Source of the DNA: Legionellales bacterium
Lineage (GTDB): Bacteria; Pseudomonadota; Gammaproteobacteria; UBA1113
Direction of reading: 5' to 3'
NCBI GenBank assembly: GCA_002709565.1
Contig: PAPY01000031.1
Coordinates: 71-64,070, forward strand
Length of the DNA: 64,000 bases
The notes under the pieces are model-generated. The model was given only the letters and a program-made list of their open reading frames with translations, made no database searches and was not told the origin of the DNA. Below, in pieces: positions 1 through 64,000 of the stretch (its first letter is position 1; every line of letters starts with the position of its first letter). A program made the translations under genes and the position numbers.

Positions 1-758
1 TAACCGGTGCAGGTTCGGGTATAGGTCGTGCCTTGAGTGTATTAATGGCAGAAAATGACCATACTGTCATCGCTATTGGCCGCCGCGAGCAACCCTTGCA
101 GCAACTCAAGAACCATTATCCTAAGCGGGTACAAATCATTCCCGCAGATGTCAGTAAACCAGAAAATCGCGATGCTATTGCTAGTGTTATTAGTAAATAT
201 TCCAATATTGATTATCTCGTTCATAATGCCGGCGTGTTGGAACCAGTGGCGGAATTACGAGATGTTGATTTACATGACTGGCGAGCCCATATGGCTATCA
301 ATGTTGAAGCGCCTTTATTTTTGACTCAAGCCTTGCTGCCACAGTTAGCAGGCGGGCGCATTTTGCATATTTCCAGTGGTGCAGCCCACCGCCCTATTCA
401 TGGTTGGGGTGCGTATTGCACATCAAAGGCTGCTTTTTATATGTTGTTTCAATGTTTGCGGGAAGAATTGCAGAGCTTTAATATCGGTATTGGCAGTGTG
501 CGCCCAGGCGTAGTAGACACACCTATCCAAGACAGAATTCGTCAACTTGATGAAGCGGTTTTTCCCGCGCTGAAAGATTTTCAAGATCTCAAAGAATACA
601 ATAAGCTTATTCCGCCCGCGACCTGTGCTTTGTTTCTCTATTGGATCTTAACCATGACTGATGCTGAGAATTTTACCCGAGAAGAGTGGGATATCTATGA
701 TACCAGTCATCACCATCATTGGTTAGATGGCCAGGATATGGTAGATATTAGCCGATAA
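1..758 (+). CDS. Short-chain dehydrogenase/reductase (SDR) family oxidoreductase, 5'-partial: the gene starts before the window and the Rossmann TGAGSGIGRA motif is at nt 1-30
   Basis: The translation begins mid-gene with the glycine-rich NAD(P)-binding motif (GAGSGIGRA) in frame with the 33..758 ORF. A catalytic YxxxK-like region is present (YCTSKAAFY). Overall SDR size and layout. Confidence 0.8.
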   Translation, partial: TGAGSGIGRALSVLMAENDHTVIAIGRREQPLQQLKNHYPKRVQIIPADVSKPENRDAIASVISKYSNIDYLVHNAGVLEPVAELRDVDLHDWRAHMAINVEAPLFLTQALLPQLAGGRILHISSGAAHRPIHGWGAYCTSKAAFYMLFQCLREELQSFNIGIGSVRPGVVDTPIQDRIRQLDEAVFPALKDFQDLKEYNKLIPPATCALFLYWILTMTDAENFTREEWDIYDTSHHHHWLDGQDMVDISR

Positions 759-771
759 TCAAGGAGTCTAC

Positions 772-1533
772 GTGGATTTTACCTTAAGCAAATACCAACG
801 ATTACTCGAAGCTTGCCAGGCGACAAAGCATGACATTATCACCATGCAGGTTTTTTTTGAATGTCAGCAGCCAGCAACAAATACCATTATTTTGCGTCAT
901 GATGTTGATAGACGCATTAAGAATGCACTCAACATGGCGCGCTTAGAAGCACGCTTAGGTGTCAAAGCAACTTACTATTTTCGAGTGCCATATACTTTCA
1001 AGCCAACGTTAGTTGAAGAAATTGCAAATCTAGGCCACGAAGTGGGATTCCATTATGAAACCCTGGCAAAAACCAAAGGTGATGTGAAGGCAGCCCATGC
1101 TTTGTTTAATGCAGAGCTAGAACAGTTGCGCAGTATTGTTGATATCAAAACTATTTGCATGCACGGTAGTCCTTTGTCACCCTACGATAATCGGGATTTG
1201 TGGCAGGAGTATGATTTTAAAGCGCTAGGGATCATTGGCGAGCCCTATCTATCCATCGATTATGACAAAGTTGCCTATGTGACCGATACGGGTCGTTCTT
1301 GGGGCAGTGATGCGACGAATTTGCGAGACAGAGTAACCACGTCCCAAGCACTCGCACCTGCTATGGGGACAACCGAAGAACTGATTAATTTTGTCGGCAC
1401 CAACCAGCATTCATTGATTATTCAAACCCACCCTGAGCGCTGGGCATATTCGTTGCCAAGTCTCGCGGTCTCTTATGGTCATGATTTTGCGACAAATTGT
1501 GCCAAAAGGCTGATTCGCTTAATGCGCAAATAA
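772..1533 (+). CDS. Hypothetical protein, possibly a NodB-fold polysaccharide deacetylase-like enzyme
   Basis: 253 aa with RHDVD and HGSP motifs reminiscent of divergent polysaccharide deacetylases. It sits at the head of a glycan-modification cluster. Assignment is by motif impression only. Confidence 0.35.
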   Translation: MDFTLSKYQRLLEACQATKHDIITMQVFFECQQPATNTIILRHDVDRRIKNALNMARLEARLGVKATYYFRVPYTFKPTLVEEIANLGHEVGFHYETLAKTKGDVKAAHALFNAELEQLRSIVDIKTICMHGSPLSPYDNRDLWQEYDFKALGIIGEPYLSIDYDKVAYVTDTGRSWGSDATNLRDRVTTSQALAPAMGTTEELINFVGTNQHSLIIQTHPERWAYSLPSLAVSYGHDFATNCAKRLIRLMRK

Positions 1534-1648
1534 TAGCATATTGAGGTTGTACTAGGTAGGATAACTATGTGCAATATGGTACCATCTGGCTCCGAAAAAC
1601 CGATTAATGTGGCCAGTATTTGTCCACCCCAAAAGAGTGAGCATATTT

Positions 1649-2386
1649 ATGTCAAATAGCCAGGATTGTGGTATTGAACGTGGCCAACTCCCAGCAATCA
1701 GCCTTGATTTAGAAGCAAGCCAGCCACAGGACATTCTAGGTTGGGCAACGGGGCAGTTCGGTGCGGACTTAATAATGGCAACGTCCTACGGTTTGGAAGG
1801 CATGGTCATTATTCATATGCTCCATGAGCTCAAGGCTAACTTAACCATTATCAACCTGGATACCGGTTATCAGTTCCCTGAAACCTTGCGTATGCAAGAA
1901 GCGATCAAAGACACCTATGGCTTTGATATCACCTTAGTCAAAGCATCAACAACCACCGAAGAGTATGAAGCCAAGTACGGCGGCAAAGTCTATGAGATGG
2001 ATCCTAATCAATGTTGTTTCGATAGGAAAGTACGTCCGTTGCAGAATGCCCTTGCTGGTAAACCTGCCTGGATAAGCAGTATTCGCCGCGAACAAACTCC
2101 CCAGCGAGCAGCAGCAGGCATTGTTGAGTGGGATGATAAATTTAATCTCATCAAAATTAATCCTCTGGCCAATTGGACATTGGAGCAAGTGAATAGTTTT
2201 ATCAACGACAATAAGATCCCCACTCACCCATTGTATCAGCGCGGTTTTAAAAGTATTGGCTGTTGGCCTTGTACCCGTGCGGTTGAAGCCGATGAAGCTG
2301 AGCGTGCAGGACGTTGGAGTGGCTTTGAGAAACTAGAGTGTGGTTTACACACACGCGCAACGGAAAAGAGTGATGAACATGTTTGA
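1649..2386 (+). CDS. cysH: Phosphoadenosine phosphosulfate (PAPS) reductase, CysH-type (thioredoxin-dependent)
   Basis: PAPS-reductase fold motifs are present. The C-terminal ECGLH motif is characteristic of CysH. The likely start is Met at 1649 (MSNSQDCG...); the ORF track extends to 1607. Confidence 0.8.
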   Translation: MSNSQDCGIERGQLPAISLDLEASQPQDILGWATGQFGADLIMATSYGLEGMVIIHMLHELKANLTIINLDTGYQFPETLRMQEAIKDTYGFDITLVKASTTTEEYEAKYGGKVYEMDPNQCCFDRKVRPLQNALAGKPAWISSIRREQTPQRAAAGIVEWDDKFNLIKINPLANWTLEQVNSFINDNKIPTHPLYQRGFKSIGCWPCTRAVEADEAERAGRWSGFEKLECGLHTRATEKSDEHV

Positions 2387-3158
2387 TTTTTTAGAGTTAC
2401 CATCCCGCGACATCAAACCCCGCAGCAAAGGGTTAACCGTACTCATCGATAATGGCTATAGTACCGAGTTTTATCAAGATGTCATTATCAGCCATGGTCA
2501 ACTCATCGATTATATTAAATTTGGCTGGTGTACGAGTTATATCACTAGAGATTTCGATAAAAAAATACAACTGGCGAAAGATGCAGGTATTGATGTCTTT
2601 TTGGGAGGGACTTTTTTTGAAAAAGCCTATTCGCAAAAAAAATTAGATAACCTTCTAAAGGTGATTGATAGCTATGCCATTACCACAATCGAGATTTCAA
2701 ATGGCACTATTCCAATCTCGAATCAAGAAAAAGCCAGTGTTATTCAACAATTAGCTGGAGACTACCAGGTGTTCAGTGAAGTTGGTTATAAAGAATGCCA
2801 GAGTTCAGAACAACTAACGGCTGCTGAATGGATTGAATACATAAAAGAAGACTTGAATGCGGGTGCTGTCAAAGTCATTACTGAAGCTCGGGAGTCAGGT
2901 AAGAGTGGGCTTTGTGATGCCGAAGGCAATTTAAAGACAGATTTTATTGACGATATTCTTATGTCTGGCATTACCAGTGAACAATTGATCTTTGAAGCAC
3001 CCAATAAAGCTTTACAGCACTATTTTATAGCGCTTATAGGCAGTAATGTTAATTTAGCGAATATCGCGTTTCAAGATATTATCCCATTAGAAACATTGCG
3101 GCTAGGTTTGCGCAGCGATACCTTATTGCAATTTGATAACAAAGGAGAGAACTCATGA
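2376..3158 (+). CDS. (2R)-phospho-3-sulfolactate synthase (ComA family) homolog, which condenses sulfite with PEP
   Basis: The N-terminal region MFDFLELPSRDIKPRSKGLTVLIDNGYS matches the conserved ComA/PF02679 start (FxFLxLPxRxxKPRxxGLTxxIDKG). Size is about 260 aa. It lies immediately downstream of cysH with a 4-bp-type overlap zone. Confidence 0.7.
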   Translation, partial: NMFDFLELPSRDIKPRSKGLTVLIDNGYSTEFYQDVIISHGQLIDYIKFGWCTSYITRDFDKKIQLAKDAGIDVFLGGTFFEKAYSQKKLDNLLKVIDSYAITTIEISNGTIPISNQEKASVIQQLAGDYQVFSEVGYKECQSSEQLTAAEWIEYIKEDLNAGAVKVITEARESGKSGLCDAEGNLKTDFIDDILMSGITSEQLIFEAPNKALQHYFIALIGSNVNLANIAFQDIIPLETLRLGLRSDTLLQFDNKGENS

Positions 3159-3556
3159 GAAAAACCAGCCAAGTGTTTCATTTAGCCATACCCTGTGCGG
3201 ATTTAGATAAGGCAAAAGAATTTTATGTTGATCAATTAGGTTGTGAATTAGCCCGGCGCTATGATGATAGGATTACACTGAATTTTTTTGGTGACCAGGT
3301 TGTTTGCCACTTGGCGCCAGATCAAATTGATGAAGCACCAAAGATGTATCCTCGGCATTTTGGCATAACTTTTGCTGACAAAGATGATTTTGAGGAATTA
3401 CTTGCAAATGCGAAGAGTAATGATGCTACTTTTTTTAAAGATGATTTTGTGCGTTTTGAAGGGCGGCAAGAAGAACATCGGACTTTCTTTTTGATAGACC
3501 CTTCAAATAATTTGCTGGAATTCAAATATTATAACGATACGACCATGATGTACTGA
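3155..3556 (+). CDS. VOC (glyoxalase/bleomycin-resistance/dioxygenase) family protein
   Basis: 133 aa beta-alpha-beta-beta-beta module typical of VOC proteins (HLAIPCADLDKAKEFY...). Its start overlaps the stop of the upstream gene (ATGA). Confidence 0.55.
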   Translation: MRKTSQVFHLAIPCADLDKAKEFYVDQLGCELARRYDDRITLNFFGDQVVCHLAPDQIDEAPKMYPRHFGITFADKDDFEELLANAKSNDATFFKDDFVRFEGRQEEHRTFFLIDPSNNLLEFKYYNDTTMMY

Positions 3557-3578
3557 GGTGATACATTTGAATATTGTG

Positions 3579-4112
3579 ATGATAAGACATTTGCCGACCC
3601 AATGGAATATGAAAGGTGTGCTACAGGGCAGCAAAGATATTGCCTTAGCAGAGATTTCATCTGAGTCAAAGGAACAGATAATTGCCAACAAAAAACAGCT
3701 AGCAGATAAGTACGGTGATTTCGAACATGTCTTTGCTAGCGCGCTAGTAAGAACGCAACAAACTGCGCGTGCTTATGACTATGAAGCACCAACGATTGAG
3801 CCTTTACTAAATGAACTAAATTTTGGTGCGTTTGAAGGCCGTAAAAAATCAGAGCTTATTGCTGCACATAGCGATAGCTGGTTTGATTCTCCAGAGTCTA
3901 TCGTGTTAGGAGAGCCACTAGTTGCACTAAAGCAAAGAGTGAATGATTTCTTTCAAAAGTATGGTAACTGCGAACAGATGCTGGTATTTGGCCATGGCAA
4001 CTGGATCCGCAGTGCCATGTCGTTAGCACAGAATAATAATCTTAACTTACTGAATAAAATTCATTTGGACAACAATCAGATAGTCGAATTAGCATGGGAT
4101 AGTAAAAGATAA
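3579..4112 (+). CDS. Histidine phosphatase family protein (phosphoglycerate-mutase-like), a candidate phosphosulfolactate phosphatase
   Basis: N-terminal catalytic RH motif in MIRHLPTQWN (the RHGxTxWN signature). Size is about 180 aa. The functional role is inferred from neighbours. Confidence 0.6.
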   Translation: MIRHLPTQWNMKGVLQGSKDIALAEISSESKEQIIANKKQLADKYGDFEHVFASALVRTQQTARAYDYEAPTIEPLLNELNFGAFEGRKKSELIAAHSDSWFDSPESIVLGEPLVALKQRVNDFFQKYGNCEQMLVFGHGNWIRSAMSLAQNNNLNLLNKIHLDNNQIVELAWDSKR

Positions 4113-4753
4113 TGTTTGGTAAATATAACATCAACAATGTGTTAGTGTTAGCGCCACATACCGATGATGGTGAGATTGGCTGTGGCGGACTAATTGCTTT
4201 AGCCATTGAGCAAGGACTTAATGTTCATTATGTGGCGTTTTCGAGTGCACAAATCTCACTGCCTGAGGGTGCGCCTAGAGATACGCTAATTAAAGAAGTT
4301 AAAGCAGCCACAGAAGTATTAGGTATCCTCCAGGAAAATTTAATATTGTTTGATTATCCAACACGACGTATGGCGGAGTTTAGACAAGATATTCTTGATG
4401 ATATGATCACCATCCGAGAGCAAATCAAACCAGACTTGATATTGACACCATCTCTTCATGATATCCATCAAGACCATCAAACTATTGCTAACGAGACATT
4501 GCGTTGTTTTAAACGCCAGTCAATTCTCTGTTATGAAGAGCCATGGAATAACATTTCTTTTGCCACGCAATGCTTTGTTAAACTAGATAAGCATCATATC
4601 GATAAAAAAGTCCAGGCCTTACTGTGTTATGAATCGCAGATGCGCAGAACCTACCTTAATGAAGAAAGTATTCGTGCTCTTGCATTAACTCGTGGTACGC
4701 AGCTGGAGGGTGGTTATGCCGAAGCATTTGAAGTTGTGAGATGGATGATTTGA
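4112..4753 (+). CDS. PIG-L/LmbE family N-acetylglucosaminyl deacetylase
   Basis: Diagnostic motif LVLAPHTDDGEIGCGG near the N-terminus (PIG-L family metal-binding HxDD). Size is about 210 aa. Confidence 0.8.
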   Translation: MFGKYNINNVLVLAPHTDDGEIGCGGLIALAIEQGLNVHYVAFSSAQISLPEGAPRDTLIKEVKAATEVLGILQENLILFDYPTRRMAEFRQDILDDMITIREQIKPDLILTPSLHDIHQDHQTIANETLRCFKRQSILCYEEPWNNISFATQCFVKLDKHHIDKKVQALLCYESQMRRTYLNEESIRALALTRGTQLEGGYAEAFEVVRWMI

Positions 4754-5820
4754 TGACAATCTTAAAGCCGATTAATGTTCTTTTAACGGCGGCAGGTTGT
4801 CCTGGCGCATCAACCTGTATTCGTTACCTAAAGTCCATTGCAGAACGTCAAGTTCGAGTCATTGGCGTTGATGCTGAGAAAGAATCCATCGGTCAATTCT
4901 TGGCTGATGGATTTTATCAAATTCCCTCTGCTGAGGATAATGCATATATAGATAGTTTGCTGACTGTCTGTGATCAAGAAAACATTGATTGTCTGGTAGT
5001 GAGTTCAAGTTTTGAAATAGAAGTCATTGCAAAGGCAAAGACGCTATTCGAAGAACAAGGCATTAAAGTGTTAGCGTCTGAACCAGCAGCGCTTGCTATT
5101 GCCAACAACAAGCAGGCAATCTACGAAGCATTCCAAGATAGCGCTATTGTAAAGATCCCCGAGTTTCGGGTAGTGAGTAGTCTTGAAATGTTCATCGAGG
5201 CGTGTCAGGCCATGGGGTATCCAAATAGGGAGCTCTGCTTCAAACCACCACAATCCAAAGGCAGTCGCGGGTTTAGAATTTTAACCGAAACTATCTCACG
5301 AAGAGAACTATTGCTTAATTATAAGCCAGAATCAAAATACATATCGTTACAAGAGTTCACTGAAATTTTTAACAAGGAAGAAGAATTTCCAACACTTGTT
5401 ATCATGGAAGTGCTCGAGGGTGAAGAGATTGATAGTATGGTGATTGCAGATGCTGGAGAGCCTTTGTTGATTACCCACAAAACCCGCGAAAAAGCCCGCG
5501 GCGGCGTGATTACTAATGGTGGACATTGTGAACGCCCTGAGCTGGATAAAGTAATTCGCGAAATCTTACAACATGTCAAATTGTCCTATAATGTGGGTTT
5601 TCAATTCATTGATGGCTATTTACTTGAAATTAATCCACGCTTATCGAGTTTTATCTATACCCGGGATTGGGTAGAGCCGTATTTTGCTATCAAACTTGCA
5701 TTAGGTGAATTTAATCATGCTGATATCAAAAAATTACAGCAACATGTACCTTTAGAGCTGCGTATGCTTAGGTATTTTGACCAAGTTTTTTATGATAAAA
5801 ACCAAATAACTGAGAATTGA
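4741..5820 (+). CDS. ATP-grasp domain ligase (carboxylate-amine ligase type)
   Basis: 359 aa with an ATP-grasp-like central/C-terminal region (ExNPR-type motif LLEINPRLSS). It overlaps the upstream LmbE gene, which suggests translational coupling. Confidence 0.55.
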   Translation: MDDLMTILKPINVLLTAAGCPGASTCIRYLKSIAERQVRVIGVDAEKESIGQFLADGFYQIPSAEDNAYIDSLLTVCDQENIDCLVVSSSFEIEVIAKAKTLFEEQGIKVLASEPAALAIANNKQAIYEAFQDSAIVKIPEFRVVSSLEMFIEACQAMGYPNRELCFKPPQSKGSRGFRILTETISRRELLLNYKPESKYISLQEFTEIFNKEEEFPTLVIMEVLEGEEIDSMVIADAGEPLLITHKTREKARGGVITNGGHCERPELDKVIREILQHVKLSYNVGFQFIDGYLLEINPRLSSFIYTRDWVEPYFAIKLALGEFNHADIKKLQQHVPLELRMLRYFDQVFYDKNQITEN

Positions 5821-5821
5821 T

Positions 5822-7636
5822 ATGTGTGGCATCGTAGGCATTAGTGCAAAAACCAATAACGATTACTCAGATACAATTCGAGCTTTACTGAGCAAGATCA
5901 AACACCGAGGCCCTGAAAGTGAAGGTGTTTTCCAAAAGGGTACCGTTTGGCTCGGCCATCGTCGCTTAAAGATTATCGACATCTCTGACCGCTCAAACCA
6001 GCCACTGGTAACAACCTGTGGCCGATATACGATTAGTTACAATGGTGAGATTTACAATCATCATGAGCTGCGTGATGAACTCATTGGCTTAGGACATCAG
6101 TTTGTCACAACGTCTGATACAGAGGTTATCTTGCTTGCCTATAAGCAATGGGGCAGTGACTGTGTCGAACGGTTCAATGGCATTTGGGCTTTTGCTATTT
6201 TTGATGCGGAATCAAACCAACTGTTTATCTCACGTGACCGTTTTGGAGTGAAGCCGCTCTATTATATCGAGACCAGTGAGTGTTATGCCTTTGCTTCAGA
6301 GATAAAAGCGTTACTGCCACTCCTCAAACAGGTTAAAGCCAGTGCCAAACGGGTAGCGAGCTTTCTAGTTTATGGCGAATGTGAGGATGCCGAGTCGACT
6401 TTTTTTGCGGATATTCATAAGCTGCCTGGTGGGTGTAATCTTCGCTATAATACAGCCACTCAACAAGCCACGATTACTACTTATTATGATATCAAAAGCC
6501 AGCCATTAGATGTTGATCCCCAGGAAGCGCTCGCTAAGGCTAAAGCATTACTGCAATCAAGCATCGATTATCAACGTGTTGCTGATGTGCCGGTTGCGGT
6601 ATCACTGAGTGGCGGCCTAGACAGCTCTGTTATTACCAAATTAGTACTCGATCATTCTACGGCACCATTTACTGCATTCACGGCAATTTCAGAAGACTCA
6701 AATAACAGTGAGCTGCCCTATGCAGAGAAAGTTGCAGATGATACGAAAATAGATTGGGTTAAAATCACACCTAATTATGATGATGTGGTACGAGAACTTC
6801 CCAACGTTGTACATGCTCAAGAAGAACCCTTTAGTACGCCGTCTATCATCATGCAGTATTTTTTGATGAAGCGTGTGCATGAGTCTGGCATTAAGGTTGT
6901 GCTTGATGGCCAAGGGGCTGATGAAGTCTTCCTTGGCTATGAACGTTACATTGTCTTGGAAGTCTTGCGTTTACTGCGAACGAGCCAAGCTATTTCATCT
7001 TTCAGTGATCTACGTCTATGCTTGGCAAATAATGATAAACTGTCAATAAAACGGCTCGCTTATTATACGGCAGGTAGCCTGTTCCCTAAATTACGCCAGC
7101 GCTATATGAATATGCGAGCCAAATACCTCAATACTAAAGGGATCCAGAAGCCAGATTATCTGTATCACTATGCAATGAGTAGCAAGAGATCATGCTTTGA
7201 ACTGCAAAAACTAGAACTCATGGCAACGAATTTGCCGGCCCTATTACGTTTTGCTGACAAGAATTCGATGGCATTCTCTGTAGAAGACCGAGTGCCCTAT
7301 TTGGACCATCGTTTGGTGGAATTGTGTTTATCATTACCACAAAACGTAAAGCTACGTCATGGTTGGACTAAATGGCTGCTGCGAGCAATGTTTGATAAGC
7401 AACTTCCCGATGGCATCATTTGGCGCAAGAATAAAATAGCCTATGAAGCACCCGAGCGTATTTGGCTTAAGCAACTACGACCAGCAATGTACGCGGCGGT
7501 GATGGAATCGCCATTACTGGACGATTATTGTGATAAAGGTAAACTGACGAAGCAAGGCCATAAAGTCGATGATAGACAATTATGGCGTCTGTATTCAGTG
7601 GCACTGTGGGAAAAGGAGTTTTTATCCAATGCCTAA
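5822..7636 (+). CDS. Asparagine synthetase (glutamine-hydrolysing) family amidotransferase (AsnB/WbpS-like)
   Basis: N-terminal MCGIVG Ntn-Cys. SGGLDSS PP-loop motif. 604 aa. Confidence 0.85.
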   Translation: MCGIVGISAKTNNDYSDTIRALLSKIKHRGPESEGVFQKGTVWLGHRRLKIIDISDRSNQPLVTTCGRYTISYNGEIYNHHELRDELIGLGHQFVTTSDTEVILLAYKQWGSDCVERFNGIWAFAIFDAESNQLFISRDRFGVKPLYYIETSECYAFASEIKALLPLLKQVKASAKRVASFLVYGECEDAESTFFADIHKLPGGCNLRYNTATQQATITTYYDIKSQPLDVDPQEALAKAKALLQSSIDYQRVADVPVAVSLSGGLDSSVITKLVLDHSTAPFTAFTAISEDSNNSELPYAEKVADDTKIDWVKITPNYDDVVRELPNVVHAQEEPFSTPSIIMQYFLMKRVHESGIKVVLDGQGADEVFLGYERYIVLEVLRLLRTSQAISSFSDLRLCLANNDKLSIKRLAYYTAGSLFPKLRQRYMNMRAKYLNTKGIQKPDYLYHYAMSSKRSCFELQKLELMATNLPALLRFADKNSMAFSVEDRVPYLDHRLVELCLSLPQNVKLRHGWTKWLLRAMFDKQLPDGIIWRKNKIAYEAPERIWLKQLRPAMYAAVMESPLLDDYCDKGKLTKQGHKVDDRQLWRLYSVALWEKEFLSNA

Positions 7637-8753
7637 GATATGCCACTTTAGTTCCAGTCACCGGCCTGATGATACAAGAGTCGCTCATAAAGAAGTGAAC
7701 TCACTGAGCCAATATTTTGATGATGTGACGTTGGTAACACATCACCACGAAAAGCTTACAAAAATATTTCCTTCAATACACTATGTTGATACCGGCGTGT
7801 CTATGCCCCAGAAACGTTGGCAGCGTATAACTATTGGCGCATGGCGAGTTTATCGAGCAGCAGTAAAAGTCAATGCTGATATTTATCACTTCCATGATCC
7901 TGAATTGCTCCCCTATGTCATTGCTTTGCGCTTAAGACGGAAAAAAGTGATTTATGATGTCCATGAGGATTTAGCCAAAGATATTCGCTCCAAAGTATGG
8001 ATCCCTAAAGTTTTTCGCTCAATTATTGCGACAATGGTTGATTTAGTCGAAAAGACTTTATCACGCTTTTGCAGCGCAGTGGTGCCTGCTTGTGAGCCGA
8101 TGACGGAAATATTCTATCCTTACAATAAAAATACCATCGCAATCAATAATTATCCGGAGTTGGCACTTTATCCAAGCCAACCAGGGCTCAAAAAACGACA
8201 AGCTTGTTATCTAGGCACTATTACTCGAACTCGGGGTATCAAGCAGGCCATTGAGGCATGTCATCGCGCGAATATTAAATTGGTGCTAGGTGGAAATTTT
8301 CATGACGAGATATTATTTGCTGAGTGCAAAGCAATGCCGGGGTGGGAGAATGTTGAGTGGCTAGGCTATATCCCCCATGATCAAGCAATCGCGATTATCA
8401 GCCAATCTTTAGTAGGTCTATTGCTGCAAACATTTACCCAGCACTACCAACCCATTAAGCTATACGAGTATATGGCGTCAGGTATTCCAGTCATAGCATC
8501 TGATTATCAACAATGGATAGATATTGTCGAAAAAAATAAGCTCGGTTTTTGTGTTGATCCCCATAGCATTGATTCAATATGTGAAGCACTTAATCAATTA
8601 TTAGCTGATGAAAGTATGGCTCAACAAATGGGTGCTCAGGCTAAAGATTATGTTAGCCAGCATTATAGCTGGGAACAAGAAGCACAAAAACTCTACAAGT
8701 TATATGAAAGTTTAGCCAGTCCGCAAGCACAATCAGTTAGGAGTAAAACGTGA
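7629..8753 (+). CDS. Glycosyltransferase family 4 (GT-B, GT1-like)
   Basis: C-terminal EYMASGIPVIASD motif (the EX7E region of retaining GT4 enzymes). About 375 aa from Met at 7629; the ORF track starts at 7569 but overlaps the upstream stop. Confidence 0.8.
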   Translation: MPKICHFSSSHRPDDTRVAHKEVNSLSQYFDDVTLVTHHHEKLTKIFPSIHYVDTGVSMPQKRWQRITIGAWRVYRAAVKVNADIYHFHDPELLPYVIALRLRRKKVIYDVHEDLAKDIRSKVWIPKVFRSIIATMVDLVEKTLSRFCSAVVPACEPMTEIFYPYNKNTIAINNYPELALYPSQPGLKKRQACYLGTITRTRGIKQAIEACHRANIKLVLGGNFHDEILFAECKAMPGWENVEWLGYIPHDQAIAIISQSLVGLLLQTFTQHYQPIKLYEYMASGIPVIASDYQQWIDIVEKNKLGFCVDPHSIDSICEALNQLLADESMAQQMGAQAKDYVSQHYSWEQEAQKLYKLYESLASPQAQSVRSKT

Positions 8754-9916
8754 AAATATTGATTTTAAATTGTTTCAGTCGTAATGCATTGGCTGTCATC
8801 AATAGCCTCGATAAGTCTTATGAACTTATTGGTGCCCATACTCGAAAACGCGGCGTTATTAAACCTAACAAACTTTTAGCCAGCAAACGCTTGGCAAAAC
8901 TAGTCACCTATGAGCATCCAAACCAAAATAGTGAATCATTTAAGAATGATATTATTAGGGTCATCAATGAAAATAGTATTGACGCTGTGATTGCCACGGG
9001 CACAAGTACTACCAACTATCTCTCATTTAATAAAGACGCGATTGAATCAGCAACTTCTGCCAAGGCATTGGTTGAAAAGTATGAAATATTTTCCAAGTTA
9101 ACCGATAAATGGCATACCTATCAACTCTGTGAAGAGATTGGTCTTCCAGTGCCAAAGTCAATTTTATTAAAAGATGATGAAACGACTCGGCAACAAATTG
9201 CCAAACTTACGTTTCCTGTGGTGGCGAAACCACGGATATCATTTGCCTCTCATGGTGTCTGTTTCTTCGATACTTATGATGAGTTAATCGCTAATATCGA
9301 CAAGTTAACGGGCTACGCTGCCATTGATGGCACGGAGCAACCCTCTTATATGGTGCAAGAGCGTATTACCGGAACATTGCATGATGTTTGTTTGTCTGCT
9401 AAGAATGGTGATGTTTCAATGTTAATGACACAACAGCGGGTGATGACCCTGCATGATTTTGGCGGTGGTGGCATCATCAACTTAACCACCAATGAGCCTG
9501 AAATGGCAGGATTAGCAACCCAATTGATCAAAGCAACACATTGGAATGGACTCGCTCTGTTTGATTTTGTTAAAACCCCTGATGGCAAATACTATCTACT
9601 TGAGATCAATCCAAAAGTATGGGGCACGACCTATTTAACGACAGTTGCTGGGCTTAATATGGTGCAGAATATTTTTGACATATTTGTCCTTGATAAACCG
9701 GTTAGTTTTAATAACCAGTACAGTGAGAATGTCTTATACCGCTGGTTATTCCCTGAGTGTTTTGCTGCCTGGACATTACCACCGCGTAACCCTAAAGCCA
9801 TTGTTAAGCGCGTGCATAAGACTTTTTCTAGGCATGGGGCGAGCCAAGTCAACAGTAATATCAAGCTCTCTGATCTACGGCATTTGCTGGGAACAGTATT
9901 AGAAAAAGGCGGTTAG
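8750..9916 (+). CDS. ATP-grasp domain protein (second copy)
   Basis: 388 aa. ATP-grasp-like motifs (LLEINPKVWG). It overlaps the upstream GT4 stop (ATGA-type coupling). Confidence 0.55.
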   Translation: MKILILNCFSRNALAVINSLDKSYELIGAHTRKRGVIKPNKLLASKRLAKLVTYEHPNQNSESFKNDIIRVINENSIDAVIATGTSTTNYLSFNKDAIESATSAKALVEKYEIFSKLTDKWHTYQLCEEIGLPVPKSILLKDDETTRQQIAKLTFPVVAKPRISFASHGVCFFDTYDELIANIDKLTGYAAIDGTEQPSYMVQERITGTLHDVCLSAKNGDVSMLMTQQRVMTLHDFGGGGIINLTTNEPEMAGLATQLIKATHWNGLALFDFVKTPDGKYYLLEINPKVWGTTYLTTVAGLNMVQNIFDIFVLDKPVSFNNQYSENVLYRWLFPECFAAWTLPPRNPKAIVKRVHKTFSRHGASQVNSNIKLSDLRHLLGTVLEKGG

Positions 9917-9922
9917 ATATCA

Positions 9923-11272
9923 ATGAAGCGATACCGGGATAAAGTCATCGATTTATTTCGCAACACAGACAAGTTTAGCCACCAAGCGGCGACGGTCGTA
10001 GGCTGGACGGCTATCTCGCAGATCATCATGTTTCTGGGGATCCCTTTTGTTAGCCGTATCTTCACCCCTGAAGCCTTTGGTGTCTATGCTGTGTATGCAG
10101 CGGTTATTTATATCCTTAACGGTGTTGTTTCTTTGGGCTGTGAGTTATTGATCCCCAACCCAAGTTCGGATGAAGAAGGCGCGACACTATTTTGGGTATC
10201 AATTATTAATTTATTATTGGTAACCATTGTTATTTCGATCCTGTTGCTGATAAGCAACTATACCGCTGTCTGGGAAACACTTAATTTAACGGCGCTTAGT
10301 CATTATCAATGGCTCATTGTTTTTGGCGCTGTTGCTATTGGTCTCAGGAATTGCTTGCTGTATTGGTTTACTCGAATACGGCGTTTTAACCAGGTAGGTA
10401 AAGCTCGGTTTTTACAAGCTCCAGTTATTGTCTTTGTTCAGGTTGGGGTTGGTTATTTATATCCACACCCAGATGTATTAATCATTGGTGGCGTATTGAG
10501 TTGGTTAATATCCGATATTTATCTGCTCATGAAGTTAGACGGTGAGCAACGAAAGTTATTGCGTCAAGGACAAGCAACACAATATTTCAGTGTGCTGCAA
10601 TCCAATAAGGCTTTTTTTAGCCATACAACGTCATCGTTATTCTTATTGAATTTATCGAACTATCTCCCGACCATACTTTTTGCGATAAGCTTTGACCCCG
10701 CTGTGGCAGCCCTTTATGCATTAGCTTACCAAGCTTTTAGCCCATTAGATTTGATCAGTAATGCGATTATTCAACTTTATATTGGTGAGGGTAATCGGAT
10801 TGTGCGTAACCACCCCCTTCAACTAAAAACATTCTACAAGAAAATGCTAGTGGGACTCAGTTTGATTACTATCGTTCCGATTACCATTGCTGCAATTTGG
10901 GGTGGGCCGATATTCGGTTTTGTCTTTGGTGCCAAATGGTATCATGCGGGTGTCTATGCCCAAATCATGGCCTTCGCGATGATGATGCGTTTTGTGGTGA
11001 TAGCTGCTTCACAGAATTTGGCAGTGCTCAAAAAGCAAGGTTTGAATTTGGCCTGGAGCAGTATCTATATAGTACTGATCCTGGCAGCATTTATTCCAGC
11101 GAACCTATTAGCCGGATTCACCAAAGCAGAATACACGATTGTATTATTATCATGCATGATGATGCTATCTTATTTTATCTTAGTACTATTAAATTTTGGC
11201 GTTATTCACCGACAGATCCCAAATTATGTCGGTTCTAATAACAATGGCTTTAGAGAACAAGCGGAAAGTTAA
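9923..11272 (+). CDS. wzx: Wzx-like polysaccharide/O-antigen flippase (PST family, multi-TM)
   Basis: 449 aa, about 12 predicted TM segments, PST-family N-terminal organisation, in a glycan cluster. Confidence 0.7.
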   Translation: MKRYRDKVIDLFRNTDKFSHQAATVVGWTAISQIIMFLGIPFVSRIFTPEAFGVYAVYAAVIYILNGVVSLGCELLIPNPSSDEEGATLFWVSIINLLLVTIVISILLLISNYTAVWETLNLTALSHYQWLIVFGAVAIGLRNCLLYWFTRIRRFNQVGKARFLQAPVIVFVQVGVGYLYPHPDVLIIGGVLSWLISDIYLLMKLDGEQRKLLRQGQATQYFSVLQSNKAFFSHTTSSLFLLNLSNYLPTILFAISFDPAVAALYALAYQAFSPLDLISNAIIQLYIGEGNRIVRNHPLQLKTFYKKMLVGLSLITIVPITIAAIWGGPIFGFVFGAKWYHAGVYAQIMAFAMMMRFVVIAASQNLAVLKKQGLNLAWSSIYIVLILAAFIPANLLAGFTKAEYTIVLLSCMMMLSYFILVLLNFGVIHRQIPNYVGSNNNGFREQAES

Positions 11273-11278
11273 ACGACA

Positions 11279-14269
11279 ATGATTGAGACATCCTATTACC
11301 CTATTTTATTAATTTTACTCCAGTGTATTTTTACCTTTATTTTAAGCCCACTTAGCGTGTATGCTTGGGCTTGTCAATTTCTCAGGCTGAAGTCAGATCA
11401 AGACAAGCAACGGTTTTTCTTATTAAGCCTAGGAACGGGACCATTATTGATTGTTTGGCTGTTAGTCATGCTGATGTATTTTGTTCCGGGTCTTTCGGCT
11501 TGGGGCTATATTGTGGCAATAAATATTATTTTTATTCTGCCACTGGTCTTTTTATATCGTTATATGATGGATTTTATGTCCTATTTGCGACGTTTTTTTG
11601 CCGGACTGTTTGGAGACATCCGCGAGAATAAACTTTACCTATTGCTTTATAGCTGTGCCTTGATCGTTATTGCAGGCATGTTTTTTGCGAGTATCTTTTT
11701 ACCATTTACCGCAAATGATCCTATTGAATATGCGGTTACAGCAAAGATTTTTTATCAACATATGTCGGTAGGCATGTACCCTATCGTTAATGGTGAAGCA
11801 TTTGGTGGATTCATTGCACCATATACGCATCCCTTGGCCTATGCAGGCTCTCTCTTATGGATGTATTTAATTCAAGGAACCGCTGATCATTTCGGTCTAG
11901 CACGAATTATTTCTCCGTTTTTTGCCTTGATAACATTTATCACGATTGTTGGCTTACTACGACCAAAGAACAAAACAATAGCAATTGTTGCAGGTCTTTT
12001 TTATTTAGCAACACCAACTTTGCTGCATGGTTTTATTCAACATCAAATTGAGGCTGTAAGACTATATGGCTTTTTTGCCTTCTTCATGGTTGTGCCGTAC
12101 CTAATAATGAGGCCCCAGTGGCGGTCTGGCATAGTTACTGGGATTTTTTTAGGAATATGTTTATTCACCCACTCTCTTGGTCTATTGGCTATTCCAATAT
12201 TTCTTGTTATCTATTTCCTCCATGCCCAGGATGTATCCTTGTGGACGAAATTACGTAACTGCGCGATTCTGATCAGCGTAGGTTTAATATTTGTTCTGTT
12301 GCGCTACAGTATTAATTTCTCGGTATTTGGCGGATTAATTCAGGATAGTACATCGGTTAGAGAGATCCCATCATTATTTTACAACCAAATTAATGAAATT
12401 AACCAAGGTATTGCGACAACTAAACAAAAATGGCTGAATGGTTTCTTGCCGTTGTTTACGGGTTATATCTGGTATGGTTTATGTTATGCCATATTGCCTT
12501 TTGGGTTACTGCTAGTAAACAAATCATTTTTAAAGACGTTATGGCGTAATAAAGGCCTCAAGTTTGACAATCACGAAGATGTAACTGTTGCAGTCTCTGT
12601 CTTGGTTGCACTGGGCTATGTCAGTATGATCATCTTCTCTATTATAATCGGCCGAACGGATTTCATTATTAATTTCCGTTATATGTTGACAGCACAACCG
12701 CTTGCGGCAATTGCTGCAAGTTGGATTTTGGTCGTCCTTTGTAGACGCTATTTTACAAAGAACTGGCGCAAAATAATTGCTTGCTTCACCCTACTAAGCT
12801 TATTCTTCGCAACGCCTCTCGTCGGTGCAGATGTGAAGTCGGTTAATTTAACGCCGCACACCTTACTCGATGATGATTTTGCAAAGGCAGCTTATGGCAT
12901 GCCACTCTATCAGTTGTTGCGTGAATACAATCATGTTGCCACAGCAAATGATAAATTGCTTTCATTTACGAATGGCCAAACAGCATATTTTGCTAACACG
13001 CCCTTTGTTTATCGTACTGATGAAAGACTGGTGCCCTTGTATACAGCACGCACAAAAAGTGATGTGCTTAATTTTCTGCATGATTTAGGCGTGACCTATA
13101 TCCTGGTGCCAAGTTATGGCCAAATTTATATTACGCAGTCAAAGTTACAAGATTTATTAGCGGATCCAGCTTATAGCGAATTGGTAGCTGCCAGTAAAGG
13201 TGGGCAGTTATATCGTCTTCATTTTAAACCGTTGGCTTATATGACTAAATTGGTCCCATTAGTTAATTCCAACTTCGAGATGTTTAATGGCCGCCATGAG
13301 CCGCTAGGCTGGACGGCTGAGGATCTTGGAAATATTTCACAAGATATATCGGGCGGTTTATTTTTATCACATCCATCAGACTTTCTGAGACAGAGTAGCA
13401 CCCTTCATAGCATTTCTACAAAGCCGACTGTAGGATGTTCGCCGTTGAGTAATGCTGTTATCGCTTCAGGCAAACGCTATCACTTGTCTGCTAGTATTAA
13501 TGGATTAGGAATGCTAAATTTTGGCAATCAGTTTTATCATAAATCAGGTTACTCTCAGAGCATTCAATCTATCCCTTCCTTCACGCTACGGAATGATAGC
13601 AAGATGAAGCCACTATTATTCCAGTTTGCTACTGATCCAAGCCCTTATCACTATGATTTTTCCTTGTCATTCATGGGTCCAGGAAAGATCCTTTTAAAAA
13701 ATATTAAACTTGAGGAAATAACGTATGTTGACGAGTCGCATAATTACTTTAATGACCCTCAAAAGCAAGCACTAATAGATCGAGGCTGGGGGCTTTATCA
13801 AAGGAATTTAATTCATGCTGCACTAGTACCAGTAGTATCGACGCTTAAAAATAATAATGCCAATACAATATATCAGTGGTTTAGCCATTGGTCAGCAGTA
13901 TCTAAAAATGATCATAATTTTATTACAATTTTTCCTGAAGATAGCCAGAAATATTTTATTACTACGCCGCCCATAGCGTTATCTTACCCTGAAGTGAATA
14001 TTCATAAGGTGTTAATCTTGCGGGGGGAAGGTATTGTTCGTGTGCGATGGTATGGTAGATTAGCCAACGAACACAGCAAACCTATCTCAGCAACGTCGAT
14101 AGTTGCATTAAGCAACGAGGACATTCATATAGACTTTAGTTTGTCAGCAGAGCAGCAACAAAACCTAGAAAATGAATATCCGACACTGAGGGAGATATAC
14201 GTACAATTAGAATACATACGACCCTCCCATAATAAGCCAGGAGAATTCATGGTTGCTTCGGCAAAATAA
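11279..14269 (+). CDS. Large polytopic membrane protein with a roughly 500-aa C-terminal soluble domain; putative GT-C-fold glycosyltransferase (ArnT/PMT/GtrC-like)
   Basis: 996 aa. The N-terminal ~500 aa is very hydrophobic with at least 12 TM segments. An acidic motif (NDPIEY) follows the early TM helices, where GT-C enzymes carry their catalytic D/E. The next gene encodes a GT2 polyprenyl-phosphate sugar synthase, the classic two-gene pairing seen in ArnC/ArnT and GtrB/GtrC. Confidence 0.45.
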   Translation: MIETSYYPILLILLQCIFTFILSPLSVYAWACQFLRLKSDQDKQRFFLLSLGTGPLLIVWLLVMLMYFVPGLSAWGYIVAINIIFILPLVFLYRYMMDFMSYLRRFFAGLFGDIRENKLYLLLYSCALIVIAGMFFASIFLPFTANDPIEYAVTAKIFYQHMSVGMYPIVNGEAFGGFIAPYTHPLAYAGSLLWMYLIQGTADHFGLARIISPFFALITFITIVGLLRPKNKTIAIVAGLFYLATPTLLHGFIQHQIEAVRLYGFFAFFMVVPYLIMRPQWRSGIVTGIFLGICLFTHSLGLLAIPIFLVIYFLHAQDVSLWTKLRNCAILISVGLIFVLLRYSINFSVFGGLIQDSTSVREIPSLFYNQINEINQGIATTKQKWLNGFLPLFTGYIWYGLCYAILPFGLLLVNKSFLKTLWRNKGLKFDNHEDVTVAVSVLVALGYVSMIIFSIIIGRTDFIINFRYMLTAQPLAAIAASWILVVLCRRYFTKNWRKIIACFTLLSLFFATPLVGADVKSVNLTPHTLLDDDFAKAAYGMPLYQLLREYNHVATANDKLLSFTNGQTAYFANTPFVYRTDERLVPLYTARTKSDVLNFLHDLGVTYILVPSYGQIYITQSKLQDLLADPAYSELVAASKGGQLYRLHFKPLAYMTKLVPLVNSNFEMFNGRHEPLGWTAEDLGNISQDISGGLFLSHPSDFLRQSSTLHSISTKPTVGCSPLSNAVIASGKRYHLSASINGLGMLNFGNQFYHKSGYSQSIQSIPSFTLRNDSKMKPLLFQFATDPSPYHYDFSLSFMGPGKILLKNIKLEEITYVDESHNYFNDPQKQALIDRGWGLYQRNLIHAALVPVVSTLKNNNANTIYQWFSHWSAVSKNDHNFITIFPEDSQKYFITTPPIALSYPEVNIHKVLILRGEGIVRVRWYGRLANEHSKPISATSIVALSNEDIHIDFSLSAEQQQNLENEYPTLREIYVQLEYIRPSHNKPGEFMVASAK

Positions 14270-14367
14270 TTATTTGTAGGCCGTGGTTAATGATATACTA
14301 AGGCCATTTTAGGAGTCAGCGCTTTTTTTAGTCAGTCAGTGGTTAAAAAAGCTATAGTTAGGAGCCA

Positions 14368-15321
14368 GTGATGTTCAAAAATAAAACAGTTTGTGTGGTG
14401 GTGCCTTGCCACAATGAAGAAACCCAGATTGGTAAAGTGATAACCACTATGCCGGACTATGTTGATAATATCATCATTGTTAACGATGCCAGCCAGGACA
14501 AAACCTCTGATGTCGTCAGATCATATCAGGCGAATCATCCTCGGGTCACTCTGATAGAACATGAGCAGAATCAAGGTGTTGGTGGTGCTATTGCCACTGG
14601 CTATAAGTGGGCGCGGGACAATGAAGTGGATGTAGCCGTAGTAATGGCCGGCGATGGACAAATGGATCCCGTCGATTTGCCAGCAATTCTGGAGCCGGTG
14701 GTAACGGGTGAAGCAGATTACTCTAAGGCAAATCGCTTAACTACCGGTGAATCCTACAAGAATATTCCGAAAGTTCGCTATTTTGGTAATTCAGCTTTAA
14801 CCTTACTGACTAAAATTGTTTCCGGTTATTGGCATGTGACAGACTCACAAACAGGCTACACCGCAATCAACAAAGAAGCGTTACATACCATTGATTGGGA
14901 CAACATGTACAAACGCTACGGGCAGCCTAATGACTTGCTGGTGCGTTTGAATGTCTATAACTTCAAGGTCAAAGATGTTAAGACCCATCCCGTTTATAAT
15001 GTGGGTGAGTACTCAGGTATCAAAGTTCGCAAAGTAATTTTTTCCATTGGTTGGTTGTTGGTAAAACTGTTCTTCTGGCGTATGAAAGAAAAATACATTA
15101 TCCGTGATTTCCACCCATTGGTATTTTTCTATGTGCTCGGATTATTATTGGCAGTGGTTAGCCTAGGCTTCGGTGTTGATTTAATATTTCGTTGGATCAA
15201 AGACGGCTATGTACCGCAAATGACGGCGCTAGCGTTAATGTTTACGACCATTACTGGGTTGCAGTCAGGCTTTTTCGCCATGTGGATGGACTCAGATTAT
15301 AACCGTGATTTGCAGCGGTAA
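14368..15321 (+). CDS. GT2 family polyprenyl-phosphate glycosyltransferase (GtrB/ArnC/DPM1-like) with C-terminal TM anchors
   Basis: VVVPCHNEE N-terminal motif, DAS/DxD region, and two C-terminal TM helices. 317 aa. Confidence 0.8.
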   Translation: MMFKNKTVCVVVPCHNEETQIGKVITTMPDYVDNIIIVNDASQDKTSDVVRSYQANHPRVTLIEHEQNQGVGGAIATGYKWARDNEVDVAVVMAGDGQMDPVDLPAILEPVVTGEADYSKANRLTTGESYKNIPKVRYFGNSALTLLTKIVSGYWHVTDSQTGYTAINKEALHTIDWDNMYKRYGQPNDLLVRLNVYNFKVKDVKTHPVYNVGEYSGIKVRKVIFSIGWLLVKLFFWRMKEKYIIRDFHPLVFFYVLGLLLAVVSLGFGVDLIFRWIKDGYVPQMTALALMFTTITGLQSGFFAMWMDSDYNRDLQR

Positions 15322-15326
15322 TAGCT

Positions 15327-17294
15327 ATGTGCGGTATTGCGGGAATAATTGGCCTTAATCATCAGGGATTCCATGGGGCATCTGCTATTGCGGCAATGGC
15401 AACAGCAATGCGTCATCGCGGACCTGATGATGAAGGGTATATTATTACTCAGCAATCCCAACAACCTGTCGGCGTTCTCTATGGCAATGAAACCGCATCC
15501 ACTAATGACATACCCGATGCATATCGGCCAACAGATTCTATTACGACTAAAAATAATCAATTAGCCGATGCTTTTTTTGCCCATCGCCGTTTATCGATTG
15601 TTGATCTGCATGGTACTGGCCACCAACCCATGAGTGATAGTTCAGGGCGCTATTGGATTGTGTATAACGGTGAAGTTTACAATTACGGTGAATTAGCTGA
15701 TAGTTTAAGAGCTGAAGGTGTGACGCTCTATTCTAACTGTGATACGGAGGTTGTCCTACATGCCTATTTGCGCTGGGGTGAGCAAGCGCTACAAATGTTT
15801 AATGGCATGTTTGCCTTTGCTATTTGGGACAATGAGGCCAAGACAGTATTTTTTGCCAGAGACAGAATTGGTATCAAACCTCTTTTCTATACCATTAACG
15901 ATAATAAGTTTATTTTTGCGTCTGATATTAAGACCATCATTGCGTCGGGATATTATCATGCTGACTTGGACATTCAAGGCTTGTATCATGCCATGAGCTA
16001 TGGGGCGGCACCCCGGCCCATGACCACCTTCAAAAACGTCAAGTCTCTCGAAGCAGGCCATTGGCTTAAGCTTACCCCAGCAACAGGGCAATACACAATT
16101 CAACAATACTGGGATATACCGATTAACCAGGTTGATAACTCGCTGAGTGAAGCACAGGCTGTGGCTTTATTAGATGAAGCATTACATGAATCAATTAAAT
16201 ACCGCCTTCACAGTGATGTGCCTGTGGGAACCTTTATGAGCGGTGGCATTGATTCAACGACAGTATCAGCAATCGCTGCCGAACATCATCCCCACATCAA
16301 AGCCTTTACTCTTGGCTATTCAGGCAAACAGGCTGAAGCGTTCAATGAGCTTGAACAAGCGAAAGCGACAGCCAGTATGTATGATATCGATCATATCATT
16401 TCGATTGTTGAGCCAGAGTCCGTGCTAAATTATATTGATGAAACAGTGGCATCCTACGAAGAGCCCTTCTTCTCATTATCACCGAATTATATTATTTCTA
16501 AGCTTGTAGCGGACAATAATGTCAAAGTAGTATTGAATGGCCTCGGTGGTGATGAATTATTTGCGGGTTATCAAACCTTTCATATTGCCAAGTACCATCG
16601 CTTCTTGAAGTTACTCTATCCGCTCTTGAAATGTGCGAAGATGGCATATCCGCGTTTAGAGCGGACCATGGATCTCAAGGCTATGCGCGGCGTTGGCGAC
16701 CTGCATGGTGCCTTAATGAATAATATGTCATCTTTCCAAAAGAACAAACTATTTAACGTAGGCTCAGTGCAGGGCTTATGTTCCCTTGAGACCATCCGTG
16801 ATCTTTATATTCCTCAAGACAAAACATTTGGCAGTCATATTGAAGCCATGTGTTATATGTATGTAAAAAATTATATTGGTAATCATCATACTTATCGCGT
16901 CGACCAATTTACCATGGCGTTTTCCATTGAAGGGCGATTCCCATTTCTCGATCATAATTTTGTTGAGCTTGCCTTTAAGATCCCAGCCAGGCTTAAGATG
17001 CAAGGCCATGTTGGTAAATATATTTTACGACAACTAGCCCAGAAATATATTCATCCATCGTGCCTTAAAATGAGCAAAAAAGGCTTTGATTTACCGATGG
17101 ATTATTGGATCCACAATACATTGCATGATTTTGTTCATGATAAGCTTAGCTCGCTTTCAAATCGAGATTTATTTAATGGCAAGTTTATCCATAAAGTAGC
17201 CAAAAATTATCAACGTAAGCTGACGGATGACTATACATTATGGCAACTCGTTGGCGTTGAGCTATGGCTCGAGAAATTTATAGATACTAATTGA
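15327..17294 (+). CDS. Asparagine synthetase (glutamine-hydrolysing) family amidotransferase, second paralog
   Basis: MCGIAGIIG Ntn start. SGGIDST PP-loop. 655 aa. Confidence 0.85.
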   Translation: MCGIAGIIGLNHQGFHGASAIAAMATAMRHRGPDDEGYIITQQSQQPVGVLYGNETASTNDIPDAYRPTDSITTKNNQLADAFFAHRRLSIVDLHGTGHQPMSDSSGRYWIVYNGEVYNYGELADSLRAEGVTLYSNCDTEVVLHAYLRWGEQALQMFNGMFAFAIWDNEAKTVFFARDRIGIKPLFYTINDNKFIFASDIKTIIASGYYHADLDIQGLYHAMSYGAAPRPMTTFKNVKSLEAGHWLKLTPATGQYTIQQYWDIPINQVDNSLSEAQAVALLDEALHESIKYRLHSDVPVGTFMSGGIDSTTVSAIAAEHHPHIKAFTLGYSGKQAEAFNELEQAKATASMYDIDHIISIVEPESVLNYIDETVASYEEPFFSLSPNYIISKLVADNNVKVVLNGLGGDELFAGYQTFHIAKYHRFLKLLYPLLKCAKMAYPRLERTMDLKAMRGVGDLHGALMNNMSSFQKNKLFNVGSVQGLCSLETIRDLYIPQDKTFGSHIEAMCYMYVKNYIGNHHTYRVDQFTMAFSIEGRFPFLDHNFVELAFKIPARLKMQGHVGKYILRQLAQKYIHPSCLKMSKKGFDLPMDYWIHNTLHDFVHDKLSSLSNRDLFNGKFIHKVAKNYQRKLTDDYTLWQLVGVELWLEKFIDTN

Positions 17295-17301
17295 GGTAGT
17301 T

Positions 17302-19248
17302 ATGTGTGGAATTTTTGGTATCATCATCGGCAACAAAGCCAATTTTGATGAGTCACAATTAACGAAACTTTGGCAGAAACTGTTTTTGCTCTCTGAATCC
17401 CGCGGCAAAGAAGCAGCAGGGGTTTGTCTGCGTTCAGACCATATTGACGTCTATAAAGCCGCTAGTTCGGCTAAAGACCTACTCAAAAGCAAAGAATATA
17501 GGCTCTTATTTAATAAAGCCCTTAGCAGTAGTTATAAAGATGGCCGCATAGCAACCCCGCTCTGTTTATTTGGTCATTCGCGTCTGGTAACTAACGGCGT
17601 GCAAGGTATAAATGAAAACAACCAGCCTATTATTAGAGATGGTATCGTCACTGTGCATAACGGTATTGTTGTGAATATTGATGCTCTCTGGGATAAATAT
17701 AAAGATGAGACGAGCTCATTAACTCACCTGGACTCTGAAATTATCTGTTATTTATTACGAAAATACCTCAATGAAACGAATGACTTAACGACTGCAGTGC
17801 AAAAGACCTATGCTGAAATAGTTGGTATGACATCCATTGCTTGTGTATTCAACGATATGCCTTATTTATTATTAGCCACCAACAATGGTTCTTTGTATAT
17901 CTATAACGATATCGAAAATGATATTTTGTTTTTTGCCTCTGAGAAATTCATTATTGATACGATTGTCAAGCAGTTTCCAGAACAGTTATCTCCTACCCAC
18001 GTACAACAGTTAGCAGCGAATCAAGCTTGTGTTATTAACACAAACTCACTTGAGGCAAGTTTTTTCTCCGTCGAGCAATCTGAACACAAGGCTTTTGCTC
18101 CTGAGATATTAATACCAGTGAGTCAGGTCTTTGATACGTCTTATGAAGCAGAGACAGCCCGCGATAATATGCGCCGTTGTAGTAAATGTATTTTGCCTGA
18201 GACGATGCCGATGATTCAATTTGATGATGAGGGTGTTTGTCAATTTTGTCGTTATCACCAAAAAACCCAGCAACTTGGTCTTTCTGCATTACAAGAGCGA
18301 GTCGAGCCGTTTCGAAATTTCAATGGTCGTCCTGATTGCATTGTTGCCTTTAGTGGTGGACGGGATAGTTCCTACGGCTTGCATTATATAGTCACTGAAC
18401 TTGGTATGAAGCCTGTGGCTTATACCTATGACTGGGGCATGGTGACGGATCTTGCCCGCCGCAATCAGTCGCGCTTATGTGCAAAATTAGGCATAGAGCA
18501 TATTCTTGTTTCCGCAGATATCACCAAAAAACGTAAATATATCCGTAAAAATGTGCTTGCCTGGTTAAAGAAACCGGAGTTGGGTATGGTGCCATTGTTC
18601 ATGGCTGGCGATAAGCAATATATTACTTACCCCGTTGAAATTCGCCAGAAGACGGATACTGAATTAGTATTTTTTTGTGCTAACCAGTTCGAAAAAACCG
18701 GCTTTAAAACAGGCTTTTGTGGTTTAGATGAAGCGGGCAAATGGTATTTTCAGATGTCTCGCAAAGATAAGTTAAAGATTTTCACCTACTATCTCAAACA
18801 ATTTATGCGCAACCCAGCTTACATCAACGCCTCAATGCTCGATAGCGCCGTTGGATTTTATGCCTCATTCATGGTGGATAGAAGTAATTATCTGCAGTTC
18901 TTTAATTATATTCCATGGGACGAAAAGGTCATGACCGAGACATTGCGCCGTGAATATGATTGGGAATTTGCCGGTGATACTGATTCAAGTTGGCGTATTG
19001 GTGATGGCACAGCCGCGTTTTATAACTACATCTATTATACGATCGCAGGCTTTAGCGAAAATGACACATTCCGAAGTAACCAAATCCGTGATGGTCTTAT
19101 TACCCGAGAGGATGGCTTGCGTATGGCGAAGCAAGATAATACCCCGCGTTACGAGTCAATCCAGGAATATGCCAATATTATTGGTTTTGATTGCAGTGAA
19201 GCTCTAAAAATCATTAACGCTGTGCCTAAGTTGTATATGGGCTTGTAA
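17302..19248 (+). CDS. Fusion protein: N-terminal class-II glutamine amidotransferase domain plus C-terminal PP-loop N-acetyl-sugar amidotransferase (WbpG/PseA-like)
   Basis: MCGIFGII Ntn-Cys start. A downstream CxxC...CxxC zinc-ribbon-like segment (CSKCILPE...CQFCRYH). SGGRDS PP-loop motif, with the family reminiscent of WbpG-type amidotransferases. Confidence 0.6.
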   Translation: MCGIFGIIIGNKANFDESQLTKLWQKLFLLSESRGKEAAGVCLRSDHIDVYKAASSAKDLLKSKEYRLLFNKALSSSYKDGRIATPLCLFGHSRLVTNGVQGINENNQPIIRDGIVTVHNGIVVNIDALWDKYKDETSSLTHLDSEIICYLLRKYLNETNDLTTAVQKTYAEIVGMTSIACVFNDMPYLLLATNNGSLYIYNDIENDILFFASEKFIIDTIVKQFPEQLSPTHVQQLAANQACVINTNSLEASFFSVEQSEHKAFAPEILIPVSQVFDTSYEAETARDNMRRCSKCILPETMPMIQFDDEGVCQFCRYHQKTQQLGLSALQERVEPFRNFNGRPDCIVAFSGGRDSSYGLHYIVTELGMKPVAYTYDWGMVTDLARRNQSRLCAKLGIEHILVSADITKKRKYIRKNVLAWLKKPELGMVPLFMAGDKQYITYPVEIRQKTDTELVFFCANQFEKTGFKTGFCGLDEAGKWYFQMSRKDKLKIFTYYLKQFMRNPAYINASMLDSAVGFYASFMVDRSNYLQFFNYIPWDEKVMTETLRREYDWEFAGDTDSSWRIGDGTAAFYNYIYYTIAGFSENDTFRSNQIRDGLITREDGLRMAKQDNTPRYESIQEYANIIGFDCSEALKIINAVPKLYMGL

Positions 19249-19268
19249 AGCCATAGCAAAGCTCTGGG

Positions 19269-21272
19269 TTAATATTGGTTGTGTGACAATGGATTACCAT
19301 ATTTTTGTAGGTATCGCTCACCGATTATAGTTGATCCGCCATAGTTTAGATGGCTGCTCAACTTCCCTGTGAAGTATAGCGGAACCCCGTCAAAAGCTGA
19401 ATAACATTTTTTTGAATCACAAATAATTTGATTTGGGTCTATCAAAATAACTTGTGGATATTTGACTCCTAAGTCTGAGATAACTTCGCGAGTTTTTGCT
19501 TGGTATGCCATAACTTGTTCATATTGATTAGAGCAGTCTATGACAGAAACTTTGGTCACACCACAATGAATTGTAGTGCTAAAAAGAGGTGGAAAATCAT
19601 AGACTATAACTGGAGTTGCACCATTAGCAATAATATATTGGATGCTATTTTCTAAGCCTGTCTTCAAAACACTAAGATAATTGTGATCTGTTATTGTTTC
19701 GAAAGTGTAGCCTTTAGACTGCCAGGCACCGCCAAGAATGACATACTGGTATTTGTTATTTTTGATTAATTTTTTTATTGTGTCTGAGCGTTTATTTAGG
19801 TCGTGTGCTAGATTAGTTGGCTTAACTAGAGTGACCAATAAGAATGGTGAACTGCTCTGTGTTGCAACATAGCCTTTGAGATGTAGCTGTTTTAAAAACA
19901 CATTCAGCATACCCATTTCAGACATGGCATGTGAATCTCCAGTAAGCAATACGTCTATTTTTTTCCTGTCTCTATCACCAAATGAGCATTCATCTTGTTT
20001 GCCTAATCGTGAAGGGTGTTGCTGGTCAGTATGACACTTACTACTGCTCTTGATAAATCCAAAATATTCGTTATCGATAATTTGTTGGGCGGTAGTGGTT
20101 ACCTGATTAAAACCGAGATGGGGATGTTTTTTTATAGTGTAATAAAAACAAACAGACATAATGATTGGAATTATCCAAAGTAAAATAAAGGATTTGGTTA
20201 GGTTAAACTGAATTTTAAACCGGAATGGTTGTTCGATATACCTCCAGCTCATTATGGCGAGAAAGAGTGAGATTATTACAATGCTGCTTCCTACAGCAAG
20301 TCCAATAGGGACACCCAGATATGATACATATGCGATAATAGGCCAATGCCATAGGTAGAGGGAATATGAGATTAAACCGACAAATACAAGAGGTTTGCAG
20401 CTTAATATTTTATTTCCTATAGCATGGTTTTTACCTGTGGCTATAACTAATGCTGAACCTATAGTTGGCAGCAAAATATAAAGACTAGGATATGCTGCTG
20501 CAGTTAATATGCAAGTTGAATAAATAATTGCAGCGAGGCCGATTAGAGATAGTAAATGATCGATAATACGGTGTCTATGCAAAGATATTTGATATTGCCC
20601 AATGGCTAATGTAGCACCAATCAGCAATTCAAATGCCCGCGTCAAGGGTGAGTAGTAAACGAGTTGGCCATTGCTTTGGTACATGACATACGTCATCAAG
20701 GATGCAAGTGTCAATATAATTATTGCTATTAACAAAAGTTTGCGTGTTAATAGCTTACCCAGGCTTATAAGGAGGAGAGGCCAAACAAGATAGAATTGTT
20801 CCTCGACACCTAGTGACCATGTATGTAGCAGTGGTAGTACGGAGGCATCAGTAGAAAAATAACCGATATTGATGAATTGCCAAAAATAAAAATTAGCCAG
20901 TGAAGATAAAGTGGCAATTAGTGAGCCAGCATAGTTTATTAGATCTTCGGGCAATAATATAAAGTATGCAGCTATGGTTGTCGCCATGGCCATCACTATT
21001 AATGCTGGTGAGATACGCCGGATTCGCTTCAAATAAAAGTTTCTTATCGTAAATTGCTTTTTTATGGAATTCAAGTAAATATGATCGGTGATAAGGAAGC
21101 CAGAGATAACGAAAAAAATATCAACACCCAAAAATCCAGCGGGCGTAAATGTTGTCCCAAGATGATACAACAATACTAATATAACGGCAATCGCCCTCAG
21201 GCCATCAATGTCAGGACGGTATTTTCTTTTACTCAAATTGCTTGTGGTATCAGTATCTGCTTGTCGATTCAT
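19269..21272 (-). CDS. Acyltransferase-3 family membrane O-acyltransferase with C-terminal SGNH domain (OafA-like)
   Basis: N-terminal RPDIDGLRAIAVILVLLYH motif, about 10 TM helices, then a soluble domain with a GDSH-like block (LTGDSHA). 667 aa. Confidence 0.8.
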   Translation of the reverse strand: MNRQADTDTTSNLSKRKYRPDIDGLRAIAVILVLLYHLGTTFTPAGFLGVDIFFVISGFLITDHIYLNSIKKQFTIRNFYLKRIRRISPALIVMAMATTIAAYFILLPEDLINYAGSLIATLSSLANFYFWQFINIGYFSTDASVLPLLHTWSLGVEEQFYLVWPLLLISLGKLLTRKLLLIAIIILTLASLMTYVMYQSNGQLVYYSPLTRAFELLIGATLAIGQYQISLHRHRIIDHLLSLIGLAAIIYSTCILTAAAYPSLYILLPTIGSALVIATGKNHAIGNKILSCKPLVFVGLISYSLYLWHWPIIAYVSYLGVPIGLAVGSSIVIISLFLAIMSWRYIEQPFRFKIQFNLTKSFILLWIIPIIMSVCFYYTIKKHPHLGFNQVTTTAQQIIDNEYFGFIKSSSKCHTDQQHPSRLGKQDECSFGDRDRKKIDVLLTGDSHAMSEMGMLNVFLKQLHLKGYVATQSSSPFLLVTLVKPTNLAHDLNKRSDTIKKLIKNNKYQYVILGGAWQSKGYTFETITDHNYLSVLKTGLENSIQYIIANGATPVIVYDFPPLFSTTIHCGVTKVSVIDCSNQYEQVMAYQAKTREVISDLGVKYPQVILIDPNQIICDSKKCYSAFDGVPLYFTGKLSSHLNYGGSTIIGERYLQKYGNPLSHNQY

Positions 21273-21274
21273 TA

Positions 21275-22705
21275 TTAGCTCGCTAGCTCATTTTTTTGAT
21301 GCCAATAGAGTGTTCTTCCACTCTTAGTGATGATTTCTTTTTTGATGATTTTTGTATGTTGGCTGAGTATTAATTCAAAATTATCTTGATTATAATCAGC
21401 AAAAATATCTTTACGTAGTGCAAGCATTTTGATAACAGTGATGTCTTCTTTAGGAATGAACTCAATAATACCCTGAGGAGCTATATTCAATAACCACTGA
21501 ACTAGCTGAGCTAAAGGGATATTTTTCGCAACGGCTAAATGATGAATGAAAGCTAAAGCAATCATCGCGTCTGCTTTAGCACGCTTATTGAATCCACAGC
21601 GTTCGGATTGTAACCAGCCCTGGGCAGGGCTAGGATTCGCTGCATCGAGGAATAATGGCAAAAATGGCTTAGCCAAGGTTTTCGACCGTTGATAGGCAAG
21701 CTCCAAAGAAGTTTGATCAAAGTCAAAGCCAACCACAGACTCGGCCCCATGCTCGAGGGAAATTATGGAATAGTCACCCGTATTACAGCCTAAGTCGATT
21801 AATAGCTCAGGTTTGATTGTACTTGTAAATTCGGCAATAAATTGTTTTTTCTTGATAGCTTCATCGCTATCGTAGATGTTGGTATGAGCATATCTACCCC
21901 AGTAAGTCTTACTGTTGCCTTTAGGCTCGAGGCGACTCACCCATTTGCGCATTTGTCTCAGTAGACCTTCATAAGCAAGTTTAGAAAAGCCTTTTTGGCT
22001 GCTTGCTTTGGTCATTGCGTTGTCTTCATTCTTGATGGCTACTTTGTCAAAGTAGTTCTGTAGCAAGATATGGGTGAAGATTTTCCAGTTGAATTTTTTG
22101 CGCAATGGTAACATCAGCGCAATATCAGATGTTGGCACGCCTTCAAGGTTGCCACGGAACCAACTGTTATGGGTAATGCCTAAAATAGATCGTAATAATA
22201 AGGGATTGAGAAATTGCGTACAAAACTGACGATAGCCCAGCCAGTATTCGCCTTGTTGGTAGGACGCTAACGATAATAAGTCAATGAATACTGGTTTCGC
22301 ACCAATGAATTGAATGTTATAAGCACTGGCATCTTTTAAGACGACGTCGTTTTGCAATAGATACAATTGGAAATCAATATGATGCAGTGCCGCGTCTTTT
22401 AATTGATAGAAGCACCATTCATAAGGATAAGAAACATAAGGTACTCGCTCATGCTCTAATATGTATGCCGTATTGGCTTCTTGTGAAGGCCACTCCTCGC
22501 GCTCTAATTCTTTGGTTGGAATGAGAAAATTTTTTTCGATTGCCTGCTGGTACACAGATGGTGGGATTGTTTCATATTGCTCGCGGCCAGCTTCTTGGAC
22601 AAAGCGGTATATTCTATCATTTCCTTCATAGATATATCCCATAGGGTCTCTAAATGAGCCGGTATTTTTGTGGATAGCTTGCGATGAGTCTGTTACCTCT
22701 ATCAT
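21275..22705 (-). CDS. Two-domain protein with a C-terminal class I SAM-dependent methyltransferase
   Basis: IDLGCNTGDYS...VVGFDFD motif I / acidic motif II in the C-terminal half. The N-terminal ~250 aa is of unknown function. Confidence 0.6.
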   Translation of the reverse strand: MIEVTDSSQAIHKNTGSFRDPMGYIYEGNDRIYRFVQEAGREQYETIPPSVYQQAIEKNFLIPTKELEREEWPSQEANTAYILEHERVPYVSYPYEWCFYQLKDAALHHIDFQLYLLQNDVVLKDASAYNIQFIGAKPVFIDLLSLASYQQGEYWLGYRQFCTQFLNPLLLRSILGITHNSWFRGNLEGVPTSDIALMLPLRKKFNWKIFTHILLQNYFDKVAIKNEDNAMTKASSQKGFSKLAYEGLLRQMRKWVSRLEPKGNSKTYWGRYAHTNIYDSDEAIKKKQFIAEFTSTIKPELLIDLGCNTGDYSIISLEHGAESVVGFDFDQTSLELAYQRSKTLAKPFLPLFLDAANPSPAQGWLQSERCGFNKRAKADAMIALAFIHHLAVAKNIPLAQLVQWLLNIAPQGIIEFIPKEDITVIKMLALRKDIFADYNQDNFELILSQHTKIIKKEIITKSGRTLYWHQKNELAS

Positions 22706-22708
22706 AAT

Positions 22709-23998
22709 TTACACCTTTGCCACTCCGTAAACCAAGATACCGTAAATGATGTAACTCAAAACCCAAGCAATGGCGAGTGCGCACAAGAATATTATAAAAT
22801 TTCCACTCAAATACCCTATTCCAATGGCGCCAGCAGTCATTACTAAATAGAGAATTTGCCACAATGAGCAAATTTCATTGCGGCCCACGACGCCGAAGAT
22901 ATTGGTGAGAGGAGAGACGCAAAACGCCGCAACAATGGCCGGAGCAATAATTGCTAAGACGAGACTGCTGTGATTCCAATTAGCACCAAACAGCCAGGGT
23001 AAGAAGGGTGCAATGGCATACATACCTATCAGGTATGCTCCACCCATGCTCCCGAGCAGTAAAAAACTTTTTTTGACCAAGGGTTGCAAAGATTGCTGGG
23101 CGCGAAAGCAATCAGCAAAACGTTTTAGCAGTAATTGTGATAAGACTGTTGCAAGTAAGCCCGTCGGTATTTGAAAAACCCGATTCACTAGAAAATAAAT
23201 CCCAGCATAGGTTTGGCCGAACAGTATACCGATAAAGAATACCGGGACCCAAGCGGCCGCCGAGTCCAATACTGACGTCCAACTGGAGTGGAGTGGAAAT
23301 TTATAATATTTCTTTAGCAAACTGGGACCGAGTTTAAGCGCTGCCTTCGAGAATTCGACATTACCCAGTGCTTTGTACATTAAGTATAAGGCGTTACACA
23401 CTAAGCCAATCAAATAGCCTGCAATTAGAGCGATGGCTGCTTGGGGAATAACAAAAATCAATGCTAACTGTGCCGCGATCATCGTGATATTTTGAATGAT
23501 TTTGCCGTGGGCCACCAAACCAACCCTGTCTTGATGAATACAGTGTAAACGCAGAATTTGGCAAATTCCTTGCAGGATAAAGATCCCAAACAAGCAATAC
23601 AGCATGGTGCTGTCAATCGCTAAATAGGCATTTAACAGATCATGAAACAACCATAATAGGCCGGTGATAACAAAACTTGAGGCAATGACAATCAGTCCGC
23701 TAACCAACAATAAGCAAGATGCTTGTTGCTCGTTTTCGGTTAAGGGAATTGCAAACTCTAAGCGTAAACTAGCTGCCGGTAGCAACAGCGCCGCAAATGC
23801 CATGACATAACCCAGTTGCGCAAAGGCGTCTGGTGGGTACAAGCGCGTCAAAATCGGAGTACTCAAGATCAAGAGCAATTGTGCAATGATATAACCTAGG
23901 GTAATGCCGGAGGCCTTTTTGAGTAATTGTGAATGCCTTGCCTGCTTGAGATAGCATGACAACGTTGACGTGAGGGTTTTTGTTTGGCTTGCATCCAC
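22709..23998 (-). CDS. PST-family polysaccharide biosynthesis membrane protein (second Wzx-like flippase)
   Basis: 429 aa, multi-TM, with PST-like N-terminal segments. Confidence 0.55.
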   Translation of the reverse strand: MDASQTKTLTSTLSCYLKQARHSQLLKKASGITLGYIIAQLLLILSTPILTRLYPPDAFAQLGYVMAFAALLLPAASLRLEFAIPLTENEQQASCLLLVSGLIVIASSFVITGLLWLFHDLLNAYLAIDSTMLYCLFGIFILQGICQILRLHCIHQDRVGLVAHGKIIQNITMIAAQLALIFVIPQAAIALIAGYLIGLVCNALYLMYKALGNVEFSKAALKLGPSLLKKYYKFPLHSSWTSVLDSAAAWVPVFFIGILFGQTYAGIYFLVNRVFQIPTGLLATVLSQLLLKRFADCFRAQQSLQPLVKKSFLLLGSMGGAYLIGMYAIAPFLPWLFGANWNHSSLVLAIIAPAIVAAFCVSPLTNIFGVVGRNEICSLWQILYLVMTAGAIGIGYLSGNFIIFLCALAIAWVLSYIIYGILVYGVAKV

Positions 23999-24003
23999 GT
24001 GTT

Positions 24004-24252
24004 TTATTGGGCCTCTGGTTTTGCGAGGTTGCGTTTAAAGATGTTATCGGAATTGAGCCAATTGCTGATTTTAAACCATGCCCGCTCATGCAAGTAATAG
24101 AGAAATATCTTAACAATAACTTCAAGTGAGCCAATCGTAATAGCAAAACTGACTTTGCGCACGACGATATAGCTAATAACAATCGTTGTTAGTGTGGCGA
24201 AAGTTCGCCAACTGATGGCTTTAATAACACTGATTTTTCGAGATTGGCTCAT
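24004..24252 (-). CDS. DUF2061-type small membrane protein
   Basis: 82 aa with two TM segments. Proteins of this kind are commonly found next to APS kinase/sulfurylase genes, as here. Confidence 0.5.
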   Translation of the reverse strand: MSQSRKISVIKAISWRTFATLTTIVISYIVVRKVSFAITIGSLEVIVKIFLYYLHERAWFKISNWLNSDNIFKRNLAKPEAQ

Positions 24253-24267
24253 TATTTGTTGTCTCCT

Positions 24268-25980
24268 TTATAATTCATTCAGCGGTGAACTAAGACTACC
24301 GAGTATGGCCGCTGATTTAATATGATTTGTGATAGGGGTTTCAGTTTCAATCGCGTCAATATATCCCATATGTACTAGGGTGTTAATCACCGTGTCGACA
24401 GCTTCTAGCGGTGTTACGGTGCTGGTGTCTATTTGTAACTCTGGTTTGATAGGTGCTTCGTAAGGATCATCGATACCAGTGAAGTCTTTAATCAGGCCGG
24501 CTCGTGCCTTACGGTAGAGACCTTTCGGATCTCGCTCCTCACAGGCGGCGAGCGGTGTTGATAGATAAACTTCAATAAAACCACCGTATTGTTCGATGTG
24601 CTCTCTGACATAACGTCGGGTATCGGCATACGGTGCGATAGGGGCACAGATAGCGATGCCATGATTCTTTGTGATCTCAGATGCCACAAAACCGATGCGT
24701 TTTACATTAGCATCCCTATCTTCTCTCGAGAAGCCAAGACCCTTGGATAAATTTAATCGGACTAAATCACCATCCAGTAATGTCACCGGACGGCCCGTGT
24801 TTTCCATTAATTTTGATTTTAGTAATTTAGCAATGGTGGATTTGCCTGCGCCGGATAGCCCGGTGAGGAATAGACAAAATCCTTGGCGGCGTTTGGGCGG
24901 GAAGCGTTCCCGTAAGATATCGATGACTTCAGGGAATGAAAACCATTCAGGAATATCTTGACCTGTCTCCAGACGCTGCTTAAGTTCTCTTTCGCTAATT
25001 TGTGTATTAGTGCTTTCAGTCTTGCTGCGCTTGACGAGGATAACGTTAATGCCTAACTCATCGTTATACTGTTGCAGTAATGATGCAATTTGTGTTTTTT
25101 CTTCACCAGCAAGCGTTTGCTCATCAATAATAAAATCACTACAGCCGTAATTTTTGCGAATGATGGCATGCCAGAGTGCTTCTCGGGCACCGGCCATGCG
25201 CACCGCCAATGGCAATAGACTTAATAGCGCACTATGTTGTGGATAATGTTTGAGTGCTTGCTTGTAGCATTTTACCCGGGTGTAATGATCGATATCAGTA
25301 GTAGCGCTGATGCCAACACCGGGTTGAATCAATAATAGTGCATCGAGTTCATTAGCTATTTTGGTCGTTAAGTCATAATCGGTTTGATGAATGGGTCTGC
25401 ACGTATGAAATCCTACGACCCTTTGTGCGCCAATCATTGTAAAATAAGTTTGTAATTCATGGGGTGTGTTGCGTAACTCAATGAAATCAGGTGTCTTCGG
25501 CAATTGTACACTGAGTAGTTTGCCGCCGACATAAGTATCGCCGGTATAGTGATTGAGACGAAAAACGCCGGGGTGGCTTTCATCGGTAGTGCCATAAAGA
25601 TGCTGTGCTTCACGGACCTTATCGGGTTGCCAACAATCACTGACCTGCATGATGGCGAGTAGGAGGCCTTCTTGATTGCGTAGTGCTATGTAACTGTCAA
25701 TGGTTATGTCCTTGGCAAATACTGCCGTCACATCCAGTGTCACTGGCATTGGCCAGAATAGACCATTGGTTAAACGCATATCGGTTAGGACGGACCCATA
25801 ATCAGCTTTGGTCAGGAAACCGTCGAGGGGGGAGAAGCCGCCACTCATTAGCAGCTTGATGTCGCAGAGTTGCCAGTCGGTTAAATACCAGGATGGCATT
25901 TCTTGTAATGCAGGTTTCCAGTCTTCTACTTCTGCGATAGAAAGGAAACTGTCCTTTAACTGACCACCATGTGCCTGCAT
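24268..25980 (-). CDS. Bifunctional sulfate adenylyltransferase (Sat-type ATP sulfurylase) / adenylylsulfate kinase (CysC)
   Basis: The C-terminal APS-kinase Walker A sits in CLFLTGLSGAGKSTIAKLL. The N-terminal ~380 aa has an ATP-sulfurylase-like layout. The likely start is MQAHGGQ (25980); the ORF track extends to 26073. Confidence 0.75.
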   Translation of the reverse strand: MQAHGGQLKDSFLSIAEVEDWKPALQEMPSWYLTDWQLCDIKLLMSGGFSPLDGFLTKADYGSVLTDMRLTNGLFWPMPVTLDVTAVFAKDITIDSYIALRNQEGLLLAIMQVSDCWQPDKVREAQHLYGTTDESHPGVFRLNHYTGDTYVGGKLLSVQLPKTPDFIELRNTPHELQTYFTMIGAQRVVGFHTCRPIHQTDYDLTTKIANELDALLLIQPGVGISATTDIDHYTRVKCYKQALKHYPQHSALLSLLPLAVRMAGAREALWHAIIRKNYGCSDFIIDEQTLAGEEKTQIASLLQQYNDELGINVILVKRSKTESTNTQISERELKQRLETGQDIPEWFSFPEVIDILRERFPPKRRQGFCLFLTGLSGAGKSTIAKLLKSKLMENTGRPVTLLDGDLVRLNLSKGLGFSREDRDANVKRIGFVASEITKNHGIAICAPIAPYADTRRYVREHIEQYGGFIEVYLSTPLAACEERDPKGLYRKARAGLIKDFTGIDDPYEAPIKPELQIDTSTVTPLEAVDTVINTLVHMGYIDAIETETPITNHIKSAAILGSLSSPLNEL

Positions 25981-26173
25981 GTTGCTGACTCCCGCATTAA
26001 ATCTAAAGAGGGAGCATTCTACCCATGGCCGGCACTGTATTGCAAGATTTGTAAGCAAAGAAAGACAAAGCATTGGTCAGTATGTAACCGCAAGGATGCT
26101 TTGCATTACCTAGCAGAGTTGTTCATAATATCCCCCCTCTTTTGAGTTATATTAATGCCTTTTTATTGGAGAT

Positions 26174-27079
26174 GTGCCCGTGACGAGAAGCCACTTACAA
26201 AAACTCGAGGACGAGAGTATCCATATCATGCGCGAAGTTGTGGCCCAAGCCGAACGTCCGGCGATGTTGTACTCTATCGGCAAAGATAGTTCTGTCATGC
26301 TGCACTTAGCCATGAAGGCATTTTATCCTGCTAAGCCCCCTTTCCCCTTGGTTCATGTTGATACAACCTGGAAGTTCCGCGAAATGATCCAGTTTCGTGA
26401 TAATACGGCGAAGGATTTAGGCCTTGAGTTGTTGGTGCATACCAACCCTGAGGGGGTGGCTGAAGGTATTGGACCATTTAGTCATGGCTCGGAACATCAT
26501 ACTCGGGTGATGAAAACCGAAGCGCTTAAGCAAGCGCTAGACAAATACCAATTTGATGCGGTGTTTGGTGGAGCCCGTCGGGATGAAGAAAAATCCCGCG
26601 CTAAAGAGCGCGTATTTTCGTTCCGCGACAAACATCATCGTTGGGACCCCAAGAATCAACGTCCCGAATTATGGGGCCTTTACAATGCCTACAAACACAA
26701 GGGGGAAAGCATTCGCGTTTTTCCGTTATCGAATTGGACAGAGTTAGATATTTGGCAGTATATCTATCAAGAAAATATTCCTATTGTACCCTTGTATCTT
26801 GCCGAAGAACGCCCGGTGGTAGAGCGTGACGGTACACTCATCATGGTGGATGATGAACGTATGCCATTACAAGCCGACGAACAAGCACAAATGCGCAGGG
26901 TACGTTTTCGTACCTTAGGGTGTTATCCCTTAACCGGTGCTATCGAGTCACAAGCTAGTACTATCCCGATGATTATCGAAGAAATGTTATTAAGCACATC
27001 CTCTGAGCGACAAGGACGTGTTATTGATAATGATGCCAATGCATCAATGGAGCAGAAAAAACAAGAGGGGTATTTCTAG
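26174..27079 (+). CDS. cysD: Sulfate adenylyltransferase subunit 2
   Basis: Near-identity of the motif series to CysD (LEAESIHIxREV, [35 protein letters not shown]). Confidence 0.9.
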
Positions 27080-28983
27080 TGTTTACAACCGATGCATTAC
27101 CAGCGCAAACTGACATTGATGATTACCTCAAATCACAGAACAATAAATCCTTATTGCGATTTCTGACCTGTGGTTCTGTGGATGATGGTAAGTCTACCTT
27201 AATTGGGCGTCTGCTCTATGAATCAAAAATGATTTATGACGATCAATTAAGTGCTTTGCATAAAGATAGCAAAAAGTTCGGCACCACTGGTGAGGGTTTG
27301 GATTTTGCGTTATTGGTGGATGGTTTAAGTGCTGAACGCGAGCAAGGGATCACTATCGATGTTGCGTATCGTTATTTTTCGACGGACAAACGCAAATTTA
27401 TTGTTATCGACACCCCTGGACATGAACAATATACCCGCAATATGGCAACCGGTGCATCCCATGCTGATTTGGCGGTGGTGATGATTGATGCACGCAAAGG
27501 CGTGTTACCACAAACTAAACGCCATAGTTATATCGCGCACTTGTTGGGCATAAAACATATTGTGTTGGCCGTCAACAAAATGGATTTGGTGGAGTATAGC
27601 GAGGCGCGTTTTAGTGAAATTTGGCAAGATTATTTGGCCTTTGCTGAGTCATTGAATGTAGAAAATATTCATGCCATTCCGTTATCGGCATTGCAAGGCG
27701 ATAATTTAGTGACTGCATCTAGCAATATGCCTTGGTACGAAGGGCCAAGTTTGATGAGCTACTTAGAGACGGTACAAATCAATGCGGCAACACAATCATT
27801 GCCATTTACGATGCCGATACAATGGGTTAATCGCCCCAATTTGGACTTTCGCGGTTTTACCGGAAGAGTGGCTTCTGGCAATCTGCACCCAGGGGATGCA
27901 ATTAGTATTTTACCCAGCAATAGACATGCAACCGTTGAACGTATTGTTACTTACGATGGTGATTTAACCGAGGCACAAGCGGGGCAATCCATTACTTGCG
28001 TACTCACAGAAGAGATTGATGTTTCGCGGGGCGATGTGTTTGTGACACAAGACTCACACTGCCATGTGAGTGATGAATTCACGGCTGAAATCTTATGGAT
28101 GTCAGAAAAGCCATTTATTCCCGGTCGACAATACTTACTGCGCCAAGGGACAACCCATGCATTGTGTACACCGAGCAAACCAACCTACCGAGTTAACATT
28201 CATAGCTTGGTTCATGAAGCTGCCGAGGACTTATCACTGAATGAAATAGGTTGTTGTGAAATATTGCTCAACAGAGCGATTGCTTTTGCGCCCTATCGAA
28301 CAAATCCTGGACTCGGGAGCTTTATTTTAATTGACAGGGCTACTAACGCGACAGTGGCGGCAGGTTTTATCCAGTCCAGTGAGAGCCACTTGGCGAATGT
28401 TAAATCGCAACCCTTGTTAGTAGATAAACAAGCCCGCTCAGGAATCAAGCCTCACAAGCCGGCGATCTTATGGTTAACTGGTTTGTTCTGTGCCGGTAAA
28501 TCGACTATCGCCAATTTGGTAGAATTAAAAATGAATCAGCAAGGCATACACACGATGTTGCTTGATGGTGACAATATTCGCCGTGGCCTGAATCGGGATT
28601 TAGGTTTTAGTGAAGCCAATCGAGTTGAAAACATTCGCCGAATTGCTGAAGTTGCTGATTTGATGTCGGAGGCGGGTTTAATATGTCTGGTGTCGTTTAT
28701 TTCGCCTTTTGCGGCGGAACGGCAAATGGCAAGAACCCTTATCGGCGATGAGCAATTTGTTGAGATCTATGTCAAAACGCCACTCGAGGTTGCGGAACAG
28801 CGCGATACAGAAGGCTTGTACAAAAAAGCCCGGGCCGGGGTAATTGAAGACTTCACCGGGATCAATAGCCCCTATGAGGAACCTGAGTCACCCGAGCTTA
28901 TTATTGATACGACTGAACTCAGTCCCGAGGAGAGCGCTCAAGTTATCATTAACTATCTGAAACAGAAAGGAATTACCTACTAA
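27079..28983 (+). CDS. cysN: Bifunctional sulfate adenylyltransferase subunit 1 (CysN GTPase) / adenylylsulfate kinase (CysC)
   Basis: GTPase G1 motif GSVDDGKSTLIGRLL at the N-terminus. APS-kinase P-loop LWLTGLFCAGKST in the C-terminal ~200 aa. Its start overlaps the cysD stop. Confidence 0.9.
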   Translation: MFTTDALPAQTDIDDYLKSQNNKSLLRFLTCGSVDDGKSTLIGRLLYESKMIYDDQLSALHKDSKKFGTTGEGLDFALLVDGLSAEREQGITIDVAYRYFSTDKRKFIVIDTPGHEQYTRNMATGASHADLAVVMIDARKGVLPQTKRHSYIAHLLGIKHIVLAVNKMDLVEYSEARFSEIWQDYLAFAESLNVENIHAIPLSALQGDNLVTASSNMPWYEGPSLMSYLETVQINAATQSLPFTMPIQWVNRPNLDFRGFTGRVASGNLHPGDAISILPSNRHATVERIVTYDGDLTEAQAGQSITCVLTEEIDVSRGDVFVTQDSHCHVSDEFTAEILWMSEKPFIPGRQYLLRQGTTHALCTPSKPTYRVNIHSLVHEAAEDLSLNEIGCCEILLNRAIAFAPYRTNPGLGSFILIDRATNATVAAGFIQSSESHLANVKSQPLLVDKQARSGIKPHKPAILWLTGLFCAGKSTIANLVELKMNQQGIHTMLLDGDNIRRGLNRDLGFSEANRVENIRRIAEVADLMSEAGLICLVSFISPFAAERQMARTLIGDEQFVEIYVKTPLEVAEQRDTEGLYKKARAGVIEDFTGINSPYEEPESPELIIDTTELSPEESAQVIINYLKQKGITY

Positions 28984-29097
28984 TTCCTGGGTGCGGGCGG
29001 CTGAGGTACAATAAGGACAAAAATTTATCAGTTTTTATCCATTTCTAGCAAACTATGGTAGAATCAGCCTCCTTATGAAAGACAGAGTGATGATTCG

Positions 29098-30540
29098 ATG
29101 ACAACCCTAGTCCCTGATTTTTCCCGTGCGCGGGTCCTGGTTTACGGTGATGTGATGCTGGATAGGTACTGGTATGGCAATACCGGGCGGATTTCCCCCG
29201 AGGCGCCGGTACCGGTGGTCCATATCCGCGATATCGAAGAACGCCCTGGTGGTGCGGGTAATGTGGCGTTGAATATCACGGCCCTTGGGGCCCAGGCGAG
29301 TCTCTTCTCCGTCTGTGGTGATGATGCCGCAGGCCGCTCTCTCGACGCAAAACTAACAGACGGCAGAATTGCCAAGCACATTCTCAAATCCAGCCAAATT
29401 CCTACAGTTGCGAAGCTGCGGGTCGTCAGCACCCAGCAACAGCTGATTCGGCTCGATTTTGAAGAACCCCATGACGTTATCGATACCTCAGCTTTAATGG
29501 CCGAGTGCATCCAAGAGATGACTACCGCAGGTGCACTGATATTATCAGACTATGGCAAAGGTACGTTGACCGATATCCAAGGGCTTATCCAAGCAGCCCG
29601 GGAGCGTAAGGTACCGGTGTTGATAGATCCCAAGACCAACGATTTTAGCGTTTATCGTGGTGCCAGTGTCATTACCCCCAATCTCAAAGAATTCGAAGCC
29701 GTTGTCGGCCGCTGCCCCGATGAAGAGACGATTATCACCAAAGGCCTGGCCCTGATGGCAGAACATGACATCAGTGCGTTATTGGTGACCCGCGGTGAGA
29801 AGGGCATGACCTTACTACAGAAAGACCACCCCCCTTTCCACCAACCCACTAAAGCCCAGGAAGTGTATGATGTCACCGGTGCCGGTGATACCGTGATTGG
29901 GGTGTTGGCGGCAGGTCTTGCTGCCGGTGAGACTCTGCAACACAGTGTGACCTTGGCCAATGCTGCCGCCGGGATTGTGGTGGGCAAATTGGGTACGGCT
30001 ACAGCTGAACTCTATGAACTCAAAGAAGCCCTCCTAGGCGAGCAAATCGATGATAAGGGTGTGCTTGGCGAAGATAAACTAGCCGCCATCGTGCGCCAAG
30101 CCCAAGAGCAGGGCAAACGGATTGTCATGACCAATGGCTGTTTTGATATCCTGCATCCCGGTCATGTGGCCTATCTCGAAGAAGCCAAAGCGCTCGGTGA
30201 TTTACTTATCGTTGCCATGAATGATGATGCCTCGGTCAAACGACTTAAAGGTCCACAGCGTCCCATCAATCCTTTGGAGAATCGCATGGCGGTCTTGGCC
30301 GGATTGGGTGCGGTAGATTGGGTAGTGCCGTTTACCGAAGACACGCCGGAGCGGATCATCGGCCACATTTTGCCGGATATCTTGGTCAAAGGCGGTGATT
30401 GGCAAGTTGATCAAATCGCTGGGTCCGAGCATGTACTCGCTAATGGCGGTGAGGTATTATCCTTGCAGTATATCGATGGTCTCTCAACCACCGATATCGT
30501 TGAACAAATTTTATCAAAAGAGGCCGATCCTGTTTGCTAA
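29098..30540 (+). CDS. hldE: Bifunctional D-beta-D-heptose 7-phosphate kinase / D-beta-D-heptose 1-phosphate adenylyltransferase
   Basis: High similarity along the full length to enterobacterial HldE/RfaE (VMLDRYWYG, EERPGGA, MTNGCFDILHPGH). Confidence 0.92.
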   Translation: MTTLVPDFSRARVLVYGDVMLDRYWYGNTGRISPEAPVPVVHIRDIEERPGGAGNVALNITALGAQASLFSVCGDDAAGRSLDAKLTDGRIAKHILKSSQIPTVAKLRVVSTQQQLIRLDFEEPHDVIDTSALMAECIQEMTTAGALILSDYGKGTLTDIQGLIQAARERKVPVLIDPKTNDFSVYRGASVITPNLKEFEAVVGRCPDEETIITKGLALMAEHDISALLVTRGEKGMTLLQKDHPPFHQPTKAQEVYDVTGAGDTVIGVLAAGLAAGETLQHSVTLANAAAGIVVGKLGTATAELYELKEALLGEQIDDKGVLGEDKLAAIVRQAQEQGKRIVMTNGCFDILHPGHVAYLEEAKALGDLLIVAMNDDASVKRLKGPQRPINPLENRMAVLAGLGAVDWVVPFTEDTPERIIGHILPDILVKGGDWQVDQIAGSEHVLANGGEVLSLQYIDGLSTTDIVEQILSKEADPVC

Positions 30541-30556
30541 CCATAGGAGTTAATTC

Positions 30557-31513
30557 ATGAAAATCGTCACTGGTGGCGCCGGTTTTATCGGCAGCAATAT
30601 CGTCAAAGCCCTCAATCGCCAAGGCCATACCGATATCTTGGTGGTGGACGACTTGTCTGAAGGTATCCAATACAAGAATATCGTTGATTGCGACATCATG
30701 GACTATATGGACAAAGACGACTTTTTAGCGATTATCGAAGCAGATGGCGACTTTTCGGCGCCAATTGAGGTGATTTTCCACGAGGGGGCCTGTTCTGATA
30801 CCACGGAGTGGGATGGTCGCTACATGATGCAGAATAACTACGAATACTCCAAAGTGTTGCTGCATTTCTGCCTTGAGCGCCAAATACCCTATATCTATGC
30901 CTCCAGTGCCGCGACTTACGGGGCCAATACCACCTTTGTTGAAGACCCCGCCAATGAAGCGCCTTTAAATGTCTATGGCTACTCAAAATTCCAGTTTGAT
31001 CAATACGTTAGACGCATTCTCCCTACCGCCAAGAGCCAAGTGGCGGGCATGCGTTACTTCAATGTCTACGGACCGCGAGAATTCCACAAGGGCAAAATGG
31101 CCAGTGTGGCATTTCACTTCAATAACCAAATCCATACTGATGGTGTCGTCAAACTATTCGAAGGCTGTGATGGCTACGGCAATGGCGAGCAAGTGCGGGA
31201 TTTCGTCTTTGTTGACGATGTGGTGGATGTGAATCTGTGGTTTTATGACAATCCCAAGGTCAGCGGCATTTTCAACGTCGGTACTGGCCGCTCTCAGAGC
31301 TTCAACGATGTGGCCAATGCGGTGATTGATTGGCACCGTAAGGGCAAAATCGACTATATTCCCTTCCCCGAACAGCTCAAAGGCCATTATCAGAGCTTTA
31401 CCCAGGCCGATATCAGTGCTTTACGTGATGCTGGCTATGACAAGGAATTTTGTACAGTAGAACAAGGGGTTAGACAATACCTCGATTGGCTACACACCGG
31501 TGACAATGGCTAA
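30557..31513 (+). CDS. hldD: ADP-L-glycero-D-manno-heptose 6-epimerase
   Basis: Near-identical motif set to E. coli HldD/RfaD ([31 protein letters not shown]). Confidence 0.92.
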
Positions 31514-31548
31514 AACCCTTGATTTTAAGGGGATTTATGTCGGTGTCG

Positions 31549-31571
31549 TTAAGATAGCGTTAATAGATATA
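31549..31571 (+). promoter_or_regulatory. PmrA-box-like direct repeat (TTAAGATA-gcg-TTAATAGA) upstream of the candidate effector ORF
   Basis: Two 8-mers, each matching 6 of 8 positions of the Legionella/Coxiella PmrA half-site TTAATATT, spaced by 3 nt about 100 bp upstream of the ATG at 31667. Confidence 0.3.
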
Positions 31572-31666
31572 CCCTACTATCGCCCTATTATTGGTTTAAT
31601 AACTGGGCTAGACTTTAATATAGAGGTTGAATACCCCGTTATGTTGATGAAATTGAGAGGTGACTG

Positions 31667-32875
31667 ATGGCCGGAGACATTGTTGATGCAGCGGAAGACC
31701 TGTGGCGGGCTAAGCAAGAAAAAGATCGATGTAATGCCGCATGGAAGCAGGCAAAGGCCAAAGGACGTATCCCAGATGCTGTTGATCAGGCGAACAATAA
31801 AGCCAATAAGGATTATGACGAACTCAGAAATCAGCTATATAAGGATTACGGGTATGACGACGGCGTGAAAATTGACGGCATTGTACAAGAATTCGATGGA
31901 GGTGCCCGTAAACCCCGACGACCTGCACCCAAACCAGTAGAAGACTCAAAAAAACAAGCCAGAGAAGGCGCTGAAAATGCTCAAAAAAGAGCAAAAGAAC
32001 TCAAAGAGCGTGAAGAGGCCGCTAAAAAGGCTTCCGGATCAGATGACCTTGTCGAAGAAGCTGCCGGCAAAGGCAAAAACAAAAAAGCAGACAGTAAAAA
32101 TCCCGTTGGACAAGATGCTGAGGGGAATCCAGTGCAGGGCAGTACTGACTCGCCCCTAGGATTTTCATCCCAATATGCCATGCCACTCAAAGGCAACATG
32201 ATTTATGCTATACAACCAGGCCAACAGTGGTGGGAATTAGGGTTCTTTATGGATGAGGGCTGGTTCCAACGCTATTGGGACAAGGGCTATGAAGAAGGCA
32301 AGCGTGAAATCATCAGGAAAGAGGCCATTGATAATCTCAAACAACAAGCAGCGGCCATTAACAGCGCCAATGGCGCCAAAAAAGGCGACAAAAACTATAT
32401 TGACTTAGATGATGATAAAAAATGCGCGAAGCTTGTGAAAAAAGCCGCCGATGAAGGTAAAGGTATCTTTATTTCACCAAAAAGCGGTGAGCCAGAGGTA
32501 TTAACCGATGTGGAGCGCCGTGCGCGTATGGAAGAATTCTCAATGGAAACCCGCCCCGGAGGCCCCGGAGTTATAGTAATTGAAACCCGTGAAGATTTTG
32601 CTCGTGATTTGCGAGCTCAAGCGGAGATGTTTAATGCTCACTATGGATTTGATAGTTCACATCCTGATGCTTGTGTATTAACCAATGAACAATGTGACAA
32701 GCTTTATGAGGGGGTTAAAGCAGGTGGAAAAATTGTATTTGGTGTTGGTGGCGACGTAGCTGCTGTGAACGAAGATAATGAACATGAATATCTGAGCATG
32801 TTTAGACGAGGTGACTTTAAACCTATAGACAGCTGCGACGTGTCGCCTCCTATTGCACCAACTCTCACACTTTAG
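31667..32875 (+). CDS. Hypothetical soluble, charged/coiled-coil protein; candidate Dot/Icm effector
   Basis: 402 aa. No signal peptide or TM. The N-terminal half is K/E-rich. There is a glutamate-rich block about 20-30 aa from the C-terminus (NEDNEHEY). A PmrA-box-like direct repeat lies upstream. Confidence 0.5.
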   Translation: MAGDIVDAAEDLWRAKQEKDRCNAAWKQAKAKGRIPDAVDQANNKANKDYDELRNQLYKDYGYDDGVKIDGIVQEFDGGARKPRRPAPKPVEDSKKQAREGAENAQKRAKELKEREEAAKKASGSDDLVEEAAGKGKNKKADSKNPVGQDAEGNPVQGSTDSPLGFSSQYAMPLKGNMIYAIQPGQQWWELGFFMDEGWFQRYWDKGYEEGKREIIRKEAIDNLKQQAAAINSANGAKKGDKNYIDLDDDKKCAKLVKKAADEGKGIFISPKSGEPEVLTDVERRARMEEFSMETRPGGPGVIVIETREDFARDLRAQAEMFNAHYGFDSSHPDACVLTNEQCDKLYEGVKAGGKIVFGVGGDVAAVNEDNEHEYLSMFRRGDFKPIDSCDVSPPIAPTLTL

Positions 32876-32915
32876 ATCGGGTGTTTTCACAGGCAAAAAG
32901 TGTTTTAATAACTGA

Positions 32916-34022
32916 ATGGACGCAGCCTATTCACTGACAGACAATACCCTTCACTGCCATGGTGCTTGGACCCGTGACGCGGGCAATAGCCTGGCAAAAC
33001 AACTCGAGCGCCTCAAATCCAACGCCCCAGAACATTTATTGATCGATGGCAGTGATGTGACCATTATGGATACGGTAGGGGCATGGTTGCTGCAAAAAAC
33101 CATTGCCATGCTCGAAGCCCAAGGTAGCACTGTAGAGATGTCCGGGTTTAGCTTCGAAGCAGAGCACTTGTTGACTATTGTTACTGAACAGCCTGGTGCT
33201 GAGACACCGATTCCGCCAACCCCCCATTTGTCAGGTTTTGCCTTTGTGGGCAAATTAACTATTGGTGCGCTGCATCAGGCCCAAAATATGCTGCGTTTCT
33301 TTGGCGAAGTGTTTATTTATTTTCTTGTCTGGTTAAAAGATCCCCGCCGCATTCGTTGGCGTGCCTTGTTTGCCTTGATTCAAACTACCGGTTATCAAGC
33401 AATTCCCATTGTTGCACTGTTGTCATTTTTGATTGGTATTGTATTGGCATACCAAATGGGTACAGAACTCAAGAATTATGGCGCCGATATCTTTTTGGTG
33501 GATTTGCTGGGCTTGGCGATGCTGCGGGAATTTGGGCCATTATTGACGGCGGTCATTGTTGCTGGTCGCACGGGATCAGCTTATACCGCCCAATTGGGGA
33601 CCATGAAATTAAACCAAGAAGTGGATGCCCTGCAAACCATGGGACTATCATCACGGGAAATTTTAGTACTGCCCAAAGTATTTGCCCTGCTGATTGCCTT
33701 GCCGCTGCTCACAGTGATTGCCAATATTGCTGGTATCGCTGGGGGTATGTTGATGTCAAAGATTTTGTTTGGCATTGGCTTTGAAGATTTTTTGAGCCAC
33801 TTCCAAAAATCCATCAAGTTATCGACCTATTTAGTGGGGATGGTGAAGACCCCGGTGTTCGCCATGATAATTGCCAGCATTGGTTGTTTTCAGGGCTTTC
33901 AGGTCAAGAATGACGCTGAAAGTGTGGGGCGCCACACCACCACCAGTGTGGTGCAGTCGATTTTTCTTATCATTGTTGCCGATGCCGCATTCTCGATTTT
34001 GTTCAGTGTCATGGGGGTGTAG
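32916..34022 (+). CDS. MlaE/YrbE-type ABC transporter permease with an N-terminal STAS (MlaB-like) domain fusion
   Basis: The N-terminal ~95 aa has a STAS-like layout. The C-terminal ~260 aa is a multi-TM MlaE-like permease. Confidence 0.7.
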   Translation: MDAAYSLTDNTLHCHGAWTRDAGNSLAKQLERLKSNAPEHLLIDGSDVTIMDTVGAWLLQKTIAMLEAQGSTVEMSGFSFEAEHLLTIVTEQPGAETPIPPTPHLSGFAFVGKLTIGALHQAQNMLRFFGEVFIYFLVWLKDPRRIRWRALFALIQTTGYQAIPIVALLSFLIGIVLAYQMGTELKNYGADIFLVDLLGLAMLREFGPLLTAVIVAGRTGSAYTAQLGTMKLNQEVDALQTMGLSSREILVLPKVFALLIALPLLTVIANIAGIAGGMLMSKILFGIGFEDFLSHFQKSIKLSTYLVGMVKTPVFAMIIASIGCFQGFQVKNDAESVGRHTTTSVVQSIFLIIVADAAFSILFSVMGV

Positions 34023-34802
34023 ATGAGTGACGCGCCTAATGTCATTGAGATTGAGCATTTAACCACTGGCTTTGCTGACACGATTGTTCATGAAGACTGC
34101 AACCTCACGGTGCGCAAAGGGGAGATCCTCGCCATCGTTGGTGGCAGTGGTGCGGGCAAAACCACCCTATTGCGGGCAATTCTTGCCCTGCATAAACAAG
34201 CGCAGGGATCTATTAAAGTGCTGGACCAGGAGGTCATCGGCGCCAGTCCCTATACCATGAGTCGATTAAGCCACCAATGGGGGGTGATGTTCCAACAAGG
34301 GGCGTTATTCACTTCCCTCACGGTATTGGAGAATGTCTGTTTCCCGCTGCGGGAATTCACCCACTTGTCAAAGAGTCTCCAGGAAGAAATCGCCCGAGTG
34401 AAGATTGCCCTCGCCCGCTTTCCGGTTGAGTCACTGCAAAAATTCCCTGCGGAGTTAAGTGGTGGTATGCTTAAACGTGCGGCATTAGCCCGGGCCATGG
34501 TGATGGACCCGCAAATATTGTTTCTCGATGAGCCCACCGCGGGGCTTGATCCAGAAAGTGCCAGTGCCTTGGATGAATTAATTCTCGATCTACAATCGGC
34601 GTTAGGGTTAACCATCGTCATTGTGACCCACGACTTGGATACGTTGTGGCGGGTGACCGATAGGGTTGCCTTTTTGGGAGATAGGCAAGTATTAGCAGTG
34701 GAGCCAATGGAGACCTTAGTCAAATCCGAACAGCCGACCATCAAGGCTTATTTCAGTAATCCACGTGCTCACTTGGCTGATCCGGTGCACAAGGAGGATT
34801 AG
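34023..34802 (+). CDS. ABC transporter ATP-binding protein (MlaF-like)
   Basis: Walker A GGSGAGKTT, signature LSGGMLKRAALARA, Walker B LFLDEPTAGLD. Confidence 0.85.
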   Translation: MSDAPNVIEIEHLTTGFADTIVHEDCNLTVRKGEILAIVGGSGAGKTTLLRAILALHKQAQGSIKVLDQEVIGASPYTMSRLSHQWGVMFQQGALFTSLTVLENVCFPLREFTHLSKSLQEEIARVKIALARFPVESLQKFPAELSGGMLKRAALARAMVMDPQILFLDEPTAGLDPESASALDELILDLQSALGLTIVIVTHDLDTLWRVTDRVAFLGDRQVLAVEPMETLVKSEQPTIKAYFSNPRAHLADPVHKED

Positions 34803-35728
34803 TGGAGTCACGGGTCAATTACACTATTGTTGGATTTTTTGTCATTTTGGCATTGGCGGCAGCGTTTGTCATCGCTGTGTGGTTGTCGGTGGGGCTTGGG
34901 CAAAAGGATTATGATTATTTTCTCGTGTATTCCAACGAATCCGTATCTGGGTTATCGGTGAAATCACCCGTGAAGTATAATGGCGTCAATGTTGGTTTTG
35001 TTGAGTCTATTGGTTTGCGCAAAAAGCACCCCGAAGAAGTCAAGCTTGTGCTTGCCGTCGAAAAAGATGTCCCGGTGTCGTTGGATACGCGAGCTATTCT
35101 CAATACTCAAGGCTTAACGGGAATAGGTTATATGGAGCTAAAAGGCGGCAAACCTGACTCACCTAAGATCCCGTTACTCAAAGGCGAAAAGTACCCTATC
35201 ATCAAGACGTCCCCGTCGCTCATGTTTCGTCTAGATCAGGCACTGGACAAATTAACCAGCAATGTCAGTGACATCAGCCAAGGCTTAGAGCGCATACTCT
35301 CGCAAGAGAATGCCGAACATTTAACCGAGTCCTTAGAGAATATCCAAAGCATTACCGATAACCTGCAGAAGAATAACGAGCGCTTTGACCAAATCCTTGC
35401 AGATACCCAGACCACCATGGATAACACGGCCACGGCCAGCAAAAAACTACCCGCCTTAATGACCAGTATTGATAAGACTGCTCAGTCATTCCAAGATTTA
35501 TCCCATAAATTATCAACTGCTAGTACTAAGCTCGATAGCACGATGACCAATGTGGATGTGGCGGTGAAAACCGTCAATGATCAGTTATTACCGCCGGCGG
35601 TGAATGCGGTCAGTGATTTTGGTGCGGTGATGTTAAACCTCAAGGGCGTGAGTCAACAGTTAGATGAGAATCCATCAGTCTTAATTCGTGGTCGAGAACC
35701 GCTGCCACCAGGACCGGGAGAACGATAA
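34802..35728 (+). CDS. MCE-domain protein (MlaD/PqiB-like substrate-binding component)
   Basis: N-terminal signal anchor, MCE domain, and a C-terminal helical extension. Confidence 0.75.
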   Translation: MESRVNYTIVGFFVILALAAAFVIAVWLSVGLGQKDYDYFLVYSNESVSGLSVKSPVKYNGVNVGFVESIGLRKKHPEEVKLVLAVEKDVPVSLDTRAILNTQGLTGIGYMELKGGKPDSPKIPLLKGEKYPIIKTSPSLMFRLDQALDKLTSNVSDISQGLERILSQENAEHLTESLENIQSITDNLQKNNERFDQILADTQTTMDNTATASKKLPALMTSIDKTAQSFQDLSHKLSTASTKLDSTMTNVDVAVKTVNDQLLPPAVNAVSDFGAVMLNLKGVSQQLDENPSVLIRGREPLPPGPGER

Positions 35729-35729
35729 G

Positions 35730-36350
35730 ATGAAACACCTACTACGTATTACCGGTTCGTCAATTCCCGCTGTTGCCAGTTTAACGCTTGCAAGTGTTGT
35801 CCTCACAGCGTGCATGGGCCCGGTCAAAACCCCACCGGTGAGTACTTACAGTCTCAATGCAACCCCTACTGTGGCGCAAAAACCCCGCACGGCAAAGACA
35901 TTATTAGTCACCAGCCCCACAGCAACTGCGACGTTTGCAACGAACAAGATGGCCTATACCAGTGCGCCGTTTCAAGTGAGCTATTTTGCCAATAATCGCT
36001 GGACCGCACGTCCGAGCGAAATGCTAAAACCGCTGATGGTATCCGCATTACAAGACACCAACCATTATCACGCCGTTGTTGCCTCACCGTTCAGTGGCAA
36101 TGCCACGCTGCGTTTGGATACGGATTTGATTAAGCTACAACAAGAGTTCAGTCATATTCCGTCGCAAATTGAACTGGAGGTTCAAGCCCGTTTAGTGGAT
36201 GCCAAGAGTTTGAGAGTTATCGCGACCAAACACTTTGATATCATCGAACCTGCCCCCACCAACACCCCTTACGGTGGCGTCATCGCGGCTAACAAAGCGG
36301 TGAATCAGTATTTGCAAGAGCTTAGCCGGTTTTGTTTGAAGTATTCTTAA
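35730..36350 (+). CDS. ABC-transport auxiliary lipoprotein (YmbA/PqiC-like)
   Basis: Lipobox LTAC after a signal peptide starting at MKHLLRITG. Its position after the MCE gene. Confidence 0.55.
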   Translation: MKHLLRITGSSIPAVASLTLASVVLTACMGPVKTPPVSTYSLNATPTVAQKPRTAKTLLVTSPTATATFATNKMAYTSAPFQVSYFANNRWTARPSEMLKPLMVSALQDTNHYHAVVASPFSGNATLRLDTDLIKLQQEFSHIPSQIELEVQARLVDAKSLRVIATKHFDIIEPAPTNTPYGGVIAANKAVNQYLQELSRFCLKYS

Positions 36351-36521
36351 GGCCACCTCTATAAAATGCTCACTTGCCCTAACTCGTCGTTGCAACGGTT
36401 TCTGCTTGTCTTGCTAGAGCTTTAGCGTAGGAAGGCGGTGCTTATTTACTATTTGTAAACTCCGCTCCTCGAGACCCTTGCGCCTCGATTTAGGACAAGT
36501 CGCTAATTTATAGAGATAGCC

Positions 36522-37955
36522 TTAATCAAATAACTCTGCTACATCAACAATATGCGAGAAATACTGACTATCATAGACTTCGTCTGAAACACCATTGACA
36601 TGGATTAGTACAGGTCTACAAAAGAACCGCTTGGGGGTTTTGAGGTTATTAATTTTCACTTTCATTTCTTCAACAATTTGCATACCAATAAGATTGCGAG
36701 AAAATTTGATTTCACAAACGTAAAGAGTGCAGGCACTAGTTTGGATCATATAATCAATTTGACAGCCTGGATTGCGTTTCGTTTTACGCTGGAAGAATGG
36801 TCCGTCAATTTCAACATCGGTTAAAGGAATATTGAGTAGAGATTTAATTTTTTTGTGGTTACTCAACAGGAGATTCTCAACTTGTAATCCCATGATGCTA
36901 TCCCAAGCGGGTAGTGACGTCATCGAGATAGTATCAAAAGCACCGCGTTTAATTTTAGACTTGTTCGGCTCAATATATTTTAAGTAAAAACGAGAGTAAT
37001 TGTCACTGAGTCGATAGAGACTGAGACTTGATTCGCTCGCTTTATTGATGTTCCATGTGAAGTCACGGCTGATGAAACCTGATTTTTCGAGAATATCTAA
37101 GTATTCGCCAACTTCACTTTGGTGACTATAGTTAAGTAGTTGGGCTATTTCTCCTTGGGTCTTTGGACCTGATGCAAGGGCTTTGACTATATTCTTATAA
37201 AGTTCATTACGACTAGAAAATAAATCAGAAAATATTTTGTCAAATTCACCGTACAAGATCCCACCCTCTATAAATGCTACTCTACGAATATTTTCTTCAG
37301 CAGATAATTTAGGCTTTAGTTCCTCTAGATAGCGTGGAATACCACCAGAAATTGAGAGATAACGGAGCATTTCATAAGGTGTCGCTTGAATGCCATAAGC
37401 GTTCCAAAATTCTTTACAAACACTGAGAGGCAATTCTCGCAATGTTAATGTTAATGATTCGCGTCCAAGAAAACCGGTACTGCATAGAATATTCTCTTCA
37501 ATCCAAGCAGAAACGGAGCCACTTAATGCTAATATTAATTTCGGATTTTTAGAGAAATATTGATCCCAGGCAATTTTAAGTTTGCCGAGAAAATTAGGAT
37601 CAAGCGAGCCCATCCATGTGATTTCATCAAAAATTATCAGGACTTGTCCTTTTTGGGTCTGTTGTGCTAGATTCCAAAATATATCGCCCCAGTCACCATG
37701 GCTCTCATAGCGAGTATTTAATTCAAGGTTACACTGCCTGCAAAATTCATCACGCTGTGATTGCGCGGTTGTTTCTGCGCTAACAGGCAAGCCAGTGAGG
37801 GAAATAGTCCGTTTCATTTTTTTGCTGAACTCTTCCAGCAATCGGCTTTTACCAATACGCCGGCGGCCTTTGATAATAATTAAACTTGCAGATTTTTTGT
37901 CTAATAAGTCGCATAAGCGACGCATTTCTAGTTCTCTACCAGTAAATAAAGGCAT
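36522..37955 (-). CDS. Orphan AAA+ ATPase of the archaeal-ATPase (PF01637-like) family with a DUF234-like C-terminal region
   Basis: N-terminal FxGRExE...IIKGRRRIGKS Walker A context. 477 aa. The gene is AT-rich relative to its neighbours. It is flanked by non-coding DNA on both sides. Confidence 0.6.
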   Translation of the reverse strand: MPLFTGRELEMRRLCDLLDKKSASLIIIKGRRRIGKSRLLEEFSKKMKRTISLTGLPVSAETTAQSQRDEFCRQCNLELNTRYESHGDWGDIFWNLAQQTQKGQVLIIFDEITWMGSLDPNFLGKLKIAWDQYFSKNPKLILALSGSVSAWIEENILCSTGFLGRESLTLTLRELPLSVCKEFWNAYGIQATPYEMLRYLSISGGIPRYLEELKPKLSAEENIRRVAFIEGGILYGEFDKIFSDLFSSRNELYKNIVKALASGPKTQGEIAQLLNYSHQSEVGEYLDILEKSGFISRDFTWNINKASESSLSLYRLSDNYSRFYLKYIEPNKSKIKRGAFDTISMTSLPAWDSIMGLQVENLLLSNHKKIKSLLNIPLTDVEIDGPFFQRKTKRNPGCQIDYMIQTSACTLYVCEIKFSRNLIGMQIVEEMKVKINNLKTPKRFFCRPVLIHVNGVSDEVYDSQYFSHIVDVAELFD

Positions 37956-37983
37956 AATTGAGCTCCCAAATATCCACCCAAAA

Positions 37984-38050
37984 GGATTAACATTTGTCGA
38001 TCCTTTTGGGAGCTATCCTAACCTAAGGAATTGACATTTGTCAATCCTTT
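37984..38050. promoter_or_regulatory. Two direct copies of a dyad-symmetric motif in the promoter region of the orphan ATPase gene
   Basis: The copies are GGATTAACATTTGTCGATCCTTT (37984-38006) and GGAATTGACATTTGTCAATCCTTT (38027-38050). Copy 2 contains the perfect inverted repeat TTGACA-tt-TGTCAA. Confidence 0.35.
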
Positions 38051-38164
38051 AGGTTTTGGTGTTGTAACTAATTGATTTTAAAGAAAAAAATATTTTCATA
38101 TTTCTGAGATTATGTCATTTTACGAAAAATATAAGGGATTTTGTTTGAGGTGGGCTGCGTGTTT

Positions 38165-38228
38165 AAGAGGTCCCGGGTTACGGATTGCTGCTTTTATGAA
38201 GCCGCAATCCGGCCCGGGATGACGTCCG
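38165..38228. terminator. Strong stem-loop (17-bp arms), probable terminator downstream of icmX
   Basis: CCCGGGTTACGGATTGC ... GCAATCCGGCCCGGG, with near-perfect complementarity, about 50 bp past the icmX stop (38274, minus strand). Confidence 0.4.
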
Positions 38229-38273
38229 GTTTTGATGCTCTTCTCACACTCGGTGATTTTGAGCTTTTTTCAA

Positions 38274-39287
38274 CTACTGCTGTCGCTGTTGGGCTTGTTT
38301 ACCCATACGTTGCGTGGTTTGCAGGCCGAACTTCTGCCCTTGTACCATTTGTAACTCAACGGCAGCCATGTTGGCATTCAATTGTTCTAGCTGCATGCGG
38401 TTCTCGAACATGGCTTGATTGATTTCAGCCAATAGAATGTATGTCTGAACTTGTAAATCTTTTGGGGTAGCCTTGTTGATAGTGTTTTGAATTTGATCAG
38501 ACTCCAAGCGGTATGATGCTTTCTTTGCGGCTAATTGCAGAGGGCTCATATCGCCACTAAAACCAGACTTAGCGCCCAGATCTTTTTGGACTTTGCGCTC
38601 AGCAATTTGGGTGGCAAAGGTATTGAGTCCGACGGAGCTAGTCGCAGCTAAGGTACCAAGCCCCGCTTGGTATTTCAGCACCGTTTGAGGAATAATCTCA
38701 CCATCATAGTTTTTGGGATCCAGGGCATTAGTATCCAGGGGTTGTACGGCATTACTGTTACCAGCCAGTAATTGTAAAAAGAGTTGTGCTTGACTCATGG
38801 GCGAATTTTTGAGGTTTTGTTTCGCTTGTTGGGGATTCGTCACAAATGACCAAAAATTAAAGTCAGAAGGTTCGATAGCCATATTGTTAGCAATGGATGC
38901 GTAGGAAATATAAGGGTAGTAGTCAGCGAGATTTTTTTCATCTGCCTGGGGCACAATAGATGCTAATGCGTTGACAATCTGGGCGGAATTTTTGCCGGTG
39001 ATTAATTGCGTAGAGGTAATATCCGTGGTTTTAGCCGCATCTTCATTGACCCACTCTGGGGCTTTAGCTGCAACAGAGTTACTTTTTGTTTCAGTGCCAT
39101 AAGACAGCTCAGTTGTTACAAGCGGTTTGAGGTATTTTTTGCCAATATTATCGGTTAGATAACTATAAATGTTATTAATGGTTGTGACCGTTTGCTTACA
39201 GCAGTCATCAGCGCGAGCAGCCGGCATGATGAGTAGACTGGCGCTGGCGGTAAATGCCACTAATGAGAGTTTAAGTGTTTGTTTCAT
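38274..39287 (-). CDS. icmX: Secreted periplasmic protein, probable IcmX (Dot/Icm component)
   Basis: Clear signal peptide (MKQTLKLSLVAFTASASLLIMPAARA). Its position is immediately downstream of icmW, as in the Legionella/Coxiella icmV-icmW-icmX arrangement. Q-rich C-terminus. Confidence 0.55.
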   Translation of the reverse strand: MKQTLKLSLVAFTASASLLIMPAARADDCCKQTVTTINNIYSYLTDNIGKKYLKPLVTTELSYGTETKSNSVAAKAPEWVNEDAAKTTDITSTQLITGKNSAQIVNALASIVPQADEKNLADYYPYISYASIANNMAIEPSDFNFWSFVTNPQQAKQNLKNSPMSQAQLFLQLLAGNSNAVQPLDTNALDPKNYDGEIIPQTVLKYQAGLGTLAATSSVGLNTFATQIAERKVQKDLGAKSGFSGDMSPLQLAAKKASYRLESDQIQNTINKATPKDLQVQTYILLAEINQAMFENRMQLEQLNANMAAVELQMVQGQKFGLQTTQRMGKQAQQRQQ

Positions 39288-39312
39288 CGTATGCTCCTAA
39301 AAAAAACGTTTA

Positions 39313-39705
39313 TTAAAACCCATAATCCCAATTCGACGTACCGCTGCCACTGTTGTTGTTGCCCGCATCATCGCCAAACCCGCTGATAATCGGTTGTTGT
39401 TCAGTTTGTGGTACTTCTTGCTGTTGCTGTGCTTGTTCGGTGGTCGCTGGCAGCTGAAATTGGGGCGGTGTGGGTTGGGTATTCGCTTGTTGTTGTCCCG
39501 GCGCCACCGGTGTTGGGTCAGGCAGCTGGTTGAGGTAGTTGTCGTATTGCTGTTGATACACTTTGATATTGTTGGTCGCAGTGTTAGCTGATTGAACAGC
39601 TTGGTTGATTTCATTCAATCGATTGGCTTGCTCAGTGGCAACATCGGCGAAGGCTGTTTGTGATAGCAGTAGCAGTAGCGTACTTGAGCCTAGCAACAGC
39701 AATTC
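39313..39705 (-). CDS. Possible small secreted Gln/Pro-rich protein between icmW and icmX; start uncertain
   Basis: The 182-aa ORF (39313..39861) overlaps the icmW 3' end. An internal TTG followed by a hydrophobic LLLLGSSTLLLLLSQTAFA segment looks like a signal peptide. The rest is low-complexity and Q/P-rich. Confidence 0.3.
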   Translation of the reverse strand, partial: ELLLLGSSTLLLLLSQTAFADVATEQANRLNEINQAVQSANTATNNIKVYQQQYDNYLNQLPDPTPVAPGQQQANTQPTPPQFQLPATTEQAQQQQEVPQTEQQPIISGFGDDAGNNNSGSGTSNWDYGF

Positions 39706-39853
39706 CCGCTGAAAGCGGAGAATTGCTTCCCAAGTACTATCGCCAGCGCGGCAAAGCCGCACGTATGGCGACCAAAGGGGGAAAATCGCGATTTCCCCCT
39801 TTGGAAACCCCCATCGCGAGAAGTTCAGCGGGAACCGCTGGCCTAGCAATAAT

Positions 39854-40303
39854 TTACGCATCCTCTCCCTCCAATGCTTTTAAGACGATATCAAAGCGCT
39901 CAGGGGCAAACACCCTGGCTAATAAACGTAAACGTTCAAAAACAATATTACGTCTTAAGAATAGACCAGGTTCGTCATCACTGCTTTCGCTAATTTCTTC
40001 TGCATGAATGAGTAATTTTGAGGCAGCGCCAGGGTGAGCGGTGTCGAGGCTCTGGAGTAAGCGCAGTGCCCGGCCCGATTTTACGTTACAGCAAATTTTA
40101 ATGAAGATATCTTCCCGGCCTAGTTCGTAGTTACCGGCTTGGTCCAGTTGCTCACCCAGCTTGGCAAGGGAAGTTTCGAGTGCGGCATCGCCATCCAAAG
40201 TCCAATTCTCAACCCCCTCCATGAAGGCCACTACCCGATAAATCATGGGGTCGTGGTATTCTTTCCAGAATTGATGGACAGCTTCGTGACTTAAATCAGG
40301 CAT
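39854..40303 (-). CDS. icmW: Dot/Icm type IV secretion adaptor IcmW
   Basis: 149 aa that closely mirrors L. pneumophila IcmW (MPDLSHE...YxDPMIYRV..FMExVENWTLDG...IHAEE...RNIVFERLRLL..ALEGE). Confidence 0.9.
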   Translation of the reverse strand: MPDLSHEAVHQFWKEYHDPMIYRVVAFMEGVENWTLDGDAALETSLAKLGEQLDQAGNYELGREDIFIKICCNVKSGRALRLLQSLDTAHPGAASKLLIHAEEISESSDDEPGLFLRRNIVFERLRLLARVFAPERFDIVLKALEGEDA

Positions 40304-40599
40304 AATTGCCCTCGCAATGATAAGACATTGTTCAAACTATATCCGGCTTAATCCGCAGAATCAATAGGAGACGCGAAGAAACTATCAACATTTTAAGTGA
40401 GTTAAGTCGGCGTTAATGTTGGTTGGCAAAACAGGCGTTATTCTCGGTCTTGCTCAGGCGAAGATTGGTTCAGTGAGAGCTAATGACAATAACAGCACTC
40501 TTCGCGTGGGTACTCATTGGTTGATTCTTAACTAATGAACAGGTTATTATGGTCCAGATGTAACCCTTCTCAAGGAAGACAACTTCGAGGTAAATCAAT

Positions 40600-41061
40600 A
40601 TGGGTGTTTTTCGCAGTATCGGCCGTGGTTTTCGCTGGACATTCAAGTCTTTTGTCGATGTCCCCTCATGGATGGGGTATCGCTCTATCAAAGGCTCGAG
40701 CCAGTCGCTTGCTGATAGCGCAAAAATAATCTTTGACGTCTCTGAGTCTGAACGGGAGGAATCTTATCAAGAGGCCCTCAAACGCCTAGGTCTGACTGAG
40801 GCTGAAGCCCAAGCAAAATCAAAAGCATTATTTAATTTGTTCTTGGCCTTTGCGGGGCTTGGTTTAGCCATTCTTTGCTATTCGGTGTTTTTGGCGTGGG
40901 AGGGGGCATTACGCAGCTTTTTGGTGGGGACTACCTTAGCCCTGGTCTCTTTCGCCACCGCTTTTCGTTATCACTTCTGGCATTTCCAAATCAAATCTAA
41001 ACGCTTAGGCTGCAACTTCAAGGATTGGTGGTATGGCAATCTTGGGGGTGGCAATGCGTAA
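40600..41061 (+). CDS. icmV: Dot/Icm inner-membrane protein IcmV
   Basis: 153 aa with two TM segments. It has strong similarity to IcmV, ending in FRxHFWxFQIKxxKLGC. It is divergent from icmW across a ~300-bp region. Confidence 0.85.
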   Translation: MGVFRSIGRGFRWTFKSFVDVPSWMGYRSIKGSSQSLADSAKIIFDVSESEREESYQEALKRLGLTEAEAQAKSKALFNLFLAFAGLGLAILCYSVFLAWEGALRSFLVGTTLALVSFATAFRYHFWHFQIKSKRLGCNFKDWWYGNLGGGNA

Positions 41062-43321
41062 ACTGCTTGGTCTCGTCTTATTACTCGCCAGCGGCAGCGC
41101 CAGTGCCCAATCCATGTTCGATATCCCCTTGACCGATGTCTCCCGTATTTATCTCAATACTATTTTCGGTACTGTAGGCAATGTCTTAAGTGGAGGGGGT
41201 TCCCAATTACTCAAAGAAGCATTTTCGTATTTTAACAGTGCGGTACTTGTGCTGGGCGGTATTATTATCATTTACAGTCTCATCGTATCAACGGTGAATA
41301 CCTCTCATGACGGTGAAATGCTCGGTAAAAAATGGAACTCCGTATGGATCCCGTTACGCTCGGCGGTGGGTTTTGGATTATTACTTCCTGTCAAAGCCGG
41401 TGGTTATGCAGTAATTCAAGTCATGGTCATGTACGTTGTGCTACAAGGTGTGGGTGCAGCAAATTATATCTGGAGTAATACTCTAGACTATATTGGGACT
41501 GGAGGAAATATCTCAACCACGCAAACACCTAGTACATTTTTCCAGCTTGCAGGTAAAGCCTTCTCTAACTGGGTGTGTGCTTATGAGGGAGCAAAGTATG
41601 TTAACCAACAGTATGGCAGAACAAATGCCCAAGCGTCGAGTTCTATCAGTAACTACACGATACTCATGCAATTTACCGGTAGCGGTCAGGGGACTTGTGG
41701 TTCCGTCTTGCTTAAATTACCAACAAGTAGCGAGCCTCTGTCACCAGCTGATCAGAGCACAAATAATGCTATAATTGCCACGGTGCAGCAGTTGGCGATA
41801 CCTGGCAAGATGTTTGTCGATGACTATCCTAGTGAGCCAAATGCCAATACCATTATTCAGTTGATTCGCAATGCGGCTAATAACTATTATCTGCAACAAC
41901 AAGAGGCTCAACGAAGGGCGAGCATGCAGTATGGTACAGGGAGTATGCGCTGTATGCCTGTCTTTAGTAATATGTTTGATCCGACTTCGGGAAAATGGAG
42001 TTGCACCCGAGATGATTTTGTTAATCAGGCAATTCAAGTCGGTTGGATTTTTGCTGGATCCTATTTTCTTCAGATCACGCAATCCATTGATCAATCCAGG
42101 GAGGCAGCCTACGCATTTCCAGTGAATGGACCCAATACCGGTAAGTTAATTAATATTTTTGGCCAAGATAATGACATTATTACTGTCTATAATGCCGCTG
42201 AGAAATTTCAAACTAGCAACGTTGATCCGAGTCATACCCAGATTGATATTGATATTACGTCCCCTAGCGGTGTCAATAGTATTTTGTACTCAATCTTTAA
42301 TCCAGCTTTTAGTGCGTGGAAGAAATATCTTAAAGCTCAGGCGAAAGATATGGATAATCTGCTTGCTGGGAACTTTGAGTTTAATCCGATTGCAGAATTG
42401 CACGCTCTAGGAACACAGATGATTTCAGGTATTGAAATTGCGTGGTTAGCTTTCGGTGGTATTGTGGTTGGAGCGGGTGCTCTTGCCTTTATAGATTCTT
42501 GTATGATGCCGTTTTCCTATATGGCGCAAACGGGCTTGATGATATTTATGCCGCTCGTCACGATGAGTGCGGCAGTGATATTTCCGTCAGCGGGTATGCT
42601 TGCCTATTATGTTCCTTTGATGCCCTTTATTATCTTTACGGTGGGTGCCGTGGGATGGTTTATTTTGGTGATAGAGGCCATGGCAGCAGCCCCCATTCTG
42701 GCGCTGGGCATATTGCACCCCGAAGGACAACATGAAGTGTACGGTAAGGCGGAGCCAGGGATTTATCTGCTGATCAATGTCTTCTTGCGTCCGCCATTAA
42801 TGATTATTGGTTTATTTGCTGCGTATCTGCTCATGTTTGCTGCTGTATCGTTGGTGAATGTCGCATTTTTGATGCTCACGGGTGGATTTGAGAATAAAGG
42901 TGCATTTGATATCAGTATTGTAGGGATGTCGATGCTGTTAGGGGTTTACGCACTCGTACTCCTCACCGTCATCCAAAAATGTTTTGGTCTTATCCATATG
43001 GTACCTGATAGAGTCATGCGCTGGATTGGCCAACATGACCAATACGCGGGCGCCTATGGGGCTGAGCAAGATATGCAAGGCTTTAAACAAGCGGCCCAAG
43101 GTGCGGGCGAGCAAGCCAGCAAAGGCACATCGGAGTCTATTGGTGGTACGGCTGGCAAGGTTGGTAAAGGGGTGCAAACTGCTGCGCAGAAAAAACATGA
43201 AACGGCGGCTAAAGGTAAGCGTTTTGCTGAGCATAAACATGGCTCAGGCAAAGGCGGTGGTAGCATTGGCTCTGGTCCCGGTTCTGATCCTGATCCTGAC
43301 CCCGGCAGCGATCCTGATTAG
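41054..43321 (+). CDS. dotA: DotA-like polytopic inner-membrane protein (putative Dot/Icm DotA)
   Basis: About 755 aa. An N-terminal signal/TM is followed by a ~300-aa periplasmic region, then a C-terminal block of about 6-7 TM helices and a Gly/Asp-Pro repeat tail (GSGPGSDPDPDPGSDPD). Its synteny position is between icmV and dotB. Primary-sequence similarity to DotA was not directly verified. Confidence 0.45.
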   Translation: MRKLLGLVLLLASGSASAQSMFDIPLTDVSRIYLNTIFGTVGNVLSGGGSQLLKEAFSYFNSAVLVLGGIIIIYSLIVSTVNTSHDGEMLGKKWNSVWIPLRSAVGFGLLLPVKAGGYAVIQVMVMYVVLQGVGAANYIWSNTLDYIGTGGNISTTQTPSTFFQLAGKAFSNWVCAYEGAKYVNQQYGRTNAQASSSISNYTILMQFTGSGQGTCGSVLLKLPTSSEPLSPADQSTNNAIIATVQQLAIPGKMFVDDYPSEPNANTIIQLIRNAANNYYLQQQEAQRRASMQYGTGSMRCMPVFSNMFDPTSGKWSCTRDDFVNQAIQVGWIFAGSYFLQITQSIDQSREAAYAFPVNGPNTGKLINIFGQDNDIITVYNAAEKFQTSNVDPSHTQIDIDITSPSGVNSILYSIFNPAFSAWKKYLKAQAKDMDNLLAGNFEFNPIAELHALGTQMISGIEIAWLAFGGIVVGAGALAFIDSCMMPFSYMAQTGLMIFMPLVTMSAAVIFPSAGMLAYYVPLMPFIIFTVGAVGWFILVIEAMAAAPILALGILHPEGQHEVYGKAEPGIYLLINVFLRPPLMIIGLFAAYLLMFAAVSLVNVAFLMLTGGFENKGAFDISIVGMSMLLGVYALVLLTVIQKCFGLIHMVPDRVMRWIGQHDQYAGAYGAEQDMQGFKQAAQGAGEQASKGTSESIGGTAGKVGKGVQTAAQKKHETAAKGKRFAEHKHGSGKGGGSIGSGPGSDPDPDPGSDPD

Positions 43322-43322
43322 C

Positions 43323-45062
43323 CTAGTTGTGGATTGTTCTCTGACTATAACGCCCTGGTGCCGGCTCAATAGACGTCAAGATTTGACGGGGAGTAACTGG
43401 CTTCCCGCTGTGTTGATTTAACCAGGTTTGCCAATCTTCCCACCATGAGCCTGGGTGGTGTTCGGCGTGTTTGAGCCAAGTACTTGCATCAAGCTGTATA
43501 TCGTTATTCACGTAAAAACCTAATTGCTTGCGTCGCGGCGGATTAATGAAGCCACCGATGTGATCACCATTACCTAAAACAAAGCGAGTATTACCCCTTA
43601 ACAATTGCGCACTACGGTAGCTGCCTTGCCAAGGCGATAAATCATCGTCTTTTAAGCCTAAGTAATAACAGGGTTGTTGAATACAACGGAGGTCAATGGG
43701 CTTCGCTGTAATGTCGATACCCCCTGCCTGATATAGCTGGTTGTGTTGTAGCAATTCGCGCATATGAAATAAAAATAATTTTTGGGGGATATGGGTAACA
43801 TCTTCCGACCAATGTAATAGATCAAACCGGCTAGCCCGTTTGCCTTTCAGGTAATGATGAATAAAGAAGGGCCAGATAGTATCATTGGTATTACGCAGAT
43901 TAAAGGCCGTTAGCATTTTACGTCCGTCAAAATACCCTGTCTTGGCCATGGTTTTTTGGTACCAGCGCACTTGATCGGGACCTGCAAGATACAGCCAATC
44001 ACCGGCTTCACTAAAATCAAACAAACTCGCCAAAAAGCTGGCACAATGAATTTTGTCTGCTTGATTGGTTGCGGTGAGATAAGCAAGACTCGCACCCACG
44101 AGGGTGCCACCGAGACAATTACCAGCAATATTGATTTGTTTAACATTACAGGCTGCGCACACCTCGTCAATGGCTTTAACGACCCCTTCTGTCACATAAT
44201 CCGCAAAACCATAGGACTGTTGTTCACTCGTGGCATTAACCCATGAAATCATAAATACCGTATAGCCCTGATCAACAAGATATTTGACCAATGAATTATT
44301 GGCGCGCAAATCCATGAGGTAGTATTTGTTGATCCAGGAGCCAACCAGTAACAGGGGTTTCGCGTACACTTGTGGTGTGGTGGGATGGTATTGAATGAGT
44401 TGCATGATGGTATTTTCAAAAATCACCTCTCCGGGCGTATAGGCAATATTGTCGCCGACTAGGTAGTGATTATTCATCACCTTGCTGACATGACCATAGG
44501 CGCTCCATTGATTCAGATCATCTAGCCAATGCTCGAGTCCAGTCAGTAAATTTTTGCCACGCTCATGGCGGGTGAGTTGCAAAACTTCAGGATTCGTCAA
44601 CACAAAATTACTCGGCGATAAGGTTTCCAGTAAGATGCGCACAAAAAAATACCCTTGTTGCTGGGTAAAATTATCCATGCCTTTTAATTCACTGATCGCT
44701 TGGAGTATGGTTTGGCAATGAATCAAATAGGATTGATGGATAAAATGAAACAAGCGTTTATCTTGCCAGAGCGCATTAGCAAAGCGTTTGTCACTAATGG
44801 TAGGAGGTTTGCTAAGGTTCTTGATCAGTCTAGCATGTTGCTTGATAGCTTCCCCCAGCATTTTGCCAGTAGTCCCCGGTTGTGTCATGAAGGCTTTGGC
44901 TATGGCAAATACGGTGCGATGGTAAGTCACCCCAAGCCGTAACATGTCAAAGCTGCCTTTGATGGGGTGAATTTCTTCACGCAGTATCTTCTTCAACAGA
45001 CGTTTGGTTTTGCTGGCGATGCGATGTAATTGTGATGAGGTGCTATTAGTCTTGTTTGCCAT
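43323..45062 (-). CDS. phaC: Class I poly(R)-hydroxyalkanoate synthase
   Basis: Lipase box GNCLGGT with a catalytic Cys. The alpha/beta-hydrolase domain and conserved N-terminal region are typical of PhaC. The likely start is MANKTNS (45062). Confidence 0.85.
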   Translation of the reverse strand: MANKTNSTSSQLHRIASKTKRLLKKILREEIHPIKGSFDMLRLGVTYHRTVFAIAKAFMTQPGTTGKMLGEAIKQHARLIKNLSKPPTISDKRFANALWQDKRLFHFIHQSYLIHCQTILQAISELKGMDNFTQQQGYFFVRILLETLSPSNFVLTNPEVLQLTRHERGKNLLTGLEHWLDDLNQWSAYGHVSKVMNNHYLVGDNIAYTPGEVIFENTIMQLIQYHPTTPQVYAKPLLLVGSWINKYYLMDLRANNSLVKYLVDQGYTVFMISWVNATSEQQSYGFADYVTEGVVKAIDEVCAACNVKQINIAGNCLGGTLVGASLAYLTATNQADKIHCASFLASLFDFSEAGDWLYLAGPDQVRWYQKTMAKTGYFDGRKMLTAFNLRNTNDTIWPFFIHHYLKGKRASRFDLLHWSEDVTHIPQKLFLFHMRELLQHNQLYQAGGIDITAKPIDLRCIQQPCYYLGLKDDDLSPWQGSYRSAQLLRGNTRFVLGNGDHIGGFINPPRRKQLGFYVNNDIQLDASTWLKHAEHHPGSWWEDWQTWLNQHSGKPVTPRQILTSIEPAPGRYSQRTIHN

Positions 45063-46389
45063 ACTGTACTCGCAATAACCCAATGATACCAATGAGACTG
45101 AAGAGCAAAAAGGGCACGGCAACAACAAATAGCAATACCTGTGTCAGTAACACACCCGTTAACAACAACAATGCGGTCATCATACAAATGCCAGCAAAAA
45201 AAACCTTGTAGAATCGTGGCGAGGATTTAGTACAAGCAGGCAGTCCCTGGATCAAGAACCCTCGGCTCAGTTGGATGGGTTCTTTAAAGCGACTGACAAT
45301 GACAAAAAAACTGAGCGAGCCAAGCAGTGTGATAATGCAATAATTGGGCGTGGCGAGCAGGGTATTGATGTTGACTGTGATATCAGTCTGGGACAAACCA
45401 ATATCAAGTAACAATAGTAGCAAGGGGCCAAGCAGTAAACAGACCATAGTAGCAAGCCGTGATAAGTGGCGACAGACTGTTGCAAAATAGGACCCGGCTA
45501 ACATAGCGATAGTCAGCCAATAACCCCACGTAAAGCCAAACCAACTGCTATGCCAGGTTGTGTGCACGAGTCGGCGTGGGTCAACGATATTGGTTAATAC
45601 CTTAACCTGCTCTAGCCATACAAACAAGCTATTTACGAGGCTCAGACAAAGACTCAAGCCTAAGCAGCAAATAAGGACAAATAGCCACAACGGTATCTGC
45701 AAACGATGAAGCGTGTTGAAAGCTTTTAGGATATAACGATTTGAGCCTAATAGGATGATGCCAAATAAGACAAAAAATGTCGTGAATTGCAAGCCATGAC
45801 TTAAGGGTAAGCCAACCCATTCTCCCGCAAGTATACTGATACTAATACTGATTAAAGATGCCGTGATGATGACAGCAAAATAATTGGTGACACTCAACGG
45901 TGTTTCAAAAAAATTCATGGCTGCAGGTGAGATGCCATTTTTGTAGGATAAATCAATGGCACTGCTTAGAAGGCCGTAACGGTCATGTTCCCATCGGCAA
46001 ATCATCAGTACCATTGCAACTAATAGCAAAAGACTCCAAGGATATAGCCCCCATTTGAGCGGCTCTGTTAACAATACTGGTGTTGCGGGAAGTGTTGTGG
46101 TATCCACAGGGAGAGAGATTTTAACGAGTGTGAGATAGATACTGGTAAATACCAACAGTAGCAACATTTGCGTAAATAAGACTTTGGGCCAGGTTCGCCA
46201 AAAGCCCCGAAGATTAAGATCCTCGCGTTTTGTTCCCAATACAAACAGTCCAGCTAGTACTAACAATATTGCCGAGAAAGGCAATGCCGGTGGGATCCAG
46301 TCAGCATAATAGTAACTAATAACAAAAGGTATACCATAGAGGAATAACGTGTAGAACCAGTAGTGGTATTTGGGCTTATAAAGCTTCAT
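45046..46389 (-). CDS. Polytopic membrane protein of unknown function, translationally coupled to dotB
   Basis: 447 aa with about 12 hydrophobic segments. Its start codon overlaps the dotB stop (ATGA) and its stop overlaps the phaC start. Confidence 0.5.
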   Translation of the reverse strand: MKLYKPKYHYWFYTLFLYGIPFVISYYYADWIPPALPFSAILLVLAGLFVLGTKREDLNLRGFWRTWPKVLFTQMLLLLVFTSIYLTLVKISLPVDTTTLPATPVLLTEPLKWGLYPWSLLLLVAMVLMICRWEHDRYGLLSSAIDLSYKNGISPAAMNFFETPLSVTNYFAVIITASLISISISILAGEWVGLPLSHGLQFTTFFVLFGIILLGSNRYILKAFNTLHRLQIPLWLFVLICCLGLSLCLSLVNSLFVWLEQVKVLTNIVDPRRLVHTTWHSSWFGFTWGYWLTIAMLAGSYFATVCRHLSRLATMVCLLLGPLLLLLLDIGLSQTDITVNINTLLATPNYCIITLLGSLSFFVIVSRFKEPIQLSRGFLIQGLPACTKSSPRFYKVFFAGICMMTALLLLTGVLLTQVLLFVVAVPFLLFSLIGIIGLLRVQYGKQD

Positions 46390-47525
46390 AGCCCCGCATC
46401 GCGATCAGCATTGCGAGAACTCAACGTGACTAGTTTATATTCTCGCTCGCTAATGATGCCGGCATCCAATTTCCGTTTGGCGTCCACTTCAATCGGTTGA
46501 CCCCGCTCCTTCACTAAGCGCCGGGTGGCACCAGTGATGGATTCAGGATCGGTTTCTAACAAAATATCCCGCACTTCATCGTCAAAGACTAAGTACTCAC
46601 GCAGTGGGGTGCGCTTACCGTCAGGGGTGGCGACCAGTTTTTGCCAGACCACCAGACGAGCGGTTTCGATAATATCAATGGTGCGGCCATGGCGCTCTTC
46701 AGCTGGATAGGTGGTCACCAGACGGCGCATCACTTCCGCAACACCGTTACTGTGCAGCGTGGTATAGACAGGATGACCGGTTAACGCAGCCTCCATTGCG
46801 GCTGAAATAGTTTCTGCATCCCGCGCTTCACCCACGAGAATTAAGCGCGGCTTACGGCGCAGGGCATTACGCACACCGGCAGCGAAGCTTGGCAAATGGC
46901 GAGGAATTTCCGATTGACTGACAACAGCAGAGACTTTGGCGATGTTATCAAACACAAACTCAATGGGTGATTCATAGGTTAAGACTTTGCGATGACAGTC
47001 TTCTTGCTCGATGATGTGACGAATAACCGAGGCGAGCAAGGTACTTTTACCGGAACCGGTGGCACCGGTAATATACACCACCCCTTCTTCGGGCATGATG
47101 CTATTAAAAATATCTTCTTCAAGGTTGAGTGCCGTTAATGGTGGCGGGTCACTGGGAATGGTTCGCAGGGTGATTTGAATACCGTCATGACCATCGACTA
47201 AACACCCCGTGCCATTGACCCGGTAGCGATATCGTTCTGTCCTTGAGGGCCGCACTTCATAATGGGTATCTACATCGCGACCACTTAAGATCTGAGTCGT
47301 ACCATTGGGGCCATAAATGGCATTTAGCATTTCACCGACTTCGGTATTGGAGAGTTTGCGCTTGGTGATAGGGACTAAACGGCCATGAACTTCCGCAAAC
47401 ACCGGCTCATTAGTCTGCAAGGTGATATCCGAAGCATCCAGCTGATAGCAATAGACCACCATCTTATCCAACTCATGGACAGTAAAGCGCTGGGGCTCAT
47501 TCGGTAATAAGTGTTCGTCGGTCAT
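46386..47525 (-). CDS. dotB: Dot/Icm ATPase DotB (PilT-like secretion NTPase)
   Basis: Walker A GATGSGKST. Asp box and His box (TTLHSNG). 379 aa, close to Legionella DotB in length and motifs. Confidence 0.9.
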   Translation of the reverse strand: MTDEHLLPNEPQRFTVHELDKMVVYCYQLDASDITLQTNEPVFAEVHGRLVPITKRKLSNTEVGEMLNAIYGPNGTTQILSGRDVDTHYEVRPSRTERYRYRVNGTGCLVDGHDGIQITLRTIPSDPPPLTALNLEEDIFNSIMPEEGVVYITGATGSGKSTLLASVIRHIIEQEDCHRKVLTYESPIEFVFDNIAKVSAVVSQSEIPRHLPSFAAGVRNALRRKPRLILVGEARDAETISAAMEAALTGHPVYTTLHSNGVAEVMRRLVTTYPAEERHGRTIDIIETARLVVWQKLVATPDGKRTPLREYLVFDDEVRDILLETDPESITGATRRLVKERGQPIEVDAKRKLDAGIISEREYKLVTLSSRNADRDAGL

Positions 47526-47679
47526 GGGTTACTCGCTGTCTTTCAACTAAGTGTATTAGACCAGGCTTTATTTGACAATGTACAGAGCTAAGCTATTGAT
47601 TCTTCCATCACCTCTGGAAGTATTTGTAAAACTTCTCCAATAATGGCTATAATGTAGCTATTATTGGAGGAAAAAGGCA

Positions 47680-48495
47680 ATGAAGCCAGAACAGTTCTTT
47701 TATGACCACCCAGTCTTCCGCCATGAAGAGTTTGCAGCATGGAAAGCGGAGCAAGGCGATATTAAAGCAACCTCTATTAATGGAGCCCTGCGCTATTACG
47801 TCAAAACCGGTCGAATCACGCCTATACGTCGAAAACTCTATGCAGCAGTCCCACCTAACCAGTCTGTGGATGATGTTATCGTTGATCCCTATCTAATTGC
47901 GGGCAAGGCAACGGAAGATGCGATCGTGGGTTACCACTCAGCACTGGAAATGATGGGAGTAGCATATTCCACGTTTGGTCAATTTACATATGCTACGGTA
48001 CAAAAGAGTAAGCTATTTACTTTTCAAGACCGATGGTTTCAACCTGTTAGTCAACCAACGTCGTTACAAAAAAAGCAATCGACGTCTTTTGGTGTGGAGG
48101 TAGTGAACCGGCAAGGATTGCCTTTACGAGTAACAAATTCAGCAAGGACCTATGTTGATGTGCTTGATCGCATTGAGCTAGCTGGCGGTTGGGAGGAAGT
48201 ATGTCGATCAATTCAAAAATTTTCGGTGCTAAATATTGATGAAGTTATTGAATATTGTTTTATGTTGGGCAATACTCGTTTAAATGCTACAGTCGGTTAC
48301 TTTTTAAGTCAAAGGGAAGGTGCATTTGCAGTTAGTGACAGTCAACTAAAACCACTATTGAATGCAATCCCTCGTGTACCACAACATGCTTCAAAACGAA
48401 GCAAAGAAAAATATCAACTTGTTAAACCATGGAATATTTTATTACCGGTATCTGTGGTTAATCAACTATGGGAAGAACCTGATGTTGACGTCTAA
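47680..48495 (+). CDS. Orphan protein inserted between dotB and dotC; possible AbiEi-like wHTH regulator/antitoxin-type protein
   Basis: 271 aa. The N-terminal segment ...SINGALRYYVKTGRITPIRRKLYAAVP resembles the AbiEi N-terminal wHTH (xGxLxRxxRGxY). No intact AbiEii-type partner lies downstream; only short ORFs occur in the ~280 bp before dotC. Confidence 0.3.
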   Translation: MKPEQFFYDHPVFRHEEFAAWKAEQGDIKATSINGALRYYVKTGRITPIRRKLYAAVPPNQSVDDVIVDPYLIAGKATEDAIVGYHSALEMMGVAYSTFGQFTYATVQKSKLFTFQDRWFQPVSQPTSLQKKQSTSFGVEVVNRQGLPLRVTNSARTYVDVLDRIELAGGWEEVCRSIQKFSVLNIDEVIEYCFMLGNTRLNATVGYFLSQREGAFAVSDSQLKPLLNAIPRVPQHASKRSKEKYQLVKPWNILLPVSVVNQLWEEPDVDV

Positions 48496-48781
48496 AGAAC
48501 AACTATTTCAACTTGCTAAATCACAGGGTTATAAGCCAGAAATCTTGGAAGAAGAAGTGGGCTTCGGCAATGGTCTCTGAGTTACAAGATAGATTGTCTG
48601 CTTTCTTGCCCTTGCGGGATGAAGAGCAGCTATTTATCGAAACTATCCGAGCTGATCATCAAATATGCCCTGAGTTGATCACGCAGGATGAGGATTTTGC
48701 CATAAAGATTGCTACGCATCCTGCGATACATTGGGCGATGAAACAGTACCAAAGCGCAAAATAAATACGATAGTACTACGA

Positions 48782-49672
48782 CTACCCCACATCCTCACCG
48801 GATGGGGCGCCATCGGTTAGCCGGCCGGGCTTGGTTTCGGGGTTAGCCACGGCGGGGCGCCATTCGTTGGCATTGGTGTTCAATTGCGGTTTGGCCGTGA
48901 TTCTGAGCATCTTATCATCAATACTGAGGGAGTTACCGTCACCGGTGATGCCTAAACGGGTTTTGGCTACAAACGGCCTTGAGACCATATTTTCATTCAA
49001 AAGTTTACGATAGAGCACCATGCCTTGATAATCTCGGCGCAGACGAGCTAAATTCTCGGCAAAGATGGTATTGCCTTGTTCGGTGCCTTGGTCCCAACCC
49101 ATTTGTACGAAATGTTTCCAAATGGCTACTTCCATATCATCTCTTGGCAATAACGTAGCGTCGGGGACATCGGGCTTCTCGAAATTCATCCAAATATAAT
49201 CCCGCCAATTGGGAGGGGCTGTGACAAAGCGGGCTTGCTGGGCAATAGTATAACTGCGATCAGCCACACGGATAGTGTCGCCACCGTCAGTTAAGTTCAG
49301 CATATTACGTCCAGTGACTAATACCGGCGGTAATACTTCGTTCTCTAGCATTAATGGTCTAAAGTCGAACACTTTGTTGAGCTTGCCGGTGTTTTTTTCC
49401 AGCATAGCATTGATTTCTTCGGTGCGTAGAGCCAAGGCCCCCTGGGCGCCGACGGTCATAGCAGCATCTTTAAGGGCTTGTTTACGGATGGCATTGAGGC
49501 CGCTCTTGGAGTCGACTTTGATTTTGACTTGGTGTAGATCTTTTAGGTCATTAATATTAGAGGTATCTGCAGGATTGGGTGAGTAGGTGGTGATTTCGCG
49601 GGTAGAGGCGCACCCAGTCAGCATCAGAAATAACAGGCCGGTAACGAGAACTCTGAGGATCATGTTTACCAC
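48782..49672 (-). CDS. dotC: Dot/Icm outer-membrane lipoprotein DotC
   Basis: Lipoprotein signal (LMLTGCAST). 296 aa. Its position is between dotB and dotD, as in dotDCB operons. Confidence 0.85.
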   Translation of the reverse strand: MVNMILRVLVTGLLFLMLTGCASTREITTYSPNPADTSNINDLKDLHQVKIKVDSKSGLNAIRKQALKDAAMTVGAQGALALRTEEINAMLEKNTGKLNKVFDFRPLMLENEVLPPVLVTGRNMLNLTDGGDTIRVADRSYTIAQQARFVTAPPNWRDYIWMNFEKPDVPDATLLPRDDMEVAIWKHFVQMGWDQGTEQGNTIFAENLARLRRDYQGMVLYRKLLNENMVSRPFVAKTRLGITGDGNSLSIDDKMLRITAKPQLNTNANEWRPAVANPETKPGRLTDGAPSGEDVG

Positions 49673-49675
49673 CTG

Positions 49676-50158
49676 TTAGGTCTGCTTGTAGCGTAATTCG
49701 ATGGTATGGGTATTCGGGAATACCACAATACTGGCGCGTTTACCCACTTGATAACCGGCATTTCGCAAAATGTCACCGATGGGCATATTACTTTCGCTGA
49801 TAGAGACGATCACTGGGATGGCTGGCTCACGGCCCAAGACTTTGACTTTGTAGCCGGTGGAGTCTGCAACTTGGTGTAAGAAAGGCTCAACTGGGCCAGT
49901 CCAGTTAATGGAGACTAAGTTCGCCATGCCATAGGTGGCAGGATCAGGTGGCTGAAACGTATTGGGTGGCGGTGTGGTCGCTTCTTGAATTTCGCCGAGC
50001 TTCTGTAATGATTGGCTCACAGATTGTGCAGCTTCAGCCAGTTTTGCCTCCGCCGGATCGGCCGTGCGGGGGTTATTGGCGGTAGGTGCGACTTTGTCGG
50101 TTGAACAGCCACCGAGGCAGAGGATGGCACAGATTGTAATGACACACTTATAGTTCAT
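49676..50158 (-). CDS. dotD: Dot/Icm lipoprotein DotD
   Basis: 160 aa. Lipobox LCLGGCST. It is the first gene of the dotDCB unit, with a 4-bp gap to dotC. Confidence 0.85.
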   Translation of the reverse strand: MNYKCVITICAILCLGGCSTDKVAPTANNPRTADPAEAKLAEAAQSVSQSLQKLGEIQEATTPPPNTFQPPDPATYGMANLVSINWTGPVEPFLHQVADSTGYKVKVLGREPAIPVIVSISESNMPIGDILRNAGYQVGKRASIVVFPNTHTIELRYKQT

Positions 50159-50329
50159 CGCTTCCTGCTACAAAGGATATTGATTAAAGCATTGAAGCAA
50201 GTTGGTTAGATAATGTCAAGATAGCGTAGCATGTTTCGACGTTGTTACGTATACTTAAATATGGTTGCAGCACTTGCCTTTTTACTGAGGAGGTGCGTTG
50301 CTTGAGGTAACAACGAGTAGGTTTATAGC

Positions 50330-50605
50330 ATGGCCGTAAAAGTCATCCAATCCCATTGGCGAGATTCCGCGCGAGTTGCGCGATTATTTATCATGGATGC
50401 TAGGGCCGCTTTTCCTCTGTTATTGTTCCTGGTGCATATTCGACTCTGGAGTTTTGCTTTAGCGTTGATAGCGACCTTAGCCTTTGCGGCGCTAGAGTAT
50501 TTTGGTTTTACCGTCGTGATTTATGGTCGCATGATTCGAACTTATCTGGCGGGCAAACGCAAATTCGCTCGTCCTTGGTGGCGAGAAGATAACTTACGGT
50601 GGTGA
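50330..50605 (+). CDS. icmT: Dot/Icm protein IcmT
   Basis: 91 aa with two TM segments. The HWRDSAR...FxxDARAAFPxxxFLxHIRLW motif series matches IcmT. Confidence 0.85.
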   Translation: MAVKVIQSHWRDSARVARLFIMDARAAFPLLLFLVHIRLWSFALALIATLAFAALEYFGFTVVIYGRMIRTYLAGKRKFARPWWREDNLRW

Positions 50606-50609
50606 TGGG

Positions 50610-50948
50610 ATGGAAATGAGCAAAAAGCTGGCCAAAGTTGCCGGCGCCATGAACGCAAATTTTACTCTCAATGATAAACCTATCAAGGTTGAAGAAGTCT
50701 TTGCGCCAACCGGATTATTACCTGCTATTTGTCGCCGTGCAGATCAGCTCTGCTCCTTGTGTCTTGGTTATGGCATTGGGATCTCATTCGAGGAGTCGGA
50801 GGGTTCTCTGCTTGGCGTACAAGTGGTTTTTGATGATGTAACACCAGATATTCTACGTTATCTCTGTGTGGTGGATGTGCTGAAGGAATTGATCCAATCC
50901 TCACCGACGCCGGGGGTAACACCGTTGGATGAATTGATGTATGACTAG
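50610..50948 (+). CDS. icmS: Dot/Icm chaperone IcmS
   Basis: 112 aa with strong similarity to IcmS (ETGLLPAIxKRADQLCSLCLGYG...TPLDELMYD). Confidence 0.9.
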   Translation: MEMSKKLAKVAGAMNANFTLNDKPIKVEEVFAPTGLLPAICRRADQLCSLCLGYGIGISFEESEGSLLGVQVVFDDVTPDILRYLCVVDVLKELIQSSPTPGVTPLDELMYD

Positions 50949-50961
50949 GGCCGTGTAAACG

Positions 50962-51279
50962 ATGACAAGCTTAGCAGAACTCAATACAAAAGAGTCTATC
51001 ACCACCGGTGAAGCTGCTGTGGCTGCAAAAGAATTAGTGGCAAAGTACTTGCGGGTGCTTGGTAATGTGTTAGATATCAAAACCAATGTCAGCGAAGATG
51101 AGGCGAGCTTTTTTCAGCGTCGTCGTCGTGCATTAACCACCGAGGAAACCGAAGGTGCTAGTGCCCGGCGCAGTAGCAATACGGAGTTACTGCAAGAATT
51201 ACAACGGGTATTACAAGAATTAGAAGCCAACATCAATAAAGTTGAACGCTACATGATAAAAAAACGAGCGAGCTTTTAG
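50962..51279 (+). CDS. IcmR-like FIR protein (functional homolog of IcmR; a hypervariable gene between icmS and icmQ)
   Basis: 105 aa. Predicted helical/coiled-coil. It occupies the syntenic slot of icmR and coxigA. Confidence 0.6.
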   Translation: MTSLAELNTKESITTGEAAVAAKELVAKYLRVLGNVLDIKTNVSEDEASFFQRRRRALTTEETEGASARRSSNTELLQELQRVLQELEANINKVERYMIKKRASF

Positions 51280-51286
51280 ATAGATT

Positions 51287-51907
51287 ATGAGTATTGAAGA
51301 TTGGGACGATCCCAAGGTAAATCGCAAATTGATTCAGTTTCTTGATGAAGCGATTCAAGGTTGCGAGCAAGCCTACGAAGGCCATTCACGTTCCTTCGCA
51401 GTTATCTTGTCCGATCTCGAAAAGCTACGCATGATTTGTGGTGAGAAATTAAGCCTCAGCGAAGGCGTACCAGCCAAGGCAACGACTGAACGAACTGCAG
51501 TCAATCTAGCAACACAAGCTGAACTTGAGAAGCAAACTGTTTACGTGCGCTTATTCCACAAAGATATGACGACCTTGAATAGTCCTAATCCGGCTACCGG
51601 CTGGATCAAACCATTGTTCGAGTCTATCAAGTTAGCCGAGAAACATGGCCTTGCGATTTATGAAGATGAAGACAATGCCCGCAAAAGTCTAAAAGACGAT
51701 CGTTACGGTTATGTTGAGGTAACTATCATGCCGGAGCAGGACATCACAGATAAGCGCCCCCCTAAGCAAGATACAGCACAGGGTTGTACCTTGTTAACGG
51801 TAGAAAATATTCAGGTCGACCAGATGAAGCGTTTTCATCATCAGGGGGTGGATTATCCAATTATTGGTGGGGTATTGCAGACCCCGAATAAAGGGACAAG
51901 TAATTAA
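51287..51907 (+). CDS. icmQ: Dot/Icm protein IcmQ
   Basis: 206 aa. The C-terminal LLTVENIQVDQMKRFHHQGVDY parallels the IcmQ C-terminal NAD-binding-like domain. Position after the FIR gene. Confidence 0.8.
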   Translation: MSIEDWDDPKVNRKLIQFLDEAIQGCEQAYEGHSRSFAVILSDLEKLRMICGEKLSLSEGVPAKATTERTAVNLATQAELEKQTVYVRLFHKDMTTLNSPNPATGWIKPLFESIKLAEKHGLAIYEDEDNARKSLKDDRYGYVEVTIMPEQDITDKRPPKQDTAQGCTLLTVENIQVDQMKRFHHQGVDYPIIGGVLQTPNKGTSN

Positions 51908-51976
51908 GGAATCGCTAAGCGAGCTTAGTAACAAGTGTTGATATACTTAATTGTATACAAGATGTAAGGTAAATTA

Positions 51977-53092
51977 ATGGCAGCGGCACAACAACAAAAT
52001 CCATCTGACAACTCCATGGGGCTCCTTTGGATCATGATCGCCATTGTAGTGTTTGGTTTGTTGGCCTGGTATTTTTTCCACGAATATATTATTGCGGGCT
52101 TCATGGCTGTGAAGTTAGCGGAAGTGTCTTTCATCAGTATTTTCAGTGATAGTATTGAACAAACCCGCCAAGCGTTGCTTAATACGCCATTACGTAAAAT
52201 CAGCTTGCAAGGGGCTGTCACGGTGAGTCGGGAAGTGGGTGATTATTTAAAATACCCGGTGGCTATTATTCTTGGAGTGTTAGCCGCTATTATTTATGGT
52301 TCTAGTACCGGTTCTAAATTTAAAACCATCCACAATATGAAGACCCTCGCCGAGCAAGAAAAACAAAATTGGCCACAGATTTCAATGGTGACCAAATTAG
52401 ATTTGGTGAGTGAACACATCGAAAAAGGCGATTGGGCGGTGGCTTTGACCCCTATGCAATTCGCTAAAAAATACAAATTACTCAAAAAAGACAAACAAAA
52501 TATTGGCTCCAAAGGCCTGTCCAAAGATATCCAGATAGTCGTTACTGTCATTAAACCCAAAGCCACCAAAGTGTTTGCAGGACAAATTGGCCAACCTTGG
52601 CAAGGCCCCAACAAACTAAAGCCTTATGCTAAAGCATTGTTTGCGGCGTTCGCAGCCAAAGCCTGTGATGATGATGCTGGTTGTCGACGTTTGTTGAATC
52701 AGTTGGCAGAGTCCATGGGTAAGGGCAAATTAGATACCAGTGGTACCGATGAATTACTCAAAAAACACATCAACAACAAAATCATCAAAAAGGTGTTGAA
52801 TGCCCATGCTTACGAGTTAGGCATGATGGCGACGATGTTGCAGTTAGCCCGTATGGATGGGGTATTGTCATCAGCAGAATTTGTTTGGCTAAAACCAATG
52901 GATAGACCGCTATGGTTTATGTTAAATACCGTGGGCCGGCAAACCCCGTGTACCGAGATTGCTGGCCCCTATGCCCATTGGTTGGCTGAGATAGAGATCG
53001 GCAGGCGCTTATCAGTGCCGATGGTGGAAGAAGCCAGTAACGCACTAGAAGAAGCAATCAGTAAAATACGTTACACAGAGGATGAGGACTAG
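51977..53092 (+). CDS. icmP: Dot/Icm inner-membrane protein IcmP/DotM
   Basis: 371 aa. Two N-terminal TM segments and a cytoplasmic domain. Size matches DotM (~376 aa). Synteny. Confidence 0.8.
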   Translation: MAAAQQQNPSDNSMGLLWIMIAIVVFGLLAWYFFHEYIIAGFMAVKLAEVSFISIFSDSIEQTRQALLNTPLRKISLQGAVTVSREVGDYLKYPVAIILGVLAAIIYGSSTGSKFKTIHNMKTLAEQEKQNWPQISMVTKLDLVSEHIEKGDWAVALTPMQFAKKYKLLKKDKQNIGSKGLSKDIQIVVTVIKPKATKVFAGQIGQPWQGPNKLKPYAKALFAAFAAKACDDDAGCRRLLNQLAESMGKGKLDTSGTDELLKKHINNKIIKKVLNAHAYELGMMATMLQLARMDGVLSSAEFVWLKPMDRPLWFMLNTVGRQTPCTEIAGPYAHWLAEIEIGRRLSVPMVEEASNALEEAISKIRYTEDED

Positions 53093-53097
53093 TTCAT

Positions 53098-55464
53098 ATG
53101 GCAAAGTACGTCGAACGCGGTCTTGAGTCTCATCACGAACAGGACCAGCGCCAGTTAATCCGAGATACCCGTACCCTTGGGGAGCGGTTTGCGGATTTTT
53201 TTGCTGAACCGTTTAATGCAACGTTGATTCTGGCGGTGTTAGCGGGTTCTGTTTTTATTGTGCCTGCGGTAGCTGATATTGTCTTTCTCTGTGGCTTGGG
53301 ATTATTTGCATTCACCTACACCCGCAAGACAACACTCCCGTTTCGCTTGCCCCAAGTCGCGAATCGCCCCGACTATAATGATACCCAGCCCGGTACCGGC
53401 AAGCCACTCATGGCTCGGGGGATCTGTTATCTAGGCAATGAGCGCAGTGATAATGCGGAGCTGTGGTTCTCTAACGAAGACATGCGGACCCACGTCTTAA
53501 TTTTCGGCTCAACCGGTAGTGGTAAAACCGAAGCGCTGATCTCTTTTGCCTATAATGCCTTGTTGCAAGGCAGTGGTTTTATTTATATCGATGGTAAAGG
53601 TGAAAACTCTCTGTTTGCCAAAGTCTACTCCATGGCACGCCAAATGGGGCGTGAAGATGATGTATTACTCGTTAACTTCATGACCGGTGCCCGCGACGTT
53701 TTTGGTCCCCAAGCAAAACGTTTGTCTAACACTCTGAATCCTTTTGCCCGCGGTTCATCCAGTATGTTAGCCCAGCTTGTTGTGAGTTTGATGGACTCCT
53801 CTTCAGCCACACCCGACGGTGACATGTGGAAAGGTCGTGCTATTTCCTTTGTTGAGGCGTTGATGATCCTGTTGGCCCATGTTCGTGATGAAGGTCATGT
53901 ACTATTGGATGCCAATACCATTCGTAACTATTTCCACTTGCCGAAGCTCGAGCAAATTGTCGTCGATAAACAATTTCCCCTAGAAAACGGTGAAACCGTA
54001 CCGCTAGATGACGTTCCTCCAGTAGTATTAGAGCCGATCACCAACTTTGTTTTAACCTTGCCGGGGTATGATAAAGCCAAAAAAGGCAAACAAGTTTCGC
54101 AAGTGTTAGAGCAACACGGCTTCATTACCATGCAGTTAACCCGGGTATTTACCTCACTGGCGGATACCTACGGTCATATTCTACGAACGGATTTGCCCGA
54201 AGTGGATTTAAAAGATGTGGTATTAAACCGCCGAATTCTTGTCGTGCTATTACCCGCACTCGAGAAAGCACCGGAAGAATTGTCAAACTTGGGTAAGATT
54301 ATTGTCTCAACATTAAAGGCGATGATGTCATCGGGACTTGGGAGTGATGTAGAGGGTACTTATGGCGAATTAATTCGTCGTAAGCCCACCAACTCACCGA
54401 CACCATTCATGTGTATCATGGATGAGTATGGTTATTATGCCGTTGAAGGTTTCGCAGTGGTACCTGCGCAAGCACGTTCCCTGGGCTTCTCGGCGATCTT
54501 TGCCGGACAAGACTTACCCGCCTTCCAAAAAGCCTCCAAAGAAGAAGCCGCATCCATCGGCGCAAACACCAATATTAAGATCTGTATGAAGCTTGAAGAT
54601 CCGACAGAAACCTGGGAATTCTTCATGAAAACCGCCGGTGAAGCGTATGTCACAAAGGTCGATGCGTTTCAAACTAGCGCCAATAGTGTGATGAACAACT
54701 ACTTAGATACGCGCAGTGCTTCAACTGAGAAGCGCCAACGTATTGAATTAACTGACCTCAAAGAACAAGGCCTTGGTGAGGGCCACTTCTTCTTTAAATC
54801 CCGTATTATTCGCGGAAGAACATTCTATGCAGCACCGAAAGTGGTTAACTACATGCGCCTTAATCATTTTCTCAAAGTGGGTCCACCACCCAGTAAATTA
54901 TTAGTGGAGTTTGAAGGTCGCAGTAGTCGATTCATTCAAGCCTTAAAAGAACTCAAAGACTATTCGGGGGTTGAGAGTGATCTGGAAGATATTAACTTAA
55001 TGGTAGAGAAGCTCCGCAGTGATGAAGGCGGGGCTATTGAGCGTGGGGTTGAAGCTTTACTCGCGTACCATGGCCATCATACAGTGCCGGAAGTAGAAGA
55101 AGAAGTTGATGATACACCGTTGGATGAGCTTAATCTATTTGTGCCTATTCGCTTGTCTGATCCAACCATCCCGATGTTGGTGGGCGAGAACTTCGAGAGT
55201 TTTGCTGAACCCTTAGTCAAGAAAGCCGAAACCCGGGCACGAGTTGAATTCATTGAACGTCTATCGGGTAAAGTGGCAAAACATGCCAGCAGCGTGGCTA
55301 ATGAAATTATTAAAGATATGCAATTAGCGACGTTCTATCCGCCCCATATTACCAATCAACCTTCAGCTGCTGAGTTAGCTGCTAGCGTGGATGAGTTAAC
55401 AGAACATGTGGCACTCAAAATAACCAGCAAACAACAAGAAACTGACTTTAACGATGAAATCTAA
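53098..55464 (+). CDS. icmO: Dot/Icm type IV coupling protein IcmO/DotL (VirD4-like ATPase)
   Basis: 788 aa. N-terminal TM pair. Walker A GSTGSGKTE and Walker B-like motifs. Size and position match DotL. Confidence 0.9.
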   Translation: MAKYVERGLESHHEQDQRQLIRDTRTLGERFADFFAEPFNATLILAVLAGSVFIVPAVADIVFLCGLGLFAFTYTRKTTLPFRLPQVANRPDYNDTQPGTGKPLMARGICYLGNERSDNAELWFSNEDMRTHVLIFGSTGSGKTEALISFAYNALLQGSGFIYIDGKGENSLFAKVYSMARQMGREDDVLLVNFMTGARDVFGPQAKRLSNTLNPFARGSSSMLAQLVVSLMDSSSATPDGDMWKGRAISFVEALMILLAHVRDEGHVLLDANTIRNYFHLPKLEQIVVDKQFPLENGETVPLDDVPPVVLEPITNFVLTLPGYDKAKKGKQVSQVLEQHGFITMQLTRVFTSLADTYGHILRTDLPEVDLKDVVLNRRILVVLLPALEKAPEELSNLGKIIVSTLKAMMSSGLGSDVEGTYGELIRRKPTNSPTPFMCIMDEYGYYAVEGFAVVPAQARSLGFSAIFAGQDLPAFQKASKEEAASIGANTNIKICMKLEDPTETWEFFMKTAGEAYVTKVDAFQTSANSVMNNYLDTRSASTEKRQRIELTDLKEQGLGEGHFFFKSRIIRGRTFYAAPKVVNYMRLNHFLKVGPPPSKLLVEFEGRSSRFIQALKELKDYSGVESDLEDINLMVEKLRSDEGGAIERGVEALLAYHGHHTVPEVEEEVDDTPLDELNLFVPIRLSDPTIPMLVGENFESFAEPLVKKAETRARVEFIERLSGKVAKHASSVANEIIKDMQLATFYPPHITNQPSAAELAASVDELTEHVALKITSKQQETDFNDEI

Positions 55465-56428
55465 TTGGCAACCCACCGCAAGTATTAATAACTTAAAAAT
55501 TCGCGCGCAGGTACTTGCGACGATTCGGGCTTTTTTTGCTGAGCGTGATGTGCTTGAAGTCGACACACCGCTATTAAGTGCGGGCACAGTGACGGATCCG
55601 TATTTACGTTCCATGACCAGTGAATTTATTTGGGATGGTGATAGCTCTGGCAAGACCTTATATTTACAAACCTCACCAGAGTTTGCCATGAAGCGTTTAT
55701 TGGCAGCGGATAGTGGCGCTATTTATCAAATTTGTAAAGCGTTCCGTAATGGTGAAGCAGGCACACAGCACAATCCCGAATTCACGATATTGGAATGGTA
55801 TCGTCCCGGCTTTAATCATCACGATTTGATGGACGAAATGGATGCGTTATTGCAAGCTGTTTTGCAATGCCCAATGGCAGAACGCCTAAGTTACCAAGAC
55901 GCCTTTGCGCGGCAATGTGATATCAATCCCCATAAGACGACATTGGCAGAGTTAGAAGCGGTGGCGGCAGCGTTTAAATTAACTATCACAGAGGCGTTCA
56001 ATAGAGATGACAAAGACAGTTGGCTGGATTTGTTGATGAGTCATGTTATCGAGCAAGATCTCGGTCGTGATGGGCCCTGTTTTATTTACGATTATCCTGC
56101 GAGTCAAGCAGCACTTGCTAAAGTTCGACAAGATACTATTCCAGTCGCAGAGCGTTTTGAAGTCTATATCAATGGTGTTGAACTGGCTAATGGTTTCCAT
56201 GAATTAACCGACAGTAGTGAGCAAGCAACACGCTTTCGTCAAGATTTGGCGAAGCGCCAGCAGCTTGGTCTAGAACAGGTGCCTATCGACAATAACCTAT
56301 TGGATGCATTGCAACACGGCCTCCCCGATTGCGCCGGCGTTGCTCTCGGCATTGACCGCCTCGTCATGCTCGCCTGCAACACTTGCAACATCCGCGACGT
56401 GCTAAGCTTTCCGTTGGAGCGGGCATAA
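55454..56428 (+). CDS. epmA: Elongation factor P--(R)-beta-lysine ligase (EpmA/PoxA/GenX)
   Basis: Class II aaRS-like motifs and end-to-end similarity to E. coli EpmA (WQPSAS..NL..RA.....R.FF..R.VLEV.TP..S..TVTD...RLLxA). Its start overlaps the icmO stop by 11 nt. Confidence 0.9.
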   Translation: MKSNWQPTASINNLKIRAQVLATIRAFFAERDVLEVDTPLLSAGTVTDPYLRSMTSEFIWDGDSSGKTLYLQTSPEFAMKRLLAADSGAIYQICKAFRNGEAGTQHNPEFTILEWYRPGFNHHDLMDEMDALLQAVLQCPMAERLSYQDAFARQCDINPHKTTLAELEAVAAAFKLTITEAFNRDDKDSWLDLLMSHVIEQDLGRDGPCFIYDYPASQAALAKVRQDTIPVAERFEVYINGVELANGFHELTDSSEQATRFRQDLAKRQQLGLEQVPIDNNLLDALQHGLPDCAGVALGIDRLVMLACNTCNIRDVLSFPLERA

Positions 56429-56515
56429 CTAAATACCTGTTCGCTGTTTGCAATCTGTTTAAACTAGAATATACTTGAACTCATTTAACTGTCACATAGA
56501 TGATAGGGAGTCGCA

Positions 56516-57937
56516 ATGTTCACTACAGTTGAAGAATTAAAGAAAATCATTTCTCAGGGTGAGTCTAGAACACTTGAGTTTAAGAAATCCACAGCGCAGT
56601 TATCCGATGGTTGTAAGTCATTATGTGGATTTCTTAATGGTGAAGGTGGTACATTAATTTTCGGTGTGTCAGACAATCATAAAATAATAGGCCAAAAAGT
56701 CAATGATAAGACTAAGCTTGATCTTGACAGCAGACTTACTCATATTCAACCAAAGCCTAGATTAGATATAAGCTATTTTCCAGTTCCAGCAACCGATAAC
56801 CAGATAATTATTATTAATGCAAAGGATGATCTGCAGAAAAAGCCTTATCTTTATGATGGTAGAGCATATATTCGCTGTGAAGCGGGTAAGCGGCAAATGA
56901 CAGCTGAAGAGTTACGCTATGCAATACTCAATAATGCCGATAACTGGGGTAAATGGGATGCTCGTGTATGCCAGGATGCAACATTAGATGATATTGATGT
57001 TAATGAGCTACTTGGTACCATCCGTGAAGGCGTCGGAAATGGACGTTTACCTGAGGACGCTGCAACAGTTGATCCTTGGGAGGCGCTTCAACACCTTGAT
57101 CTTGTCAAAGATAATCAGCTAATCAACGCTGCAGTGGTTTTATTTGGTAAAAAAATTAGTCGATTTTTCCCTCAATGCAATTTGCGCCTTGCCCGTTTTA
57201 AGGGGATAAATAAAGATGAGTTTATCGATAGTAAATACATTGATGGTAATGCCTTTGAATTATTGAGAAGTGCGCTGCGTTTTGCCAATCAGCATTTGCC
57301 CGTCGCAAGTACATTCCCGAGTAATTCCTTTGAACGGCATGATGAACCACTATTCCCAATAATAGCCTTACGAGAGGCCATTGCAAATGCAATTTGTCAC
57401 CGTAATTATACTGAAATTGGCGGCAGTATTAGTATGGCTATCTATGATGATAGAATTGAAATCTGGAGTTATGGTCTTTTGGCGCCGGGCGTGGATGTTA
57501 ATAAATTGTGCGAGCTTAATCAATCTATCCCACGTAATCGTCATGTTGCTAGCGCCCTTTATTATCATAAATACTTTGAGAAATGGGGACGTGGGGTCAA
57601 TCTTATTACCAATTCGTGCGTCAACGCTGGTCACCCCGCTCCGTATTATCAGATCAATACTGCTGGGGTTTTATTAACCTTACCCTCAAAGCAGTTAATT
57701 GGTGGTGGACACATTGTTACTCAGCCTCAATGTACATTGACTGAGAGACAACAGGCTATCATGGCTTTATTGAATTCCAGTAATGGTTTATCTACATCAG
57801 AGATTCATCAGCAACTTGATGATCCACCCTCTGAGAGAACAATACGAGAAGATCTTGATATTCTTCATAAAGCTGGAAAGCTTATTCTACAAGGTAAGAC
57901 TAGAGGTCGCAGATGGTATTTGATTAAATCTGAGTAG
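56516..57937 (+). CDS. AlbA_2 (Schlafen-like) plus HATPase_c_4 domain protein with a C-terminal wHTH; putative ATP-binding transcriptional regulator
   Basis: N-terminal ESRTLEFKKS...GEGGTLIFGV motif of AlbA_2/AAA_4-like DNA-binding domains. The central region resembles HATPase_c_4. The C-terminal ~70 aa is helix-turn-helix-like. Confidence 0.55.
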   Translation: MFTTVEELKKIISQGESRTLEFKKSTAQLSDGCKSLCGFLNGEGGTLIFGVSDNHKIIGQKVNDKTKLDLDSRLTHIQPKPRLDISYFPVPATDNQIIIINAKDDLQKKPYLYDGRAYIRCEAGKRQMTAEELRYAILNNADNWGKWDARVCQDATLDDIDVNELLGTIREGVGNGRLPEDAATVDPWEALQHLDLVKDNQLINAAVVLFGKKISRFFPQCNLRLARFKGINKDEFIDSKYIDGNAFELLRSALRFANQHLPVASTFPSNSFERHDEPLFPIIALREAIANAICHRNYTEIGGSISMAIYDDRIEIWSYGLLAPGVDVNKLCELNQSIPRNRHVASALYYHKYFEKWGRGVNLITNSCVNAGHPAPYYQINTAGVLLTLPSKQLIGGGHIVTQPQCTLTERQQAIMALLNSSNGLSTSEIHQQLDDPPSERTIREDLDILHKAGKLILQGKTRGRRWYLIKSE

Positions 57938-57992
57938 TTATTTTCAAGCACTATGGGATAATTATACCTGAATAATACGTGTTAATTTTGTT

Positions 57993-58042
57993 TATCTGGA
58001 AGTATCTGGAAGTATCTGGAAGTATCTGGAAGTATCTGGAAG
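57993..58042. repeat. Five perfect tandem copies of a 10-bp unit, TATCTGGAAG
   Basis: Read directly from the sequence, 3' of the regulator gene. Confidence 0.9.
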
Positions 58043-58065
58043 TGGGTCTACTTTTTGAGCCATAA

Positions 58066-58210
58066 ATCCGGCTTTTCGCACCAGTCTCTTTTTGCGCATA
58101 AAAGGTAAAAACTTAACTCAAAATGCTCAGGTATTGCATATACATTCCGCTTTTTCATTAATTTTTTACCTTTTCTGCATCAAAAATAGCCCTGGTGCGA
58201 AAAGCCGGAT
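58066..58210. repeat. A 145-bp nested palindromic element (MITE-like) with 19-bp perfect terminal inverted repeats and an internal 12-bp inverted repeat
   Basis: ATCCGGCTTTTCGCACCAG (58066-58084) versus CCTGGTGCGAAAAGCCGGAT (58191-58210). Inner AAAAGGTAAAAA (58099-58110) versus TTTTTACCTTTT (58163-58174). It lies in a convergent intergenic region. Confidence 0.7.
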
Positions 58211-58244
58211 AAATCAATCAGTTAAAGCAGAGTTGCCCAAATCC

Positions 58245-59699
58245 TTACCCTGTTATGCCTACTTGAGATGACGAAGCGCCCCTGCGTGCCAATTGATAAA
58301 ATACCAACGGCAAGACACAGGCAAAGAAGATCCCGGAGATGAGGAACGTTTCGTAAAATCGCAAACTGCCGATGTTAATATCAGCTGGCGGGGCGAAGCC
58401 TAAGGCGATCGCTGCGAGACAAGTGAGTGTGCCAAGTAAACCTGCTAACCACATGCCCCAGTTGCGGCCAGGGATTTTGTAACTGCGGTGTTGATGAGGT
58501 TCTTTGTAGCGTAGCTTAATGCCGGCGGCGAACATAAAGACATAAACTAACAACGCCAATTGTGCCGTCAATGCCGAGAGTAACCAGTATGAACTATTAA
58601 TTGTCGGCATCAATACGAACACACTGCATAGCAGCGTGAATAACACGGCTTGGAGCATTAATAGATTCACCGGCGCGCCATAACGGTTGGTGCGGGCAAA
58701 GCCTTTTGGTAAACAACCATCATGGGCGGCGGCCAATAGGCCTTTTGTCGGACCAATGACCCAGGTTGAAACCCCACTGATGCCGCCGATGATGATCATG
58801 ATAGCGATAACCGGGATCATCCAGGGCATATGATAAGCGTTAAAAAACAAACTAAAGGCTTCAATGAGGCCTGAGACAAGATTAATTTTGTCGTGGGGAA
58901 TAACCACGGCAATGGCAAGGGATGCTAGCATCAAGGAACCTAAGATGATGATGACCGAATAAATTAACGCCCGGGGGTAGTCTTTTTGTGGGTTTTTGAC
59001 TTCTTCGGCATGTACTGCTGACATTTCAAGGCCAATCAAACCAAATAGCACTGCGACCAAGAAGGCGAGATTATTCAGTGAGCTGAGATCTGGCAAAAAC
59101 GTCCCGGAGCTGAATTCAATGGCGGAAGGGTGGCCGGTCGCCAGCCAAATAATGCCGAGCAAAATAATAAATGCCATTGGCAATAATGTACCGATGATGG
59201 CGCCGATAGTGCTGACCCAACTGGATAAGCGCATGCCAAAACAATTAGCCAGGGTCGCCCCCCAAAAGGTGACTAACACGGTCGCGAGTAAATAGGTTTT
59301 GTGCTCGGCTAAATCAGGAGAAATTAAATAGGCTAACGTCGCGGCTAAGAATGACAAAATCGTTGGATACCACACCACATTATAAATCCACTGCAACCAG
59401 ATAGTGACTAAGCCCCAGCGTTTGCCAAAGGCTTGTCGCACCCAGACATAGAGTCCGCCAGTCTCAGGCCAACCCGTGGCGAGCTCTGCGGCGACTAATG
59501 CAATGGGGATAAGGAATAAAAATGCACCAAATATGTAGAAAAAAACAATGGAAAAGCCATATTCTGCGCTAATGGGTAGGCTACGCAGGCTGTCCACAGC
59601 GATGATATTAATCATTACTAGGCTAAATAAGCTAAGGACGCGCTTTTTGTTTGAATTTCTACCAGTCATCATGGCCGGCATTGGAACACAGCCCCTCAC
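58245..59699 (-). CDS. APC-superfamily amino acid permease
   Basis: About 12 TM segments. APC family N-terminal consensus (...GFSIVFFYIFGAFLFLIPIALVAAELATGWPETGGLYVWV). The start may be an internal Met (MMTGRN). Confidence 0.8.
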   Translation of the reverse strand: MRGCVPMPAMMTGRNSNKKRVLSLFSLVMINIIAVDSLRSLPISAEYGFSIVFFYIFGAFLFLIPIALVAAELATGWPETGGLYVWVRQAFGKRWGLVTIWLQWIYNVVWYPTILSFLAATLAYLISPDLAEHKTYLLATVLVTFWGATLANCFGMRLSSWVSTIGAIIGTLLPMAFIILLGIIWLATGHPSAIEFSSGTFLPDLSSLNNLAFLVAVLFGLIGLEMSAVHAEEVKNPQKDYPRALIYSVIIILGSLMLASLAIAVVIPHDKINLVSGLIEAFSLFFNAYHMPWMIPVIAIMIIIGGISGVSTWVIGPTKGLLAAAHDGCLPKGFARTNRYGAPVNLLMLQAVLFTLLCSVFVLMPTINSSYWLLSALTAQLALLVYVFMFAAGIKLRYKEPHQHRSYKIPGRNWGMWLAGLLGTLTCLAAIALGFAPPADINIGSLRFYETFLISGIFFACVLPLVFYQLARRGASSSQVGITG

Positions 59700-59769
59700 A
59701 GAGTGTCAATAGTGCCGGCATCACACTATACTATAGAGATTCCCTATTAAGGCTAACCAAGGAGACAGC

Positions 59770-61404
59770 ATGAAAGGTTCTGAATTATTCGTCAAATGCC
59801 TCGAGAATGAAGGGGTTGAGACCATTTACGGTATTCCCGGTGAAGAAAATATCGATGTCATGGATGCACTCCTCGATAGCAAGATTAATTTTATCACTAC
59901 CCGTCATGAACAGGGTGCTGCATTTATGGCGGATGTTCATGGCCGCTTAACCGGTCAAGCCGGTGTGTGTTTAGCGACCCTAGGCCCGGGGGCGACCAAC
60001 TTGGTCACTGGTGTTGCCGATGCGAACTTGGATAGAGCGCCAGTAGTTGCCATTGCTGGCCAGGCAGCAACGACGCGTTTACACAAAGAAAGTCATCAAG
60101 TATTAGATTTGGTTGAGATGTTTAAACCTATCACCAAATACAGCACCCAAATCATTGCACCTAGCATTATTAACGAAGTGGTGCGCAAAGCCTTCAAAGT
60201 TGCCGAGACCGAAAAGCCCGGCGCGTGTTTTATTGATTTCCCCGAAAATATCGCCGAGATGGATATTACCGACAGTGCACCACTCAAAGTCCAAAGTGCA
60301 ACAGCGCCCATGCCCTCACAACACAAAGTCGCACAAGCCGTAGATGTGATTGCCAGTGCACGTTATCCCCTGATTATGGCGGGCAACGGTGTCATTCGCC
60401 AACATGCGTCAGACAATTTGCGCGCGTTTGTCGAAAAAACAAAAATACCTGTCGCAACAACGTTCATGGCTAAAGGCACAGTGCCATTCTCGAATGAATT
60501 GTGTTTAGGAACTGTTGGTTTGCAAGCCAATGACTATGTGTCTTGTGGTTTTGATAGAGCCGATGTGATCATTTGTGTTGGTTTCGACATGATTGAGTAC
60601 CATCCTTACCTATGGCATAAAGACAAAAACAAAAAAATCATCCACATCGACGAATATCCCGCCGAAGTTGATGAACATTATATCCTTGAGGTTGGTGTTA
60701 TCGGTCAAATAGGTGCATCCCTTGATGCTATTGCCGCAGCACTCAATCACAAGACTAAAGCTAGCTCTGAGAATCTGCGCGATGTTATTGTGAAAGAAAT
60801 GGCAGAATATTCTGATGATCAAGGCTTCCCGATCAAACCACAAAAGATAGTTTGGGATCTACGCCAAGCCCTTAAGCCTGATGACATTGTGATTTCTGAT
60901 GTCGGTGCTCACAAAATGTGGATGGCCCGTATGTATCAAGCAGAGCAACCCAATACCTGCATTATCTCTAACGGTTTTGCGTCTATGGGTATTAGTGTGC
61001 CCGGTGCTATTGCCGCCAAACAAGCATTCCCAAATCGTACCGTGGTTGCGGTTACCGGTGATGCCGGATTCTTGATGAATTGTCAGGAAATCGAAACTGC
61101 CATGCGGGTGGGGACGCCAATGATTATTTTGATTTGGAATGATAGCAAATACGGTTTAATCGAATGGAAACAAGAAGCGCACTTTGGTCGCGCCAGCCAT
61201 ATTGATTTTAACAACCCTGATTTTGGCAAATTCGCTGAAGCCTTTGGCGCCAAATGCTATAAACTACAAGCGGCTAATGAGTTAGTGCCAGCAATCAAGC
61301 AGGCTATCAAAGACAATACCGTGGTTATCATCGATTGCCCGGTGGATTATTCTGAGAATATGAAATTAACTGAGAAGCTCGGCAAGTTAATTTGCGTGAA
61401 TTAA
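59770..61404 (+). CDS. Thiamine-pyrophosphate enzyme of the acetolactate synthase family (AlsS-like)
   Basis: N-terminal TPP_enzyme_N motifs (GIPGEENIDVMDAL, HEQGAAFMA). C-terminal GDAGFLMNCQE TPP-binding motif (GDG-X-N type). 544 aa. Confidence 0.75.
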   Translation: MKGSELFVKCLENEGVETIYGIPGEENIDVMDALLDSKINFITTRHEQGAAFMADVHGRLTGQAGVCLATLGPGATNLVTGVADANLDRAPVVAIAGQAATTRLHKESHQVLDLVEMFKPITKYSTQIIAPSIINEVVRKAFKVAETEKPGACFIDFPENIAEMDITDSAPLKVQSATAPMPSQHKVAQAVDVIASARYPLIMAGNGVIRQHASDNLRAFVEKTKIPVATTFMAKGTVPFSNELCLGTVGLQANDYVSCGFDRADVIICVGFDMIEYHPYLWHKDKNKKIIHIDEYPAEVDEHYILEVGVIGQIGASLDAIAAALNHKTKASSENLRDVIVKEMAEYSDDQGFPIKPQKIVWDLRQALKPDDIVISDVGAHKMWMARMYQAEQPNTCIISNGFASMGISVPGAIAAKQAFPNRTVVAVTGDAGFLMNCQEIETAMRVGTPMIILIWNDSKYGLIEWKQEAHFGRASHIDFNNPDFGKFAEAFGAKCYKLQAANELVPAIKQAIKDNTVVIIDCPVDYSENMKLTEKLGKLICVN

Positions 61405-61414
61405 AGGACGTTTT

Positions 61415-62860
61415 ATGAGTCAAGAACAATTCCCACTATTGGTTGCGGGGGCAAAAGCTACTGGCGATTCTCTCGATATTACTGCCCCTTTTGATGGACA
61501 TACCATTGCGACGGTTGCGTGTGCCGATGAGGCAACTATCGAACAAGCGCTAGCAACGGCCTATGCCTGTTATCAAAACCGCGATGGCTGGATTCCTATT
61601 CCCGAGCGTATTGCGATACTTGAGCGGGTTGCTGAACTCATGACCGAGCAACAAGAACACCTCGCCACCGAGTCGGCCCGTGAAGGGGGTAAGCCATTGA
61701 TAGACTCTCGGGCTGAAGCGGCCCGTGCCATTGATGGGGTGAAGATCTGTATTGAAACCCTGCGCACTGACAGTGGCCGGGTGATTCCAATGAAATATAA
61801 CGCACCGTCCAGCAATCGCATTGCCTTCACCCAAAAAGAACCTATCGGTGTGGTGGTTGCGGTGAGTGCGTTTAATCATCCGATTAATTTAATCATTCAC
61901 CAAGTGGCTGCTGCAGTTGCGGCAGGTTGTCCAGTTATCGTAAAACCAGCTTCTGATACCCCGTTGTCATGCTTGCGCATTGTAAAACTGTTTCATGAAG
62001 CGGGTTTACCTGTCGCGTGGTGCCAAGCCATGGTCATTAAAGACAATGCACTGGCGGGCAAAATGGTTGCAGACGAGCGTCTAGGTTTTTTCTCTTTCAT
62101 TGGCAGTGCTAAAGTGGGTTGGCAATTACGGTCGACATTAGCACCCGGTGTGCGTTGTGCGCTTGAACACGGTGGTGTTGCACCGGTGATTGTGGCGCCG
62201 GATGCGGATTTGGATGATGCTATCCCGTTATTAACCAAAGGTGGCTTTTATCACGCGGGACAAGTGTGTGTATCTGTACAACGGGTGTATGCTCATGAAA
62301 GCATTGCCAGTGATGTCGCAAGCCGTTTAGCACAAGCCGCGGATAAACTTGTCATCGGTGACCCAACCTCGGACAAAACCGAAGTGGGCCCGCTGATCAG
62401 GCATGGTGAAACCGACAGGGTCGCTGATTGGGTTGATGATGCAGTGGCTAAAGGCGCAGATCTCATCACCGGTGGCAAGAAAATTTCGCCATCACTCTAT
62501 GAATGCACGGTCCTTTATAATCCATCAGAAGACAGTATCATCAATAGCAATGAAGTATTTGGTCCGGTGGTATGCGTGTATTCTTACAAGGAACTCGACG
62601 ATGCTATTGCCGCTGCCAACAGCTTACCCTTTGCATTCCAAGCCGCAGTGTTCACCAAAGATATCGATACGTCTATGCGTGCTTACAACCGTTTAGCGGC
62701 ATCGGCAGTCATGGTCAATGACCACACTGCCTTCCGTGTTGATGGTATGCCCTTTGCTGGCCTCAAGCATTCTGGCCTCGGCGTCGGTGGCATCCCCTAT
62801 ACCATGGATGATATGCAAATCGAGAAGATGATGGTAATCAAGTCTGGGGAAATTCAATAA
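61415..62860 (+). CDS. Aldehyde dehydrogenase family protein
   Basis: ALDH glutamate and cysteine regions (ALEHGG..., GQVCVSVQRVY). 481 aa. Confidence 0.8.
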   Translation: MSQEQFPLLVAGAKATGDSLDITAPFDGHTIATVACADEATIEQALATAYACYQNRDGWIPIPERIAILERVAELMTEQQEHLATESAREGGKPLIDSRAEAARAIDGVKICIETLRTDSGRVIPMKYNAPSSNRIAFTQKEPIGVVVAVSAFNHPINLIIHQVAAAVAAGCPVIVKPASDTPLSCLRIVKLFHEAGLPVAWCQAMVIKDNALAGKMVADERLGFFSFIGSAKVGWQLRSTLAPGVRCALEHGGVAPVIVAPDADLDDAIPLLTKGGFYHAGQVCVSVQRVYAHESIASDVASRLAQAADKLVIGDPTSDKTEVGPLIRHGETDRVADWVDDAVAKGADLITGGKKISPSLYECTVLYNPSEDSIINSNEVFGPVVCVYSYKELDDAIAAANSLPFAFQAAVFTKDIDTSMRAYNRLAASAVMVNDHTAFRVDGMPFAGLKHSGLGVGGIPYTMDDMQIEKMMVIKSGEIQ

Positions 62861-63150
62861 GTTTTGCCATCATATTGGTCTAGGTTTACCTAACCCCAAA
62901 TTGACATCCGAACACCATAATGCTAACTTGCGCGCCACAGGAGTGTCTGCCTGTTGAAGATCACAACAAGGTTGACAAAAATGAACCCAACCCGTCAGGC
63001 CTAATAACCATGCTCATTGAACGACGGTTTGTTCGCTAAACAATATTCTCAGCAATGGCTGGGAAGAACCGAATGACGAGATGTTGAGTGACAAAAGAAG
63101 GCAATTCCAGTCCAGTTGAGGTCGTCACCTGGAGTGACGTCAGAGACCGT

Positions 63151-64000
63151 ATGGGGGAAATCCAGCCCCAGTTTGCTCAACTTATTGATGATTACCAACC
63201 GGGCGATAAGCCGTTATTGTTGGCCAGTTATCCGTTTGCCAGTCACCTCATCACCAATGGTGATTTTCATTTACCAGATAACCACGGCAAAATCACCTCG
63301 CTGCGCAAGGGGGATTATGCGCCCCAAATCAACGAATTGCTGGATTATAACTGGAAATCTGTCCCCTTTGGTATTGCTCTTGAAGGGTATGCCGAGAGTT
63401 ACTGGCACTCAGATGTTATTCAACCGACAGCGATGCTTTATCCAGGGGCAACGTTGGCTCTGCGGACCATCTTTGACCAAGATAGCCGTTATAACTTCCA
63501 CCGTGCGTGGAATTTAAGCTCAGGCGCTCGCTTGATGTTTATTCTCTCCAGTATCAAAGACTCCGAAAAATTCAAACGCCTGCAACGCACTTACCAATTT
63601 CGCGAAGATATGCCGGTGGACTATCAAGACCAGTGGAAAGTTTTCAAAAAAATTTATAACTCCCCCCAAGCCAATGTTGATTGGCGTACCAAAGTAGTAT
63701 TTTTTACCAAGTCTTGGATTGAGGATATCTTGGGGGGTAAGAATGAGCGTTTGACGTTGTTCTTATTGAACTCTGTCTGGCGTTTCCATGAATTTGAACG
63801 TAATCGCCGAGTGTTTGATTTTATCATGGATGACTTCAAACGCATTATGTCGCGTAAAGGCGTTAAAATTAATTCTTATTCCTTTGCCTGCTTGAAACAT
63901 TTGATTCGTATTGCCATGGGCGAAGAATTCGGCTTCTCACCGATGGTTTGTAATGAAGTCTCTCCCCATGAATTATTGTTTGATGCCTACACTCACACTT
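63151..64000 (+). CDS. Hypothetical soluble protein, 3'-partial (runs off the window end)
   Basis: A stop-free frame from ATG 63151 to the end of the window, translating MGEIQPQFAQLIDDYQPGDKPLLLASYPF... It has protein-like composition. It is not on the ORF track because no stop is reached. The listed 63116..63517 ORF is in a different frame and has poor composition. Confidence 0.45.
   Translation, partial: MGEIQPQFAQLIDDYQPGDKPLLLASYPFASHLITNGDFHLPDNHGKITSLRKGDYAPQINELLDYNWKSVPFGIALEGYAESYWHSDVIQPTAMLYPGATLALRTIFDQDSRYNFHRAWNLSSGARLMFILSSIKDSEKFKRLQRTYQFREDMPVDYQDQWKVFKKIYNSPQANVDWRTKVVFFTKSWIEDILGGKNERLTLFLLNSVWRFHEFERNRRVFDFIMDDFKRIMSRKGVKINSYSFACLKHLIRIAMGEEFGFSPMVCNEVSPHELLFDAYTHT

Follow-up and report, generated by a model that had tools for sequence, protein, structure and literature searches.

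An operon in a marine, Legionella-like member of the Legionellales (a metagenome-assembled genome that also carries Dot/Icm genes) would build a sulfonated C3 acyl donor and attach the acyl group to a surface-glycan amino sugar. We lean towards this reading; homology and gene context were computed here, and every chemical step is one that we infer. In the literature, no published description was found of a sulfolactate-type acyl decoration on surface sugars.

Organization of the operon

The genes, in the order CysH, ComA, VOC, histidine phosphatase, LmbE, ATP-grasp, AsnB and GT4, occupy positions 1607-8753 on the plus strand of the window, which is the whole 64,000-nt stretch analysed (GCA_002709565.1, PAPY01000031.1:71-64070). 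Every Pfam call lies above its gathering threshold (Table 1). Neighbours within this eight-gene block either overlap or are separated by no more than 6 nt; the successive spacings from cysH through the gene of a 996-aa protein (-14, -4, +1, -1, -1, +1, -8, -4, +6 and +6 nt) are operon-like. A sequence-only reading of this DNA had named seven of these genes plus the GT4 that follows, and all are present on that strand. The span it gave, 1607-5820, ends with the ATP-grasp gene, leaving AsnB and GT4 beyond it, and the ComA start that it placed at 2376 is an AAC codon, the ATG being at 2373. Its interpretation as a whole is partly supported; which sugar is the acceptor, what AsnB does and what is finally made are all proposals.

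Table 1. Features of the window, with coordinates, strand and principal evidence
Feature	Position	Strand	Evidence
253-aa protein, possible divergent CE4-like deacetylase (accessory, low confidence)	772..1533	+	RHDVD, GHEVGFH motifs
CysH, assimilatory sulfonucleotide reductase	1607..2386 (database gene call from 1649)	+	PAPS_reduct 159 bits; NF002537 246 bits (cutoff 154)
ComA-family (2R)-phospho-3-sulfolactate synthase (sulfite + PEP)	2373..3158	+	PF02679 266 bits
VOC, Fos-like putative metalloenzyme	3155..3556	+	Glyoxalase 47.6 bits
Histidine-phosphatase-superfamily protein, putative phosphosulfolactate phosphatase	3558..4112 (database gene call from 3567)	+	His_Phos_1 93 bits
LmbE/PIG-L family de-N-acetylase, predicted to expose sugar amine	4112..4753	+	PIG-L 71.8 bits
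AGr1, ATP-grasp ligase	4741..5820 (database gene call from 4753)	+	PylC-like_N 52 bits; ATPgrasp_Ter 38.7 bits
AsnB-type glutamine-dependent amidotransferase, WbpS-like	5822..7636	+	Asn_synthase 239 bits + GATase_7; TIGR01536 463 bits
GT4 glycosyltransferase	7629..8753	+	Glycos_transf_1 82.8 bits
AGr2, second ATP-grasp ligase	8750..9916	+	ATP-grasp_3 53 bits
Wzx-like flippase	9923-11272	+	Polysacc_synt_3
996-aa protein, 13 N-terminal TM helices	11279-14269	+	TM prediction
Sat-APS kinase fusion	24268-26073	-	Pfam
CysD	26174-27079		Pfam
CysN-APS kinase	27079-28983		Pfam

The flanking glycan cluster comprises two Wzx-like flippases, a GT2, the 13-TM 996-aa protein, an AT3-SGNH protein, a second AsnB and a GATase-WbuX fusion, and is followed by Sat/CysC, CysD, CysN/CysC, HldE and HldD. 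The Wzx and 996-aa genes (9923..14269), putatively responsible for export and assembly of the modified glycan, are kept as a pair in locus L010. That the block sits in a glycan cluster, as first proposed, is confirmed; since neither WaaL nor Wzz was identified around the operon, the label "O-antigen" is plausible, short of proof. Neither uronic-acid pathway genes nor Wbp genes were found in the window; the lack of the former counts against the favoured pathway, since AsnB requires a carboxylate.

Proposed supply of the sulfonated acid

CysH contains CC122, CWPC205-208 and ECGLH230, and CC...CxxC together with ECGLH is an Fe-S signature of the APS-reductase and not the PAPS type. The earlier reading had PAPS reduced to sulfite, but this signature makes APS the likelier substrate. 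The Sat-APS kinase, CysD and CysN-APS kinase beside the cluster would be the source of APS/PAPS. In L007, a 17-kb locus, cysH is also immediately 5' of the ComA gene.

Assignment of the next gene to the ComA family is solid, in line with the original call: besides its PF02679 match, the protein scores 265 bits against Bacillus subtilis YitD (1U83) and 177 bits against Methanocaldococcus jannaschii ComA (1QWG), and it conserves the position equivalent to Mj Lys137. Canonical ComB and ComC had been declared missing, and among the scanned ORFs there was indeed no match to ComB (PF04029), ComC or ComDE. The histidine phosphatase, which carries RH and GHG motifs, had been proposed as the substitute. 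In a survey of 80 metagenome loci of the VOC family, the phosphatase adjoining ComA-VOC was ComB at 15 and His_Phos_1 at 25, never both, and this mutual exclusion backs a non-orthologous replacement. A further 29 of the 69 ComA-VOC loci have no adjacent phosphatase. The window-type enzyme adjoins ComA in L007, L010 and Legionella londiniensis (40% identity in the last).

The VOC protein is the most constant, almost obligate partner of this ComA clade, ComA being found at 69 of the 80 surveyed loci. The "coherent route" of the sequence-only reading had omitted it, although the logic of that route is otherwise mostly backed by comparative genomics. The protein matches 3RRI (E 1e-50, 65% identity), on which its AF2 model (pLDDT 95.7) superposes with TM 0.96; the Foldseek matches after 3RRI are FosA/FosB/FosX, at TM about 0.70. 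His9, His68 and Glu122 are invariant, with a spacing like that of His7, His64 and Glu110, the metal triad in FosA. The ligand of Fos enzymes is a small C3 oxyanion; however, the VOC protein is only 22-24% identical to them, its NCBIfam FosA scores are far under cutoff, there is no resistance context and its family is tied to ComA. Our guess is that it acts on sulfolactate, for instance by C2 epimerisation. Given its near-obligate place beside ComA, the acid that is ligated may be VOC-modified and not plain sulfolactate.

Deacetylase and ligase

LmbE carries the motifs HTDD16 and HQDH119. Both it and AGr1 match the profiles expected from the initial calls, and structure prediction for AGr1 gave an AF2 model (pLDDT 89.3) whose best PDB match, 2PN1, is uncharacterised. 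AGr1 would couple the sulfonated acid to the exposed amine as an N-acyl group. At 35 of 51 AGr1-family genome loci the fetched flank contains LmbE, mostly as a direct neighbour and often together with a GT4, and the LmbE/ATP-grasp pair is conserved across bacteria and archaea of many phyla; as the deacetylase is conserved as the ligase's partner, the sugar is argued to supply the amine. Elsewhere the pair has different sulfonate sources next to it: in Asgard archaea CysH, a cysteate synthase (549 bits, cutoff 325) and a fused sulfopyruvate decarboxylase, and at other loci an SsuA-like ABC importer, the binding protein of which scores 145 bits, under the family cutoff of 163.5.

An unlikely alternative is that two cassettes were fused by chance, with the acid going to AGr2 or another acceptor and LmbE-AGr1 serving as a general N-acyl-exchange pair for a non-sulfonated acid or amino acid. 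LmbE-AGr1 occurs without ComA at about 45 loci. These include relatives at 55-60% identity to AGr1 in Magnetococcales and Phycisphaerales, some of them adjoining an MR_MLE and FMN_red pair, and AGr1 may therefore not be specific for sulfonated acids. AGr2 is 20% identical to AGr1, and its orthologue, the second ATP-grasp in L010, is 55% identical to it; L. londiniensis has a 390-aa ATP-grasp_3 gene at the same relative position, a possible counterpart by position. VOC-adjacent ATP-grasps elsewhere are of the ATP-grasp_3 type, nearer AGr2 than AGr1, and around the ComA-VOC genes of L010 and L. londiniensis the fetched flanks showed neither LmbE nor AGr1. With AGr2 in the window and a third-family ATP-grasp beside VOC elsewhere, it is mainly L007 that supports AGr1 as the sulfolactyl ligase. 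This locus preserves the full order CysH-ComA-VOC-HisPhos-LmbE-AGr1-AsnB-GT4 at 64-73% identity, although its glycan cluster is another one, of the ABC-transporter type; AGr2 is absent from the locus and AGr1 is the sole ATP-grasp gene found. Chance fusion is also opposed by the orders AGr1-like-ComB-ComA-VOC in L083 and VOC-AGr1-LmbE in L022, and by independent sulfonate-supply genes at other LmbE-AGr1 loci.

Related gene sets are present in many other bacteria. Downstream of ComA-VOC stands a carboxylate-activating enzyme of varied family: AGr1, the ATP-grasp AGr3 (seven metagenome loci, the ATP-grasp beside VOC in L010 and, judging by position, the one in L. londiniensis) or an AMP-binding enzyme (37 loci) together with an AT3 acyltransferase (26 loci). 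Amine-generating genes (LmbE, CE4-like deacetylase, DegT) are often nearby. Cultured Haloferula helveola carries, in this sequence, genes for a dehydratase, a nucleotidyltransferase, a DegT aminotransferase, an ATP-grasp, ComA, VOC and ComB, where the first three genes would form an NDP-amino-sugar route directly 5' of the other four. In Sulfurimonas aquatica the neighbours of ComB-ComA-VOC-DegT are an AMP-binding enzyme, a protein of 80 aa and an N-acyltransferase, and in L010 and L. londiniensis the ComA module accompanies WbpA/B/D/E-like genes and a VimE-like deacetylase. The activating enzymes after ComA-VOC, together with the Haloferula order, speak for the earlier suggestion that the acid is an acyl donor to a sugar amine.

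Proposed pathway and other fates of sulfolactate

In the pathway that we favour, CysH would reduce APS, provided by the adjacent Sat/CysDN, to sulfite, which ComA, by homology to characterised enzymes, would condense with PEP to (2R)-phospho-3-sulfolactate. The histidine phosphatase would take off the 2-phosphate, and the VOC protein may then alter sulfolactate, with a product that remains a carboxylic acid. In parallel, GT4 would add a HexNAc to a lipid-linked or other glycoside intermediate, from which LmbE would strip the N-acetyl group. AGr1 would convert the sulfonated acid's carboxylate to an acyl phosphate and join it to the free sugar amine as an amide, giving an N-(3-sulfolactyl)-type amino sugar. 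AsnB, whose N-terminus is MCGI and whose gene comes after AGr1 in L007 and Phycisphaerales loci as well, would amidate a different carboxylate, probably of a uronic acid, and Wzx and the 13-TM protein would export and assemble the glycan.

The likeness to bacillithiol and mycothiol assembly (BshA-BshB-BshC; MshA-MshB-MshC) noted at the outset is apt: a GT4, a Zn deacetylase of the LmbE family and an ATP-dependent ligase for the freed GlcN amine form a conserved triad. It is quite improbable, however, that the product is a bacillithiol-like small molecule or glycoside with sulfolactate as aglycone instead of acyl donor. There, GT4 would put GlcNAc on the 2-OH of sulfolactate, LmbE would deacetylate it, the ATP-grasp would couple the amine of GlcN with an amino acid, and AsnB would amidate the sulfolactate carboxylate, a substrate that this scheme conveniently hands it. 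Sulfolactate and malate, the BshA acceptor, share a 2-hydroxy acid skeleton, the former being the sulfonic analogue. The best NCBIfam match of LmbE is BshB1, and GT4 weakly matches BshA, but their scores (69.6 bits, cutoff 182.5; 38.5 bits, cutoff 273.7) are far under the equivalog cutoffs, and neither BshC nor MshC appeared in the NCBIfam scan, the window ligase being an ATP-grasp and not BshC or the CysRS-like MshC. Moreover, gene tables and a phmmer scan show that most ComA-VOC loci have a carboxylate-activating partner (AMP-binding with AT3, or an ATP-grasp accompanied by DegT or by Wbp-pathway genes) and no GT4/LmbE. In the window, L007 and the archaeal loci the genes belong to clusters for glycan assembly that include flippases or ABC exporters. 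The window module is set apart from the thiol systems by its place in a polymer-export cluster and by dedicated supply genes for a sulfonated acid, not a thiol.

It is very improbable that the operon makes free, soluble sulfolactate (or a derivative), whether in the manner of B. subtilis spores or to serve as an osmolyte, and is merely shared with unrelated glycan genes. B. subtilis yitCD and yitBA-yisZ, a sulfate-activation/reduction set beside ComA-ComB and a precedent for the arrangement here, make free sulfolactate (PMC517825). Lone ComA-VOC pairs also exist: one lies between clpX and lonB in Evansella, another beside TauE in L008. Against this, the genes are translationally coupled, through overlaps, to LmbE and the ATP-grasp, the fused order is conserved in L007, and unrelated taxa repeatedly link ComA-VOC to genes for acid activation and amino sugars. 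Although PF02679 places the protein in the family of ComA, the first enzyme of the archaeal coenzyme M pathway, coenzyme M synthesis can be dismissed, as the scanned ORFs lack not only ComB, ComC and ComDE but also XcbC-E-type (aspartase/fumarase-type) matches, and the context is glycan synthesis in a Legionellales host with Dot/Icm genes.

Relation to known systems

The module shares with M. jannaschii ComA-ComB and the yit operons a ComA-family synthase and, as in the latter, a sulfonucleotide reductase and sulfate-activation genes alongside; relatives of its ComA clade do have ComB. It differs from the coenzyme M and spore branch in its histidine phosphatase and its Fos-like VOC gene, and in a product apparently passed to ligases and glycan enzymes, not accumulated or made into coenzyme M.

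Porphyromonas gingivalis and Tannerella forsythia have a Wbp/Vim pathway in which VimE is the deacetylase, VimA transfers the aminoacyl group and WbpS is the amidotransferase (PMC7468200). This is a precedent for removing an N-acetyl group from an amino sugar, re-acylating the amine with another acid and amidating a carboxylate with an AsnB-type enzyme. In contrast, the window deacetylase is LmbE and not CE4, acyl transfer would fall to an ATP-grasp and not to a FemAB/GNAT-like VimA, and the donor would come from a dedicated sulfonate pathway.

ATP-grasp amidoligases that modify glycans are known, such as Cj1438 of Campylobacter jejuni HS:2. AGr1 shares the ATP-grasp chemistry of Cj1438-type ligases and PylC, with an amide formed on or near a sugar, and has a PylC-like N-domain; it lacks a close characterised relative. 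Cj1438 activates the carboxylate of a uronic acid, whereas the window sugar is argued to give the amine.

The 253-aa protein at the start of Table 1 has no match in Pfam or NCBIfam and shows a weak pairwise similarity (E 0.004) to the L010 deacetylase that is VimE-like. Its family recurs beside AGr1-type ATP-grasps in L028-30 and L039, all without LmbE, and also in L083.

Gene content and setting of the cluster

The window is part of a marine (Tara Oceans) metagenome-assembled genome that carries the NCBI label 'Legionellales bacterium', and proteins identical to those it encodes are present on a 254-kb Tara scaffold. Dot/Icm-type genes further along, such as DotM, fit the Legionellales assignment, and the wider gene set that includes DotM (Table) agrees with a Legionellales host that has a Dot/Icm system.

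The eight ORFs from cysH to GT4 all score above their Pfam thresholds, which bears out the gene set listed in an earlier, sequence-only reading of this DNA, with two corrections of position: the ATG of comA is at 2373 and not at 2376, and the AsnB-type and GT4 genes fall past 5820, where that reading had ended the feature. From cysH through AGr2 (a second ATP-grasp gene), a Wzx-like flippase and a 996-aa membrane protein, neighbouring genes overlap or are separated by gaps of no more than 6 nt. The region 3' of the operon holds a GT2, a second AsnB, a GATase-WbuX-like fusion, an AT3-SGNH acyltransferase and a second flippase, beyond which lie two sulfate-activation gene sets and then hldE/hldD. 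The surroundings are those of a glycan cluster, as had been proposed; its identity as an O-antigen cluster is not proven, because neither WaaL nor Wzz was found in it. A promoter and terminator scan of 1–19500 gave counts equal to those of shuffled sequence and is therefore uninformative on transcription units. The window has no tRNA genes, and its composition profile reveals no clear island boundary.

Table. Features of the window and their positions
Feature	Position	Strand	Remarks
253-aa protein	772–1533		RHDVD and GHxxGxH motifs
CysH, ComA, VOC, branch-1 histidine phosphatase, LmbE/PIG-L, AGr1, AsnB-type amidotransferase, GT4	1607–8753	+	Pfam
VOC (Fos-like)	3155–3556
Histidine phosphatase	3558–4112
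LmbE	4112–4753
AGr1 (ATP-grasp of the operon)	4741/4753–5820
AGr2 (second ATP-grasp)	8750–9916
996-aa protein	11279–14269		13 predicted TM helices within the first 520 residues; soluble C-terminal half of ~470 aa
648-aa fusion	17302–19248		class-II glutamine amidotransferase (MCGI start) + WbuX-like N-acetyl-sugar amidotransferase
Sat (PUA_2 + ATP-sulfurylase) fused to APS kinase	within 24268–28983	-
CysD + CysN fused to APS kinase	within 24268–28983		divergent from the Sat fusion
402-aa protein	31667–32875		Lys/Glu/Asp-rich, highly charged
PhaC, BCCT-like transporter, T2SSE-type ATPase, T4SS TraI-like, DotM, truncated class-II aaRS-like (GenX/PoxA-like)	43323–57937

Predicted synthesis of the sulfonated acid

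CysH scores 246 bits against NCBIfam NF002537 (cutoff 154), which places it among the assimilatory APS/PAPS reductases, and it falls below the cutoffs of the narrower models TIGR02055 and TIGR02057. Its cysteine motifs are CC...CWPC plus ECGLH, which we take to be the signature that sets Fe-S APS reductases apart from the PAPS type. Because this signature is present, APS is the likelier substrate, rather than the PAPS that had been suggested earlier. The two APS-kinase domains of the sulfate-activation genes imply production of PAPS, yet CysH looks to be of the APS type and the window shows no recognisable sulfotransferase. The same glycan may nevertheless undergo O-sulfation that depends on PAPS.

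The match of ComA to PF02679 is full-length (profile positions 2–243 of 243) and, at 266.1 bits, well above the gathering score of 25.2. The protein belongs to the bacterial, YitD-like branch, because it remains below the cutoff of the archaeal ComA equivalog TIGR03849 (233.9 bits, cutoff 280). It aligns with Bacillus subtilis YitD (1U83) at 265 bits (E 3.8e-78) and with Methanocaldococcus jannaschii ComA (1QWG) at 177 bits (E 2.7e-51). In the alignment, EVGKK is paired with EVGYK and the second Lys is kept, at the position of Lys137 of the M. jannaschii enzyme, which we take to be its proposed catalytic Lys. The window protein is predicted to be a phosphosulfolactate synthase family member that acts on sulfite and PEP. 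For the remainder of the coenzyme M pathway, no match to PF04029 (ComB), ComC, ComDE or the aspartase/fumarase-type proteins (XcbC-E) was seen among the window ORFs scanned, in agreement with the earlier remark that canonical ComB and ComC are missing.

The phosphatase gene that follows encodes a His_Phos_1 protein (PF00300, 93.2 bits), not a PF04029 protein, with the branch-1 motifs RH at residues 7–8 and GHG at 142–144 of the 181-aa form. Metagenome contigs were probed with the VOC protein, which gave at least 492 relatives; 80 loci were retained, and the gene content of the high-GC ones was scored by phmmer over all ORFs. Beside ComA-VOC, ComB is found in 15 of the 80 loci and His_Phos_1 in 25, and the two never occur together. 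A phosphatase of the window's subtype adjoins ComA in L007, in L010 and in Legionella londiniensis, a cultured species (40% identity). As ComB and His_Phos_1 fill one operon slot in a mutually exclusive manner, there is good evidence from gene neighbourhoods that the histidine phosphatase would do the job of ComB, in line with the earlier statement that it stands in for ComB.

The route that had been proposed skipped the VOC protein, even though ComA is present in 69 of the 80 VOC loci, mostly directly upstream. VOC is the most constant partner of the window's ComA clade. With 3RRI, an uncharacterised structure, it shares 65% identity, and after 3RRI its confident model (pLDDT 95.7) is next most like FosA/B/X. 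This likeness is structural only, with 23.5 bits against the NCBIfam FosA family (cutoff 250). FosA/B/X are fosfomycin-modifying enzymes that hold a small C3 oxyanion at a metal. In VOC, His9, His68 and Glu122 are invariant, as are several Arg, Lys and Tyr residues. Its product is probably still a carboxylic acid, because carboxylate-activating enzymes come after it; that it inverts C2 of sulfolactate is only a guess. The 'sulfolactic acid' ligand of PSI structures belongs to PDB entry 1VR0 and not to 3RRI. The ComA-linked VOC family comprises at least 1,700 clusters in the database searched (E <= 1e-15), is present in many Bacillaceae and may be involved in spore sulfolactate chemistry.

The deacetylase and the ATP-grasp ligase

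LmbE matches PF02585 with 71.8 bits (threshold 28.2) and has both zinc-binding motifs, HTDD16 (H-x-D-D) and HQDH119 (H-x-D-H), so its PIG-L assignment stands. The same is true of AGr1 as an ATP-grasp protein: it exceeds the cutoffs of PylC-like_N (52.1 bits) and ATPgrasp_Ter (38.7 bits), and its AF2 model (pLDDT 89.3) retrieves 2PN1, CPS, biotin carboxylases, PurK and RizA in Foldseek, which is the three-domain fold of the ATP-grasp superfamily. The best solved relative, 2PN1, is an uncharacterised structural-genomics protein, and the NCBI annotation is 'hypothetical protein'.

A genome scan with an AGr1 alignment gave 51 loci, spread over many phyla of bacteria and archaea. LmbE is inside the fetched flank in 35 of these, mostly adjacent, and GT4 is often there too. 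An SsuA/TauA-like ABC importer stands beside LmbE/AGr1 in at least seven loci, its binding protein scoring 145 bits against SsuA_fam, below the cutoff of 163.5. Promethearchaeota have CysH, cysteate synthase (549 bits versus 325), a fused sulfopyruvate decarboxylase and GT4 in one operon, which suggests a sulfoacetaldehyde- or cysteate-derived glycan substituent; Asgard archaea are not methanogens. Since up to three supply options (ComA, cysteate and possibly import) adjoin LmbE/AGr1, the substrate of AGr1 is consistent with a sulfonate. Relatives that are 55–60% identical, from Magnetococcales and Phycisphaerales, have no ComA nearby, and AGr1 may therefore take other acids, or ComA may be elsewhere in those genomes. 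The choice of AGr1 over AGr2 as the ligase is carried by L007, a different, ABC-transporter-type glycan cluster in which only AGr1 is present; the window alone cannot separate the two.

Probable fate of the acid in other lineages

AGr1 occurs with ComA-VOC in the window, in L007 and, as a 32%-identical relative, in L083, and L022 has VOC-AGr1-LmbE. A third ATP-grasp family, AGr3, comes after ComA-VOC in 7 metagenome loci and in L010, and the VOC-adjacent ATP-grasp of L. londiniensis is placed with it by position. In 37 loci ComA-VOC is followed by an AMP-binding adenylating enzyme; most often an AT3 membrane acyltransferase goes with it (26 loci). Many soil metagenome loci (L084–L141) share a His_Phos_1-ComA-VOC-AMP-binding-AT3 operon, with a divergent two-component system made up of a HAMP histidine kinase and an OmpR-type regulator; this looks like a regulated, Dlt-like O-acylation system using the ComA/VOC acid.

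Cultured bacteria provide further arrangements. The order in Haloferula helveola is 4,6-dehydratase, nucleotidyltransferase, DegT aminotransferase, a 315-aa protein, ATP-grasp, ComA, VOC, ComB and two MBOATs. In Sulfurimonas aquatica, the neighbours of ComB-ComA-VOC-DegT are an AMP-binding enzyme, an 80-aa protein and an aminoglycoside-N-acetyltransferase-like protein. The ComA module of L010 and that of L. londiniensis (UGON01000002.1, about 1.586–1.598 Mb) are accompanied by WbpA/B/D/E-like genes and a VimE-like deacetylase.

Proposed mechanism and alternatives

It is probable that an envelope glycan carries the ComA-derived acid in covalent linkage, and the role of this acid as an acyl donor, which the sequence-only reading had proposed, is favoured because an acid-activating enzyme and a gene that yields a free sugar amine recur together across ComA-VOC lineages. 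A specific mechanism can be proposed with slightly more confidence than doubt. CysH would reduce APS to sulfite, ComA would combine sulfite with PEP to give phosphosulfolactate, and the histidine phosphatase would convert this to sulfolactate, which VOC would then modify. GT4 would add a HexNAc that LmbE de-N-acetylates, and AGr1 would turn the sulfonated acid into its acyl phosphate and link it to the sugar amine by an amide bond. AsnB would amidate another carboxylate in a WbpS-like manner (no uronic-acid pathway gene was found in the window), and Wzx and the 13-TM protein would export the product.

The overall logic has its closest precedent in the Wbp/Vim pathway of Porphyromonas gingivalis, in which VimE is a deacetylase, VimA carries out aminoacyl transfer and WbpS amidation (PMC7468200). 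Of that linking-sugar pathway, the window contains only AsnB-type enzymes, with neither Wbp genes nor VimA, and these enzymes score 349 bits against TIGR03108, below its cutoff of 817. Wbp-like genes together with a VimE-like deacetylase are found in the relatives L010 and L142. The sulfonate-supply half has its precedent in the yitCD/yitBA-yisZ operons of B. subtilis (PMC517825).

Sulfolactate is the sulfonic analogue of malate and could also be the aglycone of a bacillithiol-like glycoside. The recurrence of an acid-activating enzyme with a free-sugar-amine gene around ComA-VOC speaks against this. The bacillithiol and mycothiol equivalogs are far from reached (BshA 38.5 versus 273.7, MshA 36 versus 462.5, BshB1 69.6 versus 182.5), and the operon has no NCBIfam match to BshC or MshC, its ligase being an ATP-grasp. 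In 40 loci ComA-VOC comes with a phosphatase, either ComB or His_Phos_1, which makes a phosphodiester-linked phosphosulfolactate, comparable to glyceramide-2-phosphate substituents, less likely. For the window, an amide of taurine or cysteate with a uronic acid was set aside, as it has no aminotransferase or decarboxylase that would make the amine from sulfolactate and the conserved partner of the ligase is a deacetylase.

Beyond the amide proposed for the window, a widespread, undescribed envelope decoration, in which amino sugars or hydroxyls of surface glycans would bear acyl groups derived from sulfolactate (sulfonated C3), is put forward tentatively, as a possibility that falls somewhat short of probable. 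Here, three modules appear to be interchangeable. Acid synthesis appears to consist of ComA, the new Fos-like VOC and either ComB or a histidine phosphatase; activation, of either VOC-adjacent ATP-grasp family or an AMP-binding enzyme with AT3, MBOAT or an N-acyltransferase; and acceptor preparation, of LmbE, a CE4-like deacetylase or DegT. If this is true, LmbE/ATP-grasp pairs would be fed by cysteate synthase and sulfopyruvate decarboxylase in Asgard archaea and by sulfonate importers in other phyla, and VOC would catalyse a new reaction on sulfolactate.

Relation to the literature and implications

None of the enzyme families is new, and there are precedents for the remodelling logic. The novelty lies in the combination, in which a dedicated sulfonate-acid pathway with a Fos-like VOC and a ComB-replacing phosphatase would be wired to amino-sugar N-acylation, and this combination appears to be widely distributed. 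Full-text literature searches, whose coverage is incomplete, gave no description of sulfolactyl-type or sulfonated glycan substituents or of this gene combination, and nothing relevant on sulfolactate with glycan, ComA with polysaccharide or taurine amides. Three apparent matches (a SAR11 transporter island, an Alteromonas gene list and a Bradyrhizobium paper) were unrelated. As far as could be found, no bacterial or archaeal surface glycan has been described with a C-S bonded acyl substituent.

Sulfonates figure among the main currencies of the sulfur cycle in sea and soil, and such a substituent would add a previously uncounted organosulfur pool. A permanently charged anionic tag on LPS or capsule, resistant to phosphatases and sulfatases, would change charge and metal binding and would also alter recognition by phage and complement. 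Testable functions follow for three unannotated families, namely the ComA-linked VOC, the AGr1 ATP-grasp and the ComB-replacing histidine phosphatase, and L. londiniensis, H. helveola and S. aquatica are cultured carriers.

Accessory genes and further loci

The 996-aa protein has no Pfam or NCBIfam match, is kept beside the Wzx-like flippase in L010 and may be a polymerase or GT-C-like enzyme. The 648-aa fusion scores 147 bits against TIGR03573, below cutoff, and probably forms an acetamidino group; it has an orthologue in L010 (829 bits), and L. londiniensis has a 646-aa GATase-only gene at the matching position. The 253-aa protein has no family match and is kept as a low-confidence accessory, because its similarity to the VimE-like deacetylase is weak (E 0.004). 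Its relatives accompany AGr1-type genes where LmbE is absent (L028–30, L039), and are also found in L083; the company that they keep in loci lacking LmbE suggests a candidate alternative deacetylase. The 402-aa protein, between hldD and Mla-like ABC genes, has neither a TM segment nor a family match.

MR_MLE enolase-superfamily and FMN_red-like proteins occur near LmbE/AGr1 in about 11 loci. The AGr1-adjacent pair consists of an OSBS/NAAAR-like enolase-superfamily protein and a 514-aa FMN_red-like protein with CxxCxxC (L021, L023, L025, L028–30, L037, L039, L042, L047 and L050), and in L025 (Verrucomicrobia) it is found where the otherwise syntenic Vicingaceae locus L022 has VOC. In three Promethearchaeota MAGs (L035, L041 and L049, at ~5000–11700 in each), the GT4-sulfopyruvate decarboxylase-cysteate synthase-CysH operon runs divergently to the genes of an Lrp-like regulator, AGr1 and LmbE, in glycan surroundings that include NeuB, a CMP-transferase and epimerases.

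ComA-VOC also occurs in other settings. The spore-former Evansella cellulosilytica (CP002394.1, L143) has ComA-VOC alone between clpX and lonB/lonA, and ComB is not adjacent. In L008 and L009, ComA-VOC has no glycan genes around it; a gene of the TauE/SafE family (sulfite/sulfonate exporter-like) lies ~1 kb upstream, and GST-like and glutaredoxin-like genes come after the pair.

Follow-up and report, generated by a model that had tools for sequence, protein, structure and literature searches.

The window analyzed here is a 64-kb stretch of DNA from a member of the Legionellales, as had been proposed from the sequence alone and as is borne out by Dot/Icm genes at 39.8-55.4 kb and by the NCBI protein records, which carry the name "Legionellales bacterium". 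Four adjoining genes occupy its middle part. Two are on the minus strand, namely a DUF2061 gene (24004-24252; PF09834, 65.6 bits; MBB72263.1), which encodes a small membrane protein, and a "Sat-CysC" fusion gene (24268-25980; MBB72264.1), which encodes a protein of 570 aa. The other two are on the plus strand, namely cysD (26180-27079; NF009214), which encodes the small subunit of ATP sulfurylase with the PP-loop SIGKDS, and cysNC (27079-28983; MBB72266.1; NF004035), whose product joins the GTPase subunit to an APS kinase. All four open reading frames described in the sequence-only reading are present and have strong family matches, and the glycan cluster of about 31 kb at whose edge it had placed them does adjoin the module. 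The start of the fusion protein is Met32 of the mechanically called ORF; the 570-aa form is matched exactly by a protein on record, and the 601-aa form, absent from the records, was rejected.

The stop codon of cysD shares one base with the start codon of cysNC (TAGTG). Between the kinase gene and cysD lie 199 bp (25981-26179). This divergent intergenic region presumably holds the promoters of both genes. It contains weak sigma-70-like matches at 26045-26016 (minus strand) and 26100-26129 (plus strand), neither above shuffled expectation, and the scan for promoters and terminators as a whole gave no signal above that level; an Rfam scan of the 64-kb window returned no riboswitch or other RNA. 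The same genes, including the one for the exact 570-aa protein, were recovered on 14 contigs of TARA, JGI, and Logan origin. They are intact and identical in these independent ocean assemblies of a Legionellales MAG, and three of the 14 agree in cysNC base for base; the locus is thus not an assembly artefact. In the population, CysNC and CysH vary only by a difference in the start codon and by a single substitution in CysH.

The kinase gene heads a tight string of minus-strand genes, in which successive gaps of 15, 5, 3, and 2 nt lead through the DUF2061 gene to three genes assigned with Pfam: a Wzx-like flippase gene (22709-23998), a NoeA-like kinase/methyltransferase gene (21275-22705), and an AT3-SGNH O-acyltransferase gene (19269-21272). 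The name NoeA is taken from homologues and the literature, and the AlphaFold2 (AF2) model of the 476-aa product (pLDDT 88) has methyltransferases and WbdD as its fold matches. Because of an N-terminal domain of no assigned family, this protein was also considered as a sulfotransferase; it was rejected on the grounds of these fold matches and of its homologues, which are NoeA/Lani_1194-type kinase-like and methyltransferase proteins.

The 570-aa protein consists of PUA_2, ATP-sulfurylase, and APS_kinase domains (Pfam). It scores 729.4 bits against NF004040, the NCBIfam equivalog for the bifunctional enzyme (PRK05537; cut-off 669), and 282.7 bits against the sulfurylase-specific TIGR00339, under the cut-off of 322.95. 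Alignment with PDB sequences revealed a degenerate QTRNP-HxxH motif (25378-25410, minus strand), which reads FHTCRPIHQTD against FQTRNPMHRAH in the active enzymes 1I2D/2GKS, so that HxxH is reduced to H-Q-T-D and the arginine of RNP is replaced. At the FII/DE junction (25120-25134, minus strand), a deletion of nine residues takes out the GRDHAGPG loop that binds sulfate/phosphosulfate, and a second deletion of 15 residues lies downstream, bringing the loss in the catalytic domain to 24 residues in an alignment with 120 homologues. Near-invariant positions are changed at 35 of 92 sites in this domain; the PUA-like domain has 4 changes among 49 such sites. The pattern F/Y-QTRNP-x-HR-x-H is matched by 110 of the 120 best homologues, and both sulfurylase motifs are kept in 106, about one in ten being altered. 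In human PAPSS1, mutants of a single His of HxxH are without sulfurylase activity, and the arginines of RNP and of GRD hold sulfate (PMC11697783). The fold itself is confidently predicted to be retained: the AF2 model has a pLDDT of 86.6 and 1I2D, 2GKS, and 3CR8 as its top structural matches. By sequence, the best PDB matches are active enzymes, with 3CR8 also a strong match. Taken at the level of motifs, the sulfurylase-like domain is most likely catalytically dead.

The APS kinase domain of the same protein (24346-24885, minus strand) is intact. It carries GLSGAGKST, LLDGD, FSREDRDANVKR, and RDPKGLYRKARAG, with all of the Walker A, DGD, FSxEDR, and KGLYxKAR motifs kept. Of its 89 near-invariant positions only 8 differ, and seven of these eight are also changed in the nearest relative. 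The NCBI pipeline names MBB72264.1 "adenylyl-sulfate kinase", and the best reading of the protein is an APS kinase to which a predicted dead sulfurylase-like domain is attached. Active APS kinases joined to an inactive domain of this type have precedents (PMC13213808 and PMC6715247), and the literature on the Thiobacillus denitrificans protein presents its sulfurylase-like domain as inactive and possibly stabilizing the hexamer. By analogy with this hexameric APS kinase, the domain in the 570-aa protein would most likely act as a non-catalytic scaffold.

The 570-aa protein descends from the family of true bifunctional Sat/APS-kinase enzymes. It shares 50-54% identity with canonical active-type enzymes and about 42% with matches on contigs of the Thiobacillus orders (Burkholderiales/Hydrogenophilales). 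The motifs of its nearest relative are in an intermediate state. Because of this intermediate and because the canonical enzymes are closer than the Thiobacillus-order contigs, the loss of the sulfurylase motifs is independent and recent. Scans of genome collections and metagenomes for closer relatives yielded nothing beyond 49-50% identity, except for a relative at 63% found by protein search. A decayed Sat domain with an adjoining CysD/CysNC pair occurs in this lineage and in its nearest relative. Motif decay and adjacent CysDN coincide in the window and at the related locus L009, whereas no CysDN lies within 8 kb of the degenerate homologues at loci L011 and L012; a tracking of the decay with adjacent CysDN is only suggestive.

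CysD and CysNC score well above their family cut-offs (544 bits against 413 for NF009214 and 971 against 715 for NF004035, respectively), and the CysD product is 82% identical to the copy at L009. The GTPase motifs of CysN are present (G1 GSVDDGKS, G3 DTPGH, and G4 NKMD) and, together with the PP-loop and the translational coupling, provide the features of a CysD/CysNC complex. Because the Sat domain is without HxxH, without the arginine of RNP, and without any of the GRDHAG loop, only CysD/CysN is credible as a sulfurylase, and this pair is the sole one predicted at the locus.

The same cluster contains further genes of sulfur metabolism at a distance of 22 kb. cysH (1649-2386, plus strand; MBB72246.1) encodes a sulfonucleotide reductase whose iron-sulfur ligands are QCC (2009-2017) and GCWPC (2258-2272) and whose catalytic motif is ECGLH. 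Its stop codon is overlapped by 14 nt by comA (2373-3158, plus strand), which encodes a phosphosulfolactate synthase (PF02679, 266 bits; 233.9 bits against TIGR03849, under the cut-off of 280). The CC...CxxC motif marks the iron-sulfur CysH enzymes that reduce APS (PMC1175818). The protein has this motif and the C-terminal ECG(L/I)H of bacterial iron-sulfur APS reductases (group b), so that, judged by its motifs, CysH can probably reduce APS directly. The score against TIGR02055 is 210.3 bits, below the cut-off of 235.3, and the P-loop reads GLEG rather than the acidic GAED, with Gly where the APS reductases of Pa, Mtb, and Sulfuricurvum carry Asp and where PAPS reductases carry Gly or Ala. 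The sequence-only reading had drawn a route from sulfate through APS and PAPS to sulfite, with cysH 22 kb upstream; the gene is indeed there, but the PAPS step is uncertain, given that CC...CxxC is of the APS-reductase type and PAPS may therefore not be en route to sulfite. The overlap with cysH and the cluster shared with the activation genes tie ComA to its own sulfate-activation and reduction genes, and ComA is evidently the sink for sulfite. No match to a ComB-type phosphosulfolactate phosphatase was found in the window; a His_Phos_1 protein encoded two genes past comA (3558-4112) may replace it.

Taken together, the locus is best explained, and rather probably so, as one sulfate activator with two APS kinases, whose sulfur likely goes to a surface glycan. 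On this explanation, CysD and the GTPase part of CysNC would convert sulfate to APS, as their family membership and intact motifs suggest, and the C-terminal kinase domains of CysNC and of the 570-aa protein would both convert APS to PAPS. The sulfurylase-like half of the latter, with its fold kept and its ATP/sulfate-binding residues lost, would serve as the scaffold. CysH would make sulfite, which ComA would join to phosphoenolpyruvate to give phosphosulfolactate, and PAPS would feed either CysH or a sulfotransferase outside the window. The activated sulfur would most likely serve the adjacent surface-glycan cluster. A dedication to sulfonate/sulfate decoration, as claimed before, finds a footing in the coupling of cysH to the sulfonate-forming ComA, but the service to the glycan cluster is plausible and unproven. 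In its favor are the tight operon headed by the kinase gene and the loci of relatives described below, where the module or its homologues adjoin glycan genes, sulfotransferase-like genes, or CysQ. The GC content of the cys module (0.45-0.46) is close to that of the flanking core genes and not to that of the glycan cluster (0.38-0.43), and the adjacency could therefore be a positional coincidence.

Searches for consumers of PAPS gave negative results. No sulfotransferase or CysQ was detected in the 64-kb window or, by the Pfam labels of called genes, in the 6 kb upstream, and a Pfam search at permissive E-values of the unmatched and remaining window ORFs likewise returned no sulfotransferase, nor did PDB sequence searches with the 476-aa, 253-aa, and 996-aa proteins. 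In tblastn of two sulfotransferase-like proteins and CysQ from the related locus L001 against the window, the best E value was 0.8.

An alternative, considered unlikely, is that cysDNC and cysH serve ordinary cysteine assimilation, with sulfite reductase and cysteine synthase elsewhere in the genome and the adjacency to the glycan genes incidental. Mycobacterium, Pseudomonas, and rhizobia use CysD/CysNC together with an iron-sulfur CysH as their standard set for assimilation, and the core-like GC of the module agrees with such a role, as does the neighborhood at L009, where the cysNC side adjoins housekeeping ETF genes. The DUF2061 family recurs beside sulfate-activation genes elsewhere, and its position is the same at L009; since it is also found in an ordinary cysK-cysH-cysDN-sulfite reductase operon of Sulfuricurvum-type contigs, it is no argument for sulfation and fits the assimilatory reading as well. 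Against this reading, cysH overlaps comA rather than a sulfite reductase gene, and the operon that begins with the additional kinase gene also encodes a flippase and enzymes that modify glycans. In addition, neither cysI, cysJ, cysK, nor cysE was found among window ORFs of at least 120 aa, and the precomputed Pfam labels of called genes suggest no cys genes in the 6 kb upstream. Within this range, the earlier statement that sulfite reductase and O-acetylserine sulfhydrylase are not nearby is upheld; a normal cysteine pathway may be present elsewhere in the genome. Legionella is unable to use inorganic sulfur sources (bioRxiv 10.1101/2024.10.21.619444), which also speaks against the assimilatory reading.

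About as unlikely as cysteine assimilation is a reciprocal decay, in which the CysNC kinase is impaired too and efficient APS kinase activity is left to the 570-aa protein alone, the pathway being split over two formerly bifunctional proteins. This idea stems from the Walker A loop in the kinase domain of CysNC (28480-28503, plus strand), which is atypical in reading GLFCAGKS in place of the usual GLS[GA][SA]GKS. Among 145 P-loops from the 150 closest cluster representatives, the Phe site is occupied by S (138) or P (7) and the Cys site by G (133), A (9), or S (3), and neither Phe nor Cys occurs there. Moreover, the RDxKGLY lid carries K578E, and L009, with a less decayed Sat domain, has a CysNC kinase whose Walker A is canonical. 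However, GxxxxGKS/T is formally kept, and Ala or Ser is tolerated at the Cys site. Of the 48 positions in the CysNC kinase domain with a conservation of at least 95%, just 2 differ, although more decay would be expected if it were dead, and the domain still scores 178 bits against the APS kinase of Penicillium chrysogenum. An extended version appears somewhat more doubtful still: the crippled CysNC kinase would be combined with reduction of PAPS by the iron-sulfur CysH with its PAPS-reductase-like P-loop, and sulfite would be made solely for a sulfolactate-decorated glycan in a cysteine-auxotrophic, host-associated marine bacterium.

The proposal of the sequence-only reading, that Sat-CysC and CysD/CysNC are two fully functional and independent PAPS-synthesis systems, is very improbable. 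The fusion does pass the cut-off of the bifunctional NCBIfam model, its top PDB sequence matches are active enzymes, and its sulfurylase fold is predicted with confidence. Nonetheless, the altered HxxH, the replaced arginine, the deleted GRDHAGPG, the 35 changed positions, and the shortfall against TIGR00339 all stand against it, and single His mutations are enough to kill the human enzyme. The redundancy of two sulfurylase types, which had been the main reason for interest, does not hold with a Sat half that has lost its motifs, and CysD/CysN is left as the sole predicted sulfurylase. That the fusion gene is a functionless, decaying relic is the least probable reading, for, in spite of a catalytic domain that is heavily changed and has lost 24 residues, the frame of 570 codons is unbroken, little has changed in the kinase and PUA-like domains, the fold is confidently predicted, the gene is the first of a compact operon, and the architecture is kept at L009.

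The preferred reading, one activator with two kinases, makes the locus most likely a variation on gene arrangements for which other bacteria already provide examples. The 570-aa protein shares with bifunctional Sat/APS kinases (PRK05537; Aquifex aeolicus 2GKS) the domain order, the length, a score above the family cut-off, and an equivalent kinase half, but not the catalytic sulfurylase motifs. T. denitrificans Tbd_0210 (3CR8) and the Entamoeba histolytica APS kinase (EhAPSK) resemble it in joining a motif-less sulfurylase-like domain to an intact C-terminal APS kinase. Common descent with Tbd_0210 was not found, the 570-aa protein being of another lineage and having arisen separately; unlike in both, the partner sulfurylase is the adjoining CysD/CysN and the kinase gene heads a glycan operon.

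Mycobacterium tuberculosis has the same CysD and CysN-CysC fusion and a CC...CxxC CysH, and APS is there a branch point, from which it can be either reduced or turned into PAPS for the sulfation of surface molecules. In contrast, the window has an additional stand-alone kinase, its sulfite apparently goes to ComA and not to a sulfite reductase, its CysH has the P-loop Gly in place of the Asp of APS reductases, and no sulfotransferase was found in it. A dedicated activation for glycans is known from rhizobial NodPQ, a second CysD/CysNC that provides the PAPS with which Nod factors and cell-surface polysaccharides are sulfated; in M. loti, sulfated polysaccharides require nodPQ, and a Mesorhizobium nod locus with nodH/P/Q also contains a DUF2061 gene. 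The resemblance extends to the NoeA homologue and the O-acyltransferase that adjoin the module, although the window has no NodH-type sulfotransferase and the rhizobial redundancy is one of two CysDN-type systems. In Bacillus subtilis, yitBA-yisZ and yitCD (spore sulfolactate) comprise private sulfate activation, APS kinase, sulfonucleotide reductase, and phosphosulfolactate synthase, apart from cysteine synthesis (PMC517825). Here too such genes are linked to ComA, with the differences that the window encodes a histidine-phosphatase family protein and not ComB, that its genes lie within a glycan cluster, and that the bacterium belongs to a Gram-negative intracellular lineage.

These results bear first on annotation, as a protein predicted to be half dead passes the curated model for a bifunctional sulfurylase/kinase, and counting it as a sulfurylase would mislead pathway reconstructions. 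For the evolution of pseudoenzymes, the canonical enzymes, the intermediate relative, and the 570-aa protein form a dated-looking series in which a catalytic domain turns non-catalytic at two loci with an adjoining CysD/CysN sulfurylase. In addition, some uncultured marine Legionellales, unlike Legionella, appear to activate inorganic sulfate. Sulfonate/sulfate groups would, as a hypothesis, probably be placed on the envelope, where they could affect the interaction with the host.

The loci of relatives show related surroundings. At L009, the same four-gene module of cysNC-cysD and kinase-DUF2061 abuts a different glycan cluster, in which no sulfotransferase was found, and at L012 the degenerate-motif homologue lies between Wza/Wzc/CysQ and sugar epimerases. 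At L001, which belongs to a Coxiellaceae MAG, two sulfotransferase-like genes and CysQ come after a canonical Sat-CysC; the matches of the two sulfotransferase-like genes reach 26.9 and 21.5 bits, at or under the Pfam cut-off of 27. CysQ, a PAP phosphatase, also adjoins family members at three further loci (L002, L019, and L020).

The four genes at 24-29 kb named in the sequence-only reading are all present, intact and matched to the expected families. A DUF2061 gene (24004-24252, minus strand; Pfam) lies next to the gene for a 570-aa fusion of PUA_2, ATP-sulfurylase and APS_kinase domains (24268-25980, minus strand; Pfam and NCBIfam). Divergent from the fusion gene is cysD (26180-27079, plus strand), whose stop codon is overlapped by 1 base by the GTG start of cysNC (27079-28983, plus strand), both genes being recognized by Pfam and NCBIfam. 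In TARA, JGI and Logan assemblies, 14 contigs encode exactly the 570-aa fusion that starts at Met32, and on three of them the cysNC DNA is base-identical, so the genes are genuine rather than products of faulty assembly. The mechanical 601-aa ORF of the fusion corresponds to no protein on record. NCBI lists proteins of this region (MBB72263.1, MBB72264.1 and MBB72266.1) under a "Legionellales bacterium" MAG, to which MBB72246.1 to MBB72266.1 and the locus-tag prefix CMF50 belong.

The claim that these genes form two independent PAPS-synthesis systems with two types of sulfurylase failed, because the Sat domain of the fusion lacks the catalytic motifs. Aligned by HMMER with two active enzymes, 1I2D from Penicillium chrysogenum and 2GKS from Aquifex aeolicus, the domain has FHTCRPIHQTD in place of FQTRNPMHRAH and no GRDHAGPG segment. 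Alignment places a deletion of 9 residues precisely on the GRDHAG loop, and another 15 residues are gone downstream of it. Both motifs are kept in 106 of the 120 best database homologues, which are 50-54% identical to the fusion and come from Woeseia and other Gammaproteobacteria. In human PAPSS1, mutagenesis showed that each His of the HxxH motif is indispensable and that the Arg residues of RNP and GRD hold the sulfate (PMC11697783). Where the 106 canonical homologues show conservation of 97% or more, changes affect 35 of 92 positions in the catalytic sulfurylase domain, 8 of 89 in the kinase domain and 4 of 49 in the PUA-like domain. All but one of the eight kinase-domain changes fall at positions that differ in the nearest relative as well, and in six cases the new residue is identical there, which marks these changes as lineage-specific rather than signs of decay.

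The AlphaFold model retains a folded sulfurylase-like domain (pLDDT 86.6), and its structural matches are 1I2D, 2GKS and 3CR8, the last being the APS kinase of Thiobacillus denitrificans. The NCBI pipeline names the fusion plainly "adenylyl-sulfate kinase". From these sequence features we infer an APS kinase that carries a noncatalytic sulfurylase-like domain, like those already described from T. denitrificans and from Entamoeba histolytica (PMC13213808, PMC6715247). The kind of protein is thus known, and what is new here is an independently evolved case. With Burkholderiales and Hydrogenophilales, the orders in which Thiobacillus is classified, as a stand-in for T. denitrificans, the fusion is about 42% identical to proteins from their contigs and nearer to the canonical enzymes; the loss therefore arose separately from that in the T. 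denitrificans protein.

The nearest relative, P0002 on the JGI contig L009, shares 63% identity with the fusion and is an intermediate state of this loss, as its motifs read YQTRKPMHRAH and GHNHAGPD, it has no deletions, and 13 of the 92 conserved positions are changed. In both lineages that pair decay with this gene order, CysD and CysNC are divergently adjacent; on five other contigs (L001, L002 and L018-L020) the homologues are canonical and no CysD lies close by. The pattern fits relaxed selection on the Sat domain once a GTP-driven sulfurylase was present, but it is only suggestive because the homologues on L011 and L012 are degenerate and have no adjacent CysDN.

CysD, with its PP-loop SIGKDS, and CysN, with its G1, G3 and G4 motifs, appear normal, and both score far above the curated cut-offs. 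A minority reading, drawn from the sequence, is that decay was reciprocal and that the CysNC kinase is also impaired. Its Walker A loop is GLFCAGKS (28480-28503), with F470 and C471 where the 145 P-loops obtained from the closest 150 cluster representatives have S/P and G/A/S and never F or C, and the change K578E puts Glu in place of a conserved lid lysine, so that RDxKGLY reads RDTEGLY. The DNA for both motifs is shared by three independent assemblies, and the CysNC of L009 is canonical at both sites. Against this, the kinase domain (residues about 440-634) is well conserved overall, with only 2 of 48 positions (at least 95% conserved) changed and a score of 178 bits in comparison with the kinase of P. 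chrysogenum. Most likely the locus comprises one sulfurylase and two kinases rather than two systems; the presence of two sulfurylase types, which had given the locus its unusual look, is most likely an annotation illusion created by a pseudoenzyme domain.

Of the proposed route from APS through PAPS to sulfite, the reductase gene stood: cysH is present at 1649-2386. Its product has the ligands CC...X~80...CxxC and the catalytic ECGLH; the former motif is the mark of iron-sulfur APS reductases (PMC1175818), and the best PDB matches are the APS reductases of Mycobacterium tuberculosis and Pseudomonas aeruginosa. On these grounds APS can probably be reduced without passing through PAPS. Two points qualify this: the score is below the TIGR02055 cut-off, and the P-loop TSYGLEG (1781-1801) carries Gly at a position that, in a small sample, is Asp in three APS reductases and Gly/Ala in four PAPS reductases. 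Together with the iron-sulfur ligands, this P-loop makes a dual-specificity or PAPS-using iron-sulfur reductase possible. Bacillus subtilis CysH reduces APS and PAPS alike (PMC1175818).

The sequence-only reading saw no sulfite reductase or O-acetylserine sulfhydrylase gene nearby. In agreement, the 64 kb window has no cysI, cysJ, cysK or cysE among its ORFs of 120 aa or more, nor does any called gene in the 6 kb upstream carry a Pfam label for them; Legionella is reported to be unable to use inorganic sulfur (bioRxiv 10.1101/2024.10.21.619444). The obvious sink for sulfite is ComA, as the gene for this phosphosulfolactate synthase (266 bits) overlaps cysH by 14 nt. Downstream of comA lie genes for a glyoxalase-fold protein, for a histidine phosphatase, which is a possible substitute for ComB, a PIG-L deacetylase and ATP-grasp ligases, and further on by amidotransferases, glycosyltransferases and flippases. 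The stretch 1649-5820 looks like a pathway that makes sulfolactate or a derivative and attaches it to a de-N-acetylated amino sugar. The yitBA-yisZ and yitCD genes of B. subtilis, a private set for spore sulfolactate (PMC517825), are comparable.

The kinase gene of the fusion is the first in a tight string with DUF2061, Wzx, NoeA-like and AT3/SGNH genes (gaps of 15, 5, 3 and 2 nt). On L009 the same four-gene module adjoins a different glycan cluster (UDP-GlcNAc 2-epimerase, GT1, formyltransferase, DegT aminotransferase and methyltransferase), with housekeeping ETF genes on its opposite side. In an uncultured Coxiellaceae MAG (L001, CAZGPP010000001.1, 9941-14493) a canonical Sat-CysC heads a compact row that continues with two sulfotransferase-like genes (motif VLGMARTGSS), whose scores reach the Pfam cut-off or fall slightly short of it, and with the CysQ PAP phosphatase. 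Outer-membrane beta-barrel genes and a gene of the sulfatase/phosphodiesterase fold flank this row, which is a module dedicated to sulfation in another Legionellales lineage. The degenerate homologue on L012 (3755-11977; FHTHSPIHRAH and GKHHGSPG) lies amid Wza, Wzc/Wzz, CysQ and nucleotide-sugar epimerases, presumably in a sulfated exopolysaccharide locus, and CysQ also adjoins the homologues on L002, L019 and L020. Given these sulfotransferase-like and CysQ neighbors, the family typically belongs to sulfation modules, to which the NodPQ-dependent sulfated surface polysaccharides of rhizobia (PMC6192434) are the classical parallel.

DUF2061, a small membrane protein encoded directly after the kinase gene both here and on L009 (11787-12035), keeps company with sulfate-activation genes in settings that are otherwise unrelated: it occurs also on L013 and L014 (6001-6231 in each), and a Mesorhizobium nod locus has it with nodH, nodP and nodQ (bioRxiv 10.1101/2022.04.26.489235). 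On L015 it is not seen in such a context. The protein probably acts in the metabolism of sulfate or sulfonucleotides. A Sulfuricurvum-type operon (cysK-DUF2061-cysH-cysD-cysN-sulfite reductase) places it in an ordinary cys setting. Because of that setting, because neither a sulfotransferase nor CysQ was detected in the 64 kb window, and because the GC content of the module (0.45-0.51 over 24000-36000, with downstream core genes) is like that of the core genome and unlike that of the low-GC glycan cluster (0.38-0.43 over 2000-23000), dedication of the module to surface decoration is not a firm conclusion; a glycan-sulfonation or sulfation context is plausible but unproven. The GC contrast fits a glycan locus that varies, and has possibly been exchanged, next to a conserved module that anchors it.

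Within the glycan cluster, a 476-aa NoeA/Lani_1194-type protein, kinase-like with a methyltransferase, lies beside the AT3-SGNH O-acyltransferase (19269-22705). It may be compared with the chain terminator WbdD. Legionella anisa is reported to have this pairing too, and so, with NodL, is the nodL-noeA-noeB operon of Sinorhizobium meliloti (PMC9758233). A candidate for the glycan's polymerase or ligase is a 996-aa multipass membrane protein (11279-14269) whose C-terminal domain is large and for which Pfam, NCBIfam and PDB give no match; its gene has a flippase gene on one side and a GT2 gene on the other. A 402-aa protein rich in lysine and glutamate (31667-32875), encoded between hldD and an MlaE/F/D-like transporter, belongs to no recognized family and could be secreted or an effector. 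Dot/Icm type IVB secretion genes at 39.8-55.4 kb, among them icmW, icmV, dotA, dotB, dotD and dotM, agree with the Legionellales assignment. The run (39854-55464) also includes dotC-like, icmQ-like and dotL-like genes and is interrupted at 43323-46389 by genes for a PHA synthase and a BCCT-like transporter.
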